DNA from: a virus
Length of the DNA stretch: 64,000 nucleotides
Reading direction: 5' to 3' (one strand)
IMG/VR virus record: IMGVR_UViG_3300050196_000085
Coordinates: 5,046-69,045 of that record
Positions 1 to 64,000 of the stretch are shown here, piece by piece (positions within the stretch are counted from its first letter, which is position 1; every line of letters starts with the position of its first letter). The position numbers were made by a program, and so were the translations under genes. Below the pieces are notes generated by a model. It did no database searches and had not been told where the DNA came from. It saw nothing but the letters and a program-made list of their open reading frames with translations.

Positions 1-498
1 AAGTATTTCTTCCATCTTGCTGTTGCCGTCACCTGAAAGCATCGACATCATCATGAGGCTGGACATGTCCATGCCACCAGTACCTTCACCGTTGCCACCG
101 AAGAGATTGGTGAAGCTCTTGACGATGGTGACACCACGGCTGATCCCCATCATGTTGACTTTGGTGGGGACGAATCGGCTGGAATGGCCCTGTACATTGA
201 GGGTGCGAAGCGAGCCAGATTCAGTGATTTCCTGGATGAAGCCGTAAGCTTTCTTTTCGGAAACCAGAATGTCACCTGCCTTGACCTGATCTACAGGCAT
301 CAGCATTGCGAACGCTGGAATAGCCATGCCAAAAAAGTCCATAGGATTTTTGCTCAGCTCTTCGCCGTCGAAGGTGACGATGCCAGTGCCCGTCTTGATA
401 CCGGTGAGTCCGGTCTGAAGATCGTAACTCACGTTGTCGATAGGCTGAATCATGGCCGACATTGCAGTGGCCATCTTGCTCTTCATGTCCTTGAACAT
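1..498 (-). CDS. Hypothetical phage protein, partial (runs off the left edge), with Met/Gly-rich C-terminal part
   Basis: Read by hand; absent from the ORF track because no stop lies in the window. AGGAG RBS, then ATG at 498, open to position 1: MFKDMKSKMATAMSAMIQPIDNVSYDLQTG...GGMDMSSLMMMSMLSG. Confidence 0.8.
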   Translation of the reverse strand, partial: MFKDMKSKMATAMSAMIQPIDNVSYDLQTGLTGIKTGTGIVTFDGEELSKNPMDFFGMAIPAFAMLMPVDQVKAGDILVSEKKAYGFIQEITESGSLRTLNVQGHSSRFVPTKVNMMGISRGVTIVKSFTNLFGGNGEGTGGMDMSSLMMMSMLSGDGNSKMEEIL

Positions 499-785
499 CA
501 CTTTTCTCCTAAGCGTACTTGTCTGTTGATGGATGAATAGCTCCGATCCACGAGAGCAGAAATGAGCTTAGCTCTACACCTCTCTGACCGGTCTTGGGAA
601 ACAGCATTACCTGTTTATTACTCAAGCAGCTTTTTTTGGATAACCACAGTCCAGTGGGTTATTAAGAGATCTTACATCTCTCCAAGAAATTTGAATTATT
701 TTAGTGTGCCGCTGGACGCCGTTGTTCCCATTAAGCCAGTCTCGTCTGACTCACACACTCCATGAATATGAGATCGTCATCTCTT

Positions 786-852
786 GATACGACAGGATTT
801 GAACCTGCATCTCGCTCTTCCGAGCAGGAAGTCACCAATGCTTCTCCGTATC
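786..852 (-). pseudogene. Degenerate tRNA-like sequence
   Basis: GATACG/CGTATC acceptor-like stem and T-arm GCAGG-TTCAAAT-CCTGT. The anticodon arm has an aberrant 4-nt loop (GCTC-GGAA-GAGC) and there is no encoded CCA. Confidence 0.55.
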
Positions 853-902
853 TATTCATGGCCTTGGGTCCGTCGAACGGTTTCCCTTGGTCTAATTGAA
901 TT

Positions 903-1021
903 TGGCCGAGACGGGAAGAGTCGAACTTCCACTAGCCATTGCGCTATGGCATCCACCCATACACCATCGTACCTTGCCAAGCCTTATCCGGCTCCAGCTT
1001 GGTTTGGTTAGGGTCGTCTCG
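903..1021 (-). ncRNA. Oversized (119 nt) tRNA-like RNA ending in G-CCA
   Basis: Perfect 7-bp acceptor CGAGACG/CGTCTCG, canonical T-arm GGAAG-TTCGACT-CTTCC and encoded GCCA. The interior is longer than a tRNA and non-canonical. Confidence 0.5.
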
Positions 1022-1425
1022 AAACGCTAAAGGATGTGAGGCACACATGCTCTCCGTTGGCCTACGAAATTGGTTATCACCTAGTGGTGGCCTAGAGAAT
1101 TTAGGCTTCGTGGCTTCGCCTCCCAGACTTACGCAACCGGGACATCCAATTCTGTTATCTGGTTCCCCCACCTAGCTTTTGTGTCGGGGTTCTGACGTTA
1201 TGTGCGGTCTAGGCTTCGTTGTTCAGCAGAGCTTCCCTGCCTACCATGTGCTGCGTTAACGTCCTATCCTTCAGGCGTATGGTACGTGAGTACCATCATT
1301 TAGCCAACAGGTGGGTGGGAAGAGCACGACACTGATTTGGAACCAAGAAAGGAATTCAAAGCATACGTTATCCATCAGGTATGCCAGCCGACCGAAATAC
1401 CCACAGAACGGGCAGGATTAGAATA

Positions 1426-1509
1426 TGGCCTTCTCGGTTGGAATCGAACCAACGACCGATCGGATGGGTAACTCCCATCGGATAGCTGTACCAACTAAGC
1501 TACACAGGG
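1426..1509 (-). ncRNA. tRNA-like RNA with an elongated anticodon arm and weak acceptor stem
   Basis: TA-GCT-TAGTTGGTAC-AGC D-arm, arm ATCCGATGGG-AGTTA-CCCATCCGAT, variable loop CGGTC, T-arm GTTGG-TTCGATT-CCAAC and GCCA end. Only ~4 of 7 acceptor pairs form. Confidence 0.6.
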
Positions 1510-1519
1510 GTATTAGTTA

Positions 1520-1886
1520 AATCTGGTGGTTGTTACGGGACAAGGGAACCAACCCTGCTGAGCTATCCTTAGAGCTTCCCATTTGTCTCAGGCCACTTCC
1601 GCGAGGTGCCGGTCAGGTGCATTACTTCCTGACCGGCGTGAGCATGTAATGCTCCAGCACAGAAGTCATCTGTCACTGGCACGCTCCCTCTTCTCGGAGG
1701 AGCTTTCACCCCAATTCAATCGACAGGAACGGTCCCCACTGCTCCATTCTTCAGGTTGGGTCAATGGGGTTTCACACAGTCGTCTGTGTCTCTTTTCTAC
1801 CCCAACCTACTGTCGTCGCCGACAGGCTTGTCTTCTGATCCGGGCCTAACACCCATTGCAGCGAGACACCCTGTCGAAGTTTCGAG
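1520..1886 (-). ncRNA. Long highly structured RNA of unknown class
   Basis: Successive stems: CTGTCG/CGACAG, GGTTGGG/CCCAACC, ACACAG/CTGTGT, GCTCC..GGAGC, GAGCAT/ATGCTC and the 10-bp GCCGGTCAGG/CCTGACCGGC. Ends in ...CAACCACCA. Confidence 0.5.
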
Positions 1887-1954
1887 GAAGCTGCTCTAAC
1901 ACTGAGCTACCGGGGCCGTAGCCCCGTTCCCGAGTTGAACGGGCGACCTTCTTC
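1887..1954 (-). ncRNA. Circularly permuted tRNA-like element (3' half precedes 5' half)
   Basis: GAAGA-AGGTC-GCCCG-TTCAACT-CGGGA-ACGGGGC-[TACG]-GCCCCGG-TA-GCTC-AGTGTTA-GAGC-A-GCTTC; every segment has the canonical tRNA length. Confidence 0.65.
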
Positions 1955-2038
1955 TTCTGGTCTGGTGGAGTATCATGTCTGGCCAGCTAAGGGCGTATGC
2001 CCACCATGATAGCCGCTAAGCGTATCCCTCAAACCAAT

Positions 2039-2129
2039 CACGATTGGTAAAGCGGGAGGATCTCGCTTCTGCTTCAGATCCTCAAGAGCCATGCACCCGT
2101 GGGTCGGCCTATCCGCTTTATCAATCGTG
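2039..2129. ncRNA. Branched hairpin: 17-bp closing stem with internal stems
   Basis: CACGATTGGTAAAGCGG/CCGCTTTATCAATCGTG encloses GAGGATCT/AGATCCTC and a second short stem. Confidence 0.45.
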
Positions 2130-2306
2130 TTATAAATTAGATGCTGTCATCGTGAGTAGTTTCCTCATCACATCTGCCCAGCGAAGCCATTTGATTTTTA
2201 TTACAATTCACAGACCAAATCAAACTGATGGTGCTAAATCTGTGAAAGGGTCTCCCTTTATCTGGGTCTCCACCCAAATTATTCCCTTTGGTCGAGTGAA
2301 CCTAAA

Positions 2307-2392
2307 GGACATTTAGAAGACGGTTATGACCCTACGGTTTCGTCTCATAAAGACTCATCAGATAACCTTTGAAAAGCGAAGGGTCACTGTCC
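2307..2392 (-). ncRNA. Hammerhead ribozyme, type I
   Basis: GGTTAT-CTGATGA-GTCT(TTATG)AGAC-GAAA-CC(GTAG)GG-TC-ATAACC: complete CUGAUGA/GAAA/GUC core and stems I, II and III. Distal GGACA/TGTCC pairing. Predicted cleavage between 2328 and 2327. Confidence 0.9.
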
Positions 2393-2468
2393 TGCCTCAT
2401 CTTGTCTGTAAGCGACAAGCCCTAATTGGCTGACTACCGTGCCCTTGCCCTGAACTTCCGTTCCAAAA

Positions 2469-2529
2469 TGGTGAGACTTGCTTCGCTTACCCCTTCCAAT
2501 GGGTAGAACCCGCTGCTGCACCTAGACTC
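2469..2529 (-). ncRNA. Short tRNA-like unit ending in ACCA, lacking a canonical T-arm
   Basis: GAGTCT/AGTCTC acceptor-like stem with one mismatch, TACCC-ATTGGAAG-GGGTA arm, GC-GAA-GC mini-hairpin and ACCA end. Confidence 0.3.
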
Positions 2530-2727
2530 AACTAAGTGAGTGTTAGCGATTATTCTCGCAAATGGTGATTTATCCCCGTGCCTGTACTATAACGGCTTGG
2601 GGTGAAATGGGTGGCCGCTTCTAACGGCTAACTACATCGTTTGTTCATTAGGAGCTATCCCCCGGCTGGTTCGATCTAGGTTGTTGAACATTTTGGGGCG
2701 GAGCCCCAAACCACAAAAAGAATTCCT

Positions 2728-2804
2728 TGGTGCTCTCGACAGGACTTGAACCTGTAATCTCAGAAATAGAAGTTCCGTGGCCTATCCAGTTGGCCTACGA
2801 GAGC
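2728..2804 (-). tRNA. tRNA-Arg (anticodon UCU)
   Basis: GCTCTCG/CGAGAGC acceptor, GGCC D-stem, CGGAA-CTTCTAT-TTCTG anticodon arm, ACAGG-TTCAAGT-CCTGT T-arm and encoded ACCA. Confidence 0.95.
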
Positions 2805-2821
2805 GAAAACCAAGAAAACAA

Positions 2822-3373
2822 TTAAGCGGTTACAGTGATATTCTTGGTGGCAGTGAATCCACCATCCTGCGAAGTTGCAGTAATGACAGTCGAGCCGTTT
2901 GCCACACGAGTGACAAGACCGGTTGCCGAAACAGTGGCTTTCGTTGGATTACTGGATACCCAAGTGACATTGCCGTTGGATGCGCCGGAAGGCGTCTTGG
3001 TAATGCCAAGTTGTACAGTCGGAGCTGCAACAGTGATCGTGCTGGTTCCACCGGGAGTAATGGCAATGCCAGTCAGAACCACATAAGTGGTATCCTGAAC
3101 AACCGTGATACCAGCCATGTCGGTGATGTTGTTCGGGAACTGAAGCGTACCCGGAACAGCCAAACCAGTGCTGGCATTGACGTGATACAGGGCATCACGA
3201 ACATGTTGGAAGAAGACGTGGTTCACGTCAAATTCCAAATCAGCAATGGCTGGCTCAACATCTGCATGAACGAATTCACCAATCTTGTTGGAACCAGCAG
3301 GGAGAAGATCTCCCTTTGCCTGAATTGTAACCACTTTTGTGGTGTTGTTGAACGCTATCTGATAATTGGCCAT
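2822..3373 (-). CDS. Capsid decoration protein with an Ig-like (BIG2) domain, N4 gp17-like
   Basis: N-terminal NHVFFQHVRDALY motif. C-terminal Ig-like motif VTWVSSNPTKATVSATGLVTRVANGSTVITATSQDGGFTA. Confidence 0.85.
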   Translation of the reverse strand: MANYQIAFNNTTKVVTIQAKGDLLPAGSNKIGEFVHADVEPAIADLEFDVNHVFFQHVRDALYHVNASTGLAVPGTLQFPNNITDMAGITVVQDTTYVVLTGIAITPGGTSTITVAAPTVQLGITKTPSGASNGNVTWVSSNPTKATVSATGLVTRVANGSTVITATSQDGGFTATKNITVTA

Positions 3374-3432
3374 GACAGGTGCCTATCTCTTTCTTGCAAG
3401 AAGAGGTGTTCCGAAGAACACCTTGACTTAGC

Positions 3433-3912
3433 TCAATAGCCTGCTGCTAACAAGGCCACCCTCATGAGAGTGGTATTGTCGAGTGAACCGGTACGAGCTT
3501 CAGCAGCCTTTGTTTTATCACCATTGTCGGTGAAGACCTTAGCAAGCACTCTGCGAGCTTCCAGAATTTCAGGCTTCACAGCCAAGTCTGGGTGCTCTTT
3601 AATGGCGGCATCTTTCCAAGCGATTAGGTCAGCAATTTGCTCTTGGAGCTGTTTAACCTGAAGGTTCAACTTGGTTTCTGGCTTCATTTGCATCTTTGGT
3701 GGAACGATGGGTTTACCATCACCTATGTAAATCTTATGATCTTTACGCTTGAGCACACCTTTCTTGATCTGCTCAGAAATTGGTGATGTGAGTGAATTCA
3801 TCTTGATGCCGGTGAATTCACTGATTTCTCGGGGAGTTAGTCCGGGAAATTCCCGGACCGTCTCTAGTATTCTTGTGATGTTTGACATCGGCTTTGCCTC
3901 AGCTAAGGGCAT
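3433..3912 (-). CDS. Putative winged-helix DNA-binding protein
   Basis: ILETVREFPGLTPREISEFTGIKMNSLTSPISEQIKKGVL HTH pattern. Start moved to the ATG at 3912 behind a GAGGAG RBS. Confidence 0.6.
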   Translation of the reverse strand: MPLAEAKPMSNITRILETVREFPGLTPREISEFTGIKMNSLTSPISEQIKKGVLKRKDHKIYIGDGKPIVPPKMQMKPETKLNLQVKQLQEQIADLIAWKDAAIKEHPDLAVKPEILEARRVLAKVFTDNGDKTKAAEARTGSLDNTTLMRVALLAAGY

Positions 3913-5134
3913 ATTCAGTCTCCTCAATGTCCTGCCACATTTCTAGGTCCAGCTTACCGATCTGCACGGTACGGCCAATGATCTGAGAGATTAGGTAGCT
4001 CAGCAAATCACTCTTAGCGATCAGCATCAGTTGGCGTGCATATTGGATACGTAGATCGTTGGCGTAGTTTGGATGGCAACGGAAGCAGTCATGCACACTC
4101 AAGACCTTGAATGGTTTCTCAGGCAGGCTTTCCAGTAGTTCCCAGATGACAGCAGGATCGACATGTCCCAGATTATCAGCGTTCAGTGCGTTGATGATCC
4201 GAGCCGAGAGATACCCGCAGTTCTTGTAATGCTCCCAAAGGACTACAACGAGCTTATCGTCGTTGGTCTTGGTTCCGTGTCCATACACAGGCACAGGTGC
4301 CTCAACAGCAAGAAGGTCATATAGCTTGTTGACCTTCTCGGTGTTGTAGTCGCAGCGTTCACCCATTTCACGGCAGATCATGCCATCAATGGAGTGAGTA
4401 GCGTTTGCACCAAGGCTACGACCTTCTTTCATTGGTCGATTAACTTTATGGAACACCTCGAATGGCTGGTTTAGGAAGTGTACGGTTTCTTTGATGGAAT
4501 CCATGACCTTGATCTTCACATGGAAGTTGTCGGGCAATACCCAGTCGTGGCTCAAAGCTTTAGAATCCCAAAACGAAAGCATTGCTTCGTTGAGTTCCCA
4601 AGCTCCGGGTGCAGCCTCGGTCATGGTATCGTAGAACAGATCCAGCAAAGCTCCTTCACCGAACACTTGACGCGGTACAGCACGGCTGGAATACAGACTT
4701 GTCATTATGGCCTGCTTCACATCGTCACGCTTAATTTTGCTTTCTTCACCAAGCTCATCGAGCATCATGTTGTAGATGACTGTGTAGCCGTCTTGACGCT
4801 GTACCACACTGTCATCATGAAACCGGAATGGCACGACGTTGCACAGTTCAGCAGATTGACGGCAGCCGGTTAGAGCAGCCAGAAGCTGCAATCCTGAGGA
4901 TGTGGCATCCAACGAGATCATGTAGCCTGAGGGCTTGCCTGCGAGTGCATCGTTATAAGCTTTGCAGCCTGCGTAGAACATTGCAGGTTCTTTGGCCTGT
5001 GGGATCAGCTCAGCGATGTTACCATCTTTGATGCTGTCGAACCAAGCAATACGCTCATCCCAAGTGAGCTTGTCTAGCCCATACGAATTGGCGATGTCGA
5101 TCTTGAGGTACTGAATCGGAGAAAAGCGTTGCAT
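3899..5134 (-). CDS. RNA polymerase II subunit 2 (N4 gp16-like, T7-type catalytic half)
   Basis: SLDATSSGLQLL (motif A), RDDVKQAIMTSLYSS (motif B), VLSVHDCF (motif C). Confidence 0.95.
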   Translation of the reverse strand: MQRFSPIQYLKIDIANSYGLDKLTWDERIAWFDSIKDGNIAELIPQAKEPAMFYAGCKAYNDALAGKPSGYMISLDATSSGLQLLAALTGCRQSAELCNVVPFRFHDDSVVQRQDGYTVIYNMMLDELGEESKIKRDDVKQAIMTSLYSSRAVPRQVFGEGALLDLFYDTMTEAAPGAWELNEAMLSFWDSKALSHDWVLPDNFHVKIKVMDSIKETVHFLNQPFEVFHKVNRPMKEGRSLGANATHSIDGMICREMGERCDYNTEKVNKLYDLLAVEAPVPVYGHGTKTNDDKLVVVLWEHYKNCGYLSARIINALNADNLGHVDPAVIWELLESLPEKPFKVLSVHDCFRCHPNYANDLRIQYARQLMLIAKSDLLSYLISQIIGRTVQIGKLDLEMWQDIEETEYALS

Positions 5135-5635
5135 CTATTGCGTCCTTCGTTTTCTTCGGTTGTTGGCTTGCTCTTTACGAGTGGCCCATCGGCAATTACC
5201 CGGATGGTAATCACCGTCATTGTTTATTCTTTCTATGGTGAGATCTGCTTGGTATCCATTTGATTTTGCCCAACCAGCAAATGTCTCATATGTCAGCCAT
5301 TGTTGACATACTTTGATCCCACGACCACCATAGTAATCGTATTTATCGCTATTGGGATTATTGCATCTGCTCAGCATGTTACACCACGTTTTATATAAAC
5401 GTGTACCGTGCTCACCATGAGATCTAGCACGATCCCCGGTGACTTGTTTTCGAACACATCCGCAGGATGTAGTTAATCCTCTTCTAAGAGAGTTCACTAC
5501 AATATCCTGTATGTTCCCGCATGAGCAGCGTGTTGGAGCAAACCTGATAGATCTACCTGAGTAGCGTTTACTGAAAGTTGGCCCCGTTACAGTCAACTCA
5601 CCAAATTGCATTCCATTCACGTCAATTGCTTTCAT
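5135..5635 (-). CDS. Free-standing HNH homing endonuclease
   Basis: [59 protein letters not shown]; the gene is AT-rich. Confidence 0.9.
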
Positions 5636-5669
5636 CACCGACTCCTTTGTTATCGGTGTAAGCTATAAT

Positions 5670-5702
5670 TTATAGTATTGCAAGTGCGGTGAACTTTTGC
5701 AT
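5670..5702 (-). pseudogene. Orphaned original 5' end of the RNAP2 gene
   Basis: GGAG RBS, then ATG CAA AAG TTC ACC GCA CTT (G) CAA TAC TAT AAA = MQKFTAL/QYYK, against RNAP2 MQRFSPIQYLK. Confidence 0.6.
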
Positions 5703-5735
5703 GATCTCTGCTCCTAGCGTCTTGAGATTGTTGGA

Positions 5736-5948
5736 TTACCAGCTTTGGTCTGGTGCTCGATTGCCGATCACCAGCCGGTTGAGATTATCTAACGTGGCGT
5801 GGTGGTAGATCTTGAATTCCCCCTTATCAAAAAGAGGAAGAACCTGCCCAACAGGCACCTCTACCCTGATGTCTCGATACTGATTGTAGATCAGAGCCTG
5901 AGGGTCTTGTCCGTTGGTGATCAACGGAATCTGAATCTTGACGATCAT
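5736..5948 (-). CDS. Hypothetical protein (70 aa)
   Basis: ORF track; ATGA overlap with the upstream small ORF. Confidence 0.75.
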   Translation of the reverse strand: MIVKIQIPLITNGQDPQALIYNQYRDIRVEVPVGQVLPLFDKGEFKIYHHATLDNLNRLVIGNRAPDQSW

Positions 5949-6079
5949 CGGAACCTCGTTTTGTGTAGAGGACGCTGCTTGGGAGCAGCCTTGTACCGAA
6001 GGTTCTTCACCTTCGGTGGCGTGTCGTCGTAAATCCCAGATGGTGTTGTACCACCTGAAAGGAATCCTCCTCTTGGCAT
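5945..6079 (-). CDS. Small basic hypothetical protein (44 aa)
   Basis: Read by hand: MPRGGFLSGGTTPSGIYDDTPPKVKNLRYKAAPKQRPLHKTRFR; its stop overlaps the next ATG. Confidence 0.55.
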   Translation of the reverse strand: MPRGGFLSGGTTPSGIYDDTPPKVKNLRYKAAPKQRPLHKTRFR

Positions 6080-6114
6080 GTGAAAGAAGAACAGACCGAG
6101 GTATGAGTATCTGA

Positions 6115-6306
6115 TCATGGTCCTACCCTATTGGTTCTGATCTCGTATGCGAGATTGCTGATCCTTCTGCGAAGAGCATCAGCTTCACGCTTTTGATCTT
6201 CATGGACGGTTGGTGAAGAGCAAATGTCTTCCATGGCTCGACTGGCCATAGCCAGCTTGCCTTGAAGTCCATTATGTCTCCAGATGAGCATTCGTTTGAG
6301 GCTCAT
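6115..6306 (-). CDS. Hypothetical protein (63 aa)
   Basis: ORF track; GAGG RBS. Confidence 0.7.
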   Translation of the reverse strand: MSLKRMLIWRHNGLQGKLAMASRAMEDICSSPTVHEDQKREADALRRRISNLAYEIRTNRVGP

Positions 6307-6338
6307 ACCTCGATCACTTCTGGTTCTGCCAACTCAAG
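6303..6338 (-). pseudogene. Orphaned original 3' end of the RNAP1 gene
   Basis: CTT GAG TTG GCA GAA CCA GAA GTG ATC GAG GTA TGA = LELAEPEVIEV*, against the RNAP1 end IQLADEEIISME*. Confidence 0.6.
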
Positions 6339-6975
6339 AAAGTGTGTGTGGTAACCCATTTTGGCGGATATAATCATTTCGAGCATCTCTTGCTTGTTCT
6401 GGAGTATCATGAACCCCAAGATGGGTTCTGACATCATAAGAGCAAATACTTGCTGCCCAGCGTTTTCCAACAGCATATACACCTATGTATGGTGCTTTAG
6501 AGTTGATGCGCTTCTTTTTATTTGCCGCTTGGACATTTAAGTTTGCCCAATAGCAATTACTGGGTTCGTAATTGCCTGTAACATCATGACGCTCAATTGT
6601 CAGATCGTGGGAATATCCATTCTGAACTGCCCAAAAGGCAAATCCATCATAGTAAGTCCACTCTTTACAAACACTAATTCCCAGACCACCATAATATTGG
6701 TAGTCTGGTCTATTAGGTTTCGAGCACCTAGCGTGCATATTAGACCAAATTTGAAATAATCTGGTCCTACTTGCCCCGTGTATTGTGTTCACATCTCGTG
6801 CGTAACACCCACATGATAGTGTAGCCCCTCGTTTGAGGTTCTGCCAAAGTGCTGTGATAATTTTACCACAATCACATTCGCACTCTATAGCACGCTTTTC
6901 ACCTTGACGGGGCATCTCACGTAAGAGGGTTAAACGCCCTAGCTTAGTCCCAAAGGGGATAATGTCTTTTGCCAT
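6334..6975 (-). CDS. Free-standing HNH homing endonuclease with a C-terminal AP2-like DNA-binding domain
   Basis: LGRLTL..CECDCG..SCGC..TRLFQIWSNMHARC..YYGGLGISVC..LTIERHDVTGNYEPSNCYWA. AP2-like tail YIGVYAVGKRWAASI..HLGVHDTPEQARDARN. Confidence 0.9.
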   Translation of the reverse strand: MAKDIIPFGTKLGRLTLLREMPRQGEKRAIECECDCGKIITALWQNLKRGATLSCGCYARDVNTIHGASRTRLFQIWSNMHARCSKPNRPDYQYYGGLGISVCKEWTYYDGFAFWAVQNGYSHDLTIERHDVTGNYEPSNCYWANLNVQAANKKKRINSKAPYIGVYAVGKRWAASICSYDVRTHLGVHDTPEQARDARNDYIRQNGLPHTLS

Positions 6976-6979
6976 ATGC

Positions 6980-7801
6980 CTACTCCATAGAGATTATCTC
7001 TTCATCTGCAAGCTGTATCACCGCCTTGTTCCAAGGTGCTCCCTGATAGTTGACGTGGTAGCCCTGACAGTAAATTCGACCACGCTTGTCATACTTATGG
7101 GTCAGGTAAAACTGATTCCCATGTTCAGTGAGCGTGTCGATTACGTCATGGCAGGTGCGATCATACTTCTCGAAAGCACGCTTACGCTTCTCGAAGTCTT
7201 CCTTGGACTCACCCTCTTTGGGTCGGTCGAGATTACGCCAAGAGTTCTTGATCATCAGAGCAGTGTCACGATTGATCGTTAGCTTGATTTTGTTCTGCCT
7301 GTTAATGTGACCAAGGCACACATCATCGCTGTGATGATTCTTCTTGAGTATCACTGAGCCACGATTCATGACGTAGCCAGTGTCCCGGTTGGTCTTCACT
7401 TCCCTTGGTTCTATGACCATAGGCAGAGGAAACTGGAAGCGATCCAGCTCAGCTTGCACATCATCACTGATAGTGATGGCTACGACCAAACGCTCTTGGA
7501 TAGGATCCCAATGAGCAAGGTCGAGCACACACATCTTGTGAATCAGATCTGCTGCTTCCTGAGCAGTTGCAGTGTAGTTCCTTAACAGACCTACAATGAC
7601 GGTGAATTTGGCCCTTTTGTGGAGAGCCATCTGAACCAGAAAGGCGAATCCAAAGTCCAGTGGAATACCGTTGACCTCAAACAACTCAGAGAAGTTGAGT
7701 TCCTTACAGCCAGTGAATTCAGCCTTGATTCGGGGAATGAGCTGATTCTTGTTGTACAAGTTCTCAAGCTCAATCTGTTTCGTCATAAGCGCATCTTGCA
7801 T
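6980..7801 (-). CDS. RNA polymerase II subunit 1 (N4 gp15-like)
   Basis: FQFPLPMVIEP, FYLTHKYDKRGRIYCQGYHVNYQG (DxRGR motif). Confidence 0.95.
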   Translation of the reverse strand: MQDALMTKQIELENLYNKNQLIPRIKAEFTGCKELNFSELFEVNGIPLDFGFAFLVQMALHKRAKFTVIVGLLRNYTATAQEAADLIHKMCVLDLAHWDPIQERLVVAITISDDVQAELDRFQFPLPMVIEPREVKTNRDTGYVMNRGSVILKKNHHSDDVCLGHINRQNKIKLTINRDTALMIKNSWRNLDRPKEGESKEDFEKRKRAFEKYDRTCHDVIDTLTEHGNQFYLTHKYDKRGRIYCQGYHVNYQGAPWNKAVIQLADEEIISME

Positions 7802-7815
7802 CTGCTTACTCCTTG

Positions 7816-8220
7816 TTATGGAAACCAGTAGTCGTCCTCTGGATAATAATCCAAGTCATCATCCAATTCATGTTCTTTCCAGAACATCTCTTCCATGAGT
7901 TCTGCTAATTCATCCTCATGTTCTGGATCCATTGGCTCATCGTCATACCAATTTTCATCGATCCACTGCTCAAGCAGTTCTCGCTGCCATTCAGCATCTT
8001 CATACAGCTCATAAGCTATTTGAAGCTTGGCAGCAGCTCGTTGCTGTCGAGCAGTATAACGCTGATACCAACGAGAGCTGCCTACCCAGCTTTCATCCCA
8101 GCGATTGAGAATCGCATTACCGTGATGGTCTATGCTCATGCTCATGAAATGGATGCTAGGATAGCGTTGACGACTGGCTTTGCGCTGCCATTTCGGATTG
8201 GCTCTCCGAGTCCAGCCCAT
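7816..8220 (-). CDS. Hypothetical protein, basic N-terminus and very acidic C-terminus
   Basis: ORF track; coupled to the upstream stop codon. Confidence 0.7.
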   Translation of the reverse strand: MGWTRRANPKWQRKASRQRYPSIHFMSMSIDHHGNAILNRWDESWVGSSRWYQRYTARQQRAAAKLQIAYELYEDAEWQRELLEQWIDENWYDDEPMDPEHEDELAELMEEMFWKEHELDDDLDYYPEDDYWFP

Positions 8221-8453
8221 TAGAGTTCTTCAGTGATCATGGTGATCTTGAAGAGCTTGGTGGGTGCAACCTTGTCACCATGCCTGCTGACATGTTCTTT
8301 CCACCATTCGTCAGCACGCTCTGAAGTGTCGAATGCAGCTACGACACGTCCACGGCTGGTACGAAGCTGATACTCCGTCTTGGTCTCGATCTGACGAGTG
8401 TTGATCGGCTCACCATGAGCCTGAGCGGTGATGAGTTCTTCATTGGGGTGCAT
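8220..8453 (-). CDS. Hypothetical protein
   Basis: ORF track; GGAGG RBS. Confidence 0.75.
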   Translation of the reverse strand: MHPNEELITAQAHGEPINTRQIETKTEYQLRTSRGRVVAAFDTSERADEWWKEHVSRHGDKVAPTKLFKITMITEEL

Positions 8454-8470
8454 GAGCGTCTTCCTCCAAG

Positions 8471-8803
8471 TTATTGTGGTAGTACGAGAGTGATCTCGAC
8501 GATCTCCATGTCCTCACGGTGACGTGTCGGAACCTTTACGGCCCACACATCACCTTCATCATCTCCAAGAAATCGGCCTCGTAACCATGATTCCAAAAAG
8601 ATCTTGGCAGCACGCAGTTCAGAGAATGTCCTGATCTGCATATTCTGGGCGAAGCGTGAGCTTCCCCCTCTCTGGTGGCGAGGTAGGCTGAAATCCATTG
8701 GTTCATACCATGAGCCACCACGACCATCACGACGCTGAGGTCTGGGCAGATACATTTGCGTACCTTTACGTCTGATGGCATATTCTGTGACTGTGAGGGT
8801 CAT
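8471..8803 (-). CDS. Hypothetical protein
   Basis: ORF track; coupled to the upstream stop codon. Confidence 0.7.
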   Translation of the reverse strand: MTLTVTEYAIRRKGTQMYLPRPQRRDGRGGSWYEPMDFSLPRHQRGGSSRFAQNMQIRTFSELRAAKIFLESWLRGRFLGDDEGDVWAVKVPTRHREDMEIVEITLVLPQ

Positions 8804-9261
8804 TAACCCTCTCCCCAGAATTTGTGACGACCATCGCCGGATTCATTGAGCCAATGTTTCCATTTCAGGTCAAAATAGCAGTTTTCAGGTGCATCAGCGA
8901 ACATGCCTGCTACGTCGTGATGCTTTAGACCTGCAAGGCCACAGCCAATGCAAGTCACCTGAAACTGGAGTTCAGGATGACCACGAGCATAAGCAATGAA
9001 GCCTCTTACGTAGTCTTGGATATCATCTAAACTAAGTGTGTCACCGACAGTGAGACTCTCACGATTCCGACCTTCGTAATTCGGAATGACTTTGAAGCCC
9101 TTGGTGGGAATGGCAAAGCTATCTCCAAAGTGACCATAGCTCAGCCCCCAACGGGCACCACGTTCCTTGTATGCGAAACGAGCAGCACCACCACCGTGGA
9201 TACCGCCTTCGTTACTCCCGAACACAAAAACCATTTTCGAAGTGTCGATTTTGTTCACCAT
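8803..9261 (-). CDS. Conserved phage protein of the FVFGSNxxGxHGxGAA family (A1S_2505-like, macro-like fold by inference)
   Basis: VFVFGSNEGGIHGGGAARFA..SFAIPTK..FQVTCIGCGLAG. Start moved to the ATG at 9261 behind GGAG. Confidence 0.75.
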   Translation of the reverse strand: MVNKIDTSKMVFVFGSNEGGIHGGGAARFAYKERGARWGLSYGHFGDSFAIPTKGFKVIPNYEGRNRESLTVGDTLSLDDIQDYVRGFIAYARGHPELQFQVTCIGCGLAGLKHHDVAGMFADAPENCYFDLKWKHWLNESGDGRHKFWGEG

Positions 9262-9659
9262 TATTCTCCGATTGATTGGACACATGCTGCAAAGCAAGGA
9301 CGGTTGTCTGAAGGACGGTACAGAGTCTCAGATGCCCAATGCCAAAACAGTGTTTCAGGGTCATCTACTGCGTCCCTGCGTCTTGAGATTGGTTTGATGT
9401 TGCGACGAACATAAATGAGTAGTCCGTCAACGGCGAATGAGTCATCAATGGGCAAGATCTGACCATCAAACCTAATCCCACGAATGTTGGTTTCGTTGGT
9501 GCATATGTGGATCTCATCGAGCCTTCCGCTCCACTTGCATCTGACAAATTGACGAATATCACTGATTTGTCCTGCCGGTTCAGTAAAGAAGTTATCAGCC
9601 AGACGTTGAACCCAGCGTTTACCGTTCTTTGTGAAGTCTGCGATGACTGCATGAATCAT
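9261..9659 (-). CDS. Hypothetical protein
   Basis: ORF track frame; start moved to the ATG overlapping the upstream TGA. Confidence 0.65.
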   Translation of the reverse strand: MIHAVIADFTKNGKRWVQRLADNFFTEPAGQISDIRQFVRCKWSGRLDEIHICTNETNIRGIRFDGQILPIDDSFAVDGLLIYVRRNIKPISRRRDAVDDPETLFWHWASETLYRPSDNRPCFAACVQSIGE

Positions 9660-10027
9660 GAAGCCAGCTTCTCTATCAACCGCTTCACTACATGAGCATG
9701 GGTGAAGTAAGGTTGAGGCACACAACGAGTGGTAAGAATGACACCATTGCCAATGGCTTTGTTGTAGATGTCATCAAGAGCGATCATCACTTCTTGGTTC
9801 TGAGTTTTGACCTGTTCTTCAAGCCAGATGTCATACTCATCAACCTGATCGCTGTAGCTCTGGATGGTATAAGGACCATCTCCCAGATTGGTGCCTTTAG
9901 CGCCGATCCGAATGTGTGTAGGCATGGACAATGGACCGGTGTCCATATTGTATGTGCTGCTTACTGCTTGGGCACCCAGTTTGTTATCTGGGTGGTCTAT
10001 TTTTATGTAAGGGCCATCATTCCTCAT
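9656..10027 (-). CDS. Hypothetical protein
   Basis: ORF track; GAGG RBS. Confidence 0.7.
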   Translation of the reverse strand: MRNDGPYIKIDHPDNKLGAQAVSSTYNMDTGPLSMPTHIRIGAKGTNLGDGPYTIQSYSDQVDEYDIWLEEQVKTQNQEVMIALDDIYNKAIGNGVILTTRCVPQPYFTHAHVVKRLIEKLAS

Positions 10028-10052
10028 TGTTTAGGTTGCCTTTAGCCAGAAG

Positions 10053-10125
10053 TTAAAAAATCCCAACATTTGCTCTTTAGTTAAGTTGAATTATGTCAAC
10101 TAGAAAGTAGCAGTATGTTGGGTTT
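10053..10125 (-). terminator. Long imperfect hairpin followed by a U-tract
   Basis: CCCAACAT/ATGTTGGG closing stem with inner AGTTGA/TCAACT, then TTTTTT on the minus strand. Confidence 0.5.
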
Positions 10126-10198
10126 ACGTGACTATCAAAGACAGCCCCGTAGGGCAGACCTGTTAGGGTCTGCCCGTAAGGTAACTTGAATCAGCTTA

Positions 10199-10639
10199 TC
10201 AGCCAAAGTTGAACGGCAGTGGTGCCGTTGCATCTTCTTCAAGCGGTGGTGCAGCATCACCGATACGACGCAGTTCCACGCCGAGATTACGCTCGTTATC
10301 GAAGGCGATGATCTTAGACTGGCCCGGCTCCAGCTTGTCGGCTTCGCTTATGATTGCAGCGAGAAACCGGTTCTGGTCACGACGCAGCGTAGCCATGTTG
10401 GAGTTGCGAATACGGTCAAGATCAAAGGGTTCGATCTGATCGACGGGGATACCACGAGCAATGGTAACGAAGACTTGATCGTCTTCACCTTGCTCGTTCT
10501 TGAACCGCTTGATGTAGCCGAAGTTGATCCAGATCTTCGCCTCTTCATATTCGGTGCCATCTGCCTTGCGGCGACGGCCTGCCTGTGTAGGTGCGGGTTG
10601 ACGATTTGCGTTGGCAAAATCCGAGAGATTGAGGGCCAT
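10199..10639 (-). CDS. ssDNA-binding RNAP II activator (N4 gp2/Drc-like)
   Basis: AKIWINFGY, RGIPVDQIEP, DKLEPGQ, VELRRI match the N4 gp2 motif order and genomic position. Confidence 0.85.
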   Translation of the reverse strand: MALNLSDFANANRQPAPTQAGRRRKADGTEYEEAKIWINFGYIKRFKNEQGEDDQVFVTIARGIPVDQIEPFDLDRIRNSNMATLRRDQNRFLAAIISEADKLEPGQSKIIAFDNERNLGVELRRIGDAAPPLEEDATAPLPFNFG

Positions 10640-10674
10640 GTGTATTCTCCAAGTTGTTGTAGGTCAGGAACAGA

Positions 10675-10693
10675 CCCAAAAAGGCCGGAGGCC
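10675..10693 (-). promoter_or_regulatory. Putative virion-RNAP hairpin promoter upstream of gp2
   Basis: Template (+) strand CCC-AAAAA-GGCC-GGA-GGCC: C-GNA-G triloop hairpin with N4 P2-like spacing. Confidence 0.7.
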
Positions 10694-10744
10694 AAGATTA
10701 CTGCTTGCAAAAAAGACTTTTAGCGAAAAGCTTTGGTCTAAGAC

Positions 10745-11092
10745 TCATCCGACATATTGCTGTGTTTCACTAGCAGCCCAATCATCATCTTCAAAACGAC
10801 GACGATGATCAAACTCTTGTTTTACAGCCACTGGTTCAGGAATGACCACAGGCTGAAGATCGAGGCCGATTTGGTTGGTACGGTGGTAGATGTTTGCAAT
10901 ACGCAAATTGAGTAAAGTCATCATCGAAGATTTGACCTCATCATAGTTGAGGTCATCCTTGGTCATGATCATTTGACGACCGAAGAACTGAACATGCAGT
11001 TCGTTCGCATCAGACAACGCAGTGTGCTGTTTTTTGAGCACTCTGAGATCGTTGACGAGCTTGGCAGCTTCAGTGAGATGTTCAGGCTTCAT
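10745..11092 (-). CDS. Early hypothetical protein
   Basis: ORF track; AAGGAG RBS. Confidence 0.75.
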   Translation of the reverse strand: MKPEHLTEAAKLVNDLRVLKKQHTALSDANELHVQFFGRQMIMTKDDLNYDEVKSSMMTLLNLRIANIYHRTNQIGLDLQPVVIPEPVAVKQEFDHRRRFEDDDWAASETQQYVG

Positions 11093-11247
11093 GACTGTTT
11101 CTCCTTAGGTCCAAGCTTCGAAAGGACAAACAAATAGAGCACACAACATCCGAAGATGGTGGTGCCCCACTTGATTGACCCTTCACGAGTGCAGACGATC
11201 ATGAGCACGGACATGCACATGACGATAATGGGGAGAACATAACGCAT
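11089..11247 (-). CDS. Early small membrane protein (2 TM)
   Basis: MRYVLPIIVMCMSVLMIV..WGTTIFGCCVLYLFVL; AGGGGA RBS before 11247. Confidence 0.6.
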   Translation of the reverse strand: MRYVLPIIVMCMSVLMIVCTREGSIKWGTTIFGCCVLYLFVLSKLGPKEKQS

Positions 11248-11258
11248 AGTTAGTTCCC

Positions 11259-11396
11259 CTACTCGAACCACCACAGTTTGGTGGGACATGAAATGTTATC
11301 CTGCTCGCACAGGTTGGCCCAGTCGAGACGCATCATGTGGTCTGCCATAGTCAGAACCACGATGCAGGCGATGAGGGCAGTTAGGAACTGCTTCAT
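11259..11396 (-). CDS. Early small membrane or secreted protein
   Basis: MKQFLTALIACIVVLTMAD..; ATGA overlap with the upstream ORF. Confidence 0.5.
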   Translation of the reverse strand: MKQFLTALIACIVVLTMADHMMRLDWANLCEQDNISCPTKLWWFE

Positions 11397-11569
11397 GGGA
11401 AGAGCCTTTTGATGAGAGCAATGAAATTGCAAATCCACATGAACAGTAGGATCCAGAGGCAGAGCCTTAGACCATACCACCCAATAATGAGTGGTGTGCC
11501 ATCAACGTCCTGTTGGTTGCCGAGGAGCAACACAAGGACCATGATGAGGGTCATATTGATGATGGACAT
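11393..11569 (-). CDS. Early small membrane protein (58 aa, 2 TM)
   Basis: Read by hand: MSIINMTLIMVLVLLLGNQQDVDGTPLIIGWYGLRLCLWILLFMWICNFIALIKRLFP; GGAG RBS. Confidence 0.6.
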   Translation of the reverse strand: MSIINMTLIMVLVLLLGNQQDVDGTPLIIGWYGLRLCLWILLFMWICNFIALIKRLFP

Positions 11570-11681
11570 GCTGTATCTCCAAGTCGGGGTTTAGTGGAAG
11601 GATGGGCAAGCCATCACTCAACTTAAACTCAACACATGTTGGTAGTACATAGGTCCATAGTTAACTATCGGACCTTTAGGT

Positions 11682-11705
11682 AGACCGCAGGTCCGAAGAC
11701 CTGCG
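11682..11705 (-). terminator. UUCG hairpin after gp1
   Basis: CCGCAGGTC-TTCG-GACCTGCGG on the minus strand, just past the gp1 stop. Confidence 0.55.
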
Positions 11706-11715
11706 GCACAGTTGT

Positions 11716-12033
11716 TTAGTCCCCGAAGATGTTGTCGGGGAGATATTCAGTTGCAGCTTCGTACAACTTCTTGTTGGCATCGCTCTCACTGATGAAGTCA
11801 ATGACTTCCTTGTTGGATTGAGCGATACTGATGCGTGATTCACGCAGCAGAGTATCCCGGAAAGTCTTCCGATGGATGAGCTGACGATCCTTCTGATCGA
11901 CGGATGCCGACTCGACAAAGCGATTGAGCATGTTGACTGCACCAGATGCAGTCTTTGCAGTGTCACTGATGACACTTGCAGTGTTGCTTACGGTGTCCAA
12001 GATGGTGGACGCGGTGAGCTTGAGCGATGCCAT
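11716..12033 (-). CDS. First early protein (N4 gp1-like)
   Basis: TILDTVSNTASVISDTAKTASGAVNMLNRFVE resembles N4 gp1; first gene after the promoter hairpin. Confidence 0.8.
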   Translation of the reverse strand: MASLKLTASTILDTVSNTASVISDTAKTASGAVNMLNRFVESASVDQKDRQLIHRKTFRDTLLRESRISIAQSNKEVIDFISESDANKKLYEAATEYLPDNIFGD

Positions 12034-12072
12034 ATGATATGTCCTCTATGTGTGTGATGCAGGATGCAATCA

Positions 12073-12096
12073 CCTATACAGGCCGGAGGCCAGTAT
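12073..12096 (-). promoter_or_regulatory. Putative virion-RNAP hairpin promoter upstream of gp1
   Basis: Template (+) strand ATAC-A-GGCC-GGA-GGCC-A-GTAT; same 11-mer core as the gp2 promoter. Confidence 0.7.
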
Positions 12097-12280
12097 TGAT
12101 GGGGGCACCCCATCGTATTACGTATTCAAGTACCCAGGGGGGTACTTGGTATTAAAGGGTGGGTGCCCCACACACCCCCTACCATCAGACATACCAACGA
12201 AAATCCTGTATAGGCTCCCCCAAAATATATGCGGGATCAGTCTGTATATGAAAATATGTTGGGGGTTGGTTATCGTTCAA

Positions 12281-12314
12281 GAAAAAAGCCGGGGAGCGTA
12301 AGCTCTACCCGGCT
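12281..12314 (-). terminator. Rho-independent terminator-like hairpin
   Basis: AGCCGGG..GAGC-TTAC-GCTC..CCCGGCT followed by TTTTT on the minus strand. Confidence 0.5.
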
Positions 12315-12710
12315 ATTCCGATAAGGCTGCCACCCTATCTGTGACTTGAGGTCACTACTCTGTCAGATCAACCACCGCTGCTAAGCAGCCCCCGAATACA
12401 GTACGCTAATACTTTAACCGGAGAGGAGATCGGGCCTCTGACCGTGGAAGTTATCTGCCCCACTATCCACTGGGGTCATGACGCAAGATCCAAAGATCAC
12501 ACATCACCGACTGAGCAAAACGACATAACTCTGATCGGCGAGACATATGTGCAACAGGTGTTGCTACGATGCAAGTGGCTTTTCTCTTTTGGTTCCGAGG
12601 AGGGGGGCGTAGCCCATCCTCCGGGCACACTCCTTCATTTCCTTCCTTCATATAATTAAAGGGGATCGCCCCAGCAGGGGTGTGCTCGAAACAGGATTGG
12701 CCGTCCCGTA

Positions 12711-12739
12711 TTGTCAGACGACTATATATGACCTAAACT
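12711..12739 (+). promoter_or_regulatory. Putative sigma70-type late promoter
   Basis: TTGTCA-N17-TAAACT, ~30 nt upstream of the first late gene. N4 late genes use host sigma70 RNAP. Confidence 0.55.
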
Positions 12740-12769
12740 ACCTCTGTCACTGTGGTAAAGGAGTCACAC

Positions 12770-13522
12770 ATGAATAAGCCCGTCACCGAAGCAGAGTTGA
12801 TTGCCCGGAACCAGTTCCCCCGTGTCACTTTTGATCAGCTTCAGGCCAACATCGTTGGCAAGAAGTTCGTGCAGCATGATCTACTGACCATCTGTATTCT
12901 CACGCTGGCAAGTGGTTTCACCGTAGTCGGTAAGAGTGCTTGTGCCGTACCCGGCAACTTCAAGCTGGATGTCGGTCAGCGTCTAGCAGAGCATGATGCT
13001 ATCGGTCAGGTCTGGCCTCTTATGGGTTACGAACTCAAGAGCAAGGTGGCTTTGGCAATGAGTGCCACCGGCCCCAGCAACCCTGAGCAGAAGACTTACG
13101 TCGGAACCAAAGTGATCCATGCTCAACCAATGAGTAAGACCGAGTACAACTATTTTCGTGGTCGGGATATGCCTAAGAATGAAGACCCCAATGAAGATGG
13201 TTATCTGGTTGAATATCCCGACCAGAATTCAAACACACCACTATATCAGGGCTACGTCTCATGGTCTCCAAAGGAAGTGTTTGAAAAGTCTTATGACCTG
13301 ATGGACATTCGTGGTGAGGGTTGCATCGGTGGTCTAACGTGGCGTGATCGTCTCGTCATCGAGAAGGACGAGCTGCTGGAACGCCTTGATAAGCTGACCA
13401 CGTTCCTTGCTGGACCTCTCTTTTTAACCCTCCCAGAAGAACAGCAAGTGCTCATGAACAAACAGAAGGCTACTATGTCTTCCTACCTCACTATCCTTAA
13501 TCTCCGATTGGTTTGGGTCTGA
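12770..13522 (+). CDS. Three-module fusion: N4 gp49/Sf6 gp66-family domain + YVGTK..GYLVEY..SWSPK module + crAss001_48-like helical hairpin
   Basis: FPRVT..LTICILTLASGFTVVGKSACAVPGNFKLDVGQRLAEHDAIGQVWPLMGYELK; KTYVGTKVIHAQPM..DGYLVEYPD..YVSWSPKEVFEKSY; TWRDRLVIEKDELLERLDKL..QKATMSSYLTILNLRL. Confidence 0.75.
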   Translation: MNKPVTEAELIARNQFPRVTFDQLQANIVGKKFVQHDLLTICILTLASGFTVVGKSACAVPGNFKLDVGQRLAEHDAIGQVWPLMGYELKSKVALAMSATGPSNPEQKTYVGTKVIHAQPMSKTEYNYFRGRDMPKNEDPNEDGYLVEYPDQNSNTPLYQGYVSWSPKEVFEKSYDLMDIRGEGCIGGLTWRDRLVIEKDELLERLDKLTTFLAGPLFLTLPEEQQVLMNKQKATMSSYLTILNLRLVWV

Positions 13523-13527
13523 GCCGA

Positions 13528-13603
13528 GGACCGAAGCACGGGAGGGGGTGAGCGTAGCGGCGAAGCCAGCGTAGCGAATCCCCCGACCAAGTGCGATAGG
13601 TCC
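13528..13603. other. Cluster of GNA-triloop mini-hairpins in a branched fold
   Basis: GGACC/GGTCC, GCAC/GTGC and GGGG/CCCC stems enclose GC-GTA-GC, GGC-GAA-GCC and GC-GTA-GC. Confidence 0.6.
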
Positions 13604-13758
13604 GCAGGCGAAATCCGCATGTAAGTTGGGAGGAGTATCGGGGGACCAACCCACCCCTCCCAACCTTCTCGTGAGAGAAAACGGGGAAACCCAGAAACCC
13701 GTCCAAGAACCAGTGACCCGAAAGTCACAATGCCACAACGCTAATTATCGAGGGTCAA

Positions 13759-14451
13759 GTGAACGCCATTACACGAGCGGAAGTCGAACGAGCACTGCCC
13801 GCCAATCTCAAGCCCTCGGCCACCCAATCGCTGACGGACACTATCAACAACCTGACTTCCGATCCTATCTTGGGGGAGGAAATCCGAGGCAACTTCATCA
13901 CTTACGCCCACATCCTTTCGGAAGGAAAGTGGAGCACCGAGCAGTACTTGTCTGCCGTACAGTACGTGACGCACAAGCTCATGGGTCGCACGAACCAAGA
14001 CGCATACGCTCTCACTTTCCCACAACGCATGAACGATTTGATTGCGCGGGGAATGACATCGAAGGATATTAGTGCCTACGTCTCGGCTTACCACAAGAGT
14101 AAGTTGGTGAACGCGATCATGGAGAAGTGTCTGATCCCGGTACACGTCCTCCATGTGGACACGTATCATCAGGCTATTCGTGTGCAGGCCGACCTTATGA
14201 TGAACGCCCAGAGCGAAAAGGTTCGACAGGATGCAGCGAACTCAATCCTCACGCACCTCGCTACTCCCATCAAGCAAGCACCAACTGTGGCCATCCAGAT
14301 CAATAACAATCAGGAACTGGATGCTATGAAGAAGATGATGGCCAACTTGGCCGAAGTCCAACTTGGTGCTATCGACTCTGGAATGACCGCAAAGGATCTG
14401 GCCAGTCAGGTTCTGATTGAACACGAGACCACCACTGATGGCACTGATTAA
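13759..14451 (+). CDS. N4 gp69-like protein (putative small terminase)
   Basis: ALPANLKPSATQSLTDTIN..AVQYVTHKLMG..SEKVRQDAANSILTHL; lies immediately upstream of terL. Confidence 0.75.
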   Translation: MNAITRAEVERALPANLKPSATQSLTDTINNLTSDPILGEEIRGNFITYAHILSEGKWSTEQYLSAVQYVTHKLMGRTNQDAYALTFPQRMNDLIARGMTSKDISAYVSAYHKSKLVNAIMEKCLIPVHVLHVDTYHQAIRVQADLMMNAQSEKVRQDAANSILTHLATPIKQAPTVAIQINNNQELDAMKKMMANLAEVQLGAIDSGMTAKDLASQVLIEHETTTDGTD

Positions 14452-16030
14452 GCAAGAGTTGGATGAATGGCTGGATCAAGTGGACTACACCCACTTGAAC
14501 AGTCTGAACTTTAAGCCTTCGGGCTTTGCTCTCCAGTTCATGAACTTTATCAAAATGGTCAATGGATCTGAGGGGGAGTCTCATAAGACACCCCCCGTTC
14601 ATCTTGCCATGCTCGACAAAATTGCTGAACCTACCTCTTATATAGCCAACCTTTGTTTTCGCGGTGCGGCCAAGACCACTTTGTTTGCGGAATACTTCTT
14701 TCCGTTCGTTGCAATGATGGGTGAGTTGCCCAATTTTGGTGATGTGTCTGGGGCCATCTATGTTTCTGACTCGATGGACAACGGCGTCAAAAGCCTGCGT
14801 CGGAACATGGAGTTCCGATACAACAACTCGCCATTCCTTCAGAGGTGGCTGCCTAAGGCTACCTTTACGGACGCCTATATCGAGTTTGAGAACATTGCTG
14901 GTCACAAATTCGGCCTGAAGATGTTTGGTGCAAAGACCGGCCTTCGCGGTACAAAGATCTTCGGTAAGCGACCTACTCTCTGTGTGCTCGATGACCTTGT
15001 GAGCGATGACGACTCGAAGTCGCAGGCATCCATGATCGCTATCAAGGATACGGTCTACAAAGGTGTAAACCACGCCCTCGATCCAACAAAGCGGAAGGTC
15101 ATCTTCAACGGCACACCCTTCAATAAAGACGACATTCTCATTGAGGCTGTCGAGTCTGGTGCTTGGGACGTGAACGTCTGGCCTGTATGTGAACGGTTCC
15201 CATGCGAGCGTGATGAGTTCTGTGGTGCATGGGAGAATCGCTTCTCTTTTGATTACGTCTCAGCTCAGTATGATATGGCAGTGAAAACCGGCAAACTAGC
15301 CGCATTCATGCAAGAGCTGATGCTTCGCATCACGTCGGAAGAAGAGCGTCTGGTTCAGGATGATGAGATCAAGTGGTATAACCGCATGAATCTCCTTGTG
15401 AATCGAGGCTCGTTTAACTTCTATATCACCACAGACTTTGCTACATCCTCTCGCCAGACAGCGGACTACTCTGTTATTAGTGTCTGGGCATACAATGCTC
15501 AGGGGGACTGGTTCTGGGTAGATGGCGTTGCTGCACGCCAGACAATGGACAAGACGGTAGATGATCTCTTTCGACTGGTTCAGTTCTACAAGCCCCAACG
15601 AGTAGGCATCGAGATCACCGGCCAACAAGGTGGCTTTATTCCTTGGCTCCAGAATGAGATGCTCAATCGGAACATCTGGTTCAATTTTGCCAGTTCTAAC
15701 CCAAAATCTAACACGCCGGGCATTCGTCCGACTGTGGACAAGCTCAGTCGTTTCAACGTAGTCGTGCCGTGGTTCAAGATGGGAAAAGTTTATTGGCCCA
15801 AAGAAATGGAACGCACCCCCATCATGGGTATGTTCATCGGGCAAATTCGTCTTGCCACCGTGTCCGGTATCAAAGGCAAGGATGACGCCCTCGATACCAT
15901 TTCCATGCTTCAGTATATGAATCCTTGGAAGCCGTCAGACTCTGTACCCGCGACCCCGGATGAGGTAGAGATCTGGGAGGAGGACGCAAGGGCTGATGAG
16001 CTATCCAGCCTGTCGTCTTATATTGTGTGA
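14438..16030 (+). CDS. terL: Terminase large subunit
   Basis: LCFRGAAKTT (Walker A), LCVLDDL (Walker B), FNGTPF, ITTDFA..DYS, KDDALDTISML nuclease motifs. Confidence 0.95.
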   Translation: MALIKQELDEWLDQVDYTHLNSLNFKPSGFALQFMNFIKMVNGSEGESHKTPPVHLAMLDKIAEPTSYIANLCFRGAAKTTLFAEYFFPFVAMMGELPNFGDVSGAIYVSDSMDNGVKSLRRNMEFRYNNSPFLQRWLPKATFTDAYIEFENIAGHKFGLKMFGAKTGLRGTKIFGKRPTLCVLDDLVSDDDSKSQASMIAIKDTVYKGVNHALDPTKRKVIFNGTPFNKDDILIEAVESGAWDVNVWPVCERFPCERDEFCGAWENRFSFDYVSAQYDMAVKTGKLAAFMQELMLRITSEEERLVQDDEIKWYNRMNLLVNRGSFNFYITTDFATSSRQTADYSVISVWAYNAQGDWFWVDGVAARQTMDKTVDDLFRLVQFYKPQRVGIEITGQQGGFIPWLQNEMLNRNIWFNFASSNPKSNTPGIRPTVDKLSRFNVVVPWFKMGKVYWPKEMERTPIMGMFIGQIRLATVSGIKGKDDALDTISMLQYMNPWKPSDSVPATPDEVEIWEEDARADELSSLSSYIV

Positions 16031-16036
16031 GGCATT

Positions 16037-16738
16037 ATGAATTTGCTGGAACTCTACAAGCGACTGGCTCTCGACGAACTGAGCAATCATCGTTGCTCTG
16101 GTGACGGCAGTGGCACTATTGTCTCAGACTATCGTTCAACTGTAGTCTCTCACTTGAATGCAGCTTTGCGAGATCTACATATTAAGTTCAATCTCTTGGA
16201 AAAGAGTTTGATTCTTGAGCTTGAGACGGGAAAAGTTTCTTACGTTTTGTCACCACAGTTCAGTTATCAGAATGCTACCCTGAGTGGTAAGAAGCCATAC
16301 ATTGTCGATATGTTTGGGGTTCCTTTCAACGACACCGTGATCCGTATCATCAGGGTTATGAGTGCGGTGGGTCACGAACTACCAATCAATGATGTGTCTC
16401 ACCCATATTCCGTGTTCACACGGCTCGGTAACATCATAGATGTTCCTTATGCTGAGACCGGTAGAACACTTGCTGTGACTTATCAGACTTTCCCAAAGGA
16501 GGTTCTGGCAAGCAATGAAGATGCTTCTATAGATGTGCCTCTTGTGTTAGAGGACGCTGTAAGAGCTTATATTTCGTATAAGGTGTTCTCAAACATCAAC
16601 ACGGCAGAGTCCAACACCAAAGCCCAAGAGCACCTTCAACGCTACGAAGCAGTTTGCGTTCAGGTTGAAGCAAATGACCTTCTTGGTTTGAGTTCGGTCA
16701 CTTCCCATGACAAATTTGACAGGAAAGGTTGGGTCTGA
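16037..16738 (+). CDS. Virion structural protein (N4 gp67-like adaptor)
   Basis: LALDELSN..VVSHLNAALRDLHIKF..AVRAYISYKVF; N4 synteny. Confidence 0.75.
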   Translation: MNLLELYKRLALDELSNHRCSGDGSGTIVSDYRSTVVSHLNAALRDLHIKFNLLEKSLILELETGKVSYVLSPQFSYQNATLSGKKPYIVDMFGVPFNDTVIRIIRVMSAVGHELPINDVSHPYSVFTRLGNIIDVPYAETGRTLAVTYQTFPKEVLASNEDASIDVPLVLEDAVRAYISYKVFSNINTAESNTKAQEHLQRYEAVCVQVEANDLLGLSSVTSHDKFDRKGWV

Positions 16739-17163
16739 TGACTGCTATCAACCCTTATAGTGGTTGCTCGAACAACTTGCTTGTGCCTCACATGCTCGGT
16801 GAAGCTTATGCTGTTGTGAAGGCAGTGTACGATCAGCTTTCTGCAATCACAGGTGTTTCGCAGAATATGCTTGCTGTGCAGCGAGCAGGTGCCAATGCAT
16901 ATCGCGGTATTGCCGAGATCGCTGGTCCCACTGGAGTTGCTGGAATAGAGAGTGGCATCCCCCTTCCAGCTATCGTTGACCAGAACGCCATCATGGACTT
17001 TACAGTCTTGATTCTGGGTAATGATGATGCTCTCTATTCACAAGCAAGTGGGTATTTCACCACTCGCATCGAAGATCGCTTTCTGAAGGTTGTACTGGAT
17101 CCCACTGCCCCCGCTGTAGTCCAGAATGCCCTGATCCGTGCCACCATTTCGTACAAGGCATAA
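16738..17163 (+). CDS. Putative appendage/tail-associated protein
   Basis: LGEAYAVVKAVYDQL resembles the N-termini of N4-like appendage proteins; TGATG coupling. Confidence 0.55.
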   Translation: MTAINPYSGCSNNLLVPHMLGEAYAVVKAVYDQLSAITGVSQNMLAVQRAGANAYRGIAEIAGPTGVAGIESGIPLPAIVDQNAIMDFTVLILGNDDALYSQASGYFTTRIEDRFLKVVLDPTAPAVVQNALIRATISYKA

Positions 17164-17169
17164 TACGCC

Positions 17170-20127
17170 ATGATGCTTACTTATACCGATCCTACTGGTA
17201 CGCAGCACATTCTGGACATTGACCACAACGAACTGTTCTTTGGGGCTGTTCTAGTTGGTAATGTCTCTGAGCAGAAGACGCTTACCCTCACCAATCGTGG
17301 TTGGGGTGACATCTCGCTTCGTGAACTATCCATTGCTGGTGATGGGTTCTCGATGCTTAACGATGCTTCGGGTGTGATTCTAAAGCCGGGTAAGAATGTC
17401 AGCTTTGCTGTGACTTTCGCACCGTCCACCAAGAGCACTGCAAGTGGCAGTATCTTTATTGATGCTGGTATTGCAGGTACAGCAAACATTCGCCTTTACG
17501 GTGCTGGCTACTCTGGTGTTGACGGTGACGTTGACATCACCGGTATGAGAATCACGCCTTTGTTCAGTGATTTGGAAACAGATGAGCTTCTCAATCTTGA
17601 GAACGGCACTAAAACTTGGGTTTATAATGATCCTGATTTCGGTCTGAACGGTTTTTACACCAAAAATGGTGCTTCTGGTTCAGGATCTTTTAATGGCCCT
17701 GAATATGCTTTTAGCTCTATCATGGCCAATGGTACGATTGATCTTGATAATATTGAAGATGTCGCAAACGGTGGAGCTAACCTGAACGGAACTGGTTTAG
17801 TCCCTATGCGGCTTGGCGGTAATCGCAAGACTATTGCTAAATTGGAAAGCGAATACCAGCAAATCATCAACGCACAGGTAGTGCAGGAACAAGCAGCATC
17901 AGACGCTGCTACAGTTGCTACCACTCAAGCCGGTATTGCTACCACTCAGGCTGGGATAGCGACTACTCAAGCGGGTCTTGCTGCTACCAATGGTGCTGCA
18001 CAAACATCTTTGGCTACTGCACAAGCTAACATTGCAACTGACATGGCGAGTGTCAACGGTTTGTCATATTCGCAAGTTTCAGCGGGTCGCTCGCCCCGTA
18101 TCGCCCCATCTGCGAGTTGGAACGGTACGCTTGGCACCGGCTGGTCTAGCGGTGAGCCGACCGCTTCCCCGGTGCGTGCATTAACCGATCCGGCGCAGCC
18201 TGAAATCGCTCCGTTCTATCCCTATCATAGATGTGCTTTCAACACGCGTACCCGCCTATTGTTCAACGTCGAAGAACGTGACCCCACAAAGCCGGTCAAT
18301 ATGCGGGTTCATCTTGAGGGTAACACGGTGGACGTTCCCGCCGACACGTTCCAGCGGTATGTTGGGGACGACGGCATTGAGCGGGCAGCATGGCTTCGCG
18401 CTTTCGATCTTGATTGGGCGAATTTCAGCGTCAACGGCAAGTGCCGGTTCTGGGTCGAGGCGATCCCGAGCGATACTACGATGGTGAGCCGGATCATCGG
18501 GCCTTTCGAGATGAAGCGGAAGACCGGCAATCTTTGGGATGCCACGCTGACGTTCGGGCCGGGTGGCACATATGCCGACTTTGCGGCGGCAAGGGCCGCC
18601 GCAGTGGCCGCGCCATACAATACCAGCAGTTACGAGCATATCTGGCTCAAGCCGCTTGCCAGTCACAACTACGATGTTGTCGGTAGAACCGTTCCGGTCA
18701 TATACAACCGTTGGGGTAAAACGTTGATTGACGGCAACCCCGGTGTGATCTGGCGGGTTCATTCGTCGGAGTGGCGCACTACTTCACAGAACTTTGAAGT
18801 GGGCCTAGACGGTGCAATCTGGGGTCCATCCTGCGCGTTTGATATGCGTCGCATGTCATCGTTCATCGTGCCGCGTTCTACGCAAGGAGCAACACAGAAC
18901 CAGCATTTTGCAGGGGTAAGGTTTTATAATGATAACGGTCGTAATGACATGTTTGGTAACGGCGTCGTCCTTGCGGCAAACTCGGGTAGCACTGCACTGA
19001 GCAACCCTGATGCACGGGACCGCAGAAACCCCGGATTTGTGTCGAACCCCGCGAGTGCAGGTATGTTTGCAGACTTCACCGAATGCACGTTTGAAGGCGC
19101 ATGTCGCCCGCCAACAGCAGGTCTGGCACAGCTTGCGCGTAACTGCATTATTCGGGGCGGCAGTGAAGACATCTTTTCGCCTAGCAATACGGACAAGATG
19201 CAGTGGGGCCTGTGCTACAACAACGTAGCTATTGACTGTTCACCAATTGACTTGCGTACAACAATCAATGCCATTTCCATAATCTATGGCGGTGCGGCAG
19301 CAACTGCCACGGTGACATTTATTGGCAGCAACAATGCAGCAGGCACCCGCATTGAGTTGCGAGAAAATGGAAGTCTCGTATACAGCGTGAGTGTTTCCAC
19401 AACCCTTGGAACAGGAAACTACTCGGTTGCCGAGGTTGTCGCGTGGATCAACGCCAATTGTGCCGGTTGGACTGCAACCACGCTGGATAACACCCGTAGG
19501 GCATCTTACTTTTCCGCCAAGACGGCTGCCAATGCCAAGGGCGTTGCTGTCGTCAATTCGACTTGGATTGATAACCATGCGGACGGTTGGCAGATTGGGT
19601 TGATTAGCGGTCAGAACTATGTTGCCAAGGGCAATCAGTTTTACCGTTGCGGTGCGCTCCAAATCTTCTTTCTGTCAATTCAGAGCAGCACCAAAATTTG
19701 GACGGATTGCGCATGGTACAACAACATCGTCTATTTTGACCCCACAGATGCGGAAGTAATCCAAGGGGCGGTTTTGTCGCAGTGGGAGGGCCGTTTCAGT
19801 AACGTCCGTGTCGATCACAACTACAATCCCGGCCAAGCCTATTACGTCAGGACGCAGTCAGGCACGACCAGCTTTGACGACAAGTGCAGCATCAACGGCA
19901 ACATCACGGACTTTATGACGCTTGAAGCGGGGACCAGCCTTGGAACCTGCGATGTCAAGTATAATCAAGCGGTTAAGGCCGGGGCCGGTGCGTTCCCGGC
20001 GGGAACGAATGTCGCAAACAACTTGGTCAGTACGACTATCGCCGCCGACCCGGTTCCGACGAAAATCAAGTACGATGTGCTGAACAACCAACGTGCAGTT
20101 ATAACTCGTCGCGGACCCTTTCAATAA
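17170..20127 (+). CDS. Tail fibre/spike: N-terminal Ig-like (ASH/choice-of-anchor D) domain, ATTQAGI repeats and a C-terminal beta-helix-like receptor-binding region
   Basis: FGAVLVG..TLTLTNRG..LKPG..VTFAPS..GSIFI..IRLYGAG; (ATTQAGI)x3; Asn/Gly-rich C-terminal repeats such as HADGWQ..YVAKGNQF. Confidence 0.75.
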   Translation: MMLTYTDPTGTQHILDIDHNELFFGAVLVGNVSEQKTLTLTNRGWGDISLRELSIAGDGFSMLNDASGVILKPGKNVSFAVTFAPSTKSTASGSIFIDAGIAGTANIRLYGAGYSGVDGDVDITGMRITPLFSDLETDELLNLENGTKTWVYNDPDFGLNGFYTKNGASGSGSFNGPEYAFSSIMANGTIDLDNIEDVANGGANLNGTGLVPMRLGGNRKTIAKLESEYQQIINAQVVQEQAASDAATVATTQAGIATTQAGIATTQAGLAATNGAAQTSLATAQANIATDMASVNGLSYSQVSAGRSPRIAPSASWNGTLGTGWSSGEPTASPVRALTDPAQPEIAPFYPYHRCAFNTRTRLLFNVEERDPTKPVNMRVHLEGNTVDVPADTFQRYVGDDGIERAAWLRAFDLDWANFSVNGKCRFWVEAIPSDTTMVSRIIGPFEMKRKTGNLWDATLTFGPGGTYADFAAARAAAVAAPYNTSSYEHIWLKPLASHNYDVVGRTVPVIYNRWGKTLIDGNPGVIWRVHSSEWRTTSQNFEVGLDGAIWGPSCAFDMRRMSSFIVPRSTQGATQNQHFAGVRFYNDNGRNDMFGNGVVLAANSGSTALSNPDARDRRNPGFVSNPASAGMFADFTECTFEGACRPPTAGLAQLARNCIIRGGSEDIFSPSNTDKMQWGLCYNNVAIDCSPIDLRTTINAISIIYGGAAATATVTFIGSNNAAGTRIELRENGSLVYSVSVSTTLGTGNYSVAEVVAWINANCAGWTATTLDNTRRASYFSAKTAANAKGVAVVNSTWIDNHADGWQIGLISGQNYVAKGNQFYRCGALQIFFLSIQSSTKIWTDCAWYNNIVYFDPTDAEVIQGAVLSQWEGRFSNVRVDHNYNPGQAYYVRTQSGTTSFDDKCSINGNITDFMTLEAGTSLGTCDVKYNQAVKAGAGAFPAGTNVANNLVSTTIAADPVPTKIKYDVLNNQRAVITRRGPFQ

Positions 20128-20249
20128 AAATAGCTGGTGGTGGCCTAGACGTGTTTTATGTATTTGATAAAACGTCTTAGACCATCTGATTGAGATTTTG
20201 ATCTCTCAGGAAATGTGTCCGGGCACTGTGGACGTGGGATAATTTTCTG

Positions 20250-20579
20250 ATGAGTGAATCGGTTGAAGTGAGGGTGGCTCGCCTTGAAGAGCAACTGAAG
20301 TTTCTCGTTGACGATGCCAAAGAGGCAAAGATCAATAGAAAGGGTCAGTACGACAGCATTGAAGCTTTGCGTCATGCAATGGCTACAATGGCTGGTGAGG
20401 TCGGGGAAGTGAAGAGCAAGCTTGCTGGTCAAGCACCAACCATCGAAGAGTTCATCACAATCAAGCACAAGGTGGTTGGTGCAGGCAAACTAGGCAAATG
20501 GCTCTGGGCAATTGGCGCTTTCATTATAGGGTCTGTCTTTTCAGCCCGTGAAGGCATACTTTCTATGCTATCAAAATGA
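20250..20579 (+). CDS. Putative holin/antiholin (coiled coil + C-terminal TM, N4 gp63-like)
   Basis: VRVARLEEQL..GKLGKWLWAIGAFIIGSVF; adjacent to the endolysin. Confidence 0.6.
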   Translation: MSESVEVRVARLEEQLKFLVDDAKEAKINRKGQYDSIEALRHAMATMAGEVGEVKSKLAGQAPTIEEFITIKHKVVGAGKLGKWLWAIGAFIIGSVFSAREGILSMLSK

Positions 20580-20588
20580 GGTGACGAG

Positions 20589-21146
20589 ATGACCAAACTC
20601 ACGACAAAAGCTGTGCTCTACACGGCATCCCTCGAAGGCATGGTGCAAGAGATGTATCTTGACTCGGAAGGTATTGCTACTTGGGCATTAGGTGTGACGA
20701 ACAAGTCTGGTCATCAAGTCAATCCCCGGTACAAGGACAATCCTCAGCCTCTTCAGAAGTGCTGCGATGCTTCTGTTTGGCTCATGCGTAACACGTATCT
20801 GCCCCCAGTGCTGAAGGCTTTTGGTGACTATGAACTGAATGAAGCACAGCTTGCTGCTGCCCTATCTTTTCAGTGGAATACCGGTGCTATTGGTAAGACC
20901 GACTGGGTGGGCATGGTGAAGGCAGGTGACATGTCAGGAGCCAAGAGATTCCTGAAGTCTCACTACCTCAATGATGGTGATCTCACGTCTCGACGGTTCA
21001 GTGAAGCTGCCCTGTTTTTTGATGGGATGTGGCCTTCTCTTTTGGTTCCAATTTACCCGGTACGGAAGCCCAATTATAAGCCGAACATCTCTCTCGGTCG
21101 TAGGGTGGAGCTCACACCCTACATTGAAAGGGCACTTGTAAAATGA
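20589..21146 (+). CDS. Endolysin, GH24 lysozyme-like
   Basis: SLEG..MYLDSEGIATWALGVT (E-x8-D-x5-T), QLAAALSFQWNTG, LTSRRFSEAALF. Confidence 0.9.
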   Translation: MTKLTTKAVLYTASLEGMVQEMYLDSEGIATWALGVTNKSGHQVNPRYKDNPQPLQKCCDASVWLMRNTYLPPVLKAFGDYELNEAQLAAALSFQWNTGAIGKTDWVGMVKAGDMSGAKRFLKSHYLNDGDLTSRRFSEAALFFDGMWPSLLVPIYPVRKPNYKPNISLGRRVELTPYIERALVK

Positions 21147-21466
21147 TGTTCGGGTCTATCTTAAAAACTGCGAATGGTGAATTTGAAATCAACCGTGTGG
21201 TTGGTGCTGTTGGCTCATTGTTTTACATCGCAGGAACCCATATTTTCATGGGGTACGATCTCTTTGTAAAAGATCGTTCTTTTGATGTGACTGCATACTG
21301 TCTTGCTTTTCCGGGCGGTTTAGCGGTGGTAGTTGGTGCAATTGCAGGTGCTGTCACTCTAAAAGATCGTGGTGTGGCTACAGCCAAAATCATCACTGAT
21401 ACTGGTGCAGTACCTACGGCATCCACGGCTGGACCTTCTGTAGAACTAGAAAGAGTAAAGCCATGA
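21143..21466 (+). CDS. Putative holin (2 TM)
   Basis: Two hydrophobic segments; lies between the endolysin and the spanin. Confidence 0.6.
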   Translation: MMFGSILKTANGEFEINRVVGAVGSLFYIAGTHIFMGYDLFVKDRSFDVTAYCLAFPGGLAVVVGAIAGAVTLKDRGVATAKIITDTGAVPTASTAGPSVELERVKP

Positions 21467-22011
21467 ATCCTATCACTGCATTGAAGATCTTCGGCCCTGT
21501 TGTGACTGCATTGCTGCTTGGTTGGCTGGTCTTCTCTATTGGTTCGGACCGTGGGGCTTCAAAAGTGCAATCCAAATGGGATGCACAAAAACGAGCTGAT
21601 GCGGCTCTGGTTGAAGCTGTGAAGATACAGAACAGCATTGATGAGGCAGCTCATCGAACAGAAGATCGGAGAATCTCAAATGAACTCGCTAACGCTAAAG
21701 AAAAGGCTCTCATCGGTAATTCTGCCAATGAGCTTGCTCTTGCTAAACGCTTGCAAGACAGCGCCAAACGAGAGCGTCTGTATCGGACTCAGGCCGAAAG
21801 TGGAACCACTGAGCGAGCAGACCTTGCAAGCCATGCAGCCGAACTCGACCATCTACTCTCAGAAAGTCTTGGACTTCTCGAAGAAGGTAGAATCCTCGTT
21901 GAACTCCGTGATGGACAAATCCGTGGACTAGCGTCACAGATCATCAACGACCGCCAACTTATCTCGGGACAGAGCACCGTCAATGAAAACGCAGCAGTTT
22001 ATGCTCAGTGA
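21463..22011 (+). CDS. Inner-membrane spanin (Rz-like)
   Basis: N-terminal TM followed by a long coiled coil. Confidence 0.8.
21680..21931 (+). CDS. Embedded outer-membrane spanin lipoprotein (Rz1-like)
   Basis: Alternative frame inside Rz: [25 protein letters not shown] lipobox. Confidence 0.75.
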   Translation: MNSLTLKKRLSSVILPMSLLLLNACKTAPNESVCIGLRPKVEPLSEQTLQAMQPNSTIYSQKVLDFSKKVESSLNSVMDKSVD

Positions 22012-24229
22012 GGCTCAGGCCCCGAAGCTGACCAACTGGAAGAACGAGCCTACGGTTCGTCAGCTCAAGGAAGACTTTGAGACGGCAAAGCCTGCTCAGC
22101 AGACGCAGAACAGTCGTATCCAGCGGTGGAATGATCTGTCTGCGATCCGTGGTGCTGCCAAGCCCCCCAAGATCAAGGGCCGTTCGAGCGTCCAGCCGAA
22201 GATGATCCGGCGTCAGGCAGAGTGGCGTTATGCTGCTCTGACTGAGCCGTTTCTGTCGTCCAAGAAGATGTTCAACGTCAACCCAGTGACGTTTGAAGAT
22301 GCTGATGCTGCTCGCCAAAGCGAGCTGGTGTTGAACTGGCAGTTCCGTACCAAGCTCAATCGGGTGAAGTTCATCGACGATTTCATTCGTGCTGTGGTCG
22401 ATGAAGGCACAGGCATTGTTCAGGTGGGCTGGGAACGTGACACGATCACGATCCAGCAGGACGTGCCCGAGTTCACTCATTATGCCATCCAGACTGAAGA
22501 GCAGCTTCAGCCTTTCCAGCAGGCGATGGAACTCAAGCAGTCTGACCCCCGGAGCTACGACGAGAAGGTCGATCCGGCGATCAAGGCTGCGGTGGACTAT
22601 TACGAAGAGTCTGGTCAGGCCACCTATGCCACCCAGACCGGCACTCGTAAGGTGCCTGTCCAAAAAGTGCTGAAGAACCAACCGACTCTTCAGATTCTGA
22701 ACCCCCAAAACTTCTACATCGACCCGTCGTGCAACGGGGATGCTGAGAAGGCTCTGTTTGCTGTAGTCTCTTTCGAGACCAACAAGGCCGAACTGTCCAA
22801 GAACAAGAAGCGGTACAAAAACCTTGATCTAGTCAACTGGGAGGGGAATATCCCCATGTCCCAACCGGATCACGAGACGACTACGCCAGATGTGTTTCAG
22901 TTTAAGGATGCCTTGCGTAAGCGGGTCGTGGCCTACGAATACTGGGGCATGTATGACATTCACGGCGATGGGCGACTTGTTCCTATCGTTGCGACGTGGA
23001 TTGGTGATGTTCTGATTCGGTTGGAGGAAAATCCCTTCCCGGACCAGAAGATCCCCTTCGTTCTGGTTCCCTATCTGCCGGTCAAGCGTGAACTTTACGG
23101 TGAGCCTGACGCTGAGCTTTTAGAGGATAATCAGAAGATTCTCGGTGCTGTGATGCGCGGTATGATCGACCTTCTTGGTCGGTCGGCCAACGGCCAGCAA
23201 GGCTTTGCCAAGGGAATGCTCGATCCTCTCAACCGTCGCCGGTATGAAAACGGGCAGGACTACGAGTTCAACCCTAACCTTTCGCCCGCTAATGGTATTA
23301 TTGATCACAAATATCCTGAGTTGCCCCAGTCTGGGTTGGTCATGGCCAACCTCCAGAACCAAGAAGCCGAAGCCCTCACAGGTGTAAAGGCATTTTCTGG
23401 TGGCTTGTCTGGTGAATCCTACGGCGATGTGGCGGCTGGTATTCGCGGTGCTCTGGATGCTGCATCCAAGCGTGAGATGGCCATTCTTCGTCGTATTGCA
23501 AAGGGCATGGTTGAGATCGCCAATAAGATCGTCGCCATGAACCAAGTGTTTCTGTCAGCTGAAGAAGTGATCAGGGTTACGAACAAAGAGTTCGTGACCG
23601 TCAAGCGTGAAGACCTTGAAGGCAACTTTGATCTTGATGCTGACATTAGCACGGCTGAGATCGACAACCAGAAGGCTCAAGATCTGGCCTTCATGCTTCA
23701 GACCATCGGCAACAACATAGACATTGGCATCACGCTGATGATTCTTGCTGAGATTGCCGATTTGAAGCGTATGCCTGAACTGGCTGAGAAGCTGCGTTCG
23801 TGGAAGCCTCAGCCCACACCGGAACAGCAGCAGATGCAGCAGCTCCAGCTTGAGGAAGCCAAACTTAAGGTTGAAGAGCTTCGCTCTAAGATTGAATTGA
23901 ATAACGCCAAGGCTGAAGAAGCACGAGCCAACCGTGACCAGAAAAACCTCGATTTTGTTGAGCAGGAGTCTGGTACGAAACACGCCCGTGATATGCAGAA
24001 GCAAGCTGGTCAAGCCCGTGGGAATATGGATCTTGAAGTAACTAAGGCTGCGCTCAAGACCCAAAAACTAGCCAATGGCAGTGAAACAAGGCCCAATATT
24101 GAAGCAGGTATTGGCTGGAACGAAATATCAGACCGACTTCGTGATGCTGGACAACCAACTTCACCCCTTGACTTTACACCCCAAGTTGGGGGACAGCAGC
24201 AAATGATCCCCGGTCTGACTGGGGCTTAA
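21983..24229 (+). CDS. Portal protein (N4 gp59-like)
   Basis: [43 protein letters not shown]. Confidence 0.95.
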
Positions 24230-24268
24230 CTGACCAAAACCCACTCTAATTATATAGAGGCCCAACTT

Positions 24269-24640
24269 ATGACTTCCGTATCGCGTCTTGAGGATCAACT
24301 GAAGGACACCAAGACACTCGTTGAGCGTCGTGATGCAATCCTTCGGCTCAGCAAGAATGCTGACTTTCGTACCATCATTCTGGATGCCTTCTTCGTTGAA
24401 GAGTGTGCTCGGTATGCACGGGAGTCTGGCGACCCGGCACTCACCCCGGCTCAGCGTCAGGATGCCCTGAATATCGCTCAGGCCGCCGGTCATGTGAAGC
24501 GGTTCTTGAACGTTCAGATCCAGATGGGTGACGCCGCTGAAGGCAGCATCGTCGATCTTGAAAATGCCATCGAAGAAGCACGGCTCGAAGAGCAAGTGCC
24601 CGTCACCGAGACTGATGGTTATAAGGAGATCGTTGACTAA
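24269..24640 (+). CDS. N4 gp58-like protein
   Basis: ILRLSKNADFRTIILDAFFVEECAR; synteny. Confidence 0.8.
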   Translation: MTSVSRLEDQLKDTKTLVERRDAILRLSKNADFRTIILDAFFVEECARYARESGDPALTPAQRQDALNIAQAAGHVKRFLNVQIQMGDAAEGSIVDLENAIEEARLEEQVPVTETDGYKEIVD

Positions 24641-25866
24641 TGGTTGATGTGGTCAATCCGCTTGGGCTGTCGGATGACGACTTCTCCAAGCTGCCGATGC
24701 CCGGAGTAGAAGCCCCCGCAGCGGAAGAACCGACCATCGAGGCTCCGGCAGCAGAAGCTGCTGGGGCCGAAGGTGCGTCTGATGAAGAACAGGGTCAGCA
24801 AAAGGCGGCTGCCAGTGAAGCAGAAGCGGAAGCCGGAACAGAAGCTCAAAGCGCTGAGAGCGAAAGCGAGGGTGGTGCAAATCCAGCCGCTGGGATTGAA
24901 GGTGCTGAAAGTGGTGCTGCACAACCGAAGGCCGAAGAACAGCAGGGTAAGGAAGGGACAGAAGCCCCGAAGTCCGAAAGTGCTGTTCCTGCCACTGGTT
25001 CCGGGCCGAAGGTTCTAACGGCTGACGATCACAAGTCTTTCTATGAGAAGGTCATGGCCCCCATCAAGGCCAATGGCAAAACCATTGAGTTGAGGACGCC
25101 TGAAGAGGCTATCCAACTTATGCAGCAGGGTGCCAATTACACCCAAAAAATGCAGGCTATCGCACCGCACCGAAAGGTGCTAACGATGCTTCAGAACAAC
25201 AGTCTTCTCGACGAGGACAAGCTTTCCTTCCTCATTGACTTGGAGAGGGGGAACCCCGAAGCGATACAGAAGCTGTTGAAGGACAAGAATGTCGATGTGT
25301 TTGCACTCGACACCGAGTCTGAACCAACTTACCTTGGAGGCAATCACAAGGTCAGTGACAATGAGGTGGCATTCCAGTCCAACTTGAGCGAGCTTAGCTC
25401 TACCTCGGATGGTAAGGAAACCCTTCAGACGATCAACTCGACTTGGGATGACGCCAGTAAGGAAGTGCTGTGGGGAGAACCCGGACTTATGCCGGTAATC
25501 CATGCTCAGCGTGCGAACGGTATTTATGACCGAATTGTAAGCGAGATGGACCGTCGTCGGACCTTGGGTCAGATTGCCCCTGAAACCACGTTCATCAATG
25601 CCTACCGTCAAGTGGGTGACGATCTGATGAAGCTAGGTGGCTTCGATGATCTTGCTTCAAAGGTGGAACCAAAGCCTGCTGCTGCCCCTGTGGCGGTTGC
25701 AACTACGGCAGCGGCCCCTAAGCCGGTGGTTGAGAACGGGGACAAGGCCAGTGCCGCCTCTCCCACGAGGAGCACTCCGAAACCGGCAAAGGCCATCGTC
25801 AATCCGCTGGCCATGTCTGACGAAGAATTTGAGGCCCAATTTGCTTCTATGCAGGGCCGAGTCTGA
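24640..25866 (+). CDS. N4 gp57-like protein (acidic N-terminus; scaffold/tape-measure-type annotation)
   Basis: [27 protein letters not shown]; lies immediately upstream of the MCP. Confidence 0.8.
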
Positions 25867-25880
25867 AGGAAAAGCATCTC

Positions 25881-27113
25881 ATGCTGAACTACAATGCCCC
25901 CATCGACGGTCAGAAGGCGTCCATTGACGGCGCTGGCTCGGATCAGATGGTCACGTTCTTCTGGTTGAAGAAGGCGATCATCGACGCCCGTCGTGAGCAG
26001 TATTTCATGCCGCTCGCCAGCGTTACTAACATGCCGAAGAACTTCGGCAAGTCCATCAAGGTCTACCAGTACGTTCCGCTGCTGGACGACCGCAACGTCA
26101 ACGATCAAGGCATCGACGCCAACGGCGTGACCATTGCCAACGGCAACCTGTACGGTTCGTCGAAGGATGTGGGCACCATCGCGGGCAAGCTGCCGACTCT
26201 CACCGAAAATGGTGGCCGCGTTAACCGCGTCGGCTTTACCCGTCTTCAGCGTGAAGGTTCTATCCACAAGTTTGGTTTCTTCACCGAGTTCACGCAAGAA
26301 TCGCTTGACTTCGATAGTGACTCGGAGCTGATGTCGCACCTGTCTCGTGAACTGATGAATGGTGCGGTCCAGATGACCGAAGCCGCTCTTCAGATGGATT
26401 TGCTCGCCGCCCCCGGCGTAGTGATCTATTCGGGTGCGGCCACAGATGTGGACGAGATCACTGGTGAGGTCGTTCCCGAAGTCGTGGGCACCAGCCCCGA
26501 GATTCCGGCGTCCATCGTGGACTACGACGATCTGATGCGTCTGGACCAGATCCTGACCGACAACCGCACGCCGACCCAGACCACGATCATCACGGGCAGC
26601 CGTCTGATCGACACCAAGGTGCTGGGTGCGACCCGTGTGCTCTATGTCGGCTCTGAGCTGGCTCCGCTGCTGATGCGAATGAAGGATCCATTCGACAATC
26701 CGGCATTCATTCATGTTCAGCACTATGCCGATGCCGGTACGGTGATGAATGGTGAAATCGGTGCCATCGGCAAATTCCACATCATTCAGGTGCCGGAGAT
26801 GCTGCATTGGGCCGGTGCCGGTGCCGAAGTGGACGACAACCCCGGCTACCGCACCAGCACGGTCGGTGGCGTCGAGCGTTACGACGTGTTCCCGCTGCTC
26901 TGCATCGGCGATCAGGCGTTCACGACCATCGGTTTCCAGACCGATGGCAAGACCGTCAAGTTCAACGTCATGACCAAGATGCCGGGCAAGGAAACGGCTG
27001 ACCGGAACGACCCCTACGGCGAAACCGGCTTCAGCTCGATCAAGTGGTACTACGGTATCCTGATCCTGCGTCCCGAGCGGATCGGCGTCATCAAGACGGT
27101 TGCCCCGGTCTAA
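25881..27113 (+). CDS. Major capsid protein (N4 gp56-like)
   Basis: [64 protein letters not shown]. Confidence 0.97.
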
Positions 27114-27136
27114 GACCAGTGGCATAAGCCTAAGTT

Positions 27137-27169
27137 GGGGGGCAGAGGCAACTCTGCCCCCTTTCTTTT
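27137..27169 (+). terminator. Rho-independent terminator after the MCP
   Basis: GGGGGCAGAG-GCAA-CTCTGCCCCC-TTTCTTTT. Confidence 0.9.
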
Positions 27170-27195
27170 GACCAAACCCGGAAGGTATCTTCTAC

Positions 27196-28035
27196 ATGGC
27201 TGAACAGACTGAAGGCAGCGGCCCGTCTGAACTCGAACTCCTCAAGCAGCGAGCACGCTTGCTCGGTGTGGAGTTCTCGAACAACATCGGCATCGACACC
27301 CTTCGTGAGCGTGTTAACGCCAAGATCGGTGAAGTGAACAGTGGGGACACTGGTTCCGAACAGTCCAGCGATGAGGCTGACACGGCCAGCGATGGCACCC
27401 AACAGAACCAGAACTTCGATGATGACATTGAAGAAGAGCAGGCTGAAGGGCAGGCTCTGATTCAGAATGCGTTCGATGCAGCGGCTCAGATCGCTGCTAC
27501 CAAGGTGACTGCCCCCGCGACGACCCCGATCTCGCCCAGTGGCGAGATCAAGCGAGTTACTCCCATTGTGGGCAATACGCCGGATCTCACGGCTTCGGCG
27601 AAGACCGGATCGCCATTGGCTCCTCGTGAGGGCCGTACCCCGACGCTTCGTCAGCATCTGTACAATGAACAGATGAAGCTGGTTCGTGTTCGTATTCAGA
27701 ACCTCGATCCGAAGAAGGCTGACCTCAACGGTGAGGTCATTTGCATTGCCAACAAACATCTCGGCAATGTGAAAATGTACGTGCCTTATGGTGAGACGAC
27801 CGATGATGGTTGGCACATCCCCTACATCATTTATAAGGAACTGGCCCGTCGCAAGTTCCTGTCGATTCGTACCGTCAAGGATCCTCGGACCAAACAGCCT
27901 GTGGTCAAGAAGGGGTGGGCCAAGGAGTTCGCCATCGACATCCTTCCGCCGCTGACGCAGAAGGAACTGAATCAGCTTGCGGTTGCACAGGCGGCTGCTG
28001 GGTCGATTGACTCGGGCAACAGCGACCTGCTGTAA
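27196..28035 (+). CDS. N4 gp55-like protein
   Basis: ELELLKQRARLLGV.FSNNIG..KLVRVRIQNLDPKK..LPPLTQKEL. Confidence 0.85.
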   Translation: MAEQTEGSGPSELELLKQRARLLGVEFSNNIGIDTLRERVNAKIGEVNSGDTGSEQSSDEADTASDGTQQNQNFDDDIEEEQAEGQALIQNAFDAAAQIAATKVTAPATTPISPSGEIKRVTPIVGNTPDLTASAKTGSPLAPREGRTPTLRQHLYNEQMKLVRVRIQNLDPKKADLNGEVICIANKHLGNVKMYVPYGETTDDGWHIPYIIYKELARRKFLSIRTVKDPRTKQPVVKKGWAKEFAIDILPPLTQKELNQLAVAQAAAGSIDSGNSDLL

Positions 28036-28066
28036 GCTGAACCAGAGAAGGTAAAGGAACCGCTAA

Positions 28067-28897
28067 ATGAGCTGTGGTGCAGAAACTGAAGCCAATACCC
28101 TCCTCACGGCCCTTCTGGTTGGAGAGGATGTTACGCTTCCTGCAATTGACTTCGAGGATTTCGAGATTCCCGAGGGTCTCCTTGATTCGGTGCTTTTGCC
28201 GGTGGCAAAGCTCACGAATGAAGATCTCACCACCGGTCAGCTTAGCGGTTCCGGCACCTTTGATGTCCTGATGCGAGCCTTCAAGGCTCATCTTCAGGTC
28301 GAGTTTGATAAGGGCCGGATCACTGGAACCGAATACACCAAGGCATATATTGCCCTCACTGAGTCAGCTATGGCTCAGGGTGTGAACTTCCTCGTCAATC
28401 GAGATCAGGCATACTGGGCAGCCGTCACGGCACAGCTTGGTGCCCTTCAAGCTCGAACGATTCTTAAAACTGCTCAGATGCAGTTGGTCACTGCAAAATT
28501 TGAAGCTGTAACCTCGAAGGCCAATTTTGGCCTGACCAAGCTGAAAATCAGTTCCGAAAGTATGGCCTACTGCACGGCCAAATACGGTCTGGAAAACATG
28601 TTGCCGCAGCAGCTTACGCTGCTAAGGGAACAGACAGAAGCTCAGCGTGCTCAGACCCTCGGCACACGTTCGGATGGTGCTGCTGTTACCGGCGTGCTTG
28701 GTAAGCAAGTGGCTCTTTATACCCAACAGATCACGTCTTATCAGCGTGACGCCGAAGTTAAAGCTGCCAAAATGTGGACCGATGCGTGGACCACCATGAA
28801 GGCGATTGACGAAGGTCTTGAACCTCCGACAGCCTTTGCAAACGCAACGCTGAACACCATCATGCAACGTGTACAGACGAATAATGGATTGAGCTAA
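28067..28897 (+). CDS. Virion structural protein (N4 gp54-like)
   Basis: GSGTFDVLM..EFDKGRITGTEY..QQITSYQRDAEVKAAK. Confidence 0.85.
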   Translation: MSCGAETEANTLLTALLVGEDVTLPAIDFEDFEIPEGLLDSVLLPVAKLTNEDLTTGQLSGSGTFDVLMRAFKAHLQVEFDKGRITGTEYTKAYIALTESAMAQGVNFLVNRDQAYWAAVTAQLGALQARTILKTAQMQLVTAKFEAVTSKANFGLTKLKISSESMAYCTAKYGLENMLPQQLTLLREQTEAQRAQTLGTRSDGAAVTGVLGKQVALYTQQITSYQRDAEVKAAKMWTDAWTTMKAIDEGLEPPTAFANATLNTIMQRVQTNNGLS

Positions 28898-31290
28898 TGG
28901 GCCTGTTTGGTGGCAGTACGACCTATGTAACTTCTGTGGTTTACAACCTTGCAGGGGACATAGACAAACGCCCAAATTACCTCAAAAGCGTTGTCATTCA
29001 AGACAACGTTTACGACTCGGGTGACAAGGCCAAAAGTATCAGAGATGGTTATATGCACGGACCGGGGATGAAACTCCGGTCCTTTGGTCGTTGGTCTCAG
29101 CATGACTATTCTGATGTAATGGGATCTGCCACGGGAGCACTGTTGGGCGATAATAGCCTAAACGTGTCTGTACTTACCGATGAAATCGCCACCATTATTG
29201 GAAATACCCAGCTTACGGTTCAAAAAGCTGAACTGGAGTTTGCTGATTCAAATTGGTGGGCTGATAGGTGGATTTTAGAGAATCATCCAGAATTGGTTGA
29301 TAATAACTACCAATCAGACTTTGATGAAGGATCAGGGGAAGTTGTCATTCTTCTCGAAGACGGTGTAACCATTTACCGGTTTACCCCTACCGATTATGAT
29401 GCAACATCTCGGTATATTTATGCTGTATTTAACACCTATGAAATAATCCATCACCCGGCTGTTCCGGGCGATCCTTTGGCTACTCCACCGATTCCAGAAA
29501 CACCCGCTCACGGCGAATGGGTTTATGGGGTTGTGCAAATTTTCCTGTATAAGATTGGTTCTGGGAATAGTGTTCTTGACGCTATGGTTGCTCCAAGCTC
29601 TGACGGGTCTTGGTTCTTTCCGATAATCCCTTTGCGGATCGACAACAAGTTTGTCGGGCCTGACAAAGATCAATGGGACATCTCTGACCTCGGTGAAGAT
29701 GCTACCGAGGACCAAATTGATGCTGCATTCAAAGCAAAGCGGGAAGAGTACCCGGAAGCAGATCTTCCAATCAACTACCCTGACATCTATCCCATGGCCA
29801 AGCGGGCTTTGAAAAAGAGCATTGGCGGTAAGTTCGGTAAGGTTATTAACAGCCTTGCTAAAAACGTGTCCCTTAAAGACATCGACTATGCTTACGCGGT
29901 GTTTGGTGTTTGCATTAACACAAAGGAGGATACAGCTAAATTGTATCTGTGGGAGTTCTTTGACAGGTTGGTCGATACCCAAGAAGAGCATGACCCAACA
30001 TCGTGGGAATCCAGCATCATTGATTATCGGGTAAAAATGGCTGCTTGGGTTGCTTGGGTAAATGGCGGAAGTGTTGGAACTGAACCGGAAAAGCCGGTCT
30101 ATCCAAGTCTCTTAACCCAAGGCATTAGAATCCATGCTGAAGGTTCTGCACACATCAATTATGATGTAACTATTAACTGGAACGGTATGGCCCGCTCCAG
30201 TGGAACCGGTATGCGTAGCCCCACAGCAACGGTTGGTTCTGTTTGGTGGGAAGTTGGTGCTGACCTTGAATACGAAGAGATCTTTTACTCTCTTAGCACA
30301 GAAACTGTTATCTCTAAGGTTCGGGAAAGAGTGAGTATTTTTATTCAAATAGATTCCGATAATTGGAAGGCTATTACGATTTGGAATCTCACACACAACA
30401 ACATGATTTACAATGGCAAGGCTGTCAAGACATCGGCAAAGAGAGCCATTCTTTCTCAAAATGACAAAGGCGAAACTATTCCTTACGAAGAAAGCGGATT
30501 TATCATTCCGCTAAACTTTGATTTGTTTCGTGACATGAGTTTGGCAAAGTCTACGCAGATGGCCACTGCGTCGTGCTACCTTGTGCTTAATTGCTACAAG
30601 GTCGTTAAAAAGAAATGGTATCAGACACTGTTTTTTCAGATCCTGATAATAGCTATCATCATTGCAGTGATTATTATATTTCCGCCTGCCGCTGGTTCTG
30701 GCGGCGTTCTTGGATCTAACGCTGCTATTGGATCTGCTCTGGGGTTTTCTGCGGGAACTGCAATTATTATCGGGGCAATTGTAAACGCAATTGCTGCAAT
30801 GATAGTTGCAAAGCTCATTGTTAAAGTTGCCACTGAATTGTTTGGAGATAAGTGGGGAGCTATCATAGGAGCTATGGCAGCTTTTGCTGCACTGTCTGTG
30901 GGAAGTAGCCTTGCTAACGGTGGAACCCTTGCTTCAAGTTTTTCCCATATGTCTAATTTGTCCAACATTTTGGCTATGACAAATGCCGTTGGTGAAGGGG
31001 TGCAGGGCTACATCGGAGCTTTGGCTCAAGACAAGTATGAGCAAACTTCCCAACTTCAAAGTGACTACGCTCAGAGAGAAGCAAACCTTGAGAGTCTCTA
31101 TACAGCAAACATTGGCCCTGATATGGCATATCTAAACCCTTTGGGAATGATTCAACATAGGCAATACGTGCCTGAAAGCTCTGATCTTTTCCTAAGCCGG
31201 ACCCTGATGACGGGGAGTGACATAGTTGAATTTACAAACAGCTTGCTCACCAACTTCGCTAAGTGGACCATCAACACTGATCTTCCATGA
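28897..31290 (+). CDS. Virion structural protein (N4 gp53-like) with a hydrophobic C-terminal region
   Basis: MGLFGG..SVVYNLAGD..FFPIIPLRIDNK..YKVVKKKWYQT + TM-like stretch. Confidence 0.8.
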   Translation: MGLFGGSTTYVTSVVYNLAGDIDKRPNYLKSVVIQDNVYDSGDKAKSIRDGYMHGPGMKLRSFGRWSQHDYSDVMGSATGALLGDNSLNVSVLTDEIATIIGNTQLTVQKAELEFADSNWWADRWILENHPELVDNNYQSDFDEGSGEVVILLEDGVTIYRFTPTDYDATSRYIYAVFNTYEIIHHPAVPGDPLATPPIPETPAHGEWVYGVVQIFLYKIGSGNSVLDAMVAPSSDGSWFFPIIPLRIDNKFVGPDKDQWDISDLGEDATEDQIDAAFKAKREEYPEADLPINYPDIYPMAKRALKKSIGGKFGKVINSLAKNVSLKDIDYAYAVFGVCINTKEDTAKLYLWEFFDRLVDTQEEHDPTSWESSIIDYRVKMAAWVAWVNGGSVGTEPEKPVYPSLLTQGIRIHAEGSAHINYDVTINWNGMARSSGTGMRSPTATVGSVWWEVGADLEYEEIFYSLSTETVISKVRERVSIFIQIDSDNWKAITIWNLTHNNMIYNGKAVKTSAKRAILSQNDKGETIPYEESGFIIPLNFDLFRDMSLAKSTQMATASCYLVLNCYKVVKKKWYQTLFFQILIIAIIIAVIIIFPPAAGSGGVLGSNAAIGSALGFSAGTAIIIGAIVNAIAAMIVAKLIVKVATELFGDKWGAIIGAMAAFAALSVGSSLANGGTLASSFSHMSNLSNILAMTNAVGEGVQGYIGALAQDKYEQTSQLQSDYAQREANLESLYTANIGPDMAYLNPLGMIQHRQYVPESSDLFLSRTLMTGSDIVEFTNSLLTNFAKWTINTDLP

Positions 31291-31823
31291 AGGAGGCCCT
31301 CGTGGCTAGTGAAGCTTTCAATAATGCCTTTGGGGGCGACTGGCTTCAGAGTCTAAATGGTTTGGACTCGCAGAAGTTTGCTCCTGTTGTCCAGAAACCG
31401 ATTCAGATCCCATATCAAGCTGGTGCCATTCCTATTACCAATGCTGATGTGCTCGGTACTGATTGGAGTAAAACCCTACCTTCAGCCTTGACTGGTGGGG
31501 CAGCCGGTGACGCCTCTATCGCGGGTGCTTTGGACCGATATACGGCTAGTCTTGGCAAGATGAAAACCGGTGATTGGATCAACGCTGGTTTGGGCGGCGT
31601 TCAAACCATAGGGGGTCTGATCGGGGCTTTTGGTTCTCTTGGCCTTGCCAACAAGCAATTCAACCTTTCCAAGCGAATGGCTGAAACCAATCTTACTAAT
31701 TCAGTGCAGGCGTATAACACTGCTCTTGAAGATAAGGCCCGCTCTCGTGCTGTAATGGAAGGCACATCAGCCGCTGATACGGCGGCATACATTGCCAGCC
31801 ACAAGGCTACCACAGGCAATTAA
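31287..31823 (+). CDS. Virion protein (N4 gp52-like)
   Basis: LGLANKQF..QAYNTALEDKARSR; synteny. Confidence 0.75.
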   Translation: MKEALVASEAFNNAFGGDWLQSLNGLDSQKFAPVVQKPIQIPYQAGAIPITNADVLGTDWSKTLPSALTGGAAGDASIAGALDRYTASLGKMKTGDWINAGLGGVQTIGGLIGAFGSLGLANKQFNLSKRMAETNLTNSVQAYNTALEDKARSRAVMEGTSAADTAAYIASHKATTGN

Positions 31824-31835
31824 GGAGTAGACGTA

Positions 31836-33923
31836 ATGGCTCAGCTCACTTGGCGTGAAATGCAGGCCCCCGATCTGAGCACGTCTCTTCGGGGCTACCA
31901 ACAGTTTAGTTCTCTTTTGGATAGTGCTCTCGGGAAGGCACAAGGAACCGTAGATCGCATTAATACCTCGATGGATGAACGTGCTAACAACGGTGCTTTG
32001 CGTATTGCTGCTGCTATTCAGGATCCTGAACAGGCCAAGCAGATTCTGCTTGACCCTCGGTTTATGAATGACCGGCTAGATGGCCGGACCATTGCCCAAC
32101 TTGCTACTCGACCGACACAGATTACTGCTCAGCAAGCAGGTGAGCTGGCGTTTTCGGATGCCAAACTGGCTTCGCAGCAGGGCAAAGCTGAAGACGCTCT
32201 TGGTGCGGATCTCACCCGTGCCTATGCTCTTCGGGAAGCTGAGGGTGCTGGACAGCTTACGGCTGAAGGTCGGGCCGAGTACAAGGCAATTCGTGATCGT
32301 ATTGCTGCTGCTGCTGGCGGTGTCGGATCTAAGAACGCTTTGAGTAATTTGACGACTCTTTCGAACGCCGAAACTGATGCTTTGGGTCGGGCTACCTCTC
32401 GACTGAACATGGATAATACCCGCCTCAACATGAGTAATGTTGAACAGACGATGAGGTTTGCTGCACAAGAACAGGGCTGGAAAGCTGAAGATCGTGTGGA
32501 TCTGGCCAACGCTTCGAACGCGGTTCGGGACGTGCTTCAAAATGCTCGTGATCCAGACACAGCCCGTAACATCCTGAGTCGCTACAAATTGTCTGGGAAG
32601 GCTTACAGTCTGGCAGTTAGTCAGCTCGGGGGTCAGTTCAAAGGTCTCGTGGGCGACGCCCCTATCAGTGGTGATCCGGCTTTGGCCGGTATCGGTGATC
32701 AAGGTTTTACCGGCCCCGGTTTGAACGGCGACTACCGCTCGTTCATGTCCAAACTGGAGAATGCCTCGGGTAATCCGAATGCTAAAAACGGAAATTCTTC
32801 AGCCTCAGGGCTGTACCAGTTCACGGACGGTGCGTGGCTTGGAACTATCAAGAAAGCAAATTCGTCTTGGGCACGGGGCAAGAGCGACTCTGAGCTGATA
32901 GCTCTCAAGTCGAACCCTCGGTATCAGGATATGGTGGAACAGGCTTTTCGTGCAGACAATGCACAGATGTTGGCCAATGGTGGTTATGCCGCATCTAATA
33001 TCAATCTCTACGGTATGCACCACTTCGGTGGTGTTAATGGTATGAAGTTTGCGGGTGCCAGTGGCAACACGCCAATGACACAGATTCTGACTCAGGCGCA
33101 GATCAATGCTAATCCACATCTTCGCAACATGACGAAAGATCAGGCCATCCAGTATTGGGGGACTAAGACGGGTGGGGCGGTGTCCACTGGTTCTTTGTCA
33201 GGTGCTACGGATGCTGCTCTTACAGGCATTGCCGGTCGTAGAAGCCAAAACAACGTCACGTCTAATCAGCGTGACTGGGTGGCTGGCCTTAATGACACTC
33301 GGGATGTCGAGCAGGTTATTCAAGATCTCAAGAAGGACACTTTCAAAGGTGTCTCAGACGACTATATCCGTCGTCAGATTCTTGAGGGTATGAGTAAAAA
33401 TCCGGGCGCTAACGCCGCTCAGGTGGGGGGTGTTCTACGTCGTTCTGTGGGTTCAGGTGATAATGGCTTCTGGGGCTTTGGTTGGGCACGTTCAGGTATC
33501 GATGCTGTCATGCCTGACTGGTTCAAGACCCCGAAAGCACCAAACCTTGGTAATGGTCGTCGAATTGACTACACCAAGCGTGATGCTGGTTTGGCTGAAG
33601 TTCGTTCGGGCGATGTCATCGACAACGTGCTGGCGGATAAGGCTTTGGGGGATACGGCTGCTGTTGTTGAAGCTCAGCGAAAAATCTTTAACGATGCTGA
33701 CGTGGCTTATCGAACGGCTGTTTCGTCGAGGGACAGTCGAGTTCGTAATTCGCTCCCTGCTTTGGAACGCGCCCGAAACATTGCTGCTGCCAATCTTCAC
33801 ATGACGTTGGGAGCAATCGCTACTGATGGGAATAGTCGCTATCAGACGCCTCCGGTTGCAACAACCGCAGGTAATCCCAATAGGTCGAATCCACGCCGGA
33901 TCATCAACAGTCGTTTTCAGTAA
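31836..33923 (+). CDS. Ejection protein (N4 gp51-like) with a lytic transglycosylase-like domain
   Basis: FMSKLENASGNPNAKN..SSASGLYQFTDGAW..LYGMHHFG. Confidence 0.8.
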   Translation: MAQLTWREMQAPDLSTSLRGYQQFSSLLDSALGKAQGTVDRINTSMDERANNGALRIAAAIQDPEQAKQILLDPRFMNDRLDGRTIAQLATRPTQITAQQAGELAFSDAKLASQQGKAEDALGADLTRAYALREAEGAGQLTAEGRAEYKAIRDRIAAAAGGVGSKNALSNLTTLSNAETDALGRATSRLNMDNTRLNMSNVEQTMRFAAQEQGWKAEDRVDLANASNAVRDVLQNARDPDTARNILSRYKLSGKAYSLAVSQLGGQFKGLVGDAPISGDPALAGIGDQGFTGPGLNGDYRSFMSKLENASGNPNAKNGNSSASGLYQFTDGAWLGTIKKANSSWARGKSDSELIALKSNPRYQDMVEQAFRADNAQMLANGGYAASNINLYGMHHFGGVNGMKFAGASGNTPMTQILTQAQINANPHLRNMTKDQAIQYWGTKTGGAVSTGSLSGATDAALTGIAGRRSQNNVTSNQRDWVAGLNDTRDVEQVIQDLKKDTFKGVSDDYIRRQILEGMSKNPGANAAQVGGVLRRSVGSGDNGFWGFGWARSGIDAVMPDWFKTPKAPNLGNGRRIDYTKRDAGLAEVRSGDVIDNVLADKALGDTAAVVEAQRKIFNDADVAYRTAVSSRDSRVRNSLPALERARNIAAANLHMTLGAIATDGNSRYQTPPVATTAGNPNRSNPRRIINSRFQ

Positions 33924-34001
33924 CTGACATAGGAAAGGTCTTCCCCTAAACATCCGCATACGATAGGGATCCTGAAATCACTCTGATTTCAGGATCTCTT
34001 C

Positions 34002-37000
34002 ATGGCTTCTCGCTACCAGCAGCTTTTGAACCAGTACGCCGGAGCAATGCCCACCCCATTGCCCGTGCAGAAAGCGGAAGAGGTTGAGCAGGCTGCTGAC
34101 TCCAAACGACAAATGCTGGAGGGCCTGACGCCACAAGACGGCTATGATGCTGCCACTATCCGTCACGATCCTAACATGGCTGGCCTCAGCTCGGCCTCGG
34201 AAATCGAACGAGATATGGCTACGGCCAGTCCGCTTGACCTGTATCTGAAGTACGGTGATGCAGCTCGTGGGATGATTGCCAACCGCAGTACCGGTAGCAT
34301 TCAGCGTCAGGCCGACATCACTAATACTGACTCCAATCGAATTGGAGACATGATTACGTCTATCCTCACTGGCACGACTAATCTCGTTGGTGGTGTGGCT
34401 GGTCTAGGTGCAGGTGCCCTATCTCCGGTGATCGGGGCCAAGCCCGGTCACGCTATTAATGAAGTCACTGGCGATGTTACCGGTTTTATCAAGGGGTTCC
34501 AGTCAGAAGCCGTGAACGCCTCGGATCGGGTCTATGACGCGGCCCGTCGTATGGCCGAACGTGACAACCGCGAGACGGCAAATGGAATTGCAAACGATCT
34601 TCGTCCTTATGTCGGCGACACCGTTGCCGAAGCTTCGGCCGGTGTGGCTGAAGGTGTGGCCGATACCTACTCGGCTCTGAAGAACTCGTGGGAGAACCCC
34701 ACGATGGCGCTGAATACTACAGGTGAGGCTATTGGTTCGCTACTGCCGATTGGCAAGTTGACCAAGGTTCTTGGTAAAGTAGGTGGTGCTGTAGTTCGCC
34801 GTGTTGGTATGGCAGGTGCCGTCGAAGAGATCGCCGCTGCTAAGACAGCCGGTCGTTATCTAACCGTGGGTGATCGCATCGCTCTGTCAGCCACTGAACA
34901 TGCTCCGGTTATGGCTGCTATTGGTCTGTCTGAAGCAGGCGGTTCATTCCAAGGTACGGAGCAGGAAGCCTACCGTCAACTGAAAGAGCAGGGTGTCGAT
35001 GAAGGGGATGCTCTACGTATTGCCAACAACGCTGGTCTGTCGGCTGCATGGAAGCAGGGTCTGGCTGCAATGGCCAGTGGTGCTCTGACTGCGAAGTTCG
35101 AGGCCAACCCGTTTGCTAAAATGTCTCCCCGCGAGTTCGCCAAGATCTTGCTCAAGGAGCCTATCGAAGAAGGTTTCCAAGGTGCATCGGGTCAGCTTGC
35201 CCAGAACCTTGCGGTGCAGGACTACGTGAACGCAGATCAACGTCTCATGGAAGGCGTAGGCGAGCAAGTGGGTCTAGGTATTGTGGGTGCTCTTGGTTCC
35301 ACTGGAGCTGTGCAGACACCGGGTCTTGCTCTTCGTGGTGCAATTGAGACGGCCAAGCTTCCTTTCCGTGCTGCCGGTGCTGTGCTTACGTATCAGGGCA
35401 ACCGTGTTGCTGCTCGGAACCAGAAGGTTCAGGATGATGCTCTTCGGGGTATCTTTGGTGAAGCTGATGCTGTTTTGCCGGATGCTCAATCTGAAGCTGA
35501 ACAGGCCATTGAAGCTGCCAAAGCCAATGCTACGGTTAAAGCTGCTGCTCGTGAATGGGTGAATGGTATGGTGGAAAGGTTCCAACAGACCAAGAGTGTG
35601 CAGGCTGCTGCCGACATCGTGAATAAGGTCGGTGGTGCCACCAAGGATAAGCTGGATGCTGCCCTTGAAGTCATCAACGGTATCCGTAATTCTGAGACCA
35701 CTCAGGATGATGAGACTCCGGCACCTTTGGCCAATACGACCATGCAGAGCATCAAGGATGCTGTGGCTAATGTGGCACAGTCTGAAGGTGTCCAGCAGGC
35801 CATGGACAATGCCAAAACCATGTTCGGTCGTGCTGCTGGTGCTATCAACGCTGGCGTTCGTTCGGCGATTGCTGGTCAACAAGCTCGTAAGGCATCTGCC
35901 CCTGAAGACATGCAGGTTGCTGCAAATCGTCTGGTAGGTCTGGCCGAAACCAATCCCGAGAAGTTGGACCCGGATGCTGCAAACCAGATCCTTTACCACG
36001 CTGGTCAGGGGACTATTCAGCTCACGCCGGTTCAGACGAACGCTCTTCGTATGGGTGTTGCTGCTGCGCGGACTGCCAAGGATGCCACCAATGTGGGCAG
36101 CAAGTATGGCCTAACCGGTGCTCAGGCGGTGGCCGAGAACGTACTCACGAACGGTCGAAAGAAGGGCGAGCGCCTTTCGCTTCAAGAGCACCTTAAGACC
36201 ATTCGAGCTGCGCTTGACATGGGTGATCGTGAAGCTGCTACCCGTGCGTTCCGAGAACTCAGTGGCTTTGCTCAGCACTTGTCGAACCAAGTCGTTGCGA
36301 TCAACGACGCTTTGGTTGGTGGGAACACGAACGACAAAAACCCAGTCACTTTCAATGCTCATGTCGGCAATGGTGTTTTTAAGCCCCTCGGAAGTCGGTA
36401 CGTTCAACCAACCTCTGAGAAGAGCGTCAAGATTGCCCAAGAGATGGCCACTCAGGCTGCTGTTGTCGGAGCGGCGGTGAACAACCTGAGTGATGCTTTC
36501 CCCGAGTTCAGCATCCCTCACATCGAAATTTCTTCGCTTGATCCATTGCTCGATGGTGATGCGACTACCGTCGCCAAAGAGTATGCGAGTGGGAAACGTA
36601 AAGCTTCGGTCAATGAGGCAGACAGTATTACTGTCGAGGCTGGGCAGGTCGATCAAGGTAAAACACCCTATGAGATGCAGGTGGTGGAAGAACCTAATGT
36701 AGATCAGACCAATAGTGAACAGGCTGTGTTTGAACCAACCCAAAAGGTTGAGCAGTCGCAGACAGAAGTTGTTGTTTCTGAAGCTGAAAAGGTTTCCGCC
36801 GTTGAAGAAAAAACTTTGATAACTGAAGCCACTCTTGTTGATCAACCGGGGGAACAGGGAATCGAATCCTCGGTAACTGACAAGCCTGTATCAGAGCAGG
36901 TTCCTGCTGAGGAAGTTCAGAAAGATCAGCGTGTTGGTGGTGACAGCAACCGGGTCACTCGTGCGTTTACTGAACCAAATAAACCTAAGACCCGTATTGC

Positions 37001-40000
37001 TGAATCGGTGTCACCCCTTCAAGATGTGAAAGATGCTTTGTCGTCTGAAACTGCTCTTCGTGAAAAGCTTGGTGAGATTGAGTTAAACCGCCGTTTCACT
37101 CAGGAAATTGCCGACCAGTATCGTGAACTTCTCGCTGCCGGTGAGCGCATCATTCAGGTGATGACGGCTCGAATGCAGAAAGCTGTCAAGAGCAAACTTG
37201 GTCGTTTGTCGTTTGAGGAACTGCTTCCTAAACTGGAAGCCGGTGCTCTCAATGCTGTGATCCAAGATGCCAATGGCAATTACATCTACGATCCAAAAAT
37301 TGTAGAATCCGCTGTGCTTGCTGGTCTTCAGTGGGTTCTGAAGATGAACAGCCATGGTGTGACCATGACTGATGAAGCTGTGCGTGAAGCCTTCGGTCTT
37401 ACAAGCGATGCTTATATTCCAGATGGTTTGGCAGACAGGCTTTCGGCTGGTCTCTCGACTGCCGAGGTATCTCGTTCTCTGGCTCAAGCCATTGGCCAGT
37501 TCCTCGGTCTGAAAGAACGCACTGACATTCCCGTGAATGAGGCACAGGCAGTCAAAGAAGGTCTTGCTAAGGAAGTTCTGACAGCATTGATCAATCAAGG
37601 TCTTGTTGATGAGTTCAAGGTGGACATCTCGGAAATCTCCACCCGTGACAATGTGTCTGATGTTGTTCGTTTCCGTCCGGGGGTTATGCGTGAAGCAGAT
37701 GCCATTGATGAAAGTGGTAATGTCAGGCGGGGTAATGTTGTTCGCGATGAGCAAGGTAACCGGATCAGGGCTATTGCCCCTGACGCTGCGATCCGTGGTT
37801 TCCCCGATGCTATTGAAAAAGCTGTACTAACTGACACACAGCCTGAAAGTTTTGTAGGTGAGATGCCTACTGAAGTTGCAAAAACGCAACTTCGGTCAGA
37901 CACACCTGTGACTAAAGAGCAACAGGAAGTGATCAAGGCTGAGCAAGCCATTGAACACAATGTCAATCTACCTTTCATCAATCTGCTGATTAGTGCTGGT
38001 CAGGAGTCTGAAGAACTGGTGTTGCGTCTGTTTGCTGGACAAATCGATGACACTATGAACGAGAACCACAAGCGTTCTGTTGAAGGTCGTCGTCTGATGT
38101 TCCAGTCTGCTTTCCGCTCGATCCAGAACCTCATGGCTGAGGTCACGAACGTGGCAAGCAAGAGTGGTCGTGATCTCGGCACTGTGCCGGTCTACTTCCG
38201 TTATGCTTATACGGTCGTAAACCGTCTTCAGATGTTGGGTAAGAACAATCCACAGTTCAGCAAGCTGATGCGTGAATTCATTCTACCTACGTGGGATGTA
38301 TTGGATCTGACTGATTCACAGAACCGCTTGAAATTCTCTCTTGGTCTGGCTCAGGCTCTTGGTGTGAAAGTTCACAAGGTTCAGCCTAAAGTGATGTTGG
38401 TCGAACTGAAGGATGCTCTTGCCAAGTTCCCTAAAACTCTGGAAATGTTGGGTAACAGCAGCTTCAAGCTGACTGAAGCTGCTGTCGATACCATGATTGA
38501 AGAGGGCGTCGAAAGCCCTGTAATGCTTCATGCCTTGATGGAGTACGCACGTCTTCAGAAGCCTGAGACCGACAAGAGCAAGTTCAAGACTGCTCTCTAC
38601 TTTGAAGCAGATGGTGTGACCAACGGTGTGGTCAACGCAATGTCATTGTTCTCGTCGGGCAGCTTCACACCAAACTGGGTGTCGAACATTCAGCGTGGTG
38701 GTCTGTGGATCGGTGAGCAAGCACTGTCTCTGGCTCATATTCGTCAGACTGATACTGATGCTCAAGACGATCTGTACGGAAAAGCAGCAGAGAACACTGC
38801 TTACAATGTGCGTAAGCTCATTCAGAGGCATGAGGGCAAAGACACAGGCGAGGTTATGCTCTCTGTGCTCCATGTACTAACAACCCTTCTTCCAAAAGGG
38901 ATCCAATATGATGAGAAGAGTAACAAGCTGAAGCTTGATCGTGCTGCTACCAAGAACCCATTGACCATCACGGTCTACGGCTCTGGTGTTATGGGCATTG
39001 CAGGTAACATTCTCGATGAAGCTCTCAACGCCATGTATGAGCGTTTCTCACAAGCTGCTGCTCGCAAGAAAGCTGATCCGTCAATCTCCGATGGTCAGGC
39101 ATTCTTTGGGGGTGATAGGGCTACGGCTGATAAAAAGTGGAATCGTTTCACCAAGGCTATGCGTGTCCTCGGGGCTAACAAACTCGTGAAAGAAGAAAAT
39201 AATCTCTACGTTGCAGAGACCGGCATTGATAGGATTCTTTCTGGTTCCAACTTCACGGATTACACCGTGGATAAGGTGGCAAAGCGTGCCCTTCAGGAAA
39301 GCTTCCTTCACGCTTTTGTGAACCCAATGGTTCGCGGGATCACCAAGACTGTTGGTAGTGATCTCATCGGCACTATGGATTTGATTAAGAGGCAGACTCA
39401 AACGTGGTCGCTGGTTGGTCAGTTCATGTACCAGAATGCCTATGAGAAAGCACTCAAGGCAAAGCGTGCAGCCAATCCTGATATGGATAGCTACGAGCTT
39501 CTGTCGAAGGATGAAGAAGACTTTATCCGTAAGCAGATCGATCAGAACCTACCCCAGTTTAGCACCGGGACACAGAACTATACGTTCGGTCAGCAACAGC
39601 GTCTGAACTTTCCGTTCATGACTTCAAAGAATGGCAAGCCCCTTGGGCTTGAATTCAGTCGTGCTTTGGATGATCGTTTTGAAACTCCAGCTTATGGCTA
39701 CATGCCGGGTGATGCTGGTGTATCAGGTCAACCTAACATGACCATTGGTAATGGTGATGGTCAGGCTGTGCAGAACATCATTAAAAACCCTGAAACGCCT
39801 AAAAAGCGTCTTCAGATCTTCGATGGTATTCACTCTACGATTGCCGAACTGGACAAGATGGGTCTCGCTGCAAACAAGGGTGTCTTCGACTCTTGGCAGC
39901 GTAATCCAATGGCTGATCTGGCAAAGGCATTTCGTAACTTTGCTGATCAGGTTGATCTGTCCTCACTGACTGAGGATCAGCTCAAGGCTCTTGCCAAGAG

Positions 40001-43000
40001 CGTTTTTGGTGGGTGGACTGCGGTTCCTGCTGCCAGTGATTTGGAATTGACCATCAAGACTATGGCCATTTCCGGTCAAGAAGTGGCAAACAACATTGCT
40101 GCACGTCAGCGTGTGCTTGCCAGTGTTCAGCATTCTGTGGACCAGATGGCAGGTGCGGCAGCACCTTATAGCAATCCGGGCTTGATCCTGTCTGGTTCGG
40201 CGGCAGCCAAAGCCGCTCAACTCAATAAATTGCTTGCCGTTGAAAAGGCCAAGAACGAGCCTGTTAGAGCGTTCGAAGCACCTACCCAGTCTGTGACACC
40301 AGATTCGACTGAAACGTCTGTAAAAGCCTCTGAGAGCAATTCTGAGACTAAAGCTCAAAAGCCTTCTTTTACCCAGATGAACATGTTCTCTGCTTTGGGC
40401 GCTCCGGTCACTTTGTTTGGTCGGGCATTAGAAAAAGTGATTGCAAAGGTCTCGGACAACCTGCTTACGCGGGCATTGCTTCGTGATGTAGTTCGATCAG
40501 ATAAGCTGAAAGATTACACCGTTTATACTGGAAGCCGTGAAGCATTAATCAATCGTGCTGCTGACATGGGTATCATTATCCCGGCTGATCGTCAGGATAC
40601 CTTTAATGGTATGATTCATCCTGAAAGCCGTCAGATGTTTGTGCTCAATGGTGATGCTGAAACGATGCTTCACGAGAGCATTCATGCTGTCACTTATGAG
40701 ACAGTTGCTGCTCATTACCGTGGTGAAAATGTCGGACCTGAAGCCAAGGCTGCTATTACTCGCCTTGAAGGCTTGATGGGGGAGTTTCGTAAGATTGGTA
40801 ATATCAACATTGGTTTTGGTTCAATTGGTAATCCCGAAGACATTATGAATAAAGGGACCAAGGAAGAGTATGTCTCAGCCTTTGGGCAAGACATCTTTGA
40901 CAGAATAGAAGCTGGTGAGATTACTGAAGAAATCATAAATAAGGTTCAAAAGGGTATAGACCTACTGGAAAGCAAACAGCTTAAAGAGCGATTTAACTCT
41001 TACGGAATTAGCGATAAAGTCTATTTCCGTATTGTGGATAGCCTCAGTAAGTATGCTGTTGCTCTCGGAGGTTCTACTATCGACACTGTAAATGGTGCAT
41101 ACCTGTATCCCAACAAGGATACAAAGGGCTTTGGGGCGAAGAAGCCTTTGCTTCTAATTGCCCGTGATATGATGGAAGACCCTGAAAAAGTTATTGATCA
41201 TGAAACTATCCATGCTTTCCGCCAGCTTGGTATGTTTACGGTGGAAGAGTGGAACACTCTTGTAACTGAGGCGCTTAGCAATAAGTCCTTGAAGAAGTCT
41301 GTTGATACTCGTTACATTGGATTGTCTAAAACAGCTCGTAATGAAGAAGCTGTTGCAGATCTGTTTGCTATGTGGCGTCAGAACAACAGTGTTGTTTCTG
41401 AGAAAAACAACTCGATCTTTAAGAAGCTTTTGCTGATGATTGGGTCTGTGTTTTCGGCCTTTAAGAATCAACAGAATCTTTCTGGTTCAGTTGAAGAGAT
41501 TTTTAAAAAGATTGTTAATGGTTCACTCGCAAAGCGTGGTCCGCAGCAGTCTGCTGTTTCTGGTCTTTTGGGTAGTGCAAGCATTGCTCAAAGTAGTTTT
41601 GATGTAGCTTATCAGAATTCTTTGGCTGAAATGAATCGCCACTTTATGAATGACGATAAAGCCGCTGAGCTGAATGAATTCATGGCTTGGTCGCTTTCGA
41701 ATGTCGCTCTTCGTGATAAGCTTCAGACTATCAAAATTACTGACAAGTCTCTCAGCATTCCCCGCAAGGTGGTTCAGACCATTAAGGCACTTCTATGGGG
41801 TGGTAAGCGTTCGGCTGCTGTGAGGGATGATCTTTTTACGAACATCCGGTTCAATACCGCTATCATCATGCGGTCTAACCCGACCCCCTCAGAGATGACC
41901 AGCAGTGCTACTCTGTATCATGATCCCAGCTTTGGTAATGATCAGAGACTGATCAAGCTTCTGGAATCGGTAAAGGGTAAAATTGCTGATTACATCACTG
42001 AAGATGTGATCAATCGTGTGAACCTTGCACGTCGTGCAGGTCTGGAACCAGCAAAGGAAACTGATGCAGCCAAAGGCTTCGAGAAGGATACTCGGGGTAA
42101 GGTAGACCGTGGTCGTATCCAAGGTGCATCGGCTGCTATTGCCTTTGATCGTGTTGGCTTTGACTTCACGATGCAGGAGCGTATGGCCTTCGTCATGATG
42201 GTGTCTGTCATGGCAACTGCTGCTGATCTGGATGCAAATGCTACCAGCCGTATGCAGGAAATCTACACGCATGTTGTTTCGAACCTTTCGGTCGATGATT
42301 TCTTGCGTGACCCGACCACCAACAACCCTGAAGACAATGAGCAGGCAAACAAGAAGTTCAATTTGCTGACTGGTGGCTTTGCCAACCGAACAGACAACCG
42401 TGATCGTTCATTGATTATGCCTGCTTTTGTGGCTCTTGCTGCAACCAACCCCGAGTTTCGTGCAATCATCAACAAGATGCCTATGCCAAAGGGTAAGTAT
42501 GTTGGTTGGAACTCGGTGGACAACATCCTCGATAACATCGGGGATATGGGCATGGATGCTGTGAGCCGTGTGGTTTCTGGTGAAGGTGCCCTGACCAAGA
42601 ATGTTCAGGACTCTATCGATAACCTTGTGTCTCAGATGCTAGAAACCAATGCTGAAGCAGAGATGTTCATCGAGAAGTACACCAAGCCTGTTGGCTCTGC
42701 CATTGATCAGGTCAACGAAAAGCTGGTGTCTCTTTTCAACTGGCTCGGTGAAAAAGCTGAAGCCAATCTTGAGAAAGCAAAGACCGATCCCGACGCCAAG
42801 ATCAAACTCGCTCTCGCTAGCAGCTTGAAGACTTTGACTGGTATTTTGCATGAACCTACTGGGCAGGGAACTGCCATGAAGGTCATGTCCACTGCTAACC
42901 AGTCTGAGGGACTGTGGAAGCCTTTCTATGATCTACTGAAGGATCTCGTTGGACGTACTGTTGAGAATGCTCGGGTTTATGATCTGATCAAGTTGGCACG

Positions 43001-45308
43001 CTATCATGTGTCCAGCTTGCGTCAGCAATTTGTGGAAGAACTGCCCAAGATCATCAACAGCAAGTTCAGCCGTGATCTTACTGAAGTTGAACAAACTGCG
43101 ATGTTCAAGGGACTTGCCCAGACCGACCTCGCAAGTTTGTTGGGGGACAATACCATTCAGGAAATTCTGAAGTGGGTGTTTAATCCTGCTGCTCGTGACA
43201 TTAAGATCAAAGAACTCTCGGACACGATCAGTGACCTGTCACCAGAAAATGCTGCTTTGATCCTGAGCAAGTCTGAGCAGCTTGCCGAGTACATGATCAA
43301 TAAAAAGTCTGGTTCGAGTTTGCTGCGTAATGCTGATGCCATTGCTCATCTTCTGAATGAGGGTAAGCCTTCGCCTGTGACCAGCAAGGAAATGGTCAAA
43401 GCCATTGATCATTTGGTTTCGTTGAAGGCTCTGTCCAAAATCAGCAGCCGTGATAGCATTGCTCTTTCTTCACTGGTTCTCAGTGAAAAAGAGGGGCTGA
43501 ACTTTGTTCTGAACTCTCTCCGTGGACAGCGTGAGACTGAACAGTCCAAGGCTGACGGCAATGCCCGGTTCAATCACTACAAGGGTCATATGACTTCTAT
43601 GCCGGGTGATAGTGTCAGCCTTATTGTGGCCCATGATAATGAGACAGCCAAGCTCCTCGAAAAGAGCTACATTCGTCTGGGGCCATTGGTTGGTTCGCCT
43701 CGTGATCCTTCTGCGAAGAATCGCTCGTACTTCTATGCTCCCGTTTCTGGACGTGCTGCATATTCGCAGGGCATCGCACAGAATGTTCAGCGGACTGTAT
43801 CCGGTGTTGACCACGCTACCGGGTTCACTCTTGGAACTACTGGTGGGATTATCACAGATCCTAAGTTTGTGGCGAAAATTCGTCAGAACAAGGCTGTCGA
43901 AAAGGTTGGATCTGCTCTGCTTCCCGTGTTTGACGCAAAGGGCAAGCTATATGCATACGAACGTCAGGTAGCACCAGCTATGCTGGATCGTTTGCAAGGT
44001 GATACAAACCTTGCAAAGATGATGGGTGCTCGTGGTGGTCGTCAGGCTGAAGAAGCTGCTGCCATGACGATCAACAGACTGCTGATTGATAACCTGCGCG
44101 ATATGTGGGACCGTGATCGTCGTGCTGGTAAACAGAACGAGTATCAAGATCTCTTCAAGTCCACTGATCCAGTTGTGCAGGACTCTGTGAGCATCCTCTC
44201 GAATGAGATGAAGATGTATATCACTGCACGTTTCCCTGAAGGCTTCATGGTTCGTAGCGACATGGTGGATGACGCTATCGGCTATCGTGCCGCATCGATT
44301 GGTGACGTGTGGACTGGTACTTCACGTTGGTCTGAGCAGACTCAGGAAATGGTCAAGAAGGCTATGATGGGTATGTTCGGTAACAAGGCTTATGCCTATG
44401 CGGTCAAAGCTGAAAAGTTCTGGCAGAATGCCATTGTGCAAGACATTCGCACTATGATCATCATCCGGTCGGTCATCGTGCCGATGGCAAATGCTGCCAG
44501 CAATGTTTACCAGTTGATTGGTCGTGGCGTGCCTATGACTTCAATCTTCCGTGGCATTCCAAAGAAGACTGCTGAAATTGAAAGCTGGCACAAGACTCGT
44601 ATCCGTCAGATGGAAGCAGAGGCAGAGCTTTTGGCTACTACTGATTTGGTTCAGCGCCGTAAGCTGGAAGTAGAGATCAAAGCTATCTCTGACAGTCATA
44701 AGCGGCTGACCATTTGGCCTTTGCTGGAACGTGGTGAGTTCTCCTCGATCTCGGATGCTGGATCCAGAGAGGATGTACTTCTCACACAAGGTAAGTTGTC
44801 AGATTTTATTGAAGCTCAGATTGACAAGCTTCCCTCTGCTGTTCGAACTGCCGGTAAGTATGCCATTATTTCGAAGGATACAGCTTTGTTCCGTGCCCTT
44901 CAGAAGACGGTGGATTATGGTGACTTTGTGGCAAAGGCCATCCTTTACGATGACCTCACGAAGCGTCAGCATAAAACCAAGGAAGAAGCTCTTGCTCGCA
45001 TCACTGAAGAGTTCGTGAACTACGACAGGCTGCCGGGACGTGACCGCCAGTATCTGGAGTCGGTTGGTCTTCTCTGGTTCTGGAACTTCAAGGTTCGTTC
45101 GTCTAAGGTTGCTTTGAGTATGCTCAGAAACAATCCTGTTCATGCGATTATTGCAGCCAACATGCCACTACCGATCAATGGTATTGGTCTGCCACTGGAA
45201 GATAACCTTTGGTCCAGCCTGTTTGATGGCAGACTGTTCAACAGCTTTGGTCTTCACACGGGCTTCAGAGCACCGGGTCTTTTGCCTTTGGGTGGTCTGC
45301 TAAACTAA
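34002..45308 (+). CDS. Virion-encapsidated RNA polymerase (N4 gp50-like), 3768 aa
   Basis: YFEADGVTNG (motif A), RAATKNPLTITVYG (motif B), IFDGI (motif C); giant size; no Cys seen on reading. Confidence 0.97.
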   Translation: MASRYQQLLNQYAGAMPTPLPVQKAEEVEQAADSKRQMLEGLTPQDGYDAATIRHDPNMAGLSSASEIERDMATASPLDLYLKYGDAARGMIANRSTGSIQRQADITNTDSNRIGDMITSILTGTTNLVGGVAGLGAGALSPVIGAKPGHAINEVTGDVTGFIKGFQSEAVNASDRVYDAARRMAERDNRETANGIANDLRPYVGDTVAEASAGVAEGVADTYSALKNSWENPTMALNTTGEAIGSLLPIGKLTKVLGKVGGAVVRRVGMAGAVEEIAAAKTAGRYLTVGDRIALSATEHAPVMAAIGLSEAGGSFQGTEQEAYRQLKEQGVDEGDALRIANNAGLSAAWKQGLAAMASGALTAKFEANPFAKMSPREFAKILLKEPIEEGFQGASGQLAQNLAVQDYVNADQRLMEGVGEQVGLGIVGALGSTGAVQTPGLALRGAIETAKLPFRAAGAVLTYQGNRVAARNQKVQDDALRGIFGEADAVLPDAQSEAEQAIEAAKANATVKAAAREWVNGMVERFQQTKSVQAAADIVNKVGGATKDKLDAALEVINGIRNSETTQDDETPAPLANTTMQSIKDAVANVAQSEGVQQAMDNAKTMFGRAAGAINAGVRSAIAGQQARKASAPEDMQVAANRLVGLAETNPEKLDPDAANQILYHAGQGTIQLTPVQTNALRMGVAAARTAKDATNVGSKYGLTGAQAVAENVLTNGRKKGERLSLQEHLKTIRAALDMGDREAATRAFRELSGFAQHLSNQVVAINDALVGGNTNDKNPVTFNAHVGNGVFKPLGSRYVQPTSEKSVKIAQEMATQAAVVGAAVNNLSDAFPEFSIPHIEISSLDPLLDGDATTVAKEYASGKRKASVNEADSITVEAGQVDQGKTPYEMQVVEEPNVDQTNSEQAVFEPTQKVEQSQTEVVVSEAEKVSAVEEKTLITEATLVDQPGEQGIESSVTDKPVSEQVPAEEVQKDQRVGGDSNRVTRAFTEPNKPKTRIAESVSPLQDVKDALSSETALREKLGEIELNRRFTQEIADQYRELLAAGERIIQVMTARMQKAVKSKLGRLSFEELLPKLEAGALNAVIQDANGNYIYDPKIVESAVLAGLQWVLKMNSHGVTMTDEAVREAFGLTSDAYIPDGLADRLSAGLSTAEVSRSLAQAIGQFLGLKERTDIPVNEAQAVKEGLAKEVLTALINQGLVDEFKVDISEISTRDNVSDVVRFRPGVMREADAIDESGNVRRGNVVRDEQGNRIRAIAPDAAIRGFPDAIEKAVLTDTQPESFVGEMPTEVAKTQLRSDTPVTKEQQEVIKAEQAIEHNVNLPFINLLISAGQESEELVLRLFAGQIDDTMNENHKRSVEGRRLMFQSAFRSIQNLMAEVTNVASKSGRDLGTVPVYFRYAYTVVNRLQMLGKNNPQFSKLMREFILPTWDVLDLTDSQNRLKFSLGLAQALGVKVHKVQPKVMLVELKDALAKFPKTLEMLGNSSFKLTEAAVDTMIEEGVESPVMLHALMEYARLQKPETDKSKFKTALYFEADGVTNGVVNAMSLFSSGSFTPNWVSNIQRGGLWIGEQALSLAHIRQTDTDAQDDLYGKAAENTAYNVRKLIQRHEGKDTGEVMLSVLHVLTTLLPKGIQYDEKSNKLKLDRAATKNPLTITVYGSGVMGIAGNILDEALNAMYERFSQAAARKKADPSISDGQAFFGGDRATADKKWNRFTKAMRVLGANKLVKEENNLYVAETGIDRILSGSNFTDYTVDKVAKRALQESFLHAFVNPMVRGITKTVGSDLIGTMDLIKRQTQTWSLVGQFMYQNAYEKALKAKRAANPDMDSYELLSKDEEDFIRKQIDQNLPQFSTGTQNYTFGQQQRLNFPFMTSKNGKPLGLEFSRALDDRFETPAYGYMPGDAGVSGQPNMTIGNGDGQAVQNIIKNPETPKKRLQIFDGIHSTIAELDKMGLAANKGVFDSWQRNPMADLAKAFRNFADQVDLSSLTEDQLKALAKSVFGGWTAVPAASDLELTIKTMAISGQEVANNIAARQRVLASVQHSVDQMAGAAAPYSNPGLILSGSAAAKAAQLNKLLAVEKAKNEPVRAFEAPTQSVTPDSTETSVKASESNSETKAQKPSFTQMNMFSALGAPVTLFGRALEKVIAKVSDNLLTRALLRDVVRSDKLKDYTVYTGSREALINRAADMGIIIPADRQDTFNGMIHPESRQMFVLNGDAETMLHESIHAVTYETVAAHYRGENVGPEAKAAITRLEGLMGEFRKIGNINIGFGSIGNPEDIMNKGTKEEYVSAFGQDIFDRIEAGEITEEIINKVQKGIDLLESKQLKERFNSYGISDKVYFRIVDSLSKYAVALGGSTIDTVNGAYLYPNKDTKGFGAKKPLLLIARDMMEDPEKVIDHETIHAFRQLGMFTVEEWNTLVTEALSNKSLKKSVDTRYIGLSKTARNEEAVADLFAMWRQNNSVVSEKNNSIFKKLLLMIGSVFSAFKNQQNLSGSVEEIFKKIVNGSLAKRGPQQSAVSGLLGSASIAQSSFDVAYQNSLAEMNRHFMNDDKAAELNEFMAWSLSNVALRDKLQTIKITDKSLSIPRKVVQTIKALLWGGKRSAAVRDDLFTNIRFNTAIIMRSNPTPSEMTSSATLYHDPSFGNDQRLIKLLESVKGKIADYITEDVINRVNLARRAGLEPAKETDAAKGFEKDTRGKVDRGRIQGASAAIAFDRVGFDFTMQERMAFVMMVSVMATAADLDANATSRMQEIYTHVVSNLSVDDFLRDPTTNNPEDNEQANKKFNLLTGGFANRTDNRDRSLIMPAFVALAATNPEFRAIINKMPMPKGKYVGWNSVDNILDNIGDMGMDAVSRVVSGEGALTKNVQDSIDNLVSQMLETNAEAEMFIEKYTKPVGSAIDQVNEKLVSLFNWLGEKAEANLEKAKTDPDAKIKLALASSLKTLTGILHEPTGQGTAMKVMSTANQSEGLWKPFYDLLKDLVGRTVENARVYDLIKLARYHVSSLRQQFVEELPKIINSKFSRDLTEVEQTAMFKGLAQTDLASLLGDNTIQEILKWVFNPAARDIKIKELSDTISDLSPENAALILSKSEQLAEYMINKKSGSSLLRNADAIAHLLNEGKPSPVTSKEMVKAIDHLVSLKALSKISSRDSIALSSLVLSEKEGLNFVLNSLRGQRETEQSKADGNARFNHYKGHMTSMPGDSVSLIVAHDNETAKLLEKSYIRLGPLVGSPRDPSAKNRSYFYAPVSGRAAYSQGIAQNVQRTVSGVDHATGFTLGTTGGIITDPKFVAKIRQNKAVEKVGSALLPVFDAKGKLYAYERQVAPAMLDRLQGDTNLAKMMGARGGRQAEEAAAMTINRLLIDNLRDMWDRDRRAGKQNEYQDLFKSTDPVVQDSVSILSNEMKMYITARFPEGFMVRSDMVDDAIGYRAASIGDVWTGTSRWSEQTQEMVKKAMMGMFGNKAYAYAVKAEKFWQNAIVQDIRTMIIIRSVIVPMANAASNVYQLIGRGVPMTSIFRGIPKKTAEIESWHKTRIRQMEAEAELLATTDLVQRRKLEVEIKAISDSHKRLTIWPLLERGEFSSISDAGSREDVLLTQGKLSDFIEAQIDKLPSAVRTAGKYAIISKDTALFRALQKTVDYGDFVAKAILYDDLTKRQHKTKEEALARITEEFVNYDRLPGRDRQYLESVGLLWFWNFKVRSSKVALSMLRNNPVHAIIAANMPLPINGIGLPLEDNLWSSLFDGRLFNSFGLHTGFRAPGLLPLGGLLN

Positions 45309-45347
45309 AAGAAAACCCCCCAGCGGTTCCTACGCTGGGGGGTTTGT
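45309..45347. terminator. Bidirectional terminator between convergent late and middle blocks
   Basis: AAAACCCCCCAGCG-GTTCCTA-CGCTGGGGGGTTTGTT. Confidence 0.85.
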
Positions 45348-45357
45348 TCTTGACCTA

Positions 45358-45516
45358 TCAGGTATCGTCCGAAGGCTTTTTGTCTGACTTGGAGAGCAGA
45401 CAAATTGCCACCCAGATGATAACGCCGACTGCGATGTACGGGGCAGCGGCAATGACGGCAGCACTCAGTGCAAAGAATACTGCCACCATCACGACCCCGA
45501 TCAACAGGGCCTTCAT
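45358..45516 (-). CDS. Small membrane protein (52 aa)
   Basis: Read by hand: MKALLIGVVMVAVFFALSAAVIAAAPYIAVGVIIWVAICLLSKSDKKPSDDT. Confidence 0.65.
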   Translation of the reverse strand: MKALLIGVVMVAVFFALSAAVIAAAPYIAVGVIIWVAICLLSKSDKKPSDDT

Positions 45517-45521
45517 ATAGG

Positions 45522-46079
45522 TCAGTTCTTAGGCTTGTCCAGCTTTGCGAACAGCGATTGTCGCGGAGCCACTTCCGCCTCGGTGGAAGCTTCAAGCTGA
45601 GCTTCTACCTCAACGGCTTCAGCCGTCGTGGTGGTTGCTTCGTCCTGCCCGGCTTCGACTGTCTCTTCCTGAACAGCGTTCAGGTCGATAGCGTCGGCAG
45701 CACGGGCAGCTTCTTCCTCAGCCGACATTTCAGCGGCAGATTCAACTGGGGGTGTGGTGGTCGGAGTGGCCTTGGCTTCAGCAGCCTTGGCGGCGATGTT
45801 CAAGGGCTTGGTGCCCGAGGTCTTCACCTTTACCGGAGTCGGCTTGACAACTTCTTCCTTGGGAGCCGAAGCAACCGCCGTGGCGACAGCAGCAGTCGCT
45901 TCAGCGGGGTTCAGGTCGATGGCAGCCGTGAAGCCGCTGGGACCACGAGTGGCCGACAGTGTGATGCCGATCTTGGTGTTTGGGTCAAGACCCGGAACCA
46001 GCGAACGGACATGGATGTCAATGGCCTTTTCGATCTCTTCCTGATCGAGCGTCATGTTGAACGCCATATTGTATTTCAC
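45522..46079 (-). CDS. Hypothetical protein with an Ala/Glu-rich tail, conserved position in N4-like phages
   Basis: LDQEEIEKAI..IGITLSATRGPSGFTAAID. Confidence 0.7.
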   Translation of the reverse strand: MKYNMAFNMTLDQEEIEKAIDIHVRSLVPGLDPNTKIGITLSATRGPSGFTAAIDLNPAEATAAVATAVASAPKEEVVKPTPVKVKTSGTKPLNIAAKAAEAKATPTTTPPVESAAEMSAEEEAARAADAIDLNAVQEETVEAGQDEATTTTAEAVEVEAQLEASTEAEVAPRQSLFAKLDKPKN

Positions 46080-46651
46080 CTTTCAAATAGCCGCATGAGG
46101 TTCTGGAAGGTTGGGGTCAAAACCCCAGCGTGAATTGCAGCAAGAGCATCTGCGGCGTGTTCAGCCTTGCTGTGAATATCACCCTTCGTAAAGCCCTTAC
46201 CGCTTTGCTCATACAGCGGCCAGTTCGCTTTGGGGTAAAGATTTACCCCCCAATCGATCATCTGCTGCTTAGTGGCGTTCTTGTTGCCGGTCGCTGCCTT
46301 CTTCACCTCAAAGGCAGTGACTTCGATCAGAGGGATACCCTCTGCTCGGACGGCACCAAGGATACCCATGCAAACGCCGTAGCTTGCCATCGCCCGTGCC
46401 GATTGAGATCCCACGGGGCACTCAACGAACACGACTTTGGATTTGCGGGCGACTGCCAGAGCTTTGACGGCAAGTTGCTCACTGACAAATAGATCAGTTG
46501 AGTTCTGACGGACCTGCTTGCCCTTGAGCTTCTCTGGTTCCACGACTGACAGGTTGAGACCATCGAGATAGCCTCCTGAAAGGTCGAGTGTGGCTTCAAC
46601 AATACCCCAATGTGTGAGACTGGGATCGAAGCCTGCGACATTAATGATCAT
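46076..46651 (-). CDS. RuvC-like Holliday junction resolvase
   Basis: VAGFDPSLTHWG, VFVECPVGSQSARA, AEHAADALAAIHAG. Confidence 0.85.
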   Translation of the reverse strand: MIINVAGFDPSLTHWGIVEATLDLSGGYLDGLNLSVVEPEKLKGKQVRQNSTDLFVSEQLAVKALAVARKSKVVFVECPVGSQSARAMASYGVCMGILGAVRAEGIPLIEVTAFEVKKAATGNKNATKQQMIDWGVNLYPKANWPLYEQSGKGFTKGDIHSKAEHAADALAAIHAGVLTPTFQNLMRLFER

Positions 46652-46734
46652 ATTCGCTCCAGAGAAAAGCCCCCTTCAGCTAACACTGAAGAGGGCCGGT
46701 TCTTACCCCAACTTAAGTTGGGGATCAAGCGTGA

Positions 46735-47574
46735 TTAGCCTTTGTTAAAAAGGCTCTTCCGCTCACCGCCGTTGTTGCCACCACCATTTTGGGCGGTAGG
46801 TGCCTTGTTCTGACCGGGACGACCTGACTGACCGGCAGCACCGTCCTTGATGGTACGCTTGTCGCGGACCTTACCCTTGTGGGCTTCGAGCCAGCTATCC
46901 CAAAAAACACCTACGTTTTCGCCGGACTGGTTAAGAATGGCATCATCTGTGACTGAACCATTGTTTTCAAGAGCGACTTCAGCTTCACGAACCGTGCAAC
47001 GGAACTGTGGGAAGAGAGCCTTTTCGGTCTGGTTTACCTCACGTTCGTCGGCAATGGCTTCGTACTGACCAGACGAGTCGCTCTTCTTGGTCTTGTTCTC
47101 GACGATCTTGTAGATTGCGAGTGCGACCTGCTTACCAAGGAGATCGACCAACATTGGAACGGCCTTGGGCAGCTCAGCCTTGGCATCGGCATCCCAGACC
47201 TTAAAGACCTTTTCTTCGTCGGTCTGCTGCGATAGCGGCTTATCAGTCGCAATCATACAGATGTCATTGACGATGTTGAAACCCGGAAGCGGATTACGCT
47301 TCGTCTGATCACGTTCCTGCGATCCCTGCTTCTTCGGGTGGAAGTAATTCCGGCCCTGACCGTCAGTGACCCAAAAGGTTTCACGGTATTCCTTGTTTTC
47401 CTTGTCCACGAAAATGAAGTTGACTGACTGTGCATTCGAGCTGGTGCTCTTGCCCGCATAGGCAGCCTTGATCGTCATCGGGTAGATGTCACTCTCACGA
47501 GTCCAGCTACCACCGCCAACACGGTCTTCCTGCTTCTCCATGTTATCAGTGGAGAGGCCGCCAAAAATTCCCAT
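46735..47574 (-). CDS. Single-stranded DNA-binding protein (N4 gp45-like)
   Basis: ESDIYPMTIKAAY..YRETFWVT..LPGFNIVNDI..ends SLF; synteny. Confidence 0.85.
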   Translation of the reverse strand: MGIFGGLSTDNMEKQEDRVGGGSWTRESDIYPMTIKAAYAGKSTSSNAQSVNFIFVDKENKEYRETFWVTDGQGRNYFHPKKQGSQERDQTKRNPLPGFNIVNDICMIATDKPLSQQTDEEKVFKVWDADAKAELPKAVPMLVDLLGKQVALAIYKIVENKTKKSDSSGQYEAIADEREVNQTEKALFPQFRCTVREAEVALENNGSVTDDAILNQSGENVGVFWDSWLEAHKGKVRDKRTIKDGAAGQSGRPGQNKAPTAQNGGGNNGGERKSLFNKG

Positions 47575-47624
47575 ATCAAGTTCTTTCTATTTGTTTGTCT
47601 ACTGGCTTAGTATCGGTTTGGTAC

Positions 47625-48371
47625 TCAGTCGTAGAACTTGTGGAGGTGATCCAGCAGAAGCTGGGCATCATTATCCATGTAGGTCTGTTGCTTAGTGAAC
47701 ATTCCCATTGGAGAACGGATGCGAGTTCCCATTGACTCCTTAGTCAATCGGGTTTGGAAGACGTACTTGAAACCAAGATCCTGCTCATCTTCGCTGATAT
47801 GAAGAATGTTTGGATCATAATCTTTCAGATCCTTGATAGGGATCTTCGTAGCTTCCACCACGGTAGAGAAGTAGGCTTCCACACCTTGGTTCTTGAGGGC
47901 ACCCTTAATGGGCACCGAACGCTTGAAGGACATTGAGCTTTCATCATACTGCTCAAGGACGTGAGCAATAATGATCACCGGTTTGCCGAACTGGACTAGC
48001 TTATTTTGAAGAAGGTTCTTCCAGAACTGAGCATAATTGCTCCAACCCTTCATAGTATCAGCGGTGCCAAGCACATACTGACTCTCGAACATGTCCATCA
48101 TAAAGGTGGACGAGTCGATGATCAAACCGTCTACAGCATCAGGATTCTCGACGGCTTCGTCTACAAAACCATAGACTTGCCAAGGGTCATCCACACGGGC
48201 TGGGATAAACTTATTCCTGAAGGGCAAGCGTTTACCAGCTTCGCAATTGATGTAAATCCACTTCTCTTGGTTCCGAATGTTTCGGAGAGCAGCAGACTTA
48301 CCGGCACCTGAGACACCACCAATCAGAATCATCTGATCGTTGAAATCGAATACTTCGTTGTTGTCAGACAT
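47625..48371 (-). CDS. AAA/Sak4-like P-loop ATPase (N4 gp44-like)
   Basis: LIGGVSGAGKS, LIIDSSTFMMDMFES, VPIKGALKNQGVEAYFS. Confidence 0.85.
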   Translation of the reverse strand: MSDNNEVFDFNDQMILIGGVSGAGKSAALRNIRNQEKWIYINCEAGKRLPFRNKFIPARVDDPWQVYGFVDEAVENPDAVDGLIIDSSTFMMDMFESQYVLGTADTMKGWSNYAQFWKNLLQNKLVQFGKPVIIIAHVLEQYDESSMSFKRSVPIKGALKNQGVEAYFSTVVEATKIPIKDLKDYDPNILHISEDEQDLGFKYVFQTRLTKESMGTRIRSPMGMFTKQQTYMDNDAQLLLDHLHKFYD

Positions 48372-48585
48372 AATAAACTCCTAAGTAGAATTCACCATTA
48401 TCTGATAGTTGGCCTTCTAGGTTGTGAAAGCCATCATGACAGTCAAAACCAAGCTCACCTTTTGAAAGTCGAAGAGTACGTTGTTCTCCTTTAGTCATGC
48501 AGGTGAAGTCACCATCTACTTCGACATCAATACCCTCTTCAGCTTCTTCAACTGTAAGGTACTCCCGACCTTGAAGATCCCTCAT
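48364..48585 (-). CDS. Hypothetical protein
   Basis: ORF track; fits the operon. Confidence 0.65.
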   Translation of the reverse strand: MRDLQGREYLTVEEAEEGIDVEVDGDFTCMTKGEQRTLRLSKGELGFDCHDGFHNLEGQLSDNGEFYLGVYYV

Positions 48586-48652
48586 GGTGTTCTTTCCTTT
48601 TGGTTCTAGTCAAAGACAGTCCTGAACCAAAGAACAGGACTGCCCGAGACGG

Positions 48653-50824
48653 TTAACGGCGTTCGAAACGCTTACCAACAGTCACCATGATAGTGGTGTC
48701 GATCTCATCTTCGGTGAGGGGATCGTTCAGTTTCTTGTTGAACTCGTGGACCTGTTTCTGGACTTGAATAAGGTCCATACCACTATCTACAAGGGTCAGT
48801 GCGTACTTGATCATCTGGTTGTTACGGTTGCCCATAGCAATACGCTGGGCAAACCAGCGTTCCAGATTGTCCATGTTCTTGACGGCTTGCATTTCCTTTT
48901 TGAAGCCTTCATTCTTGGAAGTCTTCGGAATGAACGGCAGAGCATCAAGGAGTTCACCGTCGAGGTTGTAGTGATACTTGGCTTCGACCTCATCGGACCC
49001 ACCAAAGCATTCCCACTTCTTGGCTCGCTGGTTAGCTGACTCGTCTGTTTTGAATGGTAGCCATGCCATCACATTGTTCATAAACTCTTTGTACTCATCC
49101 GAGTCCAGCTCAAGGTGATAATTGATCGGAAGAATCAATCGGAAGCGATCACCGTGCCCCTCGGTCTGATGCCGCTTTGTCGTGTAGGTCATGAAGCGAT
49201 GTTCCTTCATGATCTCATGACAGGTTTCCAGTGAAATGCCTTCGTCCACGTCGATGACGATCATGTTAAAACCAGCGATGACATTTTCCTCAGCTCGATG
49301 CCCAGCTTTAAAAGCGTGGTTTGTCCAATGGTAGCCAGTGGCTTGGGTCATAAGGTGAAGTTGGTGGAAGGGAACCACTTCCTTCTCATAATTGTATGCC
49401 CAGTGCTGCGAATAGGAGACAATCATCTCGTCGATGTTTGTCTCTTGCAACTTCTCGCCCTTGAAGAACTCGATGCCGTCCACAAAGCTCTTCTTGATAA
49501 TGATGTGCTTTTTGTAACCCCATGCGGTGGCCATGGTCATCATCTCGTTTCGAGCAGCGTTACCTGCCTTGTAGAATGGAAGGGCTTCGTGCAAGTCGGC
49601 GTGCGTTTGCTCAGCGCCCACATCAGCAATGAAGCGAGCGAGCTTGACGTATGCCTTTTCACGATTGAGAATCGCTTGGAACGACGCTCCCGATTGCTCA
49701 ACTAACAAGATGGCTGACATGAGATGATCCATCTCGATCTCGCTACTTTCATCGACAAAGGCATATGCCCCGGCGAGTTTGAGAGCTTTGAAATAGCGAT
49801 GGCTCAGTTCGGACTTTTTGATCTCGTCGTGTTCGGGAAGCTTAGCCGCTTCTGCTTCACACTGGATTTTGTAGGTCAGCAGCATAATGGCCACGTCGTC
49901 TTCGACCTTCATCTTCCAGCCGTGCATAGCTGGATCAGCAAGTCGATGGAACTGGGCTGCCCATTTGTTGGATGCAGCAGCATTCGATGGTTCTGTCAGC
50001 CGCCGAAAAATCTCTTCCGGTGCCAACATATTGAATGCTTTCTTGTCCTGTTGTCCCCAACCAAAAATACAGCGTCGGGCATAACCAGTCTCCAACATGG
50101 AGTAGAACTGGTCCTCAGTTGGACCACCATCCAGCAATTTGCTAGGAGTGCCAAACAGCAGCATGTTGGTGGGAGTCTTTCCATCCAACTCTTCACCGCG
50201 CTGATTGTCAGCAGTGTTCTTGACCAACTTTTGTTTGACGATCCCCTGATCGTACAACTCCAAAAACAAGGTCAGGACATCGGTGGAACCAATGAGGTTG
50301 GATCCGATTTCATCAATTTGCAGGTTGATGGAACCGCATGACGCCAAAAGAAGCTTGTGTCGAAGCTGCTTGACGGCAGGTGGGGTGCCGGAGTCAAAAG
50401 TAAAGGGGTAGGCCCCAGCAGACTTGAACTCCTTTTCAGCCCTCTCGAACTCTTCCTGTGGATCAGTCCCATTACGGGCTGCCCGATTGTTGGCAATCTG
50501 CCACAGGTGTTGCTCAGCGATCACAGGGAAGGTATCTTCCATGAACCGCTTGGTAAAGGGCTTCATCAGTTCCTGCTCGACCACATTGACCGAGTGACCC
50601 TTACCGTAGCCGGATGTGGCCAAAGCAAGAGCGTAAATGTTGACCGGGATATGACCCCGGTCTTTTGTGATGATGGTGGCACGCTGGGCGGCTGCCATCT
50701 TACCGAGGAAGTAGGCTACTTCTACTTGAAAAAAGCCTGTATCTGTCGTCTGGGTCTTATTGCAAAGCAGCTCGACGATCTCGGTGATTGCCGGGTGGTG
50801 CTGCACTTTGGAAAGATCAATCAT
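48653..50824 (-). CDS. DNA primase (N4 gp43/dns-like)
   Basis: LATSGYGKGHS, IDEIGSN, DVDEG, YTTKRH, GNRNNQMIKY. Start moved to MIDLSK. Confidence 0.85.
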   Translation of the reverse strand: MIDLSKVQHHPAITEIVELLCNKTQTTDTGFFQVEVAYFLGKMAAAQRATIITKDRGHIPVNIYALALATSGYGKGHSVNVVEQELMKPFTKRFMEDTFPVIAEQHLWQIANNRAARNGTDPQEEFERAEKEFKSAGAYPFTFDSGTPPAVKQLRHKLLLASCGSINLQIDEIGSNLIGSTDVLTLFLELYDQGIVKQKLVKNTADNQRGEELDGKTPTNMLLFGTPSKLLDGGPTEDQFYSMLETGYARRCIFGWGQQDKKAFNMLAPEEIFRRLTEPSNAAASNKWAAQFHRLADPAMHGWKMKVEDDVAIMLLTYKIQCEAEAAKLPEHDEIKKSELSHRYFKALKLAGAYAFVDESSEIEMDHLMSAILLVEQSGASFQAILNREKAYVKLARFIADVGAEQTHADLHEALPFYKAGNAARNEMMTMATAWGYKKHIIIKKSFVDGIEFFKGEKLQETNIDEMIVSYSQHWAYNYEKEVVPFHQLHLMTQATGYHWTNHAFKAGHRAEENVIAGFNMIVIDVDEGISLETCHEIMKEHRFMTYTTKRHQTEGHGDRFRLILPINYHLELDSDEYKEFMNNVMAWLPFKTDESANQRAKKWECFGGSDEVEAKYHYNLDGELLDALPFIPKTSKNEGFKKEMQAVKNMDNLERWFAQRIAMGNRNNQMIKYALTLVDSGMDLIQVQKQVHEFNKKLNDPLTEDEIDTTIMVTVGKRFERR

Positions 50825-50832
50825 GGCGTTCC

Positions 50833-51837
50833 TCATTCGGGGAAGTAGCGAAGCCTCTGCTGGCAGATGGAAGCACCCGCACAATATGGGCACCGCTTGA
50901 CTTCACCGGAGACGGTGATGACAACACCCTTGCCACTTTTCTCAGCCAGATGCTGATTGGCGTCACTCAGGGTGTCGAAGTTCTTAGTGGAACGGGCACC
51001 GGGTTCCTTGGCCTTGGCGGGATCGGAGAAGTATTTGAACTTCGGTTCCGACCGCCACAGCTCTTCGTCGGTGCATTCCGGTAGCTCGCTTTCGGGAGCA
51101 TTGGCATATTTGATGATTTGCTGGAGCTTGTGCTTTACGAACAGCTCGGTCGTGGTGAGATCGAGCAGTGGAATATCCTTGTACTCCACACGCTTCTGCG
51201 GGTACTTTGGGTTCTGTCGGGCAGCAGCTTTCTGCCAATCGGTGAAAATATAGTTCACCCGCATGAAATCTTCAGTGATCCACTTGACCGGACGGGCGTC
51301 GTCAATCCAGCGATACAGGCTGCCCTGAAGTTGGTTTTCCCCATCTCTGGTTCCATAGACCCAGCCGAAGGCTGACGTGCTCTTGTTGTCCTCTACGTGG
51401 CCTTCAGCCACAGCATCAAACTTACCGCCGATCACAAAGCCATTGAACTCACGATAGCCTCGTTGTTCAAGGTAAATTGGAATGATGTGAGGATTATCGA
51501 TACGTTCTTGGTCTGTGGGATTGATCCGAACACGATCAATCACAGATTGAGGAACACCGAGCTTGCGAAGATTGCGAGCATGGTTGTGGGTCCATGCCTT
51601 CTCGATGCCATCGTGAATGGTGTGACCGAGACCACGGCTGATGTAATCAGCGACATCTTCGGTCACGTTTTCCGGTTCAATCCGGCGTGCCAGAATAATT
51701 TGCTTGAGCGGTTTCATCAGGGTGGTGACGCTGATGTAAGGCTTCTCGAACGATGCCCCGGCACCGTAGTCGTAGTTATCGTCCACGAGCCAAACGGCCA
51801 GTAGAAGCGAAATGTCGAGTTCGTTCGTGATCCTCAC
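50833..51837 (-). CDS. PD-(D/E)xK (Cas4-like) nuclease, N4 gp42-like
   Basis: IGGKFDAVAEGHVEDNKSTS, QGSLYRW, C-terminal CTDEELW..RCPYCAGASICQQ. Confidence 0.8.
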   Translation of the reverse strand: MRITNELDISLLLAVWLVDDNYDYGAGASFEKPYISVTTLMKPLKQIILARRIEPENVTEDVADYISRGLGHTIHDGIEKAWTHNHARNLRKLGVPQSVIDRVRINPTDQERIDNPHIIPIYLEQRGYREFNGFVIGGKFDAVAEGHVEDNKSTSAFGWVYGTRDGENQLQGSLYRWIDDARPVKWITEDFMRVNYIFTDWQKAAARQNPKYPQKRVEYKDIPLLDLTTTELFVKHKLQQIIKYANAPESELPECTDEELWRSEPKFKYFSDPAKAKEPGARSTKNFDTLSDANQHLAEKSGKGVVITVSGEVKRCPYCAGASICQQRLRYFPE

Positions 51838-51949
51838 GATGCGTCTCCGGTTTCTGAAAGGTCATGAGAAAGGAAGCCGTAGCCCCCAAAAAAAGGACTA
51901 CGGCTCCAATTGGTTCAGTTAGAGCGGAAGTTCCAACTGTTCCTCTTGA

Positions 51950-52282
51950 TCAGGAAATAACGTTCCCTGATCCGCTTGCGGCTTCATGTGCATCGACGAT
52001 ACCTTTCAGTTGTCGATGACGCAGAATCCGACCCGCGTAGTGGACCATCTTTTCGGCATCATAGATGTCGGACGAGCCTGGCTTGCCGTTGCCTTGTCGT
52101 GCAGCAGCAGAGCGCCAGAGTGCCTTGAACAGACATCCCTCGTCGAAGGTCATACCAAGTGCTTGGATTATGTCTTCACACTCAGCCTGATACGGAGCCT
52201 GATTCTCTCGCTGGGGATGCGTCACATGGACGAGGTAATAATTCACCCGTCCCCCGGTGAGCTTGGTCAGGGCCACCTGCAT
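51950..52282 (-). CDS. Conserved N4-like phage protein (DUF3310-like)
   Basis: TGGRVNYY..ECEDIIQALGMTFDEGCLFKALWR..YDAEKMVHYA. Confidence 0.7.
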   Translation of the reverse strand: MQVALTKLTGGRVNYYLVHVTHPQRENQAPYQAECEDIIQALGMTFDEGCLFKALWRSAAARQGNGKPGSSDIYDAEKMVHYAGRILRHRQLKGIVDAHEAASGSGNVIS

Positions 52283-52283
52283 G

Positions 52284-52616
52284 TCAGAGAACTTCCGGTA
52301 CAGGGGTCTCAACAAGGGTCATACCCTCAGGAGGAGCCTGAAATTCCTCTTCAGTCATGTGGCCGAGATGGGAAACCGACTGAACCACCACATCACGCAC
52401 GGTGATGATTGCTCGCGCTTCTTCGGGCATTTTCATGAGCATTGACTTGTGGAGGTTCTGCTGGGCCTTCGCCAGCTTGGTGGCCGGAAAGTTTGTGTCG
52501 TCGTGACGAACAAGGGCATTGGTTGGAATCGAGCTGATCTGGGCGGTGTCGCCGTCTTCACCGATGGTGAACATGACAATGCCAGAGATGAGGAAAAAAT
52601 GCTTTTTATCGGACAC
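52284..52616 (-). CDS. N4 gp40-like hypothetical protein
   Basis: HFFLISG..LAKAQQ..DVVVQSVSHLGHMTEEEF; GTG start behind GGAG. Confidence 0.7.
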   Translation of the reverse strand: MSDKKHFFLISGIVMFTIGEDGDTAQISSIPTNALVRHDDTNFPATKLAKAQQNLHKSMLMKMPEEARAIITVRDVVVQSVSHLGHMTEEEFQAPPEGMTLVETPVPEVL

Positions 52617-52693
52617 TGGGTCTTTCTCCAAGTTATTGATGGGGTGTGGTCATTTTGCCCTTAAAAATTGGTATCACCTTACAGGTGACAGGG

Positions 52694-55306
52694 CTAGGCT
52701 GCTTCTTTTAGTGCTTTGTCGATCACAGAAAAAATCTGTTCTTCAGTTGCACCGTTGGGTAAGGTTATCTCCGTTTTCCATGAAGGATAGAAGATACCAA
52801 ACTCGCCGCCGAGTTTAACCTCGGTGTGTACGATGTCAGGAAGCTCCTGCCACTGCACAGCTTTGACGAGATTATCATTGGCGTATTTGATCGCTTTGAT
52901 GTCATCACGAATCAGAAAATACTGTGCGTCATGGATCTGAGCGCATGGTTTGATGTCAAGTCGATATACGCTTTTACGCACTTTTCCATTGAACTCAATA
53001 CCTGCTCGGCTGTTGAGAAGGCAGTAACTCTGGCCAAGTGCATTGCCAGCGGTACGTCCTTCGGCCTCAGCTTGATGCGGGGTTTTGCTGGTTCCACGCA
53101 CCACTTGGTGTAGCAATGGGGTACGAAGTCGTAGACCGAAAGCAATTGTGACATATCCATCTCTGGTCGCCTGATCGAGTTTGGCAGCAACCCACTGGTC
53201 GCTGACCACATACAGCTCGTGGTACTTTGCTTCAACCGACTTAGCTTTCTCCAAGGAGAAACCGCAGTTGGTCATCAGCGTTTTGAATGTGCCCTGATAA
53301 GTCAGAGCGAAGGTCGGTGCTTTAGAATCCTGACGTTCAGCCGGGTACTTCTTGGCGATGGAGTTGATACTAACTACGGAGTTTGGGTCGATCCCTTCCA
53401 TCTTGTCACCAAAATAAGCATATGCCCGAAGGCAATGGCCATCATACCCATCCGTGTAAACCTTTAGCTTGTTGGGATCTTTGCTGGTAAGGGCACTGAT
53501 CCGGTCCTCCAACGAAGCAAAGTCCAATCCACAGAACAGCCAGCCCGGCGGGGCTTGGAAGCAGCTCTTGATAGCCTTGGCATATTTGGAAGAAGCAGGT
53601 AGGTTTTGTAGGTTGGGGCCAGAAGATGATAGTCTACCACTCTTGGTTCCTCCAAGATTGAAGTTTCCAAAGAGATAGTGCCAGCCGTCGTTGCCCTGCT
53701 GGGCATTCTTCAGGGATGGGATGAAGTCGGTGATGATCTTGTTCACCGCCTTGTATTCTTCCAGTCCTTTTAGGAACGCTTTAATGTCAGGGTTCGTCGT
53801 ATGGAACTGCAACGCTTTGATGGTGTCGCCATCCGTGCTGGGCTGCTTGCTATCGGTATATCCGAGTACGGGCAGGTTCAGGAAGTTGAATAGGAGATCC
53901 TGAAGCTGAGGAGCACTGTTAGGATTGAACACCTCCTTCGCGTCGGCGAGCGTAACTCGCTTTTTCTTTAGGGTAGTGTTCTTTATGTGGACCCACCGCT
54001 CGTTGAGACGGTCGGTGTATCGCTGGACGGTTGCTGAGTTTTGGATCGCAGCCAGAGCCTTGGCCATGTCTGCTTCGAGATCTTGCTCGACCTCCAGCAC
54101 CCTTTTCATGTTTATCGGCATCCCGGTAAGCTGCATCTGAATGATGTCTATGATGGCAGGCTGGAACAGCTCACGGTAAACTGGAAGCTGCTCATCTTTG
54201 ACTAACGTATCCCAATGCTTGTTGAAGGTGTACCAAGTGGAGAGTCCGTCCACCAAGTTATATTGGAGAAGATCCTTTAAAGGAATCTTACGAATGTCCT
54301 TAATCTCTTCTACTGCGTAGTTTCCGGCGAATTCTTGAGCTTGGTCTTTCAGACCCAGCTTGTTGCCAGCACAGGAATTGGTCGCCAGATAGGTGATGAG
54401 TTTAGTACAGTCCCATCCACCGTTGTTTCCGAGCATTACTTCCAGCCCATATAGGAGACCTTCTTGGTCGAGAATATGATCCATGAAGAGCTGATAAATC
54501 AGGACGTACACATCAAAGGCGATGTTATGCCACTTGATGTGGACCCCACGCTCACGGCACAGTTCAAAGAACCGTTTGAGCAATGCCCTCCGATGATCGT
54601 TTTTTACCTGTCTGCCGTAAAAGCCCGGCACGCCGGTGTCCTCTACATAGTCTACAGCGAAGGCTATTCCTTCTCCTTGGTTCCAGCAGAAAGTGATGGT
54701 GCCAACACCACACTCCCAGTGTTTCAGACCAAAACCTTCAATGTCTGAGGTGAGGGGTCGACCTTCGTCGAGCAACTGAATGAGCCAATTTTCAATTTCA
54801 TCGTCATTGCCGGGATAAGCGGCAAATTTGATAACATCATTACCCGGCGCTTCGTAAGAACCAGTGGCGTGGGATACCAAAGCGTCTAGCCCCTGCTTAA
54901 TTTTGGCACGGGTCTTATCCGGGTCGTAGAAGATCGACGTATGGTTTGGCACGTAAATGACCTTCCAGTCTCCAAAGGAGCTGTCCATCACGTAACCAAG
55001 ATTCGCTTCGACCTTTACCGCTTTGGTGAGTGCCTTGAAATACTCACCGTCCGTGCAAAGCACGTATTTGACCCCCATGTCTGAAAAGGTCGGAGCCAAT
55101 TCTTCCGTGATATATGCTCGCATCTCAACCATTGGGGTCTTTTTCTTGCCATCGGCATAGTGAAGATCGACCACCAACATATCGTCGGGTTTTATGGCTG
55201 AGGTATCGAGATAGGCTTGTTTGATCTCATCTTTACGGATGTTTGGAACCAGAAGACAGACGGGATAACTCGTCAGCTCTGTGTCGGAGAAGTAAGCGTA
55301 GTGCAT
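52694..55306 (-). CDS. DNA polymerase, family A (N4 gp39-like)
   Basis: SDIEG (Exo I), GTKSGRLSSSGPNLQN, GLDFASLED (motif A), RQDSKAPTFALTYQG (motif B), QIHDAQY (motif C). Confidence 0.97.
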   Translation of the reverse strand: MHYAYFSDTELTSYPVCLLVPNIRKDEIKQAYLDTSAIKPDDMLVVDLHYADGKKKTPMVEMRAYITEELAPTFSDMGVKYVLCTDGEYFKALTKAVKVEANLGYVMDSSFGDWKVIYVPNHTSIFYDPDKTRAKIKQGLDALVSHATGSYEAPGNDVIKFAAYPGNDDEIENWLIQLLDEGRPLTSDIEGFGLKHWECGVGTITFCWNQGEGIAFAVDYVEDTGVPGFYGRQVKNDHRRALLKRFFELCRERGVHIKWHNIAFDVYVLIYQLFMDHILDQEGLLYGLEVMLGNNGGWDCTKLITYLATNSCAGNKLGLKDQAQEFAGNYAVEEIKDIRKIPLKDLLQYNLVDGLSTWYTFNKHWDTLVKDEQLPVYRELFQPAIIDIIQMQLTGMPINMKRVLEVEQDLEADMAKALAAIQNSATVQRYTDRLNERWVHIKNTTLKKKRVTLADAKEVFNPNSAPQLQDLLFNFLNLPVLGYTDSKQPSTDGDTIKALQFHTTNPDIKAFLKGLEEYKAVNKIITDFIPSLKNAQQGNDGWHYLFGNFNLGGTKSGRLSSSGPNLQNLPASSKYAKAIKSCFQAPPGWLFCGLDFASLEDRISALTSKDPNKLKVYTDGYDGHCLRAYAYFGDKMEGIDPNSVVSINSIAKKYPAERQDSKAPTFALTYQGTFKTLMTNCGFSLEKAKSVEAKYHELYVVSDQWVAAKLDQATRDGYVTIAFGLRLRTPLLHQVVRGTSKTPHQAEAEGRTAGNALGQSYCLLNSRAGIEFNGKVRKSVYRLDIKPCAQIHDAQYFLIRDDIKAIKYANDNLVKAVQWQELPDIVHTEVKLGGEFGIFYPSWKTEITLPNGATEEQIFSVIDKALKEAA

Positions 55307-55845
55307 CAGTACATGAGCCTCGCAGCAGCATAGAATTCCATACGTTCCAGCAGCTTATTGAACTGCCGGGTGGCACGGGTATCGTTAGATAGGCTGCATC
55401 CCGGTTTGTTGTGCCGGGGCAGGTTTTTAAGCGCAGGAATCATTTCTGCCAGAAAGTCAGGCAGAGTGTCTCGCATATCCTGAAGGGTTTCGCAGGGCAT
55501 CAGAAGCTTGAATATGATCTGACCAATCATTCTCTCTTCATCTGCTACACGGCCAGCACTTTTGATGTGCCAGTCGATCTTGCCGGTCAAGCTGTCGTGC
55601 AGCGTCTCTTTTCTGGTGCTGCTGCCCATTACTCTAAAGCCTTCAGCCGTATAGTATTCACCCATGTAGATGAACCCTGCGGCCTGAACACCCTTCAGCT
55701 CGTTGTTGACGTTGATGAGATCGGAGATCGACTTGTTGAGTCGGCGCTTTTCACCGACAAAAAGATCCTCCAAGAACTTTTGAATCAGCTTGAAATAACT
55801 GGAGTTCTTGGAAGGCATCTTTACGATTTCGTTTTCGTTATCCAT
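55306..55845 (-). CDS. N4 gp38-like hypothetical protein
   Basis: ORF track frame; GAGG RBS before MDNENE; synteny. Confidence 0.7.
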   Translation of the reverse strand: MDNENEIVKMPSKNSSYFKLIQKFLEDLFVGEKRRLNKSISDLINVNNELKGVQAAGFIYMGEYYTAEGFRVMGSSTRKETLHDSLTGKIDWHIKSAGRVADEERMIGQIIFKLLMPCETLQDMRDTLPDFLAEMIPALKNLPRHNKPGCSLSNDTRATRQFNKLLERMEFYAAARLMY

Positions 55846-55855
55846 GATAGGTGCC

Positions 55856-57181
55856 TCAAAGAATGAGGCCGCCGTATCGCTCGGCAAGCTCACCGTAAAA
55901 TACGATGTGCTTTCGGGCACGAGATCCTGCCACGTATAGCATACGGGCGGCCTGTGATGGATTGGGGGAGCGGCTTAGGTTTGACACATCAATGAAGACG
56001 GTATCAAGAGAAGAGCCTTGGGCTTTGTAGACAGTCGAAGCATCACGCTGCCGGAGGTCCAGCATCTTATCCTTTAAGCTGTACATTTTTTGCCATGCCT
56101 TGCGGCCTGCCAGCCACTTTACGATGCTCTCGTAGTGAGGTTTGTTGAAGGGCAGCATGACATCGGTGAAGGTCATACCTAAACGGGTACGGATGTCTAC
56201 GAACTGATAGGCTACATCCACATTCTGTTCATCGAAGTGATCGACAGTCAGGTTGAACACCTGTGGCTTGATGTTCAGGATTTCTACCTCTTCACCAATC
56301 TTTAACCGATAACGGCGAAGAGGTGTGGGGTGGGCAGAAATTAGAAATTCGCCAACGGTGAATTGTGAAGACAAGCCACGAAGCCAGCGTATCTCATCAT
56401 TAAACTCGACGACTCGCTTGTTTGTGTAGGCTAGTACCCGAGCATCCAGCGTCTGTTTAGCAAACTGCTGGTGAAATGCTTGAGCCATCTGAGCATCATC
56501 GTACCAGTCAATAATGCCGGGTACAATTTGGATTGGTTTAAACTCCAGCGTCTCAACTGTGCGACGAAGCTGCCAATTGAGAGCGTGCAGTTCTGGGATG
56601 GTGGTCCGCATTGGCTGGGTCAATTCTACATGATGAATTGACCCGCGATAGACCGGGCTAATTGGTTCCCTGACAGGGGCCATCTGGCAATGATCGCCTA
56701 CGTAGACGATCTTACAATTAAGTGTGCCCTCATCCATGAATTTGTAAAGCGGAGTGTCCACCATACTGGCTTCGTCCACGAACAGAATCTTGTTGGTATG
56801 GACTTGCCAGTTGTTAGTTTTGGTTAGCCGGGTTTCACCTGTGTCCCAGTCCTCTTGTACCTTCAGCCCGAAAAAAGAAGCTGCCGTCGAAGTAGGACGG
56901 TCACAAGCCAAGCTAAGCACTTCGGCTGCTTGGTTCGTGGTAGAGAGCATAGAAACCTCAGTGTACTTTGGTTCAATGCCCATCATTTTGCAGGTCTGAT
57001 GGTATTGAGGAATGACATCATCGACCATGGCTCCCATAAGGTGTGTCTTGCCGACACCCCCCGGTCCGGTGATTCCCATTTCCTTTTCAGGAGCAAAAAG
57101 GAAAGAGAAGAAATAGTCTGCTGCGTCCTGCTGACCTTGGTTCAGCAAGGGTTTTTTGAGGGTGTTGGTCACATCCGTCAC
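55856..57181 (-). CDS. SF1 (Dda/RecD-like) DNA helicase
   Basis: ITGPGGVGKT, FVDEASM, YVGDHCQMAPV, AYTNKRV, STVYKAQGSS, LYVAGSRA; GTG start behind GGAG. Confidence 0.93.
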   Translation of the reverse strand: MTDVTNTLKKPLLNQGQQDAADYFFSFLFAPEKEMGITGPGGVGKTHLMGAMVDDVIPQYHQTCKMMGIEPKYTEVSMLSTTNQAAEVLSLACDRPTSTAASFFGLKVQEDWDTGETRLTKTNNWQVHTNKILFVDEASMVDTPLYKFMDEGTLNCKIVYVGDHCQMAPVREPISPVYRGSIHHVELTQPMRTTIPELHALNWQLRRTVETLEFKPIQIVPGIIDWYDDAQMAQAFHQQFAKQTLDARVLAYTNKRVVEFNDEIRWLRGLSSQFTVGEFLISAHPTPLRRYRLKIGEEVEILNIKPQVFNLTVDHFDEQNVDVAYQFVDIRTRLGMTFTDVMLPFNKPHYESIVKWLAGRKAWQKMYSLKDKMLDLRQRDASTVYKAQGSSLDTVFIDVSNLSRSPNPSQAARMLYVAGSRARKHIVFYGELAERYGGLIL

Positions 57182-57230
57182 AAGGATGTTCTCCTGATAT
57201 GGCAGACCCCGCTGAAGCAGGGTCTTGCGG

Positions 57231-57707
57231 TTAGTCAATATACAAAAGAAGATCGGCCTTGAAATAGTCTGGTCCTTTGGCAATTTTGCCGTTGGCGTCT
57301 TTGATGCATTGGCCGTCGATGAACTTTGACCAGTTTGAACGATCAACTTCATTCAAAGCGTCGGCCACATTGTAGTTCATGAAATGAGCTACGCCTGTCG
57401 CTGTCACTATCTGATCGCACAAGGCATCCAGGTAGTTGACGTGGTTGGCTTCGTCGATCATGAAGACCACATCAGTGCTCTTCTTGAGGTGCTCGGCTAG
57501 GGCGTGCATTGCCAGCTTAGCATTTGCCAGTAGCACACGAGTTTCGCCGTCCAATCCGTCGATTTCCATAAGCATCTCATGGACTTCTTCGAAATGACAG
57601 CCGGTTTGCACCTGAATATCACGGACCGAACGGGTTTCTTTAGGCTTGGCGGTTTCGAACCAGCTTGCAATACTGGTGATTGTGTTTTTGTCAGCGGTGG
57701 GTATCAC
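57231..57707 (-). CDS. MazG-like nucleotide pyrophosphohydrolase
   Basis: CHFEEVHEM, LDALCDQIVTATG, EVDRSNWSKF..GKIAKGPDY. Confidence 0.85.
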   Translation of the reverse strand: MIPTADKNTITSIASWFETAKPKETRSVRDIQVQTGCHFEEVHEMLMEIDGLDGETRVLLANAKLAMHALAEHLKKSTDVVFMIDEANHVNYLDALCDQIVTATGVAHFMNYNVADALNEVDRSNWSKFIDGQCIKDANGKIAKGPDYFKADLLLYID

Positions 57708-58021
57708 GGTACTTCTTTCTGGCTCTGACGAAAATGCTCTTTTGTCAGCAGGTTGGTGATGAAGTCCTTGATGGAATGGTGCGGACCAAGTTGGTCGGCA
57801 ATCCAGTCGGACTGGGCCGGGGTCAATCGAGTAACAATGTCTTCCATAAACGCTCGACGGGTGTCGGCAGGGGGGACATTCAAAGCCTTGAGGCGCTGTG
57901 TTACCGTAGTGTGGTGGCAGTTGAGAATATTGGCTATGGTGCTAAGCGACAGACCCATGCTGTTCAGACGAACAAGGTCTGCATCATTAGCCTTGCGGTT
58001 GGCTCGGTACACATTAGACAT
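57704..58021 (-). CDS. HTH DNA-binding protein
   Basis: LNSMGLSLSTIANILNCHHTTVTQRL..PPADTRRAFMEDI. Confidence 0.8.
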   Translation of the reverse strand: MSNVYRANRKANDADLVRLNSMGLSLSTIANILNCHHTTVTQRLKALNVPPADTRRAFMEDIVTRLTPAQSDWIADQLGPHHSIKDFITNLLTKEHFRQSQKEVP

Positions 58022-58034
58022 TAGCAAATCCCAA

Positions 58035-58078
58035 AAAAAGAAGCCTCTCCCGAATTATCTCGGGAGAGGCTCTTTTGC
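58035..58078. terminator. Terminator after rIIB (bidirectional-looking)
   Basis: A-run, GCCTCTCCCGA-ATTATC-TCGGGAGAGGC, T-run. Confidence 0.8.
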
Positions 58079-58097
58079 AAGGTATCTTGGGGAGACC

Positions 58098-59966
58098 TTA
58101 AACCCAGTCAGGTTTGTTGGTCTTAATGCGTTCTATCTCTTTGTCGGAGAAACCGAGCACCTTCCAGCTTTTCTTGCATTCCTTCTGGTGCCGCCAGAGA
58201 CTGCCCCAGCGGGTTTTGCTGCCAGCCGCTGCCTGATTGAACAGGATGCGTGCGACTTCAGCACGAGTGCCTTCCATCTTCGGTTCCTTGGTGGTTGGTG
58301 AAGACTCAGAACCCGACGCCCCCAGCGTCGTCGGGTTCTTCGCGATAGGAGTTTTCTTGGGTGACGACTCAGCCGGAACCTTTGCTTCAGGCTTTGTGGT
58401 CGCTGCCGGAGTTGAAGTGGGTTGGCCGTTTGTCACAGGGCTGGTGCCCGGTGCCGTGATGAGAGCGATCTCTTCAGGGGCGAACCCGAGAACTTCCCAG
58501 CTCTTCTTGGCCTGCTTCTTGAACTCCCGCAGCTCGACCAGCTTGCCGTTGGTGTAGAGCATCCGTGCCTGCTGGCCCTTCGTCTGGCCTGCTTCCTTCT
58601 TGGTCGCAGCGACGTTGGCAGCGATGCCCTTCGTGTCGATCGGCTTTGGAGCAGTGGTTGCACCGTCCTTGCTGTCGTCAATCGAAGCGACAGGCTCAGC
58701 CGTCTTGGCTCGCTCGGTGATTTCCTTGAGTGCCTTGCTGTTCTCAGCTTCGCTGCCCAGCTTGGTCACACGGAGGTTGCCACCACGAGCACCACCGATC
58801 TCTACTTCTTCGATGACGCCGATGTGGTCGCCACGGATAATTGCCCCCAGCAGCTTGCCGGTTGCACTGTCCTTCGGGATAGGCTTGTTGGCGTAGACCT
58901 GAGCTTTGCCATCCTCCGGCACGTCAGCGACGATGTGGTAGCCGCAGACACGCATCTTGTGTCCGTCACGGGCAGGCACTGCGATGGCATCTTCCGGTGC
59001 CACCTTGATGATGCACATGACGCCATGCGATCCACGGAAGCCGCCGACGTATGCCCGGCGTGCAACGTGCAGACCGTTCGAGCATTCGTTGTGACGGTTG
59101 GGGTCCACCATCTTCTCGGCCATGAAGACCTTCGAGCCGACATGTTGGATGACGTTCCCGGAGTGGATGTCCTGATACTCACCGGCGTGATTGCCACGAC
59201 GGTTGAGCGTCTTGAACGCCACGAACGTGCCATCGTCGGCGATGGGCATATCGTTCTTGCTCATGAAGTTGAGCAGATCGTTGATGCTGTGGCCACGCTT
59301 GTCGATGACCTTGGAAATCCGCTGAAGGAATGCTTCAACGCCCTTGGTCGAGCCGAGCTTGAGGGCAATAGCCATATGGTCACGGAGGTGCTCCATGCCG
59401 GGGATGACCACCTGCTTGCCGGTCGCCCTGTCTTTTACCACGGCGATGATGGTCTCATCGTCCTTGGTCTCGTCGTCGGTGAAATTCTCCGAGGTGACGG
59501 ACTTGGCATTGGCGAGGATGGCATCCGTTGCCGACTGGAACTTGTCAGCCTTGGCCTGAGCCTCGGGCTTCAGCTCTGTTGGTTCAGGTGCCGCAGGCAC
59601 AGCCGGTGCCTCCAGCGAAGCATGGAGAGGGTTGAACGCTTCGACCGGAGCTGCGACCACAGGCACGGTGCCGATGGTTTGGGGTTCCAGCTTGGCCGGT
59701 GCCTCGAAGATGTGCTGCACGAACTTCTTGGCGACACGGAACAGCTTGACCAAGCCGCCCGTCTTCTCCTCGAACTTCTGGTAGCCGTTCTCTCCGGCGA
59801 AATCGACCGAGGCCACGAGGCCAGCGGCGATAGCAGGGGTGGCCAGAGCCACCATGTTGGGGATGCGAGGATCGGTGGAGACCAGATCAATGGTCTCCCC
59901 GTCTTCCTTGTAGAACGTGGTGGTATCTTCTCCGACCACGATAGCAATGACGCGAATGATCGCCAT
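58098..59966 (-). CDS. rIIB: rIIB-like protein
   Basis: DLLNFMSKNDMPIADDGTFVAFK..DIHSG..VDPNRHNECSNGLHVA..KMRVCGYHIV. Confidence 0.85.
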   Translation of the reverse strand: MAIIRVIAIVVGEDTTTFYKEDGETIDLVSTDPRIPNMVALATPAIAAGLVASVDFAGENGYQKFEEKTGGLVKLFRVAKKFVQHIFEAPAKLEPQTIGTVPVVAAPVEAFNPLHASLEAPAVPAAPEPTELKPEAQAKADKFQSATDAILANAKSVTSENFTDDETKDDETIIAVVKDRATGKQVVIPGMEHLRDHMAIALKLGSTKGVEAFLQRISKVIDKRGHSINDLLNFMSKNDMPIADDGTFVAFKTLNRRGNHAGEYQDIHSGNVIQHVGSKVFMAEKMVDPNRHNECSNGLHVARRAYVGGFRGSHGVMCIIKVAPEDAIAVPARDGHKMRVCGYHIVADVPEDGKAQVYANKPIPKDSATGKLLGAIIRGDHIGVIEEVEIGGARGGNLRVTKLGSEAENSKALKEITERAKTAEPVASIDDSKDGATTAPKPIDTKGIAANVAATKKEAGQTKGQQARMLYTNGKLVELREFKKQAKKSWEVLGFAPEEIALITAPGTSPVTNGQPTSTPAATTKPEAKVPAESSPKKTPIAKNPTTLGASGSESSPTTKEPKMEGTRAEVARILFNQAAAGSKTRWGSLWRHQKECKKSWKVLGFSDKEIERIKTNKPDWV

Positions 59967-59970
59967 GATG

Positions 59971-62523
59971 TTATCCTTCGATTGCTTGAACCAGAAGATC
60001 TCGGGTGAGATCCCTGTACTTGGTAGTGAGGAGGTTCGCCTCCCAGTGCAGAAGCACCGATGAAGTGCCACTACAGTCCATGACCTGAAGGAGCTTCGAC
60101 TTCCTCAGTATCTCGAATAGCTCCGTGACTGCTGAGTCGATCTTGATTTCCTTGATGGCCTTCTGAACAGCCTTGTACTGCTCACCGTAATGACTGATGT
60201 GATTACGCTCGAAAGCTGCCCACATCTTCATCAGATCCTTGTCGTGGTCGGTGCGATTATCCACCAAACCAAAGTATTCAAGGAGGTCTTGATCCTTGCG
60301 GATCACCGTGGCCCACTCCCCGATGCTCCGGTAGGAAGAACCGTAGCCGGTATCGACACGGGTCAGGTCGAAAGCGAGGTACTCCCTGATAAGAGGATTG
60401 GTCTCGTATTCCTCCACCAAGTTATTGAGGACATAATCGCTCCAGTCAATAGCCCCAAGGGTTTTGTAGCGATCGAATTGGTTCTGGTTGGCACAGAGGG
60501 CACCCTCGTCGCCGTAGAGTTTCAGTAGCAGCTTCGACTCAGGCTCGTTGAGGCCCTCGATATTCTTGTACTCGTTCCGCCGTCCATCCTTGACGATGAA
60601 CTTCGGGTTCTGGGTGCGAGCGATCTTGTCGTTGTAATCGGCAGCCCGGTTGAAGAAGTCGCCGTTGCTGTTGACGCAGGCCGAGAGCTTGGGGATGCCT
60701 GTTTTCTTGGGCTTCTTGACGATCTCCCCGGTGATGACCTTGGCTTCCCGGACCTTGTATTCCGCCTGTTGCTTGACGGTCAGGTCGATCAGGTTGACCC
60801 CTGCTGCCTTGAAGAAAGCACGGGCCTCCTCAACCTTGGCGTCTGCACGAGGCACGACATAGACGAGGCTGTTCTCAGCGTTGCCCAGCCAGTATTTGCA
60901 GATAGCAAAGTCGTCTGCACCACCCTCGACCACATCCATCTTGTTGAAGGACAGGATCACGATGTTGCGAAGGAACGGCATCATGTTGATGAGGTCGTTC
61001 GACTGGAAGGACGAAGCTGCCATGACCTTCTGTCGATCATGGCTGTAGGATCGACCGGCTGCCCCGTAGACGAACAGCTTGCTCGCCTTCAGACCAGACT
61101 CGGGCGTCATGCCCTTCATCAATGGCCAGAGCACATGCTGTGCGAACCAAGGGGATTGGACCTCACGCTGCTGGCCGGACCGGCGATGCTTGGTGGTGGT
61201 CTTGAAGCTCCGCAGATAGGCCCGCCTGAATGCGAGGATGGCCTTCTTCCCGTTGGTTCCATTGAAGCCGGAGGCGACCAGAGCATTCAGTCGCTTGAGG
61301 ATGTCCGTCTTTCGGAACCCCTGAAAGTCAGGGTAGGAGGAGTGGGCATACTGCCGAACGAACTGGGGGAAGTTGGTGAGATTGTTCTCCAGATCGTATT
61401 TGTATTCGGCCCGGCCCGTCTTGTAGAGGGCACCGTTGCTCATCCGCTGGGGCTTGTAGAGGTTGGGGATCTGCTCCTCGGTCTCGAACAGCACAGCAGG
61501 CGAAGCGTTAAGCCACGTCTCGTTGATCTGGTCATCGAGCAGCTTGAAGCACTCGACCTGAAGCTCCTTGTCACGGGTCTTCAGGAAGCCGATCATCAGC
61601 TCACGTATGGTGTTCAACGTGTGCTTCTGGAGAGACAGGCTCTCACGGCTCGGCGTGACCGACACGGTGTTCGGTGCTGCCTGAAGGACCAGTGTCCAAC
61701 TACCGTTGCGAGCATGGTAGCCGGTGCCAGCCACCATACGGGTGAGGAACTTGGTCACGTCATCCCACTGCGAGGCGAAGAACTCGTCCCGCTCGATCGG
61801 ATAGATGACGTTGCCATACCGGATCACGATCGGGCTGAACGCTTCCAGCGTCTGGTTCTTGGTGAGCATGAAGCCATGCACCATGTCGTTGAAGGGCAGG
61901 CTGTCGAGCAGCTCCCCGTTCAGCTTCATGTTCATGGCACCGTTCTGCACGATACGACGGATCAGGACAGCGAAACGACGACGGTCGGTCTCGTTCTTGA
62001 TCGCCAGTTTGACCTGCAATCCCGACTCGGAGGTCGGGGTGCTGACCACCGGAATGATCGAGGGCTTGCCGCCGACTTCAGCGTTGGACTTGGACAGCCG
62101 ATAGATGGTGCGTTCACCGTCGCAGAAGCTCGTGACCTCGAAGTCATCGACGTATGCGAAGGGGGACTTGCAGCCCAGACCGAAACCGCCAGTGACCTTG
62201 CCGTTGAGCACCTTGGTGGAGCCACCATAGGTGCCATAGACAGGGCCGATCTTGTTCTTGGGAATGCCGGGACCGAAGTCACGGATGATGAGATGCTTCT
62301 CGTCGAGGCTGATCTCGACGGCTCGATCCTCCAGCTTAAATTCGAGGTGAGCATCCCATGCGTTGCACAGGGTCTCACGAACGACTGCGAGGATTTGGTC
62401 GGAGTAGAGCGTGGACGAGAGGATGTTGAAGAACTCGGGGCTGTCGCTGATAGCGAAGTCGATAGCCTGAGCACCGGAGATGACCGCTGAGGTCACATGA
62501 TCTTGAACGTGAGTGACTTGCAT
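59971..62523 (-). CDS. rIIA: rIIA-like protein with an N-terminal GHKL ATPase domain
   Basis: LYSDQILAVVRETLCNAWDAH, IRDFGPGI, YGGSTK..TGGFGLGCKSPFAY. Confidence 0.9.
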   Translation of the reverse strand: MQVTHVQDHVTSAVISGAQAIDFAISDSPEFFNILSSTLYSDQILAVVRETLCNAWDAHLEFKLEDRAVEISLDEKHLIIRDFGPGIPKNKIGPVYGTYGGSTKVLNGKVTGGFGLGCKSPFAYVDDFEVTSFCDGERTIYRLSKSNAEVGGKPSIIPVVSTPTSESGLQVKLAIKNETDRRRFAVLIRRIVQNGAMNMKLNGELLDSLPFNDMVHGFMLTKNQTLEAFSPIVIRYGNVIYPIERDEFFASQWDDVTKFLTRMVAGTGYHARNGSWTLVLQAAPNTVSVTPSRESLSLQKHTLNTIRELMIGFLKTRDKELQVECFKLLDDQINETWLNASPAVLFETEEQIPNLYKPQRMSNGALYKTGRAEYKYDLENNLTNFPQFVRQYAHSSYPDFQGFRKTDILKRLNALVASGFNGTNGKKAILAFRRAYLRSFKTTTKHRRSGQQREVQSPWFAQHVLWPLMKGMTPESGLKASKLFVYGAAGRSYSHDRQKVMAASSFQSNDLINMMPFLRNIVILSFNKMDVVEGGADDFAICKYWLGNAENSLVYVVPRADAKVEEARAFFKAAGVNLIDLTVKQQAEYKVREAKVITGEIVKKPKKTGIPKLSACVNSNGDFFNRAADYNDKIARTQNPKFIVKDGRRNEYKNIEGLNEPESKLLLKLYGDEGALCANQNQFDRYKTLGAIDWSDYVLNNLVEEYETNPLIREYLAFDLTRVDTGYGSSYRSIGEWATVIRKDQDLLEYFGLVDNRTDHDKDLMKMWAAFERNHISHYGEQYKAVQKAIKEIKIDSAVTELFEILRKSKLLQVMDCSGTSSVLLHWEANLLTTKYRDLTRDLLVQAIEG

Positions 62524-62543
62524 GTTTGGTTCCTTTGAAATGA

Positions 62544-62582
62544 AGAGAGCCACGACTCACATGAATGTCGTGGCTCTCTCTA
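62544..62582 (-). terminator. Strong hairpin just upstream of rIIA
   Basis: GAGAGCCACGAC-ATTCATGTGA-GTCGTGGCTCTC followed by only a weak U-tract. Confidence 0.5.
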
Positions 62583-62584
62583 GT

Positions 62585-62795
62585 GCCGTTAAGATCTGCA
62601 CTGATCGCCCCACATTAGGACTCCGGGGGGGCATTAACGTGGTCAGTTCACATTGCGTATCCGGTTGAACTGACACTACCGGACTTCCACGGAGACTTCA
62701 TACGCTTCGGTCTCACTAGACGGAGCCATTCGGCTTAGCGGGGTGGCCTTGTGAATATGCAACCACCCCAGCCTACGCTGGCACAGCGTATGGTT
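62585..62795 (-). ncRNA. Structured intergenic RNA with an H-type pseudoknot
   Basis: TCCGGT-AGT-GTCAGTTCA-ACCGGA-TACGCAATG-TGAACTGAC, plus stems TACGCTG/CAGCGTA, GGGGTGG/CCACCCC, AGCC/GGCT, GAGAC/GTCTC. Confidence 0.5.
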
Positions 62796-62796
62796 G

Positions 62797-63141
62797 TCAG
62801 CGAGGGCTGGTAGCTTCCAACACAGCGTTGATGTCCGTGACGAAGCTCTCGTTCGCGCCGGCTTTGGTCAGCGTGTCGTTGGCTTCCGGCGATCCCTCGG
62901 GGACTGCTACCCAGTTGCAGTAGTCCTTCTCGTAACCACACTGGTCACAGTTCTTGCTGTCGAATGTACTGGATAGTCCCCATGCTTGAGTGTCCACATC
63001 CCACCGTGCCGTGGCATCACAAGATAGCTCATCCGAACCACAATTCTTACAGACCGGCTTCTCTCGGACTTTCGTCTTCGGGTTCGCCGGTGATGTCTCG
63101 GATGAGGATACGGGCACGGGTTCCATCTGCGAATTTGACAT
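62797..63141 (-). CDS. Zinc-ribbon protein
   Basis: CKNCGS..CDQCG; AAGGAGG RBS. Confidence 0.7.
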   Translation of the reverse strand: MSNSQMEPVPVSSSETSPANPKTKVREKPVCKNCGSDELSCDATARWDVDTQAWGLSSTFDSKNCDQCGYEKDYCNWVAVPEGSPEANDTLTKAGANESFVTDINAVLEATSPR

Positions 63142-63353
63142 CGCGAATTACCTCCTTGGTTCCATCTTCATGGTACAGATCTGCACAAAGGCAAAGCAGT
63201 ACATGGGCATCGATATTGGCTACCTTTTTGATGGGTTGTCGATAGCGTTCTTCGGTGAGCCACATATGCCCAGTCTCCCGGTCCATGCGGATGTTCAAGT
63301 TCTTTGGGTTCATGATACCGTATCCTGAGTTTTTTTTTTTTTTTTGGGCCATG
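63047..63353 (-). CDS. Hypothetical protein; start uncertain (63353 or 63313)
   Basis: ORF track frame, protein-like (NIRMDRETGHMWL..RDVKFADGTRARILI); an A16 run lies at the 5' end. Confidence 0.55.
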
Positions 63354-63400
63354 GCCCAATCGGCAAAGGCCCCGTCTAAAACCAAAAAAGATGTTGTCAG

Positions 63401-63718
63401 TTAATGGGCCTGCATTAAAACGGCGTTGCGTACCAACACCCCCATAGGAGTAAGACGGTAGCTATTGTATTCACGGGTAACAGTATTTTTATATTGTACC
63501 TGCTTGAGTTCGCACAGGTTCAGATCTTGATATTGCCACCATAGAAAACGGGCACCATTGCTACTGAAGCCACCTTCTTTGGCGGTTAACCAATAATCCC
63601 CACGGAGTTTCTGAATAGCCAGTCTTGCACCGTGAGTAAGCTTGTAGGCGATGAAATCAGCAGCGGCTTGTTCATCTTCTCGGATTTCAAAGGGAATTGT
63701 GATGGATGTGTGGGTCAT
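63401..63718 (-). CDS. Hypothetical protein (possible winged-helix)
   Basis: ORF track; ends YRLTPMGVLVR. Confidence 0.65.
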   Translation of the reverse strand: MTHTSITIPFEIREDEQAAADFIAYKLTHGARLAIQKLRGDYWLTAKEGGFSSNGARFLWWQYQDLNLCELKQVQYKNTVTREYNSYRLTPMGVLVRNAVLMQAH

Positions 63719-63951
63719 CGCCGCCCTCTGCGGTGTTTCTTGGTTGGATCAAAATCCAAGTAACTGGCATCCTTGCCATTTTGTTTAATGGGTTTGTCCA
63801 CTATCCTTGGTTCCGGGATTGGTTCCGACGAGTCTTTTACGAGCTTGTACTCGGTTTGGGCTGGCAGATTATAGAGCAGGTCGAACATTCTTTCGTAGAT
63901 GTCCCTCCCATCGGAGGGCTCAACCCTCGTGATGTCGTCTATGATAGCCAT
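63715..63951 (-). CDS. Hypothetical protein
   Basis: ORF track; overlap coupling with the next gene. Confidence 0.6.
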   Translation of the reverse strand: MAIIDDITRVEPSDGRDIYERMFDLLYNLPAQTEYKLVKDSSEPIPEPRIVDKPIKQNGKDASYLDFDPTKKHRRGRR

Positions 63952-64000
63952 TGTGGCTTCCCGACCACTAATGGGATCATCCAGATTGATGGGCTTGTAG

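What the first reader, a model, noticed from the sequence alone, without database searches (positions are those of the whole stretch)
1520..1886. Long, densely paired RNA directly downstream of the permuted tRNA, with a pseudoknot or switch
Seen in sequence: at least seven stems in ~370 nt. The 10-nt loop AAGUAAUGCA of the perfect 10-bp hairpin (1608-1637) is complementary over 7 nt to GCAUUAC (1646-1652). GCAUUAC is otherwise folded in the hairpin GAGCAU-UAC-AUGCUC, so the two structures are partly exclusive. The unit ends in CAACC-ACCA, with GGUUG upstream. Inference: this may be a large ornate phage ncRNA in which the permuted tRNA forms an integral domain. I could not match it to RNase P, tmRNA, group I/II introns or known ribozymes.
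Basis: partly seen in the sequence, partly recalled or inferred. Interest (0 to 1): 0.6.

Follow-up and report, generated by a model that had tools for sequence, protein, structure and literature searches.

The report
Orphan RNA behind sealed tRNA mimic
This gene-free stretch of an N4-like phage is probably the tail of a roughly 510-base non-coding RNA module that starts with a sealed, back-to-front tRNA look-alike, but nothing I could run shows that it has one elaborate conserved fold, and no relative of it was found.

Summary
The sequence features are real. They lie on the minus strand of a 73-kb N4-like phage. They include a perfect 10-bp hairpin, whose loop has a 7-nt complement in a competing 6-bp hairpin, many other stems, and a 3' CAACC-ACCA. 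They are weaker evidence than they look. Folding is better than shuffles (z -3.5 to -4.0), but 5 of 30 control windows from the same genome score as well. Only local hairpins are well defined, and the loop complement is near chance.

No Rfam family matches 1520-1886. No homologue was found in phage, viral, metagenome or genome collections.

What does hold:
- The stretch has no recognisable protein gene.
- The mimic's anticodon-stem strand overlaps its first bases.
- Leader, mimic and this stretch (about 2032-1510) make one indel block that the nearest accessible relative lacks. That block lies between two RNA modules shared with that relative.
- The mimic matches a model of 25 phage sealed tRNA mimics (48 bits). 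It lacks their D-loop GG, anticodon hairpin and basal handle.

Best reading: a lineage-specific module of a phage RNA island, of YrlA (Y-RNA-like) topology with a long hairpin-rich tail. This scan had already noted sealed tRNA mimics in many other phages.

The parts
1510..2035 (-). Whole lineage-specific block: leader, sealed tRNA mimic, the finding, and an A/U-rich spacer. The nearest accessible relative (L005) has 0 nt here.
   Evidence: Window 2121-2033 aligns with L005 10011-10091 and has the same fold. Window 1509-1426 aligns with L005 10093 onward. GC is 0.549 against 0.47-0.49 in the neighbours.
1972..2010 (-). Leader hairpin (AUCAUGG...ACAUGAU) around a small GGGC-AUAC-GCCC hairpin.
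   Evidence: MFE of the block. Predicted only.
1892..1949 (-). Sealed, circularly permuted tRNA-like core. Order: AGGUC, T arm (4 bp plus G.A), acceptor stem of 6 bp plus G.A closed by C(UACG)G, U8 A9, D arm with loop AGUGUUA (no GG).
   Evidence: Model R1, built from 25 other phage loci, scores 48.4 bits, E 1e-10. Rfam YrlA scores 22.1 bits, below its gathering score of 69. Acceptor hairpin pair probability is 0.96-0.99.
1884..1891 (-). 3' strand (GCUUCCUC) of the anticodon-stem-like stalk. It pairs with 1957-1950 (GAAGAAGA): 4 bp, a C.A mismatch, then 2 bp. It overlaps the first three bases of the finding.
   Evidence: Rfam YrlA alignment and base-by-base reading. RNAfold does not predict this stalk.
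1950..1957 (-). 5' strand of that stalk, inside a (GAA)3 run. One metagenome contig lacks 3 nt here.
   Evidence: table 4: 3 nt left out at 1948 in run X8.
1810..1877 (-). Domain with two competing folds: the long hairpin CGACAGG...CCUGUCG (1877-1819), or the small hairpin CUGUCG-GCGA-CGACAG (1825-1810, P 0.78).
1752..1809 (-). Hairpin domain UAGGUUGGG/CCCAACCUG (P 0.80-0.88), holding ACACAG-ACGA-CUGUGU at 1789-1774 (P 0.99).
1640..1703 (-). Three local hairpins: GCUCCUC/GAGGGAGC (1703-1683); CCAGU.ACAGA/UCUGU.GCUGG (1679-1654, P 0.6-0.85); GAGCAU-UAC-AUGCUC (1654-1640, P 0.69).
1608..1637 (-). Perfect 10-bp hairpin with the 10-nt loop AAGUAAUGCA. Loop bases 1625-1619 are complementary to 1652-1646.
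   Evidence: I21; P 1.00.
1524..1556 (-). 3' end: small hairpin AGGG-UUGGUU-CCCU (P 0.73), then UGUCCCGUAACAACC and the single-stranded tail ACCA. In the fold of the whole block this strand pairs with the block's 5' end (2035-2023).
   Evidence: P 0.73 and 0.82. The terminal duplex of -11.3 kcal/mol is not significant (P 0.09-0.17).

Best explanation
The 367 nt are the 3' body of a discrete non-coding module of about 510 nt (about 2035-1524, minus strand). The module sits in the tRNA/ncRNA island of an N4-like phage.

Layout of the module:
- A short leader hairpin.
- A sealed tRNA look-alike of YrlA (Y-RNA-like) topology. Its acceptor stem is closed by UACG, so it cannot be charged. Its strands leave through the anticodon stem.
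- About 360 nt that fold mainly into a row of stable local hairpins.
- A helix followed by ACCA at the 3' end.

Inferred life cycle:
- It is transcribed from the minus strand together with tRNA-Arg and the hammerhead upstream.
- RNase P cuts at the next tRNA-like unit (about 1509).
- 3' exonucleases trim back to the helix-plus-ACCA end.
- The product is a stable RNA that displays a tRNA-shaped domain.

Inferred function: occupying a tRNA-binding factor. This could be a host Ro60/Rsr-type protein, a tRNA-modifying or processing enzyme, or a tRNA-cutting defence nuclease. The tail would serve as a stabilising, nuclease-resistant body rather than as one intricate conserved fold.

Shown here: the stretch is non-coding, the block is discrete, the tRNA-mimic core is real, the mimic runs directly into the tail, and local hairpins are present. 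Inferred: transcription, processing, stability and function.
For: - Context: N4-like RNAP genes, a 3,768-aa ORF and a 73-kb record. There are 2.3 kb without a recognisable protein gene, holding tRNA-Arg and a hammerhead core, all on the minus strand.
- The core matches an independent model of sealed phage tRNA mimics at 48.4 bits. That family's sealed acceptor stem covaries strongly: 4 to 11 of 17 sequences changed on both sides in seven of its eight pairs. One family member aligns full-length to Rfam YrlA at E 4.5e-5.
- Stalk bases 1891-1884 overlap the finding.
- The block 2032-1510 is absent from the relative L005. It is flanked by module M, which keeps its fold through changed helices, and by a shared tRNA-like unit.
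- The block is richer in GC than its neighbours.
- Stable local hairpins have P 0.7-1.0.
- The minus strand folds 13.6 kcal/mol better than the plus strand.
- In the ensemble the block's ends pair, leaving an ACCA tail.
Against: - There is no homologue of 1520-1886 anywhere I could search, so there is no evidence of selection on any helix.
- Folding z-score and helix counts lie within the range of ordinary windows of this genome.
- The terminal pairing is not significant.
- The mimic lacks the D-loop GG that is invariant in 17 of 17 aligned family members. It also lacks their anticodon hairpin and basal handle, so it may be decaying.
- The (GAA)3 run of the stalk is polymorphic.
- No TROVE/Ro60 gene is in the phage.
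- No RNA data exist.
- One indel block need not be one RNA.
Confidence: 0.4

Rival explanations
1. It is one large RNA with a defined tertiary fold. The tRNA mimic is a domain. The loop 1625-1619 forms a pseudoknot or a switch with 1652-1646. The paired termini make an acceptor-like end carrying ACCA.
For: - The loop complement of 7 nt is real, and its partner lies in a competing hairpin.
- The ends of the block pair in the ensemble at P 0.73-0.82.
- The whole block behaves as one indel.
- No shuffle out of 100 folds as well.
Against: - Long-range pairs have P below 0.5, and the predicted folds disagree.
- The z-score is ordinary for this genome.
- Terminal duplex P is 0.09-0.17.
- The loop complement is near chance.
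- Repeated motifs give many exclusive helices.
- There are no homologues to test.
Confidence: 0.2
2. It is not one RNA. It is a string of separate small hairpin RNAs or processing spacers, each cut out on its own, lying between the tRNA mimic and the next tRNA-like unit.
For: - Only local hairpins are well defined.
- Neighbouring parts of the island are small independent modules that come and go between relatives: module M and the tRNA-like units.
- Earlier notes of this scan on other N4-like islands read them the same way. These are leads, not evidence.
Against: - No tRNA-like or other recognisable processing signal lies inside 1886-1524.
- The block is gained or lost as a whole in the one comparison available.
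Confidence: 0.2
3. It is a decaying remnant. A once-functional sealed tRNA mimic and neighbouring tRNA-derived sequence are drifting without function. The stems are leftovers and chance.
For: - The mimic lacks GG, the anticodon hairpin and the handle.
- Two G.A mismatches lie at the acceptor/T junction.
- The (GAA)3 run is polymorphic.
- Short tRNA-like words occur in the tail: CCUGUCG as in the T-arm end of tRNA-Arg, and UAGCUCAG...UUGGUU near 1565-1547.
- The relative does without the block.
- Structure statistics are ordinary.
Against: - Phage genomes of this size seldom keep 0.5 kb of junk.
- The acceptor hairpin with its UNCG loop and several perfect 6-10-bp hairpins are intact.
- GC is raised.
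- The same sequence, without a single substitution, lies in contigs of several leaf-litter runs, though these may be one population.
Confidence: 0.15
4. It is a permuted (two-piece) tmRNA-like gene. The acceptor piece comes first, followed by a coding piece with pseudoknots and a tag frame (GCA CCU GAC ... GCC UGA = APDRHLAEVA*, stop at 1590).
For: - The gene order (T arm and 3' acceptor strand, then 5' acceptor strand, then a long structured RNA) is that of two-piece tmRNA genes.
- A short frame that starts with GCA begins in the loop of the 10-bp hairpin.
- Earlier notes of this scan report tmRNA-like RNAs in other N4-like islands. These are leads only.
Against: - ARAGORN finds no tmRNA.
- No tmRNA family of Rfam, permuted or not, matches at E <= 10.
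- There is no G3.U70 pair.
- The acceptor is sealed by four bases with no discriminator or CCA, so it cannot be opened into a chargeable end.
- A full D stem is present.
- The tag does not end in the usual LAA or VAA.
Confidence: 0.03
5. It is a group I intron, or a permuted intron-exon arrangement, in a tRNA gene. The 5' half of a tRNA would be followed by an intron, and splicing would yield a circular tRNA-like RNA.
For: - The tRNA 5' half ends in GCUUCCU, which is complementary, with a terminal U.G, to GGGAAGC at 1580-1574.
- GAGAC...UAAGGAUAGCUC faintly recalls the R and S elements.
- Homing-type HNH genes lie nearby.
Against: - No Rfam intron family matches at E <= 10.
- The would-be guide sequence lies about 300 nt downstream, not at the intron's 5' end.
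- Only 24 nt lie between the candidate P7 strands, too few for P3' plus P8 (my reading).
- No 3' tRNA half follows the RNA.
Confidence: 0.02

Closest known systems
YrlA, the tRNA-like Y RNA of bacteria and some phages (Rfam RF02553; Chen et al. 2014, PMC4201824)
   Same: The module order is the same: 5' stalk strand, variable loop, T arm, acceptor stem closed by a loop, U8 A9, D arm, 3' stalk strand. The RNA ends leave through the anticodon-stem position. It cannot be charged. The Rfam model aligns over its full length.
   Different: The score of 22 bits is far below the gathering score of 69. The basal Ro-binding helix is not formed: two non-standard pairs among its six aligned pairs. No TROVE/Ro60 gene is in the phage. 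YrlA is about 100-120 nt long, whereas here about 360 nt follow the stalk.
Uncatalogued phage family of sealed, permuted tRNA mimics in tRNA arrays
   Same: Same core with a UNCG-type tetraloop on a 6-8-bp acceptor stem. Ours scores 48.4 bits against a model that does not include it. It lies in a phage tRNA/ncRNA island.
   Different: Those RNAs are about 130-150 nt. They open between the D arm and a complete anticodon hairpin. They sit on a covarying stem P1 with conserved flanks (GGYGUAG ... UACUU ... UGUUCC). All keep the D-loop GG. Ours has none of these four features and carries a long 3' tail instead.
Stable tRNA-like RNAs of phage tRNA regions (T4 species 1 and 2 = rnaC/rnaD; T5 RNA1 and RNA2). 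From my own knowledge and notes of this scan; not checked here.
   Same: Non-decoding RNAs encoded among phage tRNA genes. They are thought to be released by tRNA-processing enzymes and to end in CCA. Their function is still unknown.
   Different: They are 125-145 nt long, with ordinary (not permuted) acceptor ends.
GOLLD and ROOL, large ornate RNAs of phages and prophages (Rfam families)
   Same: The setting: a non-coding RNA of several hundred nt next to tRNA genes in a phage.
   Different: No match at E <= 10. Those RNAs have deep alignments with covariation, and none exists here. This is a resemblance of place only.

Membership tests
YrlA (RF02553) | Permuted tRNA-like domain: T arm, loop-closed acceptor stem, D arm, with the ends leaving through the anticodon-stem position | tested here: met
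   Full-length alignment to the model. Base-by-base reading.
YrlA (RF02553) | Score at or above Rfam's gathering threshold (69 bits) | tested here: not met
   22.1 bits; E 0.15 over 2.6 kb and 0.028 over 0.5 kb.
YrlA (RF02553) | Basal helix that binds Ro60/Rsr | tested here: not met
   The aligned outer helix has two non-standard pairs among its six aligned pairs. Its 3' strand, CGACAGG, has perfect partners elsewhere.
YrlA (RF02553) | Ro60/Rsr (TROVE) gene nearby | tested here: not met
   PF05731 finds nothing in the 73-kb record. The control genomes do give hits. A host-encoded or very divergent partner cannot be excluded.
   48.4 bits, E 1e-10, model positions 1-59. Caveat: the family was collected with a pattern derived from this very sequence.
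   The D loop here is AGUGUUA.
   The position holds CCACCAGACCAGAAGAAGA, which forms no hairpin. No partner for a P1 strand was found. The AUACU-adjacent bases pair locally, 2010-1972.
tmRNA, one-piece or permuted (RF00023, RF04321, RF01849-51) | tRNA-Ala-like acceptor with G3.U70 and a free CCA end; model match | tested here: not met
   ARAGORN finds none. No Rfam match at E <= 10. Pair 3-70 is C-G. The acceptor is sealed by UACG.
tmRNA, one-piece or permuted | Tag reading frame ending in a degradation signal | tested here: inconclusive
   A frame APDRHLAEVA* exists, but it is short, atypical and expected by chance.
Group I intron | P3-P7-P8 catalytic core and a guide sequence at the 5' end | tested here: not met
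   No Rfam match at E <= 10. Threading the core by eye fails (see full report).
RNase P RNA, GOLLD, ROOL, other large Rfam RNAs | Match to the family's covariance model | tested here: not met
   Nothing in 1520-1886 at E <= 10, except chance-level miRNA/sRNA rows of 12-15 bits.

The most novel reading that the evidence does not exclude
The block 2035-1524 is a new kind of large phage RNA. A sealed tRNA-shaped domain is built into a body of about 500 nt whose 5' and 3' ends pair into an acceptor-like stem carrying ACCA. The molecule would present two tRNA-like faces at once. It could bridge or trap tRNA-handling host factors, such as Ro60-type surveillance, the CCA-adding enzyme, RNase P, or anticodon nucleases of anti-phage defence.
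Probability: 0.12. Interest if true: 0.65.

Novelty: new variant of a known kind. Interest (0 to 1): 0.3.

Why it matters
Phage tRNA regions carry many unexplained tRNA-shaped RNAs. Sealed tRNA mimics of the Y-RNA kind appear to be widespread in phages, yet their partners and functions are unknown. This copy is unusual in three ways. It has the true YrlA topology. It has no Ro60 gene in its phage. It is fused to a long tail that ends in helix-plus-ACCA. If the tail proves to be a conserved, folded part of one RNA, it would be a new architecture for tRNA mimicry, and a handle on what these mimics bind. As it stands it is a single orphan sequence whose structure statistics are ordinary, so its value is as a lead, not as a result.

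Tried and rejected
Searches that found nothing:
- blastn of the 2.3-kb island against 50,697 phage records: no match.
- blastn and nhmmer against 133 fetched viral loci (1.2 Mb): only the tRNA-like parts match.
- Whole records of 5 N4-like relatives: only chance words.
- Exact 18-20-mers from the RNA: viral contigs 0 hits; metagenome contigs 2 hits with unrelated flanks, so chance; genome contigs 0 hits.
- A specific sealed-tRNA pattern: 0 hits in viral and genome contigs.
- Flanking proteins: no close relatives in viral contigs beyond L005/L015 and L003, none in metagenome contigs, and only distant ones in cultured phages.
- Searching the protein database with the spurious 88-aa ORF across the RNA, hoping for relatives' gene calls: nothing.

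Routes that were blocked or uninformative:
- Sequencing runs: no RNA holder was listed.
- The four leaf-litter DNA runs I laid carry the same phage, with no substitutions in 1520-1886, so they give no covariation.

Ideas tested and dropped:
- A 195-nt tandem repeat suggested by three 20-mers (D1) did not hold up in alignment.
- Homology of the RNA's last 100 nt to L005 is marginal (P 0.03), so I dropped it.
- A 'handle' like that of the phage mimic family could not be found.
- The terminal closing helix is not significant.
- The tmRNA, group I intron, RNase P and GOLLD/ROOL readings are rejected. Reasons are in the rival explanations and the membership test.

Full report
**Setting.** The window is bases 5046-69045 of a 73,268-bp virus record judged 99% complete. 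It has N4-type RNA polymerase II genes interrupted by HNH genes, a DNA polymerase and a 3,768-aa ORF of virion-RNAP size, so it is an N4-like podovirus. DNA runs that hold it are leaf-litter metagenomes. Between an Ig-domain gene (2822-3373, minus) and a 201-aa gene (ending at 501, minus) lie 2.3 kb without any ORF that matches Pfam or PHROGs. On the minus strand this stretch holds:
- tRNA-Arg(UCU) at 2804-2731;
- a hammerhead core at about 2392-2307 (27 bits, below Rfam's threshold; by eye it is a type I hammerhead with stem I GGUUAU/AUAACC);
- several tRNA-like pieces;
- the permuted tRNA and the finding.

**The observation.**
- The 10-bp hairpin lies at 1637-1608 with loop AAGUAAUGCA (I21).
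- The 7-nt complement GCAUUAC lies at 1652-1646.
- The competing hairpin GAGCAU-UAC-AUGCUC lies at 1654-1640.
- The 3' CAACC-ACCA lies at 1532-1524, with GGUUG at 1554-1550.
- The MFE of 1886-1520 is -142.6 kcal/mol, with 14 helices of 4 bp or more and 63% of bases paired.

**Is it more than chance?** Against dinucleotide shuffles it is: z = -4.0 with none of 100 shuffles as stable, and -3.5 in my rerun with 60 shuffles. The same test on 30 control windows of 367 nt from this genome (15 places, both strands, mostly coding) gave mean z -2.07, sd 1.5 and minimum -5.8. Five of the 30 reached -3.5 or lower. The plus strand of the target itself gives -2.95. The target is therefore not exceptional for this genome.

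A count of perfect Watson-Crick helices, which needs no energy model, says the same. There are 20 of 6 bp or more, against 13.1 +/- 3.5 in shuffles (P 0.04), and 20% of control windows reach 20.

In the partition function only local hairpins are well defined:
- 1637-1608, P 1.00;
- 1789-1774, P 0.99;
- 1809-1752, P 0.8-0.9;
- 1825-1810, P 0.78;
- 1654-1640, P 0.69.
Long-range pairs stay below about 0.5, and the MFE, centroid and MEA structures differ. The motif pairs CGACAG/CUGUCG and GGUUG/CAACC each occur twice. This produces several mutually exclusive or crossing 7-8-bp helices. It looks like a 'switch' but is equally what repeated words give by chance. By my estimate, a 7-nt loop complement within a few tens of bases is expected about once in ten such RNAs.

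**Known families.** Rfam 15 finds nothing in 1520-1886 at gathering thresholds, at E <= 10 over 2.6 kb, or at E <= 10 over 0.5 kb with laxer filters. The only relevant row is YrlA over 1966-1866 (22.1 bits against a gathering score of 69). It covers the permuted tRNA and the first 20 nt of the finding. ARAGORN finds no tmRNA.

I tried three other readings by eye.
- Group I intron. GCUUCCU at the end of the tRNA 5' half is complementary, with a terminal U.G, to GGGAAGC at 1580-1574. But that is 300 nt downstream rather than at the 5' end. Only 24 nt separate the candidate P7 strands. No 3' exon follows.
- RNase P RNA. GUGAAAGCUCC and ACAGA...GGAGCAUUA recall CR-I and CR-V, but they lie 50 nt apart and sit in local hairpins.
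- Permuted tmRNA. The gene order fits and a frame APDRHLAEVA* exists. But there is no G3.U70 pair, and the acceptor is sealed by four bases with no CCA. A full D stem is present.
I reject all three.

**The permuted tRNA and its relatives.** A scan of IMG/VR used the pattern T-loop, 13-15 nt, UNCG, 6-8 nt, UAGCUCAG, and returned 120 loci. In 28 matches (26 distinct core sequences, 25 of them used for the model) the bases on the two sides of the tetraloop pair over 6-8 bp. These are the same sealed, back-to-front tRNA. In an alignment of 17 of them, seven of the eight acceptor pairs show changes on both sides in 4-11 sequences, so the family is real.

Most members have more than the core. They carry a complete anticodon-like hairpin (often with GUU) 5' of AGGUC. 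They also carry a variable, covarying stem P1 that closes the RNA between the D arm and the anticodon arm, and conserved flanks (GGYGUAG, UACUU, UGUUCC). One member aligns full-length to YrlA at 33.6 bits, E 4.5e-5. None reaches an Rfam threshold.

A covariance model of the 59-nt core was built from 25 of these loci without our sequence. It hits window 1949-1892 at 48.4 bits, E 1e-10, and finds nothing comparable in 12 N4-like relatives.

Our copy differs from the family in four ways:
- its D loop (AGUGUUA) lacks the GG that is invariant in the family;
- it has G.A at 7-66 and at 49-65;
- the anticodon-hairpin position holds the unpaired CCACCAGACCAGAAGAAGA;
- I found no P1 or handle.
Instead its strands leave through the anticodon stem: 1957-1950 GAAGAAGA pairs with 1891-1884 GCUUCCUC (4 bp, a C.A mismatch, 2 bp). 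That is the true YrlA topology. The phage has no TROVE/Ro60 gene. One contig of a leaf-litter run lacks one GAA of the (GAA)3 in this stalk.

**Is the tail tied to the mimic?** Two things say yes. First, the stalk's 3' strand overlaps the first bases of the finding (1886-1884), and no spacer or processing signal lies between them. Second, there is the comparison with the nearest accessible relative (IMGVR_UViG_3300016657_000022, loci L005/L015; neighbouring proteins are 80-82% identical).
- Our 2121-2033 aligns with L005 10011-10091 (P 0.002 against shuffles). Both fold into the same three-way junction, with the closing helix and one arm changed on both sides.
- Our tRNA-like unit 1509-1426 and everything down to about 703 align with L005 10093 onward.
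- In L005 these two modules are adjacent (GAGAUUGGUAUA|GCCGUGUAGCUC). In our phage about 520 nt lie between them: the leader, the mimic, the finding and a 13-nt A/U-rich spacer.
- The block is richer in GC (0.549) than its neighbours (0.47-0.49).

When the block is folded as a whole, its ends pair: 2035-2032 with 1531-1528 (P 0.73) and 2028-2023 with 1542-1537 (P 0.82). This leaves ACCA as a 3' tail. It is an attractive acceptor-like picture. But the duplex (-11.3 kcal/mol) is matched by 9-17% of control segment pairs, so I do not rely on it. One indel block is also not proof of one RNA.

**Homologues of the tail.** None were found. See Tried and rejected for the list. The four runs I could lay carry the same phage without substitutions in the stretch. 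The decisive covariation test could therefore not be run.

**Reading.**
- Most likely (0.4): a lineage-specific module of the phage's RNA island. It is a YrlA-type sealed tRNA mimic with a hairpin-rich tail of about 360 nt ending in helix-plus-ACCA. It would be co-transcribed with tRNA-Arg and the hammerhead, and freed by tRNA-type processing. The proposed function is to present a non-chargeable tRNA shape to a tRNA-binding host factor. That function rests on what is known of YrlA (Chen et al. 2014, PMC4201824). It also fits the anti-defence character of this early region, which earlier notes of this scan describe; I did not test that here.
- Rivals: one truly ornate RNA with a pseudoknot or switch (0.2); a string of separate hairpin RNAs (0.2); a decaying remnant (0.15); tmRNA-like (0.03); intron (0.02).

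**Verdict.** This is an orphan variant of a known kind (phage tRNA mimics of the Y-RNA type). It is a modest lead until relatives or RNA data are read.

Noticed in passing
window 2033-2121 (minus) and L005 10011-10091: This is a conserved RNA module of about 90 nt. A long closing helix encloses two hairpins. Both the closing helix (AAAGCGG/CCGCUUU versus AUGGCCG/CGGCCAU) and one arm (GAGGAUC/GAUCCUC versus GUGGGU/ACCCAC) changed on both sides between the two phages. It matches no Rfam family.
   Followed up: partly
L005 10093-10213: The relative phage has a tRNA-shaped RNA with a normal acceptor stem, D arm, T arm and GCCA end, but about 60 nt in place of the anticodon arm. It is the positional homologue of our unit 1509-1426, whose anticodon arm is lengthened by only a few pairs.
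   Followed up: partly
L016-L135, e.g. L089 1872-1994, L133 3824-3978, L064 4627-4779: There is a widespread phage family of sealed, permuted tRNA mimics on a covarying basal stem with conserved flanks (GGYGUAG, UACUU, UGUUCC). Many have a GUU anticodon-like loop. They often stand in tandem with shorter units that keep the flanks but lack the tRNA part. They are not in Rfam at gathering score, and the best YrlA score is 33.6 bits.
   Followed up: partly
L059 5117-5375 (same sequence in L108): Here two tRNA-like units are chained: T arm, loop-closed acceptor, D arm, mini anticodon hairpin, T arm, UACG-closed acceptor, D arm. More structured RNA follows.
   Followed up: no
L089 1418-1490: This is a 73-nt 'mini tmRNA' consisting only of the tRNA-like domain. 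The acceptor with GGGG...CUCCACCA and the T arm are joined by a 10-nt loop where the 310-nt message part would be. It scores 65 bits against Rfam tmRNA.
   Followed up: no
window 2140-2186 (minus): This may be a decayed second copy of the hammerhead. CUUCGCUGGGCAGAUGUGAU-GAGGAAAC... lies exactly 195 nt downstream of the live ribozyme's CUUCGCUUUUCAAAGGUUAU-CUGAUGAG. It has G in place of the essential C3 and no CGAAAC. A third 20-mer copy lies another 195 nt on (1991-1972). Alignment of the whole 195-nt units shows no further similarity.
   Followed up: partly
window 1948-1957: A (GAA)3 run in the stalk of the tRNA mimic is polymorphic. One contig of run X8 lacks 3 nt here. No other difference from the window was seen in four leaf-litter runs.
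   Followed up: no
window 2597-2607 and 1704-1714: UUGGGGUGAAA in the finding (1714-1704) is an 11-nt perfect complement of UUUCACCCCAA further up the island (2607-2597). About 0.6 such pairs are expected by chance in 2.3 kb.
   Followed up: no

Follow-up and report, generated by a model that had tools for sequence, protein, structure and literature searches.

A candidate YrlA-type tRNA mimic in the RNA island of an N4-like phage that lacks Ro60

YrlA (Y RNA-like) RNAs, known from bacteria and mycobacteriophages, carry a 5′ GNCGAAN0-1G motif, the putative site of Ro60 contact, and an optional V stem-loop, followed by T, AS (acceptor-like, closed) and D stem-loops; a survey placed them no more than 4 kb from Ro60 in 254 bacteria as well as 22 phages (PMC4201824). 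Their tRNA-like domain consists of a T arm, a closed acceptor-like stem-loop and a D arm, and opens via an analogue of the anticodon stem (PMC4201824; 10.1101/312249); a crystal structure was presented by Wang et al. in 2018 (10.1101/312249). In M. smegmatis, where the YrlA acceptor helix spans 7 positions, RNase P cleaves the RNA and CCA is added to it (PMC4201824).

Here we describe an element of the same architecture on the minus strand of a 64,000-nucleotide window, by which we mean the whole stretch of DNA that was analyzed, from a virus record of IMG/VR. The architecture is already known; what is new is the context alone, namely the lack of Ro60 and the N4-like phage. We lean towards the view that this element, which forms part of a structured RNA island of the phage, is a YrlA-type tRNA mimic that acts through its shape and needs no phage Ro60.

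The element and its RNA island

Read along the minus strand, the element comprises a closing stem, a variable loop, a T-arm, a C(UACG)G-capped acceptor hairpin, U8A9, a D-arm and again the closing stem, in that order (Table 1). The sequence-only reading of this locus had described a tRNA in back-to-front order, and direct reading gives a base-for-base match to that description at 1954-1886. Each segment has the length of the corresponding tRNA segment, as had been said, and the pairing then proposed holds for 6/7 positions of the acceptor and 4/5 of the closing stem, to which can be added 4/5 in the T stem and 4/4 in the D stem. The defects are equally real: G7.A66, G49.A65 and a D-loop with one G only. 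When the halves are rejoined in silico through any 7-nt loop, a step that the earlier reading had recommended, ARAGORN recognizes a tRNA of 71 nt, whereas the native order elicits no call.

In the acceptor hairpin, the 3′ strand (1927-1921) and the 5′ strand (1916-1910) flank the UACG tetraloop (1920-1917), and because the C(UACG)G tetraloop seals the acceptor stem a chargeable 3′ end is lacking. The closing helix joins 1957-1951 to CUUCCUC at 1890-1884 with 6/7 positions paired and one A.C, and an A1950.G1891 mismatch lies at the junction; the inner strands are GAAGA (1954-1950) and GCUUC (1891-1887), which correspond to positions 1-5 aligned with 65-69 in covariance model R1 (see below). The GGUC of the variable loop is nearly invariant among 18 viral modules. 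The T-loop fits the tRNA consensus U54 U55 C56 R57 A58, and the D-arm possesses its stem, A14 and G15, with a single G for G18/G19. Nucleotides for the tRNA tertiary contacts U8-A14, G15-C48, U54-A58 and G53-C61 are present. With this layout, the T and D arms are expected to form the elbow of an L-shaped, tRNA-derived RNA.

The anticodon-stem analogue GAAGAAG/CUUCCUC would lead, by way of an internal loop, to a candidate basal helix that pairs at 9/10 positions (7 Watson-Crick, 2 G.U, 1 C.C). This helix is present in the minimum-energy fold of 1992-1852, the energy of which is not significant (z -0.97); the local fold energy around the element is likewise not significant. The whole, spanning roughly 1984-1860, would constitute a stem-closed, Y-RNA-like molecule about 125 nt long.

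Two short motifs flank these helices. The likeness of GAUACUCC to GGNUACUUC was judged against viral loci L047, L037, L048, L101 and L036. In L047, L037, L048, L044, L101, L036 and L039, a GGNUACUUC-like motif precedes the T arm by some 20 nt; it occurs upstream of Ro60-linked and unlinked phage modules alike, and GAUACUCC lies at an equal distance in the window. On the other side, the CUCGAAA heptamer is likely a trace of tRNA ancestry. Similar heptamers are found after the closing strand of L036 and L038 (CUUCUAC and CUCAUAA).

Table 1. Positions, in the window, of the parts of the element and of its neighbors in the island
Feature	Positions	Strand	Remarks
Complete type I hammerhead	2322-2367	-	cut predicted after C2328
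tRNA-Arg(UCU)	2728-2804		island neighbor; ARAGORN, Rfam
Candidate basal helix, 5′ strand GGCCAGACAU	1975-1984	-	partner 1869-1860
GAUACUCC, by-eye likeness to the GGNUACUUC motif upstream of phage modules	1967-1974	-	resemblance only
Closing (anticodon-stem-like) helix, 5′ strand GAAGAAG + A1950	1950-1957	-	direct reading, model alignment
Variable loop AGGUC	1945-1949	-	C48 can form a Levitt pair with G15
T-arm GCCCG-UUCAACU-CGGGA	1928-1944	-	4 base pairs + G49.A65
Closed acceptor-like hairpin ACGGGGC-UACG-GCCCCGG	1910-1927	-	6 G-C pairs + A66.G7
U8 A9 linker (1909-1908) + D-arm GCUC-AGUGUUA-GAGC (1907-1893)	1893-1909	-	direct reading
Nucleotide 26 (A1892) + closing helix, 3′ strand G-CUUCCUC	1884-1892	-	direct reading, model R1
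CUCGAAA heptamer, anticodon-loop consensus (Y32 U33 NNN R37 N38)	1880-1886	-	directly 3′ of GCUUC
Candidate basal helix, 3′ strand GUGUCUCGCU	1860-1869	-	partner 1984-1975
tRNA-like unit	1435-1504	-	Rfam tRNA 23.7 bits
Sub-threshold tRNA-like gene	784-853	-	25.2 bits

The phage genome consists of 73,268 bp and is 99% complete. The phage is N4-like, with an RNAP2 57% identical to the RNAP2 of Schitoviridae from Erwinia, Rhizobium and Klebsiella, and the ORFs that neighbor the element are ordinary N4-type genes. The island is an ORF-poor tract of about 2-2.4 kb (~2820-650, minus strand) downstream of the RNAP2 and Big_2 genes, and it is strongly structured, with 2328-1510 folding at z = -4.76. 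No sigma-70 promoters or terminators were predicted on its minus strand. The element is probably transcribed within a long precursor and subsequently released by RNA processing.

The hammerhead of the island is made up of stem I (GGUUAU/AUAACC), CUGAUGA, stem II (GUCU-UUAUG-AGAC), GAAA and stem III (ACC-GUAG-GGU), and scores 27 bits with Rfam Hammerhead_3, which is under the cut-off. Unrelated leaf-litter contigs match the hammerhead region (2325-2370) with 4-5 differences. The 1504-1435 unit has canonical D and T arms, an arm of ~10 bp with a 5-nt loop instead of an anticodon arm, and an acceptor that is only poorly paired. The 853-784 unit lies within a block conserved in the closest relative of the phage (L003 8522-8728; nhmmer E 4e-21).

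This complete relative, whose RNAP2 is 80% identical, aligns on both sides of the island and lacks window 2697-1343, the 1.35 kb that hold the element; some 215 nt are found there instead. Within this replacement lies a different, non-canonical tRNA-like gene (L003 8094-8213), which has D and T arms, GCCA and an acceptor of 7 bp without mismatch; the place of the anticodon arm is taken by nested hairpins of about 63 nt, and ARAGORN makes no call. Among RNAP2-anchored relatives (36 loci from IMG/VR and metagenomes), the element was found in none. A blastn comparison of the island with GenBank phages gave no match, the exact hairpin occurs nowhere else in IMG/VR, and an element-specific pattern had no hit in JGI metagenomes. 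Strain variation in the leaf-litter runs indicates a clonal population, one AAG deletion excepted: in one low-depth contig, one AAG unit of the GAAGAAGAAG run, which forms the 5′ strand of the closing stem, is missing (window 1948). A search for RNA runs returned no listing.

Covariance searches and related viral modules

ARAGORN, and Rfam at gathering scores, report neither a tRNA nor a tmRNA at the element, the only tRNA that they call nearby being tRNA-Arg(UCU). A permissive Rfam scan of 1780-2060 (281 bases) gave no tRNA match, and no flanking tRNA halves were detectable; it did align 1966-1866 end to end with the YrlA consensus (RF02553), at a score of 22.1 bits versus a cut-off of 69. 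Phage modules adjacent to Ro60 also fall below this cut-off, from which we surmise that the Rfam YrlA model is narrow. With this model, junctions between ordinary tRNA genes arranged in tandem in related N4-like phages score 20-29 bits, so that the 22-bit match is no evidence alone. Chen et al. (2014) had cautioned against this tandem-junction artefact (PMC4201824).

Several other assignments were tried and rejected. For a canonical tRNA, there is no cloverleaf in normal order, no anticodon arm and no free acceptor end, a call being obtained only after artificial rejoining. For a two-piece (permuted) tmRNA, ARAGORN finds no tmRNA, a C-G pair occupies position 3-70 and the D arm is complete. 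There is no U tract 3′ of the hairpin as in an intrinsic terminator, and the large-RNA families of Rfam found no support.

A pattern drawn from the element, TTCRA-N13-CTNCGG-N4-GGTAGCTC, was used with IMG/VR; it fixes only the T-loop, the C-UNCG-G cap and GGUAGCUC at the spacing of the window. This loose pattern yielded 21 viral loci, which represent 18 distinct modules, 2 duplicates and 1 chance match, and in 20/21 the unspecified bases form a T stem and an acceptor hairpin of 6-7 bp. Across the 18 distinct modules, 94% of cells are paired, whereas shuffles reach 72% and slid partners 29-52%. Pairing amounts to 97.6% in the acceptor helix, where 4 pairs covary, and to 100% in the T stem; covariation is also seen at the three inner closing pairs. 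A TROVE/Ro60 protein is encoded by the next downstream ORF in 9/10 loci tested and TROVE is found in 3 further records; a Ro60/TROVE gene is present in the record for 12/18 pattern-derived modules.

The GG-less D-arm of the window was found in 53 viral loci, among which L086, L101 (duplicate L122) and L105 provide 3 more distinct closed modules. Those of L086 and L101/L122 are located 1.3-3 kb from TROVE on the same strand. A GG-less D-loop may thus not be a defect in itself, since it recurs in Ro60-linked modules and in phage tRNAs. The sequence-only reading had known of no phage example. That statement has to be withdrawn, as Chen et al. list 22 phages and a further 22 distinct viral modules were retrieved here overall, 15 of which have a Ro60 gene in the same record. 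TROVE is present in every other record at least 90% complete that holds a module.

Covariance model R1 was built from the 18 viral modules with the window excluded. It matches exactly 1954-1886 on the minus strand, over its full length, with 56.6 bits (E about 1e-15), which places the element beyond chance. One genuine Arg/Lys tandem tRNA junction, too, scores with model R1, at 59.5 bits, and the score alone is therefore no proof of a module; an ordinary tRNA pair is excluded because the flanking tRNA halves are absent, and not because of the R1 score.

Within the genome, neither Pfam nor a profile of 7 phage Ro60 proteins found a match to Ro60/TROVE. No GNCGAAN0-1G motif occurs within 800 nt of the element, and the 2.4-kb island has a single match, located at 1120, which is 830 nt downstream of the module. 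The element deviates at three positions, 49.65, 7.66 and G19, each of them either paired or invariant among the class members, the loss of G19 being seen in Ro60-linked modules as well. Two large records likewise hold modules without TROVE in the contig: L036, an incomplete contig of 127 kb with three modules in a tRNA cluster, and L105, an incomplete contig of 104 kb. Copies without Ro60 may therefore not be unique to the window.

The modules of L036 are at 2801-2884, 2959-3029 and 9031-9114; two of them have 18-nt acceptor loops, and GGAUUA...UUCCUUC precedes each of the three. As in L038, an anticodon-loop-like heptamer and a long basal helix come after the module at 2959-3029. Double modules, in which two units of T-arm, closed acceptor and D-arm are arranged in series within one closing stem, were noted in L032 (5140-5300; duplicate L034), L043 (5620-5780) and L050 (11570-11740). 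These three records are all incomplete and contain no TROVE; L032 adjoins a portal gene.

Origin, function and alternative explanations

Given that there is neither a Ro60 gene nor a Ro60-binding motif, the element is either a Ro60-independent mimic or a decaying relic. The sequence-only reading had proposed an elbow mimic embedded in a longer RNA. That proposal fits, the architecture being that published for the tRNA-like domain of YrlA. The function of the element would most likely be shape-based, the tRNA elbow and the acceptor/T minihelix being offered to host proteins that recognize tRNA. [quoted passage not shown] By such contacts a tRNA-binding factor might be recruited or titrated. The element would be Ro60-independent or served by an unrecognized host partner; it would use no phage-encoded Ro60, in contrast to relatives with a well-covered context, among which the two large incomplete records may be exceptions.

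The 5′ half of the element matches bacterial tRNA-Arg(CCU) at 28/31 positions, although the search pattern was biased toward such a match. A scan of bacterial genomes for YrlA with the same hairpin returned only tRNA-Arg(CCU) genes and chance coding matches. Since the 5′ half resembles tRNA-Arg(CCU) and is followed by CUCGAAA, the module appears to be tRNA-derived. This descent parallels the one proposed for all YrlA RNAs, and it could plausibly have proceeded by tandem duplication with loss of the outer halves.

The same resemblance, with its anticodon-loop-like heptamer, would suit a non-functional relic, whether of a tandem tRNA-Arg-like pair minus its outer halves or of an acquired Ro60-linked Y RNA that is now decaying. 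A faint D-arm-like UUAGCUGGCCAGAC, spaced as would be expected of the lost 5′ half, points the same way, as do the three defects at class-conserved positions, the further degenerate tRNA-like units in the island, the lack of the segment in the closest relative, the length variant of the AAG repeat in the closing strand, and the missing Ro60 gene and binding motif. However, the halves that survive are exactly the mutually pairing ones (6/7, 4/5, 6/7), and the outer halves are unrecognizable in a permissive tRNA scan; neutral decay is disfavored because it does not predict that only mutually pairing halves survive. Moreover, the spacer corresponds exactly to a C(UNCG)G cap, the 20/21 viral matches are bona fide closed modules and not decayed tRNA pairs, and the GG-less D-loop is shared with Ro60-linked modules and phage tRNAs. 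We consider a relic, the main rival reading, somewhat unlikely. Were it one, the turnover of tRNA genes in phage RNA islands would have left the element as an ordinary by-product.

tRNA-like structures punctuate other polycistronic RNAs. The element might similarly be a processing signal, that is, an RNase P (and 3′-end) site punctuating the island transcript, with cleavage inside the UACG loop 5′ of G1916. Its acceptor (7) and T stem (5) add up to a stack of 12 positions, the length gauged by RNase P; a 7-position acceptor helix also characterizes the M. smegmatis YrlA that is cleaved by this enzyme and given CCA (PMC4201824), and the island contains a self-cleaving hammerhead as well as units with CCA-like ends. 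Nevertheless, a cut in the loop would leave both pieces base-paired and free no neighboring RNA, and two A.G mismatches are situated at the acceptor/T junction that RNase P reads, which leaves this role improbable.

A true circularly permuted tRNA gene, whose transcript would be circularized or ligated and recut into a decoding tRNA as the sequence-only reading had also suggested, was already disfavored and is very improbable: the 3′ half does precede the 5′ half with canonical spacing, ARAGORN accepts the rejoined molecule, CUCGAAA could serve as an anticodon loop and the upstream hammerhead would leave ligatable ends, but no gene for the ligase RtcB was found in the phage genome, the hammerhead cut is about 370 nt off the would-be junction, there is no bulge-helix-bulge motif, no discriminator with CCA and no anticodon hairpin, the anticodon CGA would require a class II variable arm, which is absent, and the structural relatives are stem-closed Y RNA modules beside Ro60 genes and not split tRNAs.

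The shape-based, YrlA-type mimic is thus the reading to which we return, and it raises a broader one. That a Ro60-independent branch of YrlA-type mimics exists in phages, comprising the window phage and possibly the modules of L036, L038, L033 and L105, is a tentative proposal that we would rate as unlikely at present. If it were true, the tRNA-like domain would be a free-standing functional unit and not only the effector arm of a Ro60 particle, and the mimic might capture or titrate a tRNA-targeting defense nuclease, RNase P, a modification enzyme or host Rsr. A tRNA-like domain kept in a complete genome without a Ro60 gene or motif would separate the two halves of a Y RNA. It would also add the Schitoviridae to the phages that carry such mimics, and one small RNA in an N4-like phage would be a simple system for asking what a mimic binds.

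Comparison with known systems

Permuted tRNA genes, as found in Cyanidioschyzon merolae and some archaea, and permuted tmRNA share with the element a gene order in which the 3′ half precedes the 5′ half. Both mature to open, CCA-ended, chargeable molecules, in which the acceptor stem is unsealed. tmRNA is further typified by G3.U70, the lack of a true D arm and a tag reading frame; G3.U70 and the tag reading frame are absent from the element of the window.

The modules found in tRNA clusters (L036, L038, L033 and L105) resemble the element in their direct closing stem, long imperfect basal helix, heptamer after the closing strand, tRNA neighbors and lack of GNCGAA. They also have no Ro60 in the contig, in records that are only 6-51% complete. 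They differ in being free of the mismatches of the window and, in all but L105, in having GG in the D-loop.

The Ro60-linked IMG/VR modules (for example L086 3145-3211, L101 2182-2255, L047 and L044) share with the window a closed acceptor hairpin, of 7 bp and often UNCG-capped, and have upstream a GGNUACUUC-like motif, which GAUACUCC of the window resembles; L086 and L101 also share its GCUC-AGUGUUA-GAGC D-arm and direct 5-bp closing stem. By comparison with the element, their TROVE gene is 0.1-3 kb away on the same strand, and several have CGAAG near the 5′ end together with CUUGAYC on the 3′ strand.

From YrlA itself (RF02553), the copy in the window differs in having no Ro60 gene within 4 kb or genome-wide, no GNCGAAN0-1G motif and no G19, in its two A.G mismatches at the T/acceptor junction, and in its N4-like host phage, a group not found among the reported phage hosts of YrlA. 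What the two share is the order of elements, from the variable region through the T arm, closed acceptor stem-loop, UA and D arm to the enclosing helix, without CCA or an anticodon hairpin, and with both the T-loop consensus and the closed acceptor-like hairpin present in the window.

Follow-up and report, generated by a model that had tools for sequence, protein, structure and literature searches.

We describe a compact type I hammerhead motif on the minus strand of an N4-like phage genome. Taken together, the sequence of the motif and the changes seen among its homologues make it very likely that it is a genuine self-cleaving ribozyme, and we consider it probable, with less assurance, that this ribozyme is competent to cut a long minus-strand transcript of the phage in cis and in doing so makes the 5' end of the RNA that lies downstream. 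The motif was found in a window of 64,000 nt, by which we mean the whole stretch of DNA that was analysed, and all positions given without a locus name refer to that window. We infer transcription, cleavage and the consequence for the fate of the RNA from the motif itself, its homologues, their covariation and the genomic context, which are laid out below.

The ribozyme proper is 46 nt long (2322..2367, minus strand) and its parts can be read directly from the sequence. Stem I consists of 6 bp and is open (2367-2362, GGUUAU, with 2327-2322, AUAACC). It encloses the core segment C3-A9, CUGAUGA (2361-2355), stem II (GUCUU at 2354-2350 with GAGAC at 2346-2342 and loop UAU, the fifth pair being a U.G wobble), the G12 A13 A14 segment GAA (2341-2339), a stem III of 3 bp with loop GUAG (2338-2336, A15.1-C-C, with 2331-2329, G-G-U16.1) and C17 at 2328, with the predicted scissile bond between C2328 and A2327. 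Stem I is open and stems II and III each end in a hairpin loop, which is the type I topology as defined for Rfam family RF00163, and the alignment of the window ribozyme to RF00163 spans model positions 1-45. The core positions required of hammerheads are C3 U4 G5 A6 N7 G8 A9 G12 A13 A14 A15 U16 H17 (Perreault et al. 2011, PMC3088659). All of them are present here; the A15.1-U16.1 pair is formed by A2338 and U2329, and H17 is C2328 and not G. An earlier sequence-only reading of this DNA had already placed the type I topology, the core and the stems on the minus strand, and every one of these details is correct on direct reading, as is the motif position of the cut that it predicted after C2328. 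The span which it assigned to the ribozyme, 2307-2392, contains the ribozyme but also includes flanks.

When the 46-mer is folded in isolation, its minimum free energy (MFE) structure is the hammerhead fold, at -8.3 kcal/mol. Fast natural hammerheads typically have a tertiary contact between stem I and stem II, in the form of a loop-loop or loop-bulge interaction or a pseudoknot. Inspection of the flanks of the window ribozyme by eye revealed no segment complementary to loop II (UUAUG) and no evident loop-loop or pseudoknot interaction, and as stem I is just 6 bp long and open, fast cleavage at cellular Mg2+ is not assured. An A-rich 5' flank ('UCAAA', 'ACAA', 'UAAA') is recurrent across the ribozyme class introduced below, and that 'UCAAA' provides a tertiary contact is only a guess.

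The search for homologues used a pattern in which the core and the initial bases of stems II and III were fixed, whereas stem I was left unconstrained. The scan returned 45 matches, two in viral contigs (L002 and L003) and 43 in metagenomes, and a perfect stem I of 4-8 bp abuts the core in 42 of the 45, in about 19 different sequences. We built a covariance model, R1, from 26 sequences of the class with the window ribozyme among the seeds. On the collected loci R1 yields 55 matches at E<=1, all but two of which (53) have E<0.001, and the window ribozyme, as a seed member, scores 62 bits (E 2e-17). In the 39 distinct rows the share of paired cells is 96.3%; shuffles reach 71.7% and slid partners 28-40%. 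In these 39 sequences all of the modelled pairs of stem I (6/6) have changed on both sides. The pair counts were taken from a CM-based alignment (A4), because three or four sequences whose stem III loop is longer are out of register in the MAFFT alignments A2 and A3. Because A4 is fitted to the model, the pattern-independent count of stem I (42/45) is the cleaner evidence. In copies that lie outside the pattern selection, stems II and III covary as well (GCCUG/CAGGC; ACGC/GCGU; ACAUCCC/GGGAUGU) and N7 is variable (U, C or A).

One of these comparisons involves the viral contig L002, whose RNAP2 gene is 70% identical to that of the window at the nucleotide level. A 29-nt centre of its hammerhead is identical to the window ribozyme, stem I reads GGGUAU/AUACCC and the loop of stem III is AAAU. 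When the spacers of the two genomes are compared by blastn, just two pieces align: one is the ribozyme, with 89% identity over 47 nt, and the other is a block that lies about 100 nt beyond it. Two close relatives of L002, L049 and L052, have stem I GGGUGU/AUACCC and GGGUGU/GCACCC, respectively, against GGUUAU/AUAACC in the window. Judged from these alignments, the N4-like lineage of L002, L049 and L052 carries the same ribozyme with compensatory changes in stem I, and, on the covariation described above, the window motif is a member of a real and widespread, if poorly catalogued, class of compact phage hammerheads. In many members of the class stem I is followed, after 3-5 nt, by a 'GCCA/GCCC' motif (seen in the flanks of L003, L016, L021, L022, L028 and L045), and the window ribozyme is without it. 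BLAST searches of the region, near and distant, against 50,697 phage records gave no match at 1e-5. With a 54-nt query at E<=10 the OLIVR phages are the only meaningful matches; matches to a holin and to mycobacteriophages obtained with the same query are short and were rejected as chance.

A descriptor scan of both strands of the 73,268-bp genome finds the window ribozyme as its sole match. Among 1000 dinucleotide-preserving shuffles an equally good motif occurs in 4 (0.4%) and any looser type I motif in 23 (2.3%), a result which is suggestive and, where very many windows are scanned, weak by itself. The sequence-only reading had proposed an Rfam search with hammerhead covariance models as a check. 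At gathering thresholds this search reports no hammerhead in the window, and the motif is seen just in E-value mode, where RF00163 gives a full-length alignment with 20.5 bits against a gathering threshold of 34 (E 8.4e-4 per genome), RF00008 gives 27.2 bits against 48.5 and the RAGATH-1 hammerhead model 18.6 bits against 56.3. Other compact members of the class that were scanned are likewise below gathering (for RF00163, 31.4 bits in Agrobacterium phage OLIVR1 and 21.8 bits in L050). The gathering threshold is set for curation and is no criterion of structure, and the compact class as a whole stays under it.

Two alternative explanations bear on the motif itself. One is that it is a chance resemblance, an inactive statistical accident of a large scan, as might be argued from the shuffle frequencies, from the many windows that a scan of such size covers and from Rfam scores that are all under gathering. 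However, the motif is kept with compensatory changes in a related lineage, within a spacer that is otherwise unalignable, and it fits a class with strong covariation. Since the homologues show compensatory changes, chance is excluded for practical purposes, and we regard it as the least probable of the readings considered here. The other explanation accepts the ribozyme and makes its activity conditional. A segment upstream of it (GGACAGUGACCC, 2381..2392, minus strand) can pair with GGGUCAU and UGUCC and would thereby sequester the cleavage site, and this alternative pairing could slow or gate cleavage. As a conditional switch, the segment 2392-2381 would pair with the 3' strand of stem III, the cleavage site and the 3' strand of stem I, and would limit cleavage to a co-transcriptional window or to particular conditions, tuning the ratio of full-length to cut RNA. 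The alternative fold is indeed favoured by about 6 kcal/mol over the hammerhead fold in the MFE structures of 86- and 131-nt contexts, but in a 221-nt context the hammerhead fold is part of the MFE structure and the segment 2392-2381 pairs elsewhere. The z-score of the 86-mer MFE (-1.47) is unremarkable and the competing segment is not conserved in L002, L049 or L052, that is, it is specific to the window. We therefore consider such a switch improbable, if somewhat less so than a chance match.

The genome that carries the ribozyme is an IMG/VR virus record of 73,268 bp and 99% completeness, and DNA of the phage is detected in leaf-litter metagenome runs; the public sequencing runs listed as containing it were all of DNA and none of RNA. 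As criteria for an N4-like phage (Schitoviridae) we used a genome of ~70-75 kb, a two-subunit T7-like RNAP2 and a gene for a giant virion RNA polymerase. The window encodes a split T7-type RNA polymerase, RNAP2, with a PF00940 fragment at 3899-5134 and best matches (57-58%) to Erwinia phages Frozen and Ea9-2 and to Rhizobium N4-like phages, and a 3768-aa ORF at 34002-45308 is the candidate for the giant virion RNA polymerase gene. By these features of its gene content the host phage is N4-like, of the Schitoviridae type. Neither RtcB (PF01139) nor Ro60/TROVE (PF05731) was found in a search of the phage genome. The closest complete relative, L006, has an RNAP2 about 75-80% identical to that of the window; relative to the window, its RNAP2 gene contains an insertion of ~830 nt (L006 5180-6010) which may be of the homing-endonuclease type. 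The segment 2835..1266 of the window (~1.57 kb), which includes the tRNA-Arg, the hammerhead and a YrlA-like module, is without a counterpart in L006 by blastn, where ~400 nt are found instead. No hammerhead was found anywhere in the whole genomes of the complete relatives L006 and L005, nor in any of the twelve loci recruited through the RNAP2 protein (L004-L015). Because these complete relatives are without one, the hammerhead is accessory and dispensable for this type of phage.

The immediate neighbourhood of the ribozyme is an ORF-poor non-coding stretch of about 2.2-2.3 kb (502..2727, minus strand, from the ORF list), which holds the hammerhead and several tRNA-like modules. It is flanked by co-oriented minus-strand genes, that of a Big_2 protein at 2822-3373 and an ORF bounded at 501. 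Between 8220 and 2822 the minus strand is densely filled with ORFs, and the next one starts near 501; the hammerhead has the same orientation as these flanking genes and as the tRNA-Arg, and no minus-strand terminator-like site was found in positions 1-4000. Packed co-oriented genes and the lack of a terminator-like site there place the ribozyme on the strand for which transcription is expected, and it looks as if it lies inside a single long minus-strand transcript. We also considered the upstream protein as a conserved partner of the ribozyme and rejected it: the window gene encodes a Big_2 protein and the L002 gene a MucR/Ros protein, and the two are not homologous.

The tRNA-Arg (2728..2804, minus strand, anticodon TCT; Rfam 64 bits, also ARAGORN) is the sole bona fide tRNA of the genome. 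Its 3' end is at 2728 and the predicted cut at 2328, in agreement with the earlier estimate of about 400 nt between them, but to speak of a tRNA cluster, as the same reading did, overstates what consists of one bona fide tRNA and sub-threshold tRNA-like pieces. One such element, at 784-853 (minus strand, 25.2 bits against a threshold of 29), has its anticodon loop replaced by a tetraloop, and in another, at 1435-1504 (minus strand, 23.7 bits against 29), the anticodon arm is lengthened and the acceptor stem is poor. A third module, at 1866-1966 (minus strand), consists of a T-arm, a closed 6-bp acceptor-like hairpin (CGGGGC-UACG-GCCCCG) and a D-arm. This order of modules is that of YrlA, a bacterial Y RNA, and the phage is without a Ro60/TROVE gene. 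The permuted tRNA that had been placed downstream of the hammerhead thus corresponds to a real-looking module, but one that reaches just 22 bits with the YrlA model against a gathering threshold of 69. In L002, a permuted two-piece alpha-type tmRNA gene (2386-2768, minus strand, 106 bits) is located 1.4 kb downstream of the hammerhead on the same strand; in L052, the stretch corresponding to this tmRNA region is unaligned to L002 and has no tmRNA at Rfam gathering.

The second piece of the spacer that is common to the window and the L002 lineage belongs to a putative structured non-coding RNA (2140..2321, minus strand), which would make up the 5' portion of the product released on the 3' side of the cut. 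It is predicted to fold, directly after stem I, into a Y shape (a closing stem and two hairpins) and then into a long hairpin, and the Y-shaped fold is followed by a block of the form GGCUU..CUGGGCAGAUGUGA, a variable and covarying hairpin, and CGAUGACAG. By blastn, window positions 2232-2146 match L002 4037-3949 at 72%, and a four-sequence alignment of the downstream RNA analysed with RNAalifold gives 49 pairs, 16 of which show changes on both sides. The ribozyme and this RNA right after the cut are the only pieces of the spacer that the window and the L002 lineage have in common, and on this comparison the downstream RNA is co-conserved with the ribozyme in L002, L049 and L052. Its conservation refers to two independent lineages only and its structure is provisional. 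The downstream RNA (2140..2321) has no match to RAGATH-32 or any other Rfam family at E<10, and a search of viral contigs for the pattern of the block (CUGGGCAGAYGUG...CGAUGAC) gave no accepted match apart from L002. Pattern matches in L059-L061 were rejected as chance; they are coding-like and have no convincing hammerhead nearby.

Loci oriented on the ribozyme show how other members of the class are placed. Nearly all copies are intergenic and co-oriented with their neighbours, and in many cases the preceding ORF ends 0-90 nt ahead of the ribozyme and the following one starts 15-50 nt behind it. Several independent lineages have the hammerhead inside or near tRNA arrays (the L024 group, L026, L018, L037 and OLIVR1). 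At L024 2168-2297 (plus strand) the hammerhead starts 3-4 nt after the CCA of a tRNA-Met, and a long tRNA-Arg(TCT), 85-88 nt in size, is found some 150 nt further on, an arrangement that recurs in many metagenome samples (relatives L029, L036, L041, L044, L047, L048, L057 and L058). The hammerhead of L026 is located between tRNA-Tyr and tRNA-Gly in an array of 12 tRNAs, and the hammerheads of L018 and L037 are near tRNAs. The metagenomic contig of L026 also bears a GOLLD RNA (9428-9891, plus strand, 241 bits). Some contigs have multiple copies (four in L030, two in L028 and two in L022). Those of L030 lie within 2.3 kb (4065-6401, minus strand) and have an identical stem I (GUAAUA/UAUUAC), whereas their stems II and III differ; they resemble repeats of a module punctuated by ribozymes. 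In L033 a RAGATH-32-like match (836-902, plus strand, 25.8 bits against a gathering threshold of 41.8) directly follows the hammerhead. A cultured phage is represented as well: Agrobacterium phage OLIVR1 (Schitoviridae; L062, MT234338.1) has an unannotated hammerhead of the class at 3960-4009 (plus strand), in its early region, between the small ORFs gp12 and gp13 and 575 nt before a tRNA-Thr, which scores 50 bits with R1 and 31.4 with RF00163. Its cut is predicted after a GUC at ~4001-4003, immediately ahead of the AUACAC strand. The annotated 34-aa gp13 (4030-4134) starts about 20 nt past the end of this ribozyme, in the RNA after the predicted cut. The biological role of bacterial and phage hammerheads is an open question, for which transcript processing has been suggested (PMC6765202), and the layout of the class agrees with that suggestion and with published phage hammerheads in polycistronic RNAs (PMC3088659).

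We propose the following sequence of events. As the RNA is made, stems I-III would fold around the CUGAUGA/GAAA core, and the 2'-OH of C2328 would attack its own 3' phosphate. The upstream product would comprise the end of the RNAP2/HTH/Big_2 message, the tRNA-Arg, ~360 nt of spacer RNA and nearly the whole ribozyme, and would end in a 2',3'-cyclic phosphate. The downstream product would start with 5'-HO-AUAACC and continue into the structured non-coding RNA and then the tRNA-like modules. The ribozyme would in this way separate the half of the transcript that contains the tRNA-Arg from the rest, and the two halves may differ in stability. As the type I topology leaves six ribozyme nucleotides on the 3' product, the ribozyme would act mainly by creating, independently of host RNases, the 5' end of what lies downstream, and since the RNA after the cut is the only other segment of the spacer kept in the L002 lineage, we take this RNA to be the one whose 5' end the ribozyme makes. 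Cutting of a long tRNA/ncRNA transcript in cis had also been put forward by the sequence-only reading, and it is the best-fitting reading in view of the co-orientation, the lack of a terminator-like site and the contexts of the class.

Two further explanations concern what the cut is for. The ribozyme may be a passenger of a mobile or accessory RNA cassette, an active hammerhead in a swappable module whose cut serves the module, for example by freeing it from any host transcript, and not the gene expression of the phage. The replacement of ~1.57 kb of the window (2835-1266) by just ~400 nt in L006, and the absence of a hammerhead from the complete genomes L006 and L005, would fit such a cassette, as would the four copies with identical stem I in L030 and a cargo that varies by lineage (the permuted tmRNA of L002, which was not found in L052, the RAGATH-32-like RNA of L033, and the tRNAs of L024 and L026). 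However, neither repeats nor an integrase nor any other sign of mobility was identified in the surroundings of the ribozyme, and the specific unit of ribozyme plus downstream RNA is common to two lineages only. This explanation is also compatible with a processing role and overlaps with the one we prefer; we consider it unlikely as a replacement for it, although it is the most serious of the alternatives. The ends left by the ribozyme could alternatively be meant for joining. Hammerhead products, with a 2',3'-cyclic phosphate and a 5'-OH, are substrates of RtcB, and an RtcB-type ligase would join them into a circular or spliced RNA. The chemistry of the ends fits, and tRNA-like, permuted-looking modules are found nearby. 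On the other side, a single ribozyme in the genome defines no excisable unit, within the window no further family of self-cleaving ribozymes attains its Rfam gathering score, and the phage has neither RtcB nor a Ro60/TROVE gene. The earlier suggestion that the cut creates ends for ligation or circularisation is for these reasons unsupported, and we give it a very low probability, between those of a chance match and a conditional switch.

Returning to the processing of the long transcript in cis, a broader version of this idea can be stated, though we hold it only tentatively and think it rather less likely than its alternatives taken together. The hammerhead and the RNA behind the cut may be a self-liberating unit that is exchanged among N4-like phages and was added to the tRNA-like cassette, and compact hammerheads may be general makers of 5'-OH ends for such RNAs, and for tRNAs elsewhere, without RNase P or RNase E. 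If true, this would be the hammerhead counterpart, at 5' ends, of the role proposed for theta ribozymes at tRNA 3' ends. A search of the literature found no description of hammerheads as 5'-end makers of this kind in phages.

Phage hammerheads have been known since 2011, and the window copy adds one more, which by itself is little. The wider significance is that compact type I hammerheads of environmental phages fall under every Rfam gathering threshold and are consequently left unannotated, that such ribozymes recur in early and middle regions and in tRNA/ncRNA stretches of N4-like phages, including the cultured OLIVR1, and that the link to a conserved RNA starting at the cut offers a concrete hypothesis for the job of the ribozyme in the window phage. 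With the bacterial and phage type I hammerheads of RF00163 (clan CL00010) the window copy shares the identical catalytic core, three helices and an open stem I. It differs from them in being compact (46 nt, with just 6 bp in the open stem I and 3 bp in stem III), in having no recognisable pseudoknot or loop-bulge contact and in scoring below gathering in every hammerhead family. Intergenic hammerheads of phages (PaP3, Bcep176) are on record, as are polycistronic RNAs that contain several ribozymes (Perreault et al. 2011, PMC3088659). Like these hammerheads, the window copy is in an intergenic position in a phage and co-oriented with the neighbouring genes; unlike them, it lies in a non-coding stretch of tRNA-like RNA and not between protein genes.

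Theta ribozymes, to which the sequence-only reading compared this hammerhead, are minimal HDV-like ribozymes with a double pseudoknot, and their cleavage sites lie no more than 5 nt to either side of a tRNA 3' end (Kienbeck et al. 2024, PMC10879173). The comparison is a loose one. In both cases a small self-cleaving phage ribozyme is found near tRNA genes, and theta ribozymes have been proposed to replace host RNases. However, the folds are different, theta ribozymes cut at their own 5' end whereas the window hammerhead cuts near its own 3' end, and the window cut (2328/2327) is separated by 400 nt from the 3' terminus of tRNA-Arg (2728), well outside the distance that characterises theta ribozymes, and would define a downstream 5' end, not an upstream 3' end. 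Theta ribozymes are also known mostly from gut phages, whereas DNA of the window phage comes from leaf-litter metagenome runs. A further related arrangement is that of the hammerhead plus RAGATH-32 modules (RF02922). The downstream RNA of the window differs from these in having neither a RAGATH-32 match nor the 'GCCA/GCCC' motif and in being common only to the L002 lineage. The organization is nevertheless alike, in that a structured and conserved RNA begins right after the cleavage site, and because it begins there, the ribozyme would liberate an RNA with a 5'-OH end.

What the first reader, a model, noticed from the sequence alone, without database searches (positions are those of the whole stretch)
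5135..5715. HNH gene inserted into the 5' end of RNAP2, leaving the old RBS and first codons stranded upstream
Seen in sequence: upstream of the HNH lies GGAG-N8-ATG CAA AAG TTC ACC GCA CTT G CAA TAC TAT AAA. With one extra base removed this reads MQKFTALQYYK, aligning to the live RNAP2 start MQRFSPIQYLK, which begins 1 nt after the HNH stop. Inference: the mobile element invaded within codons ~1-11 and brought a replacement RBS and N-terminus, destroying its target site without an intron or intein. Established: a similar terminus-replacing strategy is known for fungal mitochondrial homing endonucleases. It seems little described in phages.
Basis: partly seen in the sequence, partly recalled or inferred. 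Interest (0 to 1): 0.7.

Follow-up and report, generated by a model that had tools for sequence, protein, structure and literature searches.

The report
Endonuclease cassette replaced RNAP2 gene start
A selfish endonuclease-like gene sits a few codons inside the second RNA-polymerase gene of this uncultured N4-like phage and keeps that gene working by supplying a new ribosome-binding site and first seven codons. The original gene start is left stranded upstream, and the same layout recurs in many related phages.

Summary
On the minus strand a GGAG, an 8-nt spacer and an ATG (5702-5700) open a 10-codon stub. An HNH-like gene (5635-5135) follows, and the live RNAP2 ATG (5134) directly abuts its stop codon.

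An HNH-less relative (L006) has the same upstream gene, the same ribosome-binding region and the same first seven codons, about 44 of 47 nt identical. There they run straight into RNAP2, which places the insertion after codon 7.

- **Recoded start.** Live codons 1-7 resemble those of another HNH-bearing phage (81%). From codon 8 the gene matches L006 (100% over 21 nt).
- **The "extra G + QYYK" tail.** It aligns better as a decayed second, older start copy carried by the element (17/24 nt to L111).
- **Recurrence.** This HNH clade sits directly before RNAP2 in about 17 N4-like lineages, and about 14 of these carry such stubs. None of 15 HNH-less loci does.
- **Filled versus empty site.** L032 against Klebsiella phage KP8 shows the cassette swapping the native ribosome-binding site and codons 1-5.

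Nuclease activity and the cut site are untested. The closest known cases are fungal mitochondrial endonuclease "gene hybrids" and the T4 MobA cassette. This scan has noted similar start-replacing cassettes on other DNA.

The parts
5736..5948 (-). 70-aa ORF that precedes RNAP2 in HNH-less relatives (native upstream neighbour)
   Evidence: Its translation is homologous to the C-terminal part of the ORF directly upstream of RNAP2 in L006. This fixes the synteny.
5703..5714 (-). Stranded native Shine-Dalgarno (GGAG, 5714-5711) plus 8-nt spacer
   Evidence: Read. Nearly identical to the ribosome-binding region in front of the live RNAP2 of L006.
5682..5702 (-). Relic 1: the native RNAP2 start codon and codons 2-7
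   Evidence: 19/21 nt identical to the live starts of the HNH-less relatives L006 and L004. Joined to window 5113 onward it rebuilds an L006-like 5' end.
5670..5702 (-). 10-codon mini-ORF formed by the relic (ends at TAA 5672-5670)
   Evidence: Its stop lies 34 nt before the HNH start.
5664..5678 (-). Decayed second start-like copy (relic 2), part of the element's left end
   Evidence: Gap-free alignment to the intact second start copy in L111 and L112. The same element-borne copy is seen in L196, L198, L199, L029 and L030.
5642..5647 (-). Shine-Dalgarno (AAGGAG) of the HNH-like gene
   Evidence: Read. Lies 6 nt before the ATG at 5635.
5135..5635 (-). HNH-B: a 166-aa HNH-like putative homing endonuclease
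   Evidence: phrog_374 'HNH endonuclease', E 3e-56. No Pfam or NCBIfam hit. Model pLDDT 86. Its C-terminal half resembles the HNH enzyme PacI at Z 6.3. 42% identical to HNH-A.
5143..5148 (-). Shine-Dalgarno-like GAAGGA for the live RNAP2, embedded in the last HNH codons
   Evidence: Read. In relatives the conserved C-terminal Arg-rich tail encodes AAGGAG at the same place.
5114..5134 (-). Element-borne replacement start and codons 2-7 of RNAP2 (MQRFSPI)
   Evidence: 81% nt identity to HNH-bearing L112, but 52-62% to HNH-less L004, L070 and L006.
3899..5113 (-). Resident body of RNAP2 (N4 gp16-like large subunit of RNA polymerase II), from codon 8
   Evidence: PF00940 and phrog_2051. nt 22-42 are 100% identical to L006. 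Its nearest relatives on the tree are the HNH-less L006 and L004.
6334..6975 (-). HNH-A: a paralogous HNH-like gene with an AP2-like tail, directly after RNAP1 (context, a possible mirror-image event)
   Evidence: phrog_374, E 1e-54. An RNAP1-C-terminus-like stub at 6338-6303 lies in another frame.
6980..7801 (-). RNAP1 (N4 gp15-like small subunit)
   Evidence: phrog_2166, E 4e-98.

Best explanation
A free-standing, HNH-like homing-endonuclease cassette of about 568 nt (window 5681-5114) is inserted after codon 7 of the resident RNAP2 gene.

The cassette has four parts:
- a short leader that begins with an old, decayed copy of an RNAP2 start;
- its own Shine-Dalgarno sequence and the 166-aa HNH-like ORF;
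- a Shine-Dalgarno sequence for RNAP2 written into the last HNH codons;
- a substitute ATG with codons 2-7 that reads in frame into resident codon 8.

RNAP2 therefore stays intact without any splicing. The resident ribosome-binding site and codons 1-7 remain upstream as a dead or co-opted 10-codon mini-ORF.

Inferred mechanism: the enzyme breaks HNH-less RNAP2 alleles near codons 7-8 during mixed infection. The break is repaired from the cassette-bearing genome. The recipient's own first codons pair with the donor's stub, which serves as the left homology arm, and are kept. The RNAP2 body is the right arm. The filled allele is immune because the two halves of the site are separated and the left half of the live copy is recoded.

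Shown: the anatomy, the insertion point, the foreign affinity of live codons 1-7, recurrence at this site, and patchy distribution. Inferred: nuclease activity, the position of the cut, and the repair route.
For: 1. **Insertion point.** L006 lacks the HNH. It has the homologous upstream ORF, the ribosome-binding region and codons 1-7 running straight into RNAP2.
2. **Chimeric live start.** Live nt 1-21 are 81% identical to HNH-bearing L112 and 52-62% to HNH-less L004, L070 and L006. nt 22-42 are 100% identical to L006.
3. **Site fidelity.** HNH homologues at 49-69% identity lie 0-12 nt before, or overlap, the RNAP2 start in Burkholderia phages HN01 and HN05, Vibrio phage PJN101, and in L029, L030, L032, L033, L034, L111, L112, L113, L116, L117 and L196-L199.
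4. **Stubs track the HNH.** Start-like stubs occur in 0 of 15 HNH-less loci and 8 of 13 HNH-bearing loci (exact one-sided p about 4e-4). All 6 later HNH-bearing loci carry one too.
5. **Stubs are resident-like.** The stub of L112 matches the live start of its HNH-less sister L070 at 20/21 nt. The window's stub matches L006 and L004 at 19/21 nt.
6. **Filled versus empty site.** L032 and L007/L008 (L007 is Klebsiella phage KP8) are about 97% identical in the flanks. In L032 the cassette replaces the native Shine-Dalgarno sequence and codons 1-5.
7. **Mobility.** HNH presence needs at least 5-7 gains or losses on the RNAP2 tree. The HNH proteins are more alike than the RNAP2 proteins in 61 of 66 genome pairs.
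8. **No splicing.** No intron-like RNA was found.
9. **A real sequence.** The same sequence occurs in 7 independent assemblies.
Against: - **Nuclease not established.** There is no Pfam, NCBIfam or PDB-sequence hit. Foldseek finds nothing below E 0.001. The only structural support is Z 6.3 to PacI. At the position where the motif resembles HNH_3 (judged by eye), the usual Asp-His is Glu-Arg.
- **Thin evidence for the foreign 7 codons.** It rests on 21 nt compared with relatives that are only 68-74% identical overall.
- **Direction not fixed.** Gain versus loss is not proven for any pair.
- **Variable left junction.** It lies after codon 7 here, around codon 11 in L116 and upstream of the Shine-Dalgarno sequence in L032, and there is no stub in the Burkholderia phages. 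One precise cut-and-paste site is therefore not universal.
- **Alternative for HNH conservation.** The higher conservation of the HNH could reflect a useful function rather than transfer.
Confidence: 0.8

Rival explanations
1. The HNH-like gene is an old resident accessory gene of the RNA polymerase II operon, not a mobile nuclease. The upstream stub came from a local tandem duplication of the RNAP2 5' end. HNH-less phages have simply lost the gene.
For: The gene is translationally coupled to RNAP2 in every lineage. It is better conserved than RNAP2. It lacks the canonical catalytic His and any curated HNH model. No HNH-less allele of this phage has been seen.
Against: The stubs resemble the live starts of each genome's closest HNH-less relatives, while the live codons 1-7 resemble those of other HNH-bearing phages. 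Five to seven independent precise losses would be needed. In the KP8/L032 pair the first five codons and the Shine-Dalgarno sequence are exchanged together with the gene. The wider family (phrog_374) is scattered through over 1000 unrelated phage records in many gene contexts, as homing endonuclease genes are.
Confidence: 0.08
2. The element entered around codon 11, and the stub is codons 1-11 with a single extra base that shifts the frame (the 'QYYK' reading).
For: With one base removed the stub reads like codons 8-11 of RNAP2 (10/18 nt). One other lineage (L116) does keep a stub that runs through the YLK codons.
Against: The same bases align without gaps (17/24 nt) to an intact second start-like copy in L111 and L112, at the same distance from the HNH start. 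The switch from element-like to resident-like sequence in the live gene falls at nt 21/22.
Confidence: 0.12
3. The stub is not just a scar. It is retained as a translated leader ORF that uses the strong native RNAP2 initiation region to load ribosomes for the HNH gene. It may equally be kept by the element as its left homology arm.
For: The native Shine-Dalgarno sequence and ATG are intact here and in most relatives. In 6 of 10 lineages the stub ORF runs up to or across the HNH start, and in one of these (L029) it is fused in frame to the HNH. The stub-to-HNH distance is 67-70 nt in 7 of 10. The element-borne second copy keeps its first 12 nt or so across HNH proteins that are only about 60% identical.
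Against: In this window the mini-ORF stops 34 nt before the HNH start, and the second copy is destroyed. No expression data were available. The constant spacing may simply be shared descent.
Confidence: 0.3
4. Chance resemblance or a mis-assembly produced the apparent duplicated start.
For: The repeat is short (21 nt) and the genome is a metagenomic assembly.
Against: About 44 of 47 nt match a syntenic relative. The sequence is identical in 7 independent contigs. Contigs in four further runs bridge both junctions without differences. The pattern recurs in about 14 other lineages.
Confidence: 0.01

Closest known systems
Mobile endonuclease ORFs (mORFs) that create gene hybrids in fungal mitochondria. 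Examples are Allomyces macrogynus atp6 (Paquin et al. 1994, cited in PMC3630166) and Glomus atp6, atp9, cox2 and nad3 (PMC3630166).
   Same: An endonuclease ORF sits inside a coding region near one end. It carries an in-frame substitute copy of the terminal coding segment. The native terminal segment is left behind and stays more like that of close relatives than the inserted copy is. No splicing is needed.
   Different: There the replaced end is the C-terminus, the enzymes are LAGLIDADG or GIY-YIG, and the hosts are mitochondria. Here it is the N-terminus (only 7 codons, plus the start codon and Shine-Dalgarno sequence), the protein is HNH-like, and the host is a phage. The substitute ribosome-binding site is encoded inside the endonuclease's own last codons.
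MobA element of T4-like phages: mobA with flanking extensions and the gene 60 bypass cassette (Bonocora et al. 2011, cited in bioRxiv 10.1101/2022.08.31.505936).
   Same: It is an HNH homing endonuclease cassette inserted in an essential, conserved phage gene. It carries a homologous replacement for the target segment that it displaces and supplies a new start for the downstream part.
   Different: MobA splits the topoisomerase gene mid-ORF into two polypeptides and deletes 55-75 nt of the native segment, so no stub is left. It also needs a 50-nt translational bypass. Here the gene stays whole, only the extreme 5' end is replaced, and the native copy is retained upstream.
Free-standing homing endonucleases of T4-type phages (seg and mob genes, 'intronless homing') and the IPA-HNH/T5orf172 genes of ICP1-like phages (PMC2988022, PMC10448857).
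   Same: These are free-standing nuclease genes next to essential genes. They are patchy among relatives, and flanking markers are co-converted.
   Different: They are described as sitting between genes, not inside the coding start of the target with a duplicated start left behind.
HNH genes between or inside RNAP1 and RNAP2 of N4-like phages (G7C, EE36P1, ZC08; Amgarten et al. 2017, PMC5418858).
   Same: Same locus and same phage family. The RNAP1-RNAP2 region is a known hotspot, and the RNAP2 split near residue 144 is also seen here in relatives L006, L019, L029 and L114.
   Different: That paper describes intergenic and mid-gene insertions. It does not describe replacement of the RNAP2 start or stranded start stubs.

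Membership tests
Free-standing homing endonuclease gene (intronless homing) | Encodes a site-specific DNA endonuclease that cleaves the allele lacking the gene | not testable with these tools
   No biochemical or cross data. The cut site near codons 7-8 is inferred only from junction positions.
Free-standing homing endonuclease gene (intronless homing) | Patchy presence among close relatives at one conserved site, with a phylogeny discordant with the host gene | tested here: met
   At least 5-7 gains or losses on the RNAP2 tree. HNH identity exceeds RNAP2 identity in 61 of 66 pairs. Same position in about 17 lineages. KP8 versus L032 gives an empty and a filled site.
Free-standing homing endonuclease gene (intronless homing) | The carrier genome's own target is altered, giving immunity | tested here: inconclusive
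   The site is physically split, and live codons 3-7 differ at 9 of 15 nt from the L006 start. Whether this blocks cutting is unknown.
HNH (beta-beta-alpha-metal) nuclease superfamily | Beta-beta-alpha fold with the catalytic His and Asn/His metal ligands | tested here: inconclusive
   PHROG HNH families match at E 3e-56 to 2e-19. There is no Pfam, NCBIfam or PDB-sequence match. Best fold match is PacI: Z 6.3, rmsd 3.0, 77 residues. hhalign to one HNH_3 protein is not significant. The usual Asp-His position is Glu-Arg, and an invariant His lies at residue 73.
Terminus-replacing endonuclease cassettes (fungal mORF gene hybrids) | The element carries an in-frame substitute of the terminal coding segment of its target | tested here: met
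   Live codons 1-7 group with other HNH-bearing phages, and the gene body groups with HNH-less relatives. The Shine-Dalgarno sequence lies inside the HNH tail.
Terminus-replacing endonuclease cassettes (fungal mORF gene hybrids) | The native terminal segment is left stranded and stays closer to near relatives than the substitute is | tested here: met
   The stub matches L006 and L004 at 19/21 nt. The live copy matches them at 11-13/21 nt.
Terminus-replacing endonuclease cassettes (fungal mORF gene hybrids) | C-terminal replacement by LAGLIDADG or GIY-YIG ORFs in mitochondrial genes | tested here: not met
   Here the replaced end is the N-terminus, the protein is HNH-like and the host is a phage. 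The system works like a mORF hybrid but is not a member of that group.
Group I/II intron or intein carrying a homing endonuclease | A self-splicing RNA or an in-frame protein-splicing domain that restores the host product | tested here: not met
   No Rfam match at E up to 1 in 4900-7100 apart from one chance snoRNA hit. The HNH ORF has its own start and stop, and RNAP2 has its own ATG.

The most novel reading that the evidence does not exclude
The cassette is a precise, intron-like invader of coding sequence that needs no splicing. Its nuclease cuts RNAP2 between codons 7 and 8. The copies of the RNAP2 start carried at its left end act as a built-in homology arm, and possibly as a translated leader for the nuclease. 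At each jump into a new phage lineage the recipient's own first codons are left behind. The stacked start stubs (one resident-like copy at about 68 nt and one element-borne copy at about 45 nt before the HNH start) would then be a readable fossil record of successive invasions across Schitoviridae.
Probability: 0.3. Interest if true: 0.75.

Novelty: new variant of a known kind. Interest (0 to 1): 0.58.

Why it matters
It shows how a selfish nuclease gene can settle inside an essential phage gene without an intron, an intein or a split protein. The cassette carries a tiny substitute gene start and writes the ribosome-binding site for the host gene into its own last codons.

- **A testable target.** The stranded stubs mark insertion points at single-codon resolution. 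This gives a concrete, testable prediction for the nuclease's target in the RNA polymerase II genes of N4-like phages.
- **A marker of past exchange.** The stubs offer a natural record of past genetic exchange between phage lineages.
- **An annotation pitfall.** The mini-ORFs, and HNH proteins with odd N-terminal extensions such as the one in L029, are by-products of these events and not new genes.
- **Mosaic gene ends.** The first codons of a conserved phage gene can have a different ancestry from the rest.

Tried and rejected
- **Near-identical DNA in GenBank phages:** none.
- **Exact degenerate-pattern scan for the live start in IMG/VR:** no hit.
- **Single-protein scan of IMG/VR with HNH-B:** only one distant hit. 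The alignment-based scan was needed.
- **Protein-family and structure searches for HNH-B:** Foldseek against the PDB gave nothing below E 0.001. Pfam on all 22 clade members, NCBIfam and PDB sequence profiles gave nothing meaningful. hhalign to a single HNH_3 protein was not significant.
- **Intron or structured RNA in 4900-7100:** none.
- **Sigma-70 promoter and terminator scan:** nothing convincing on the coding strand inside the cassette.
- **HNH-less allele of this same phage in four leaf-litter metagenome runs:** no contig joins across the cassette. Partial word shares were just fragmented low-coverage contigs. No RNA holder was listed.
- **Do stacked stubs always lie in frame?** That would have pointed to gain-loss-regain cycles. 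Rejected as a rule, because L198 has a 26-nt spacing. The constant 67-70 nt spacing also suggests that many double stubs share one origin.
- **Screen of 94 family members in other gene contexts for the same trick:** only one clear case, L059. Start stubs are a speciality of the RNAP2-linked clade rather than of the whole family.
It was redone with coordinates.

Full report
**What is there**

The window is part of a 73.3-kb uncultured N4-like (Schitoviridae) phage genome. Runs that hold it are labelled leaf-litter metagenomes. In this region the genes lie on the minus strand, in this order:

- RNAP1, 7801-6980 (phrog_2166);
- HNH-A, an HNH-like gene, 6975-6334;
- three small ORFs;
- a short stub;
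- HNH-B, a second HNH-like gene, 5635-5135;
- RNAP2, 5134-3899 (PF00940, phrog_2051).

A GGAG lies at 5714-5711, followed by 8 nt and an ATG at 5702-5700, which opens a 10-codon ORF (MQKFTALAIL-stop, ending at 5670). An AAGGAG follows, then the HNH-B ATG. The HNH-B stop (5137-5135) directly abuts the RNAP2 ATG. A GAAGGA that can serve RNAP2 lies inside the last HNH codons (5148-5143).

**Is the stub really an old RNAP2 start?**

Yes. GenBank phages are at most 58% identical in RNAP2. IMG/VR holds closer, HNH-less relatives: L006, L004 and L070, at 70-80% protein identity.

In L006 the homologue of the window's 70-aa ORF (5948-5736) is followed by the same intergenic sequence, the same GGAG region and the same first seven codons. 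These run straight on into RNAP2. About 44 of 47 positions are identical to the window's stub region.

The stub region is letter-identical in seven independently assembled contigs. Contigs from four more runs bridge both junctions without differences.

**Where the inserted block ends**

In an alignment of the RNAP2 genes:

| Window RNAP2 | Compared with | nt identity |
|---|---|---|
| nt 1-21 | L112 (HNH-bearing) | 81% |
| nt 1-21 | L004, L070, L006 (HNH-less) | 52-62% |
| nt 22-42 | L006 | 100% |
| nt 22-42 | L112 | 76% |

The stub (5702-5682) plus the live gene from codon 8 (5113 onward) rebuilds an L006-type 5' end. The block 5681-5114, about 568 nt, is the insert. It carries its own ATG and codons 2-7.

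Only 21 nt support the foreign ancestry of these codons, so this point is suggestive on its own. A much cleaner pair backs it up. L032 carries the cassette. The flanks are about 97% identical. In L032 the cassette replaces the native Shine-Dalgarno sequence and the first five codons with its own.

**The 'extra G + QYYK' detail**

The closest HNH relatives (68-69% identity) are L111 and L112. They show the same resident-type stub followed at once by a second, intact start-like copy, then a leader and the HNH. The window aligns to them without gaps across the whole flank.

A start-like copy about 45 nt before the HNH start is also the only stub in L029 and L030. It is the second copy in L196, L198, L199, L034 and L113. 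I therefore read it as an old stub that now travels with the element. In the window it has decayed: its start codon is lost and a stop has been created.

**Recurrence**

HNH-B homologues at 49-69% identity lie directly before RNAP2, with a gap of 0-12 nt or an overlap, in about 17 distinct lineages. RNAP2 proteins in these lineages are as little as 32% identical to the window's. They include the cultured Burkholderia phages HN01 and HN05 and Vibrio phage PJN101.

- **Stubs track the HNH.** A start-like motif within 150 nt upstream occurs in 0 of 15 HNH-less loci and 8 of 13 HNH-bearing loci (exact p about 4e-4). All six HNH-bearing loci found afterwards have one or two.
- **Stubs look like the local resident.** L112's stub matches the live start of its HNH-less sister L070 at 20/21 nt.
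- **The left junction varies.** It lies after codon 6-8 in most lineages, around codon 11 in L116 and upstream of the Shine-Dalgarno sequence in L032. The Burkholderia phages have no stub.
- **The right side is constant.** The HNH stop is tightly coupled to a substitute RNAP2 start, with AAGGAG-like bases encoded by the conserved Arg-rich tail of the HNH protein.

**Mobility**

On an RNAP2 tree the HNH needs at least 5-7 gains or losses. The window's nearest relatives, L006 and L004, lack it. HNH proteins are more similar than RNAP2 proteins in 61 of 66 genome pairs. One example is 66% against 41% for the window and L030. This pattern fits horizontal spread, although strong purifying selection could contribute.

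**What the protein is**

PHROG families annotated as HNH endonuclease match strongly. Pfam, NCBIfam and PDB sequence profiles give nothing. A confident model (pLDDT 86) has two parts. The first is a small N-terminal beta-barrel with a Cys cluster. The second is a C-terminal half whose best structural match is the HNH restriction enzyme PacI (Z 6.3), which is only moderate support.

By eye, the motif resembles the HNH_3 signature, but with Glu-Arg where Asp-His is usual. An invariant His lies at residue 73. The paralogue HNH-A (42% identical) adds an AP2-like tail. That architecture resembles the 'IPA-HNH' homing endonucleases described for ICP1-like phages (PMC10448857). Nuclease activity is therefore plausible but unproven.

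**Mechanism proposed**

The enzyme breaks HNH-less RNAP2 near codons 7-8, next to the most conserved part of the 5' end. The break is repaired from a cassette-bearing co-infecting genome.

- The recipient's left end, ending in its own codons 1-7, pairs with the donor's stub and primes copying of the leader, the HNH and the substitute start.
- The RNAP2 body provides the right arm.
- This keeps recipient-type sequence on both sides of the insert, as observed.
- When no left homology exists, the join is illegitimate and its position varies (L032, L116).

These repair steps and the cut site are inferences.

**Comparison with known systems**

- **Fungal mitochondrial mORF gene hybrids.** These do the same at C-termini (PMC3630166).
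- **T4 MobA element.** It carries a homologous replacement region for its target, but it splits the gene and needs a translational bypass (bioRxiv 10.1101/2022.08.31.505936).
- **HNH genes in the N4-like RNAP1-RNAP2 region.** They are published (PMC5418858), without mention of start replacement.

Seven literature searches found no phage description of stranded gene starts. The library is incomplete, so this is not proof of absence. This scan's own notes list at least eight similar 'cassette replaced gene start' cases on other DNA, involving rIIA, ligase, topoisomerase, terL, rmlA and others. I did not check those.

**Verdict**

The finding is real and well supported. It is a new variant of a known kind. 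The nuclease activity and the cut site remain to be tested.

Noticed in passing
window 6303-6338 (-) and 6334-6975 (-): A possible mirror-image event at the 3' end of RNAP1. HNH-A starts 4 nt after the RNAP1 stop. A short frame overlapping the HNH-A stop reads like the RNAP1 C-terminus of L004 and L006. In L070 the HNH-A-like ORF ends with a similar tail fused in frame. HNH-A-type genes directly follow RNAP1 in L070, L121 and L139 as well.
   Followed up: partly
L006:2756-4801; L019:3007-5052; L029:3044-5048; L114:2965-4910: In several relatives RNAP2 is split near residue 143/144 by another endonuclease-like ORF of 171-202 aa. phrog_20599 appears to be the family of the resulting N-terminal fragments. 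This matches the split RNAP2 reported for Pseudomonas phage ZC08 (PMC5418858).
   Followed up: partly
L059:2352-3400: A member of the same HNH family, in a 40-kb contig from the same sample series, sits after about 49 codons of an upstream copy of a 118-aa gene of unknown function. It is followed by a second full copy with a similar start (16/21 nt). This looks like another N-terminal replacement in a different target gene.
   Followed up: partly
window 5143-5165 (-) and the HNH 3' ends of L019, L029, L034, L111-L113: The nearly invariant C-terminal Arg-rich tail of the HNH clade is encoded by bases that also form the Shine-Dalgarno sequence (AAGGAG) for the downstream RNAP2. Protein tail and ribosome-binding site are thus one dual-use sequence.
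   Followed up: partly
L004:3316-3933; L006:2020-2520; L029:1154-1684; L030:1135-1674: The RNAP1-RNAP2 spacer of close relatives holds other, unrelated endonuclease-like genes: a Cys-rich 205-aa ORF, and classical HNH_3 proteins directly after RNAP1. The whole spacer is a hotspot for such genes.
   Followed up: no
L029:2501-3040 (protein P0007): Here the old RNAP2 start is fused in frame to the HNH, giving a 15-residue N-terminal extension on the annotated protein. Gene callers therefore report a longer HNH that starts at the stolen start codon.
   Followed up: no
window 3433-3927 (-): The 164-aa ORF overlapping the end of RNAP2 has weak winged-helix/MarR-like matches (Pfam E 0.0015-0.004).
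   Followed up: no
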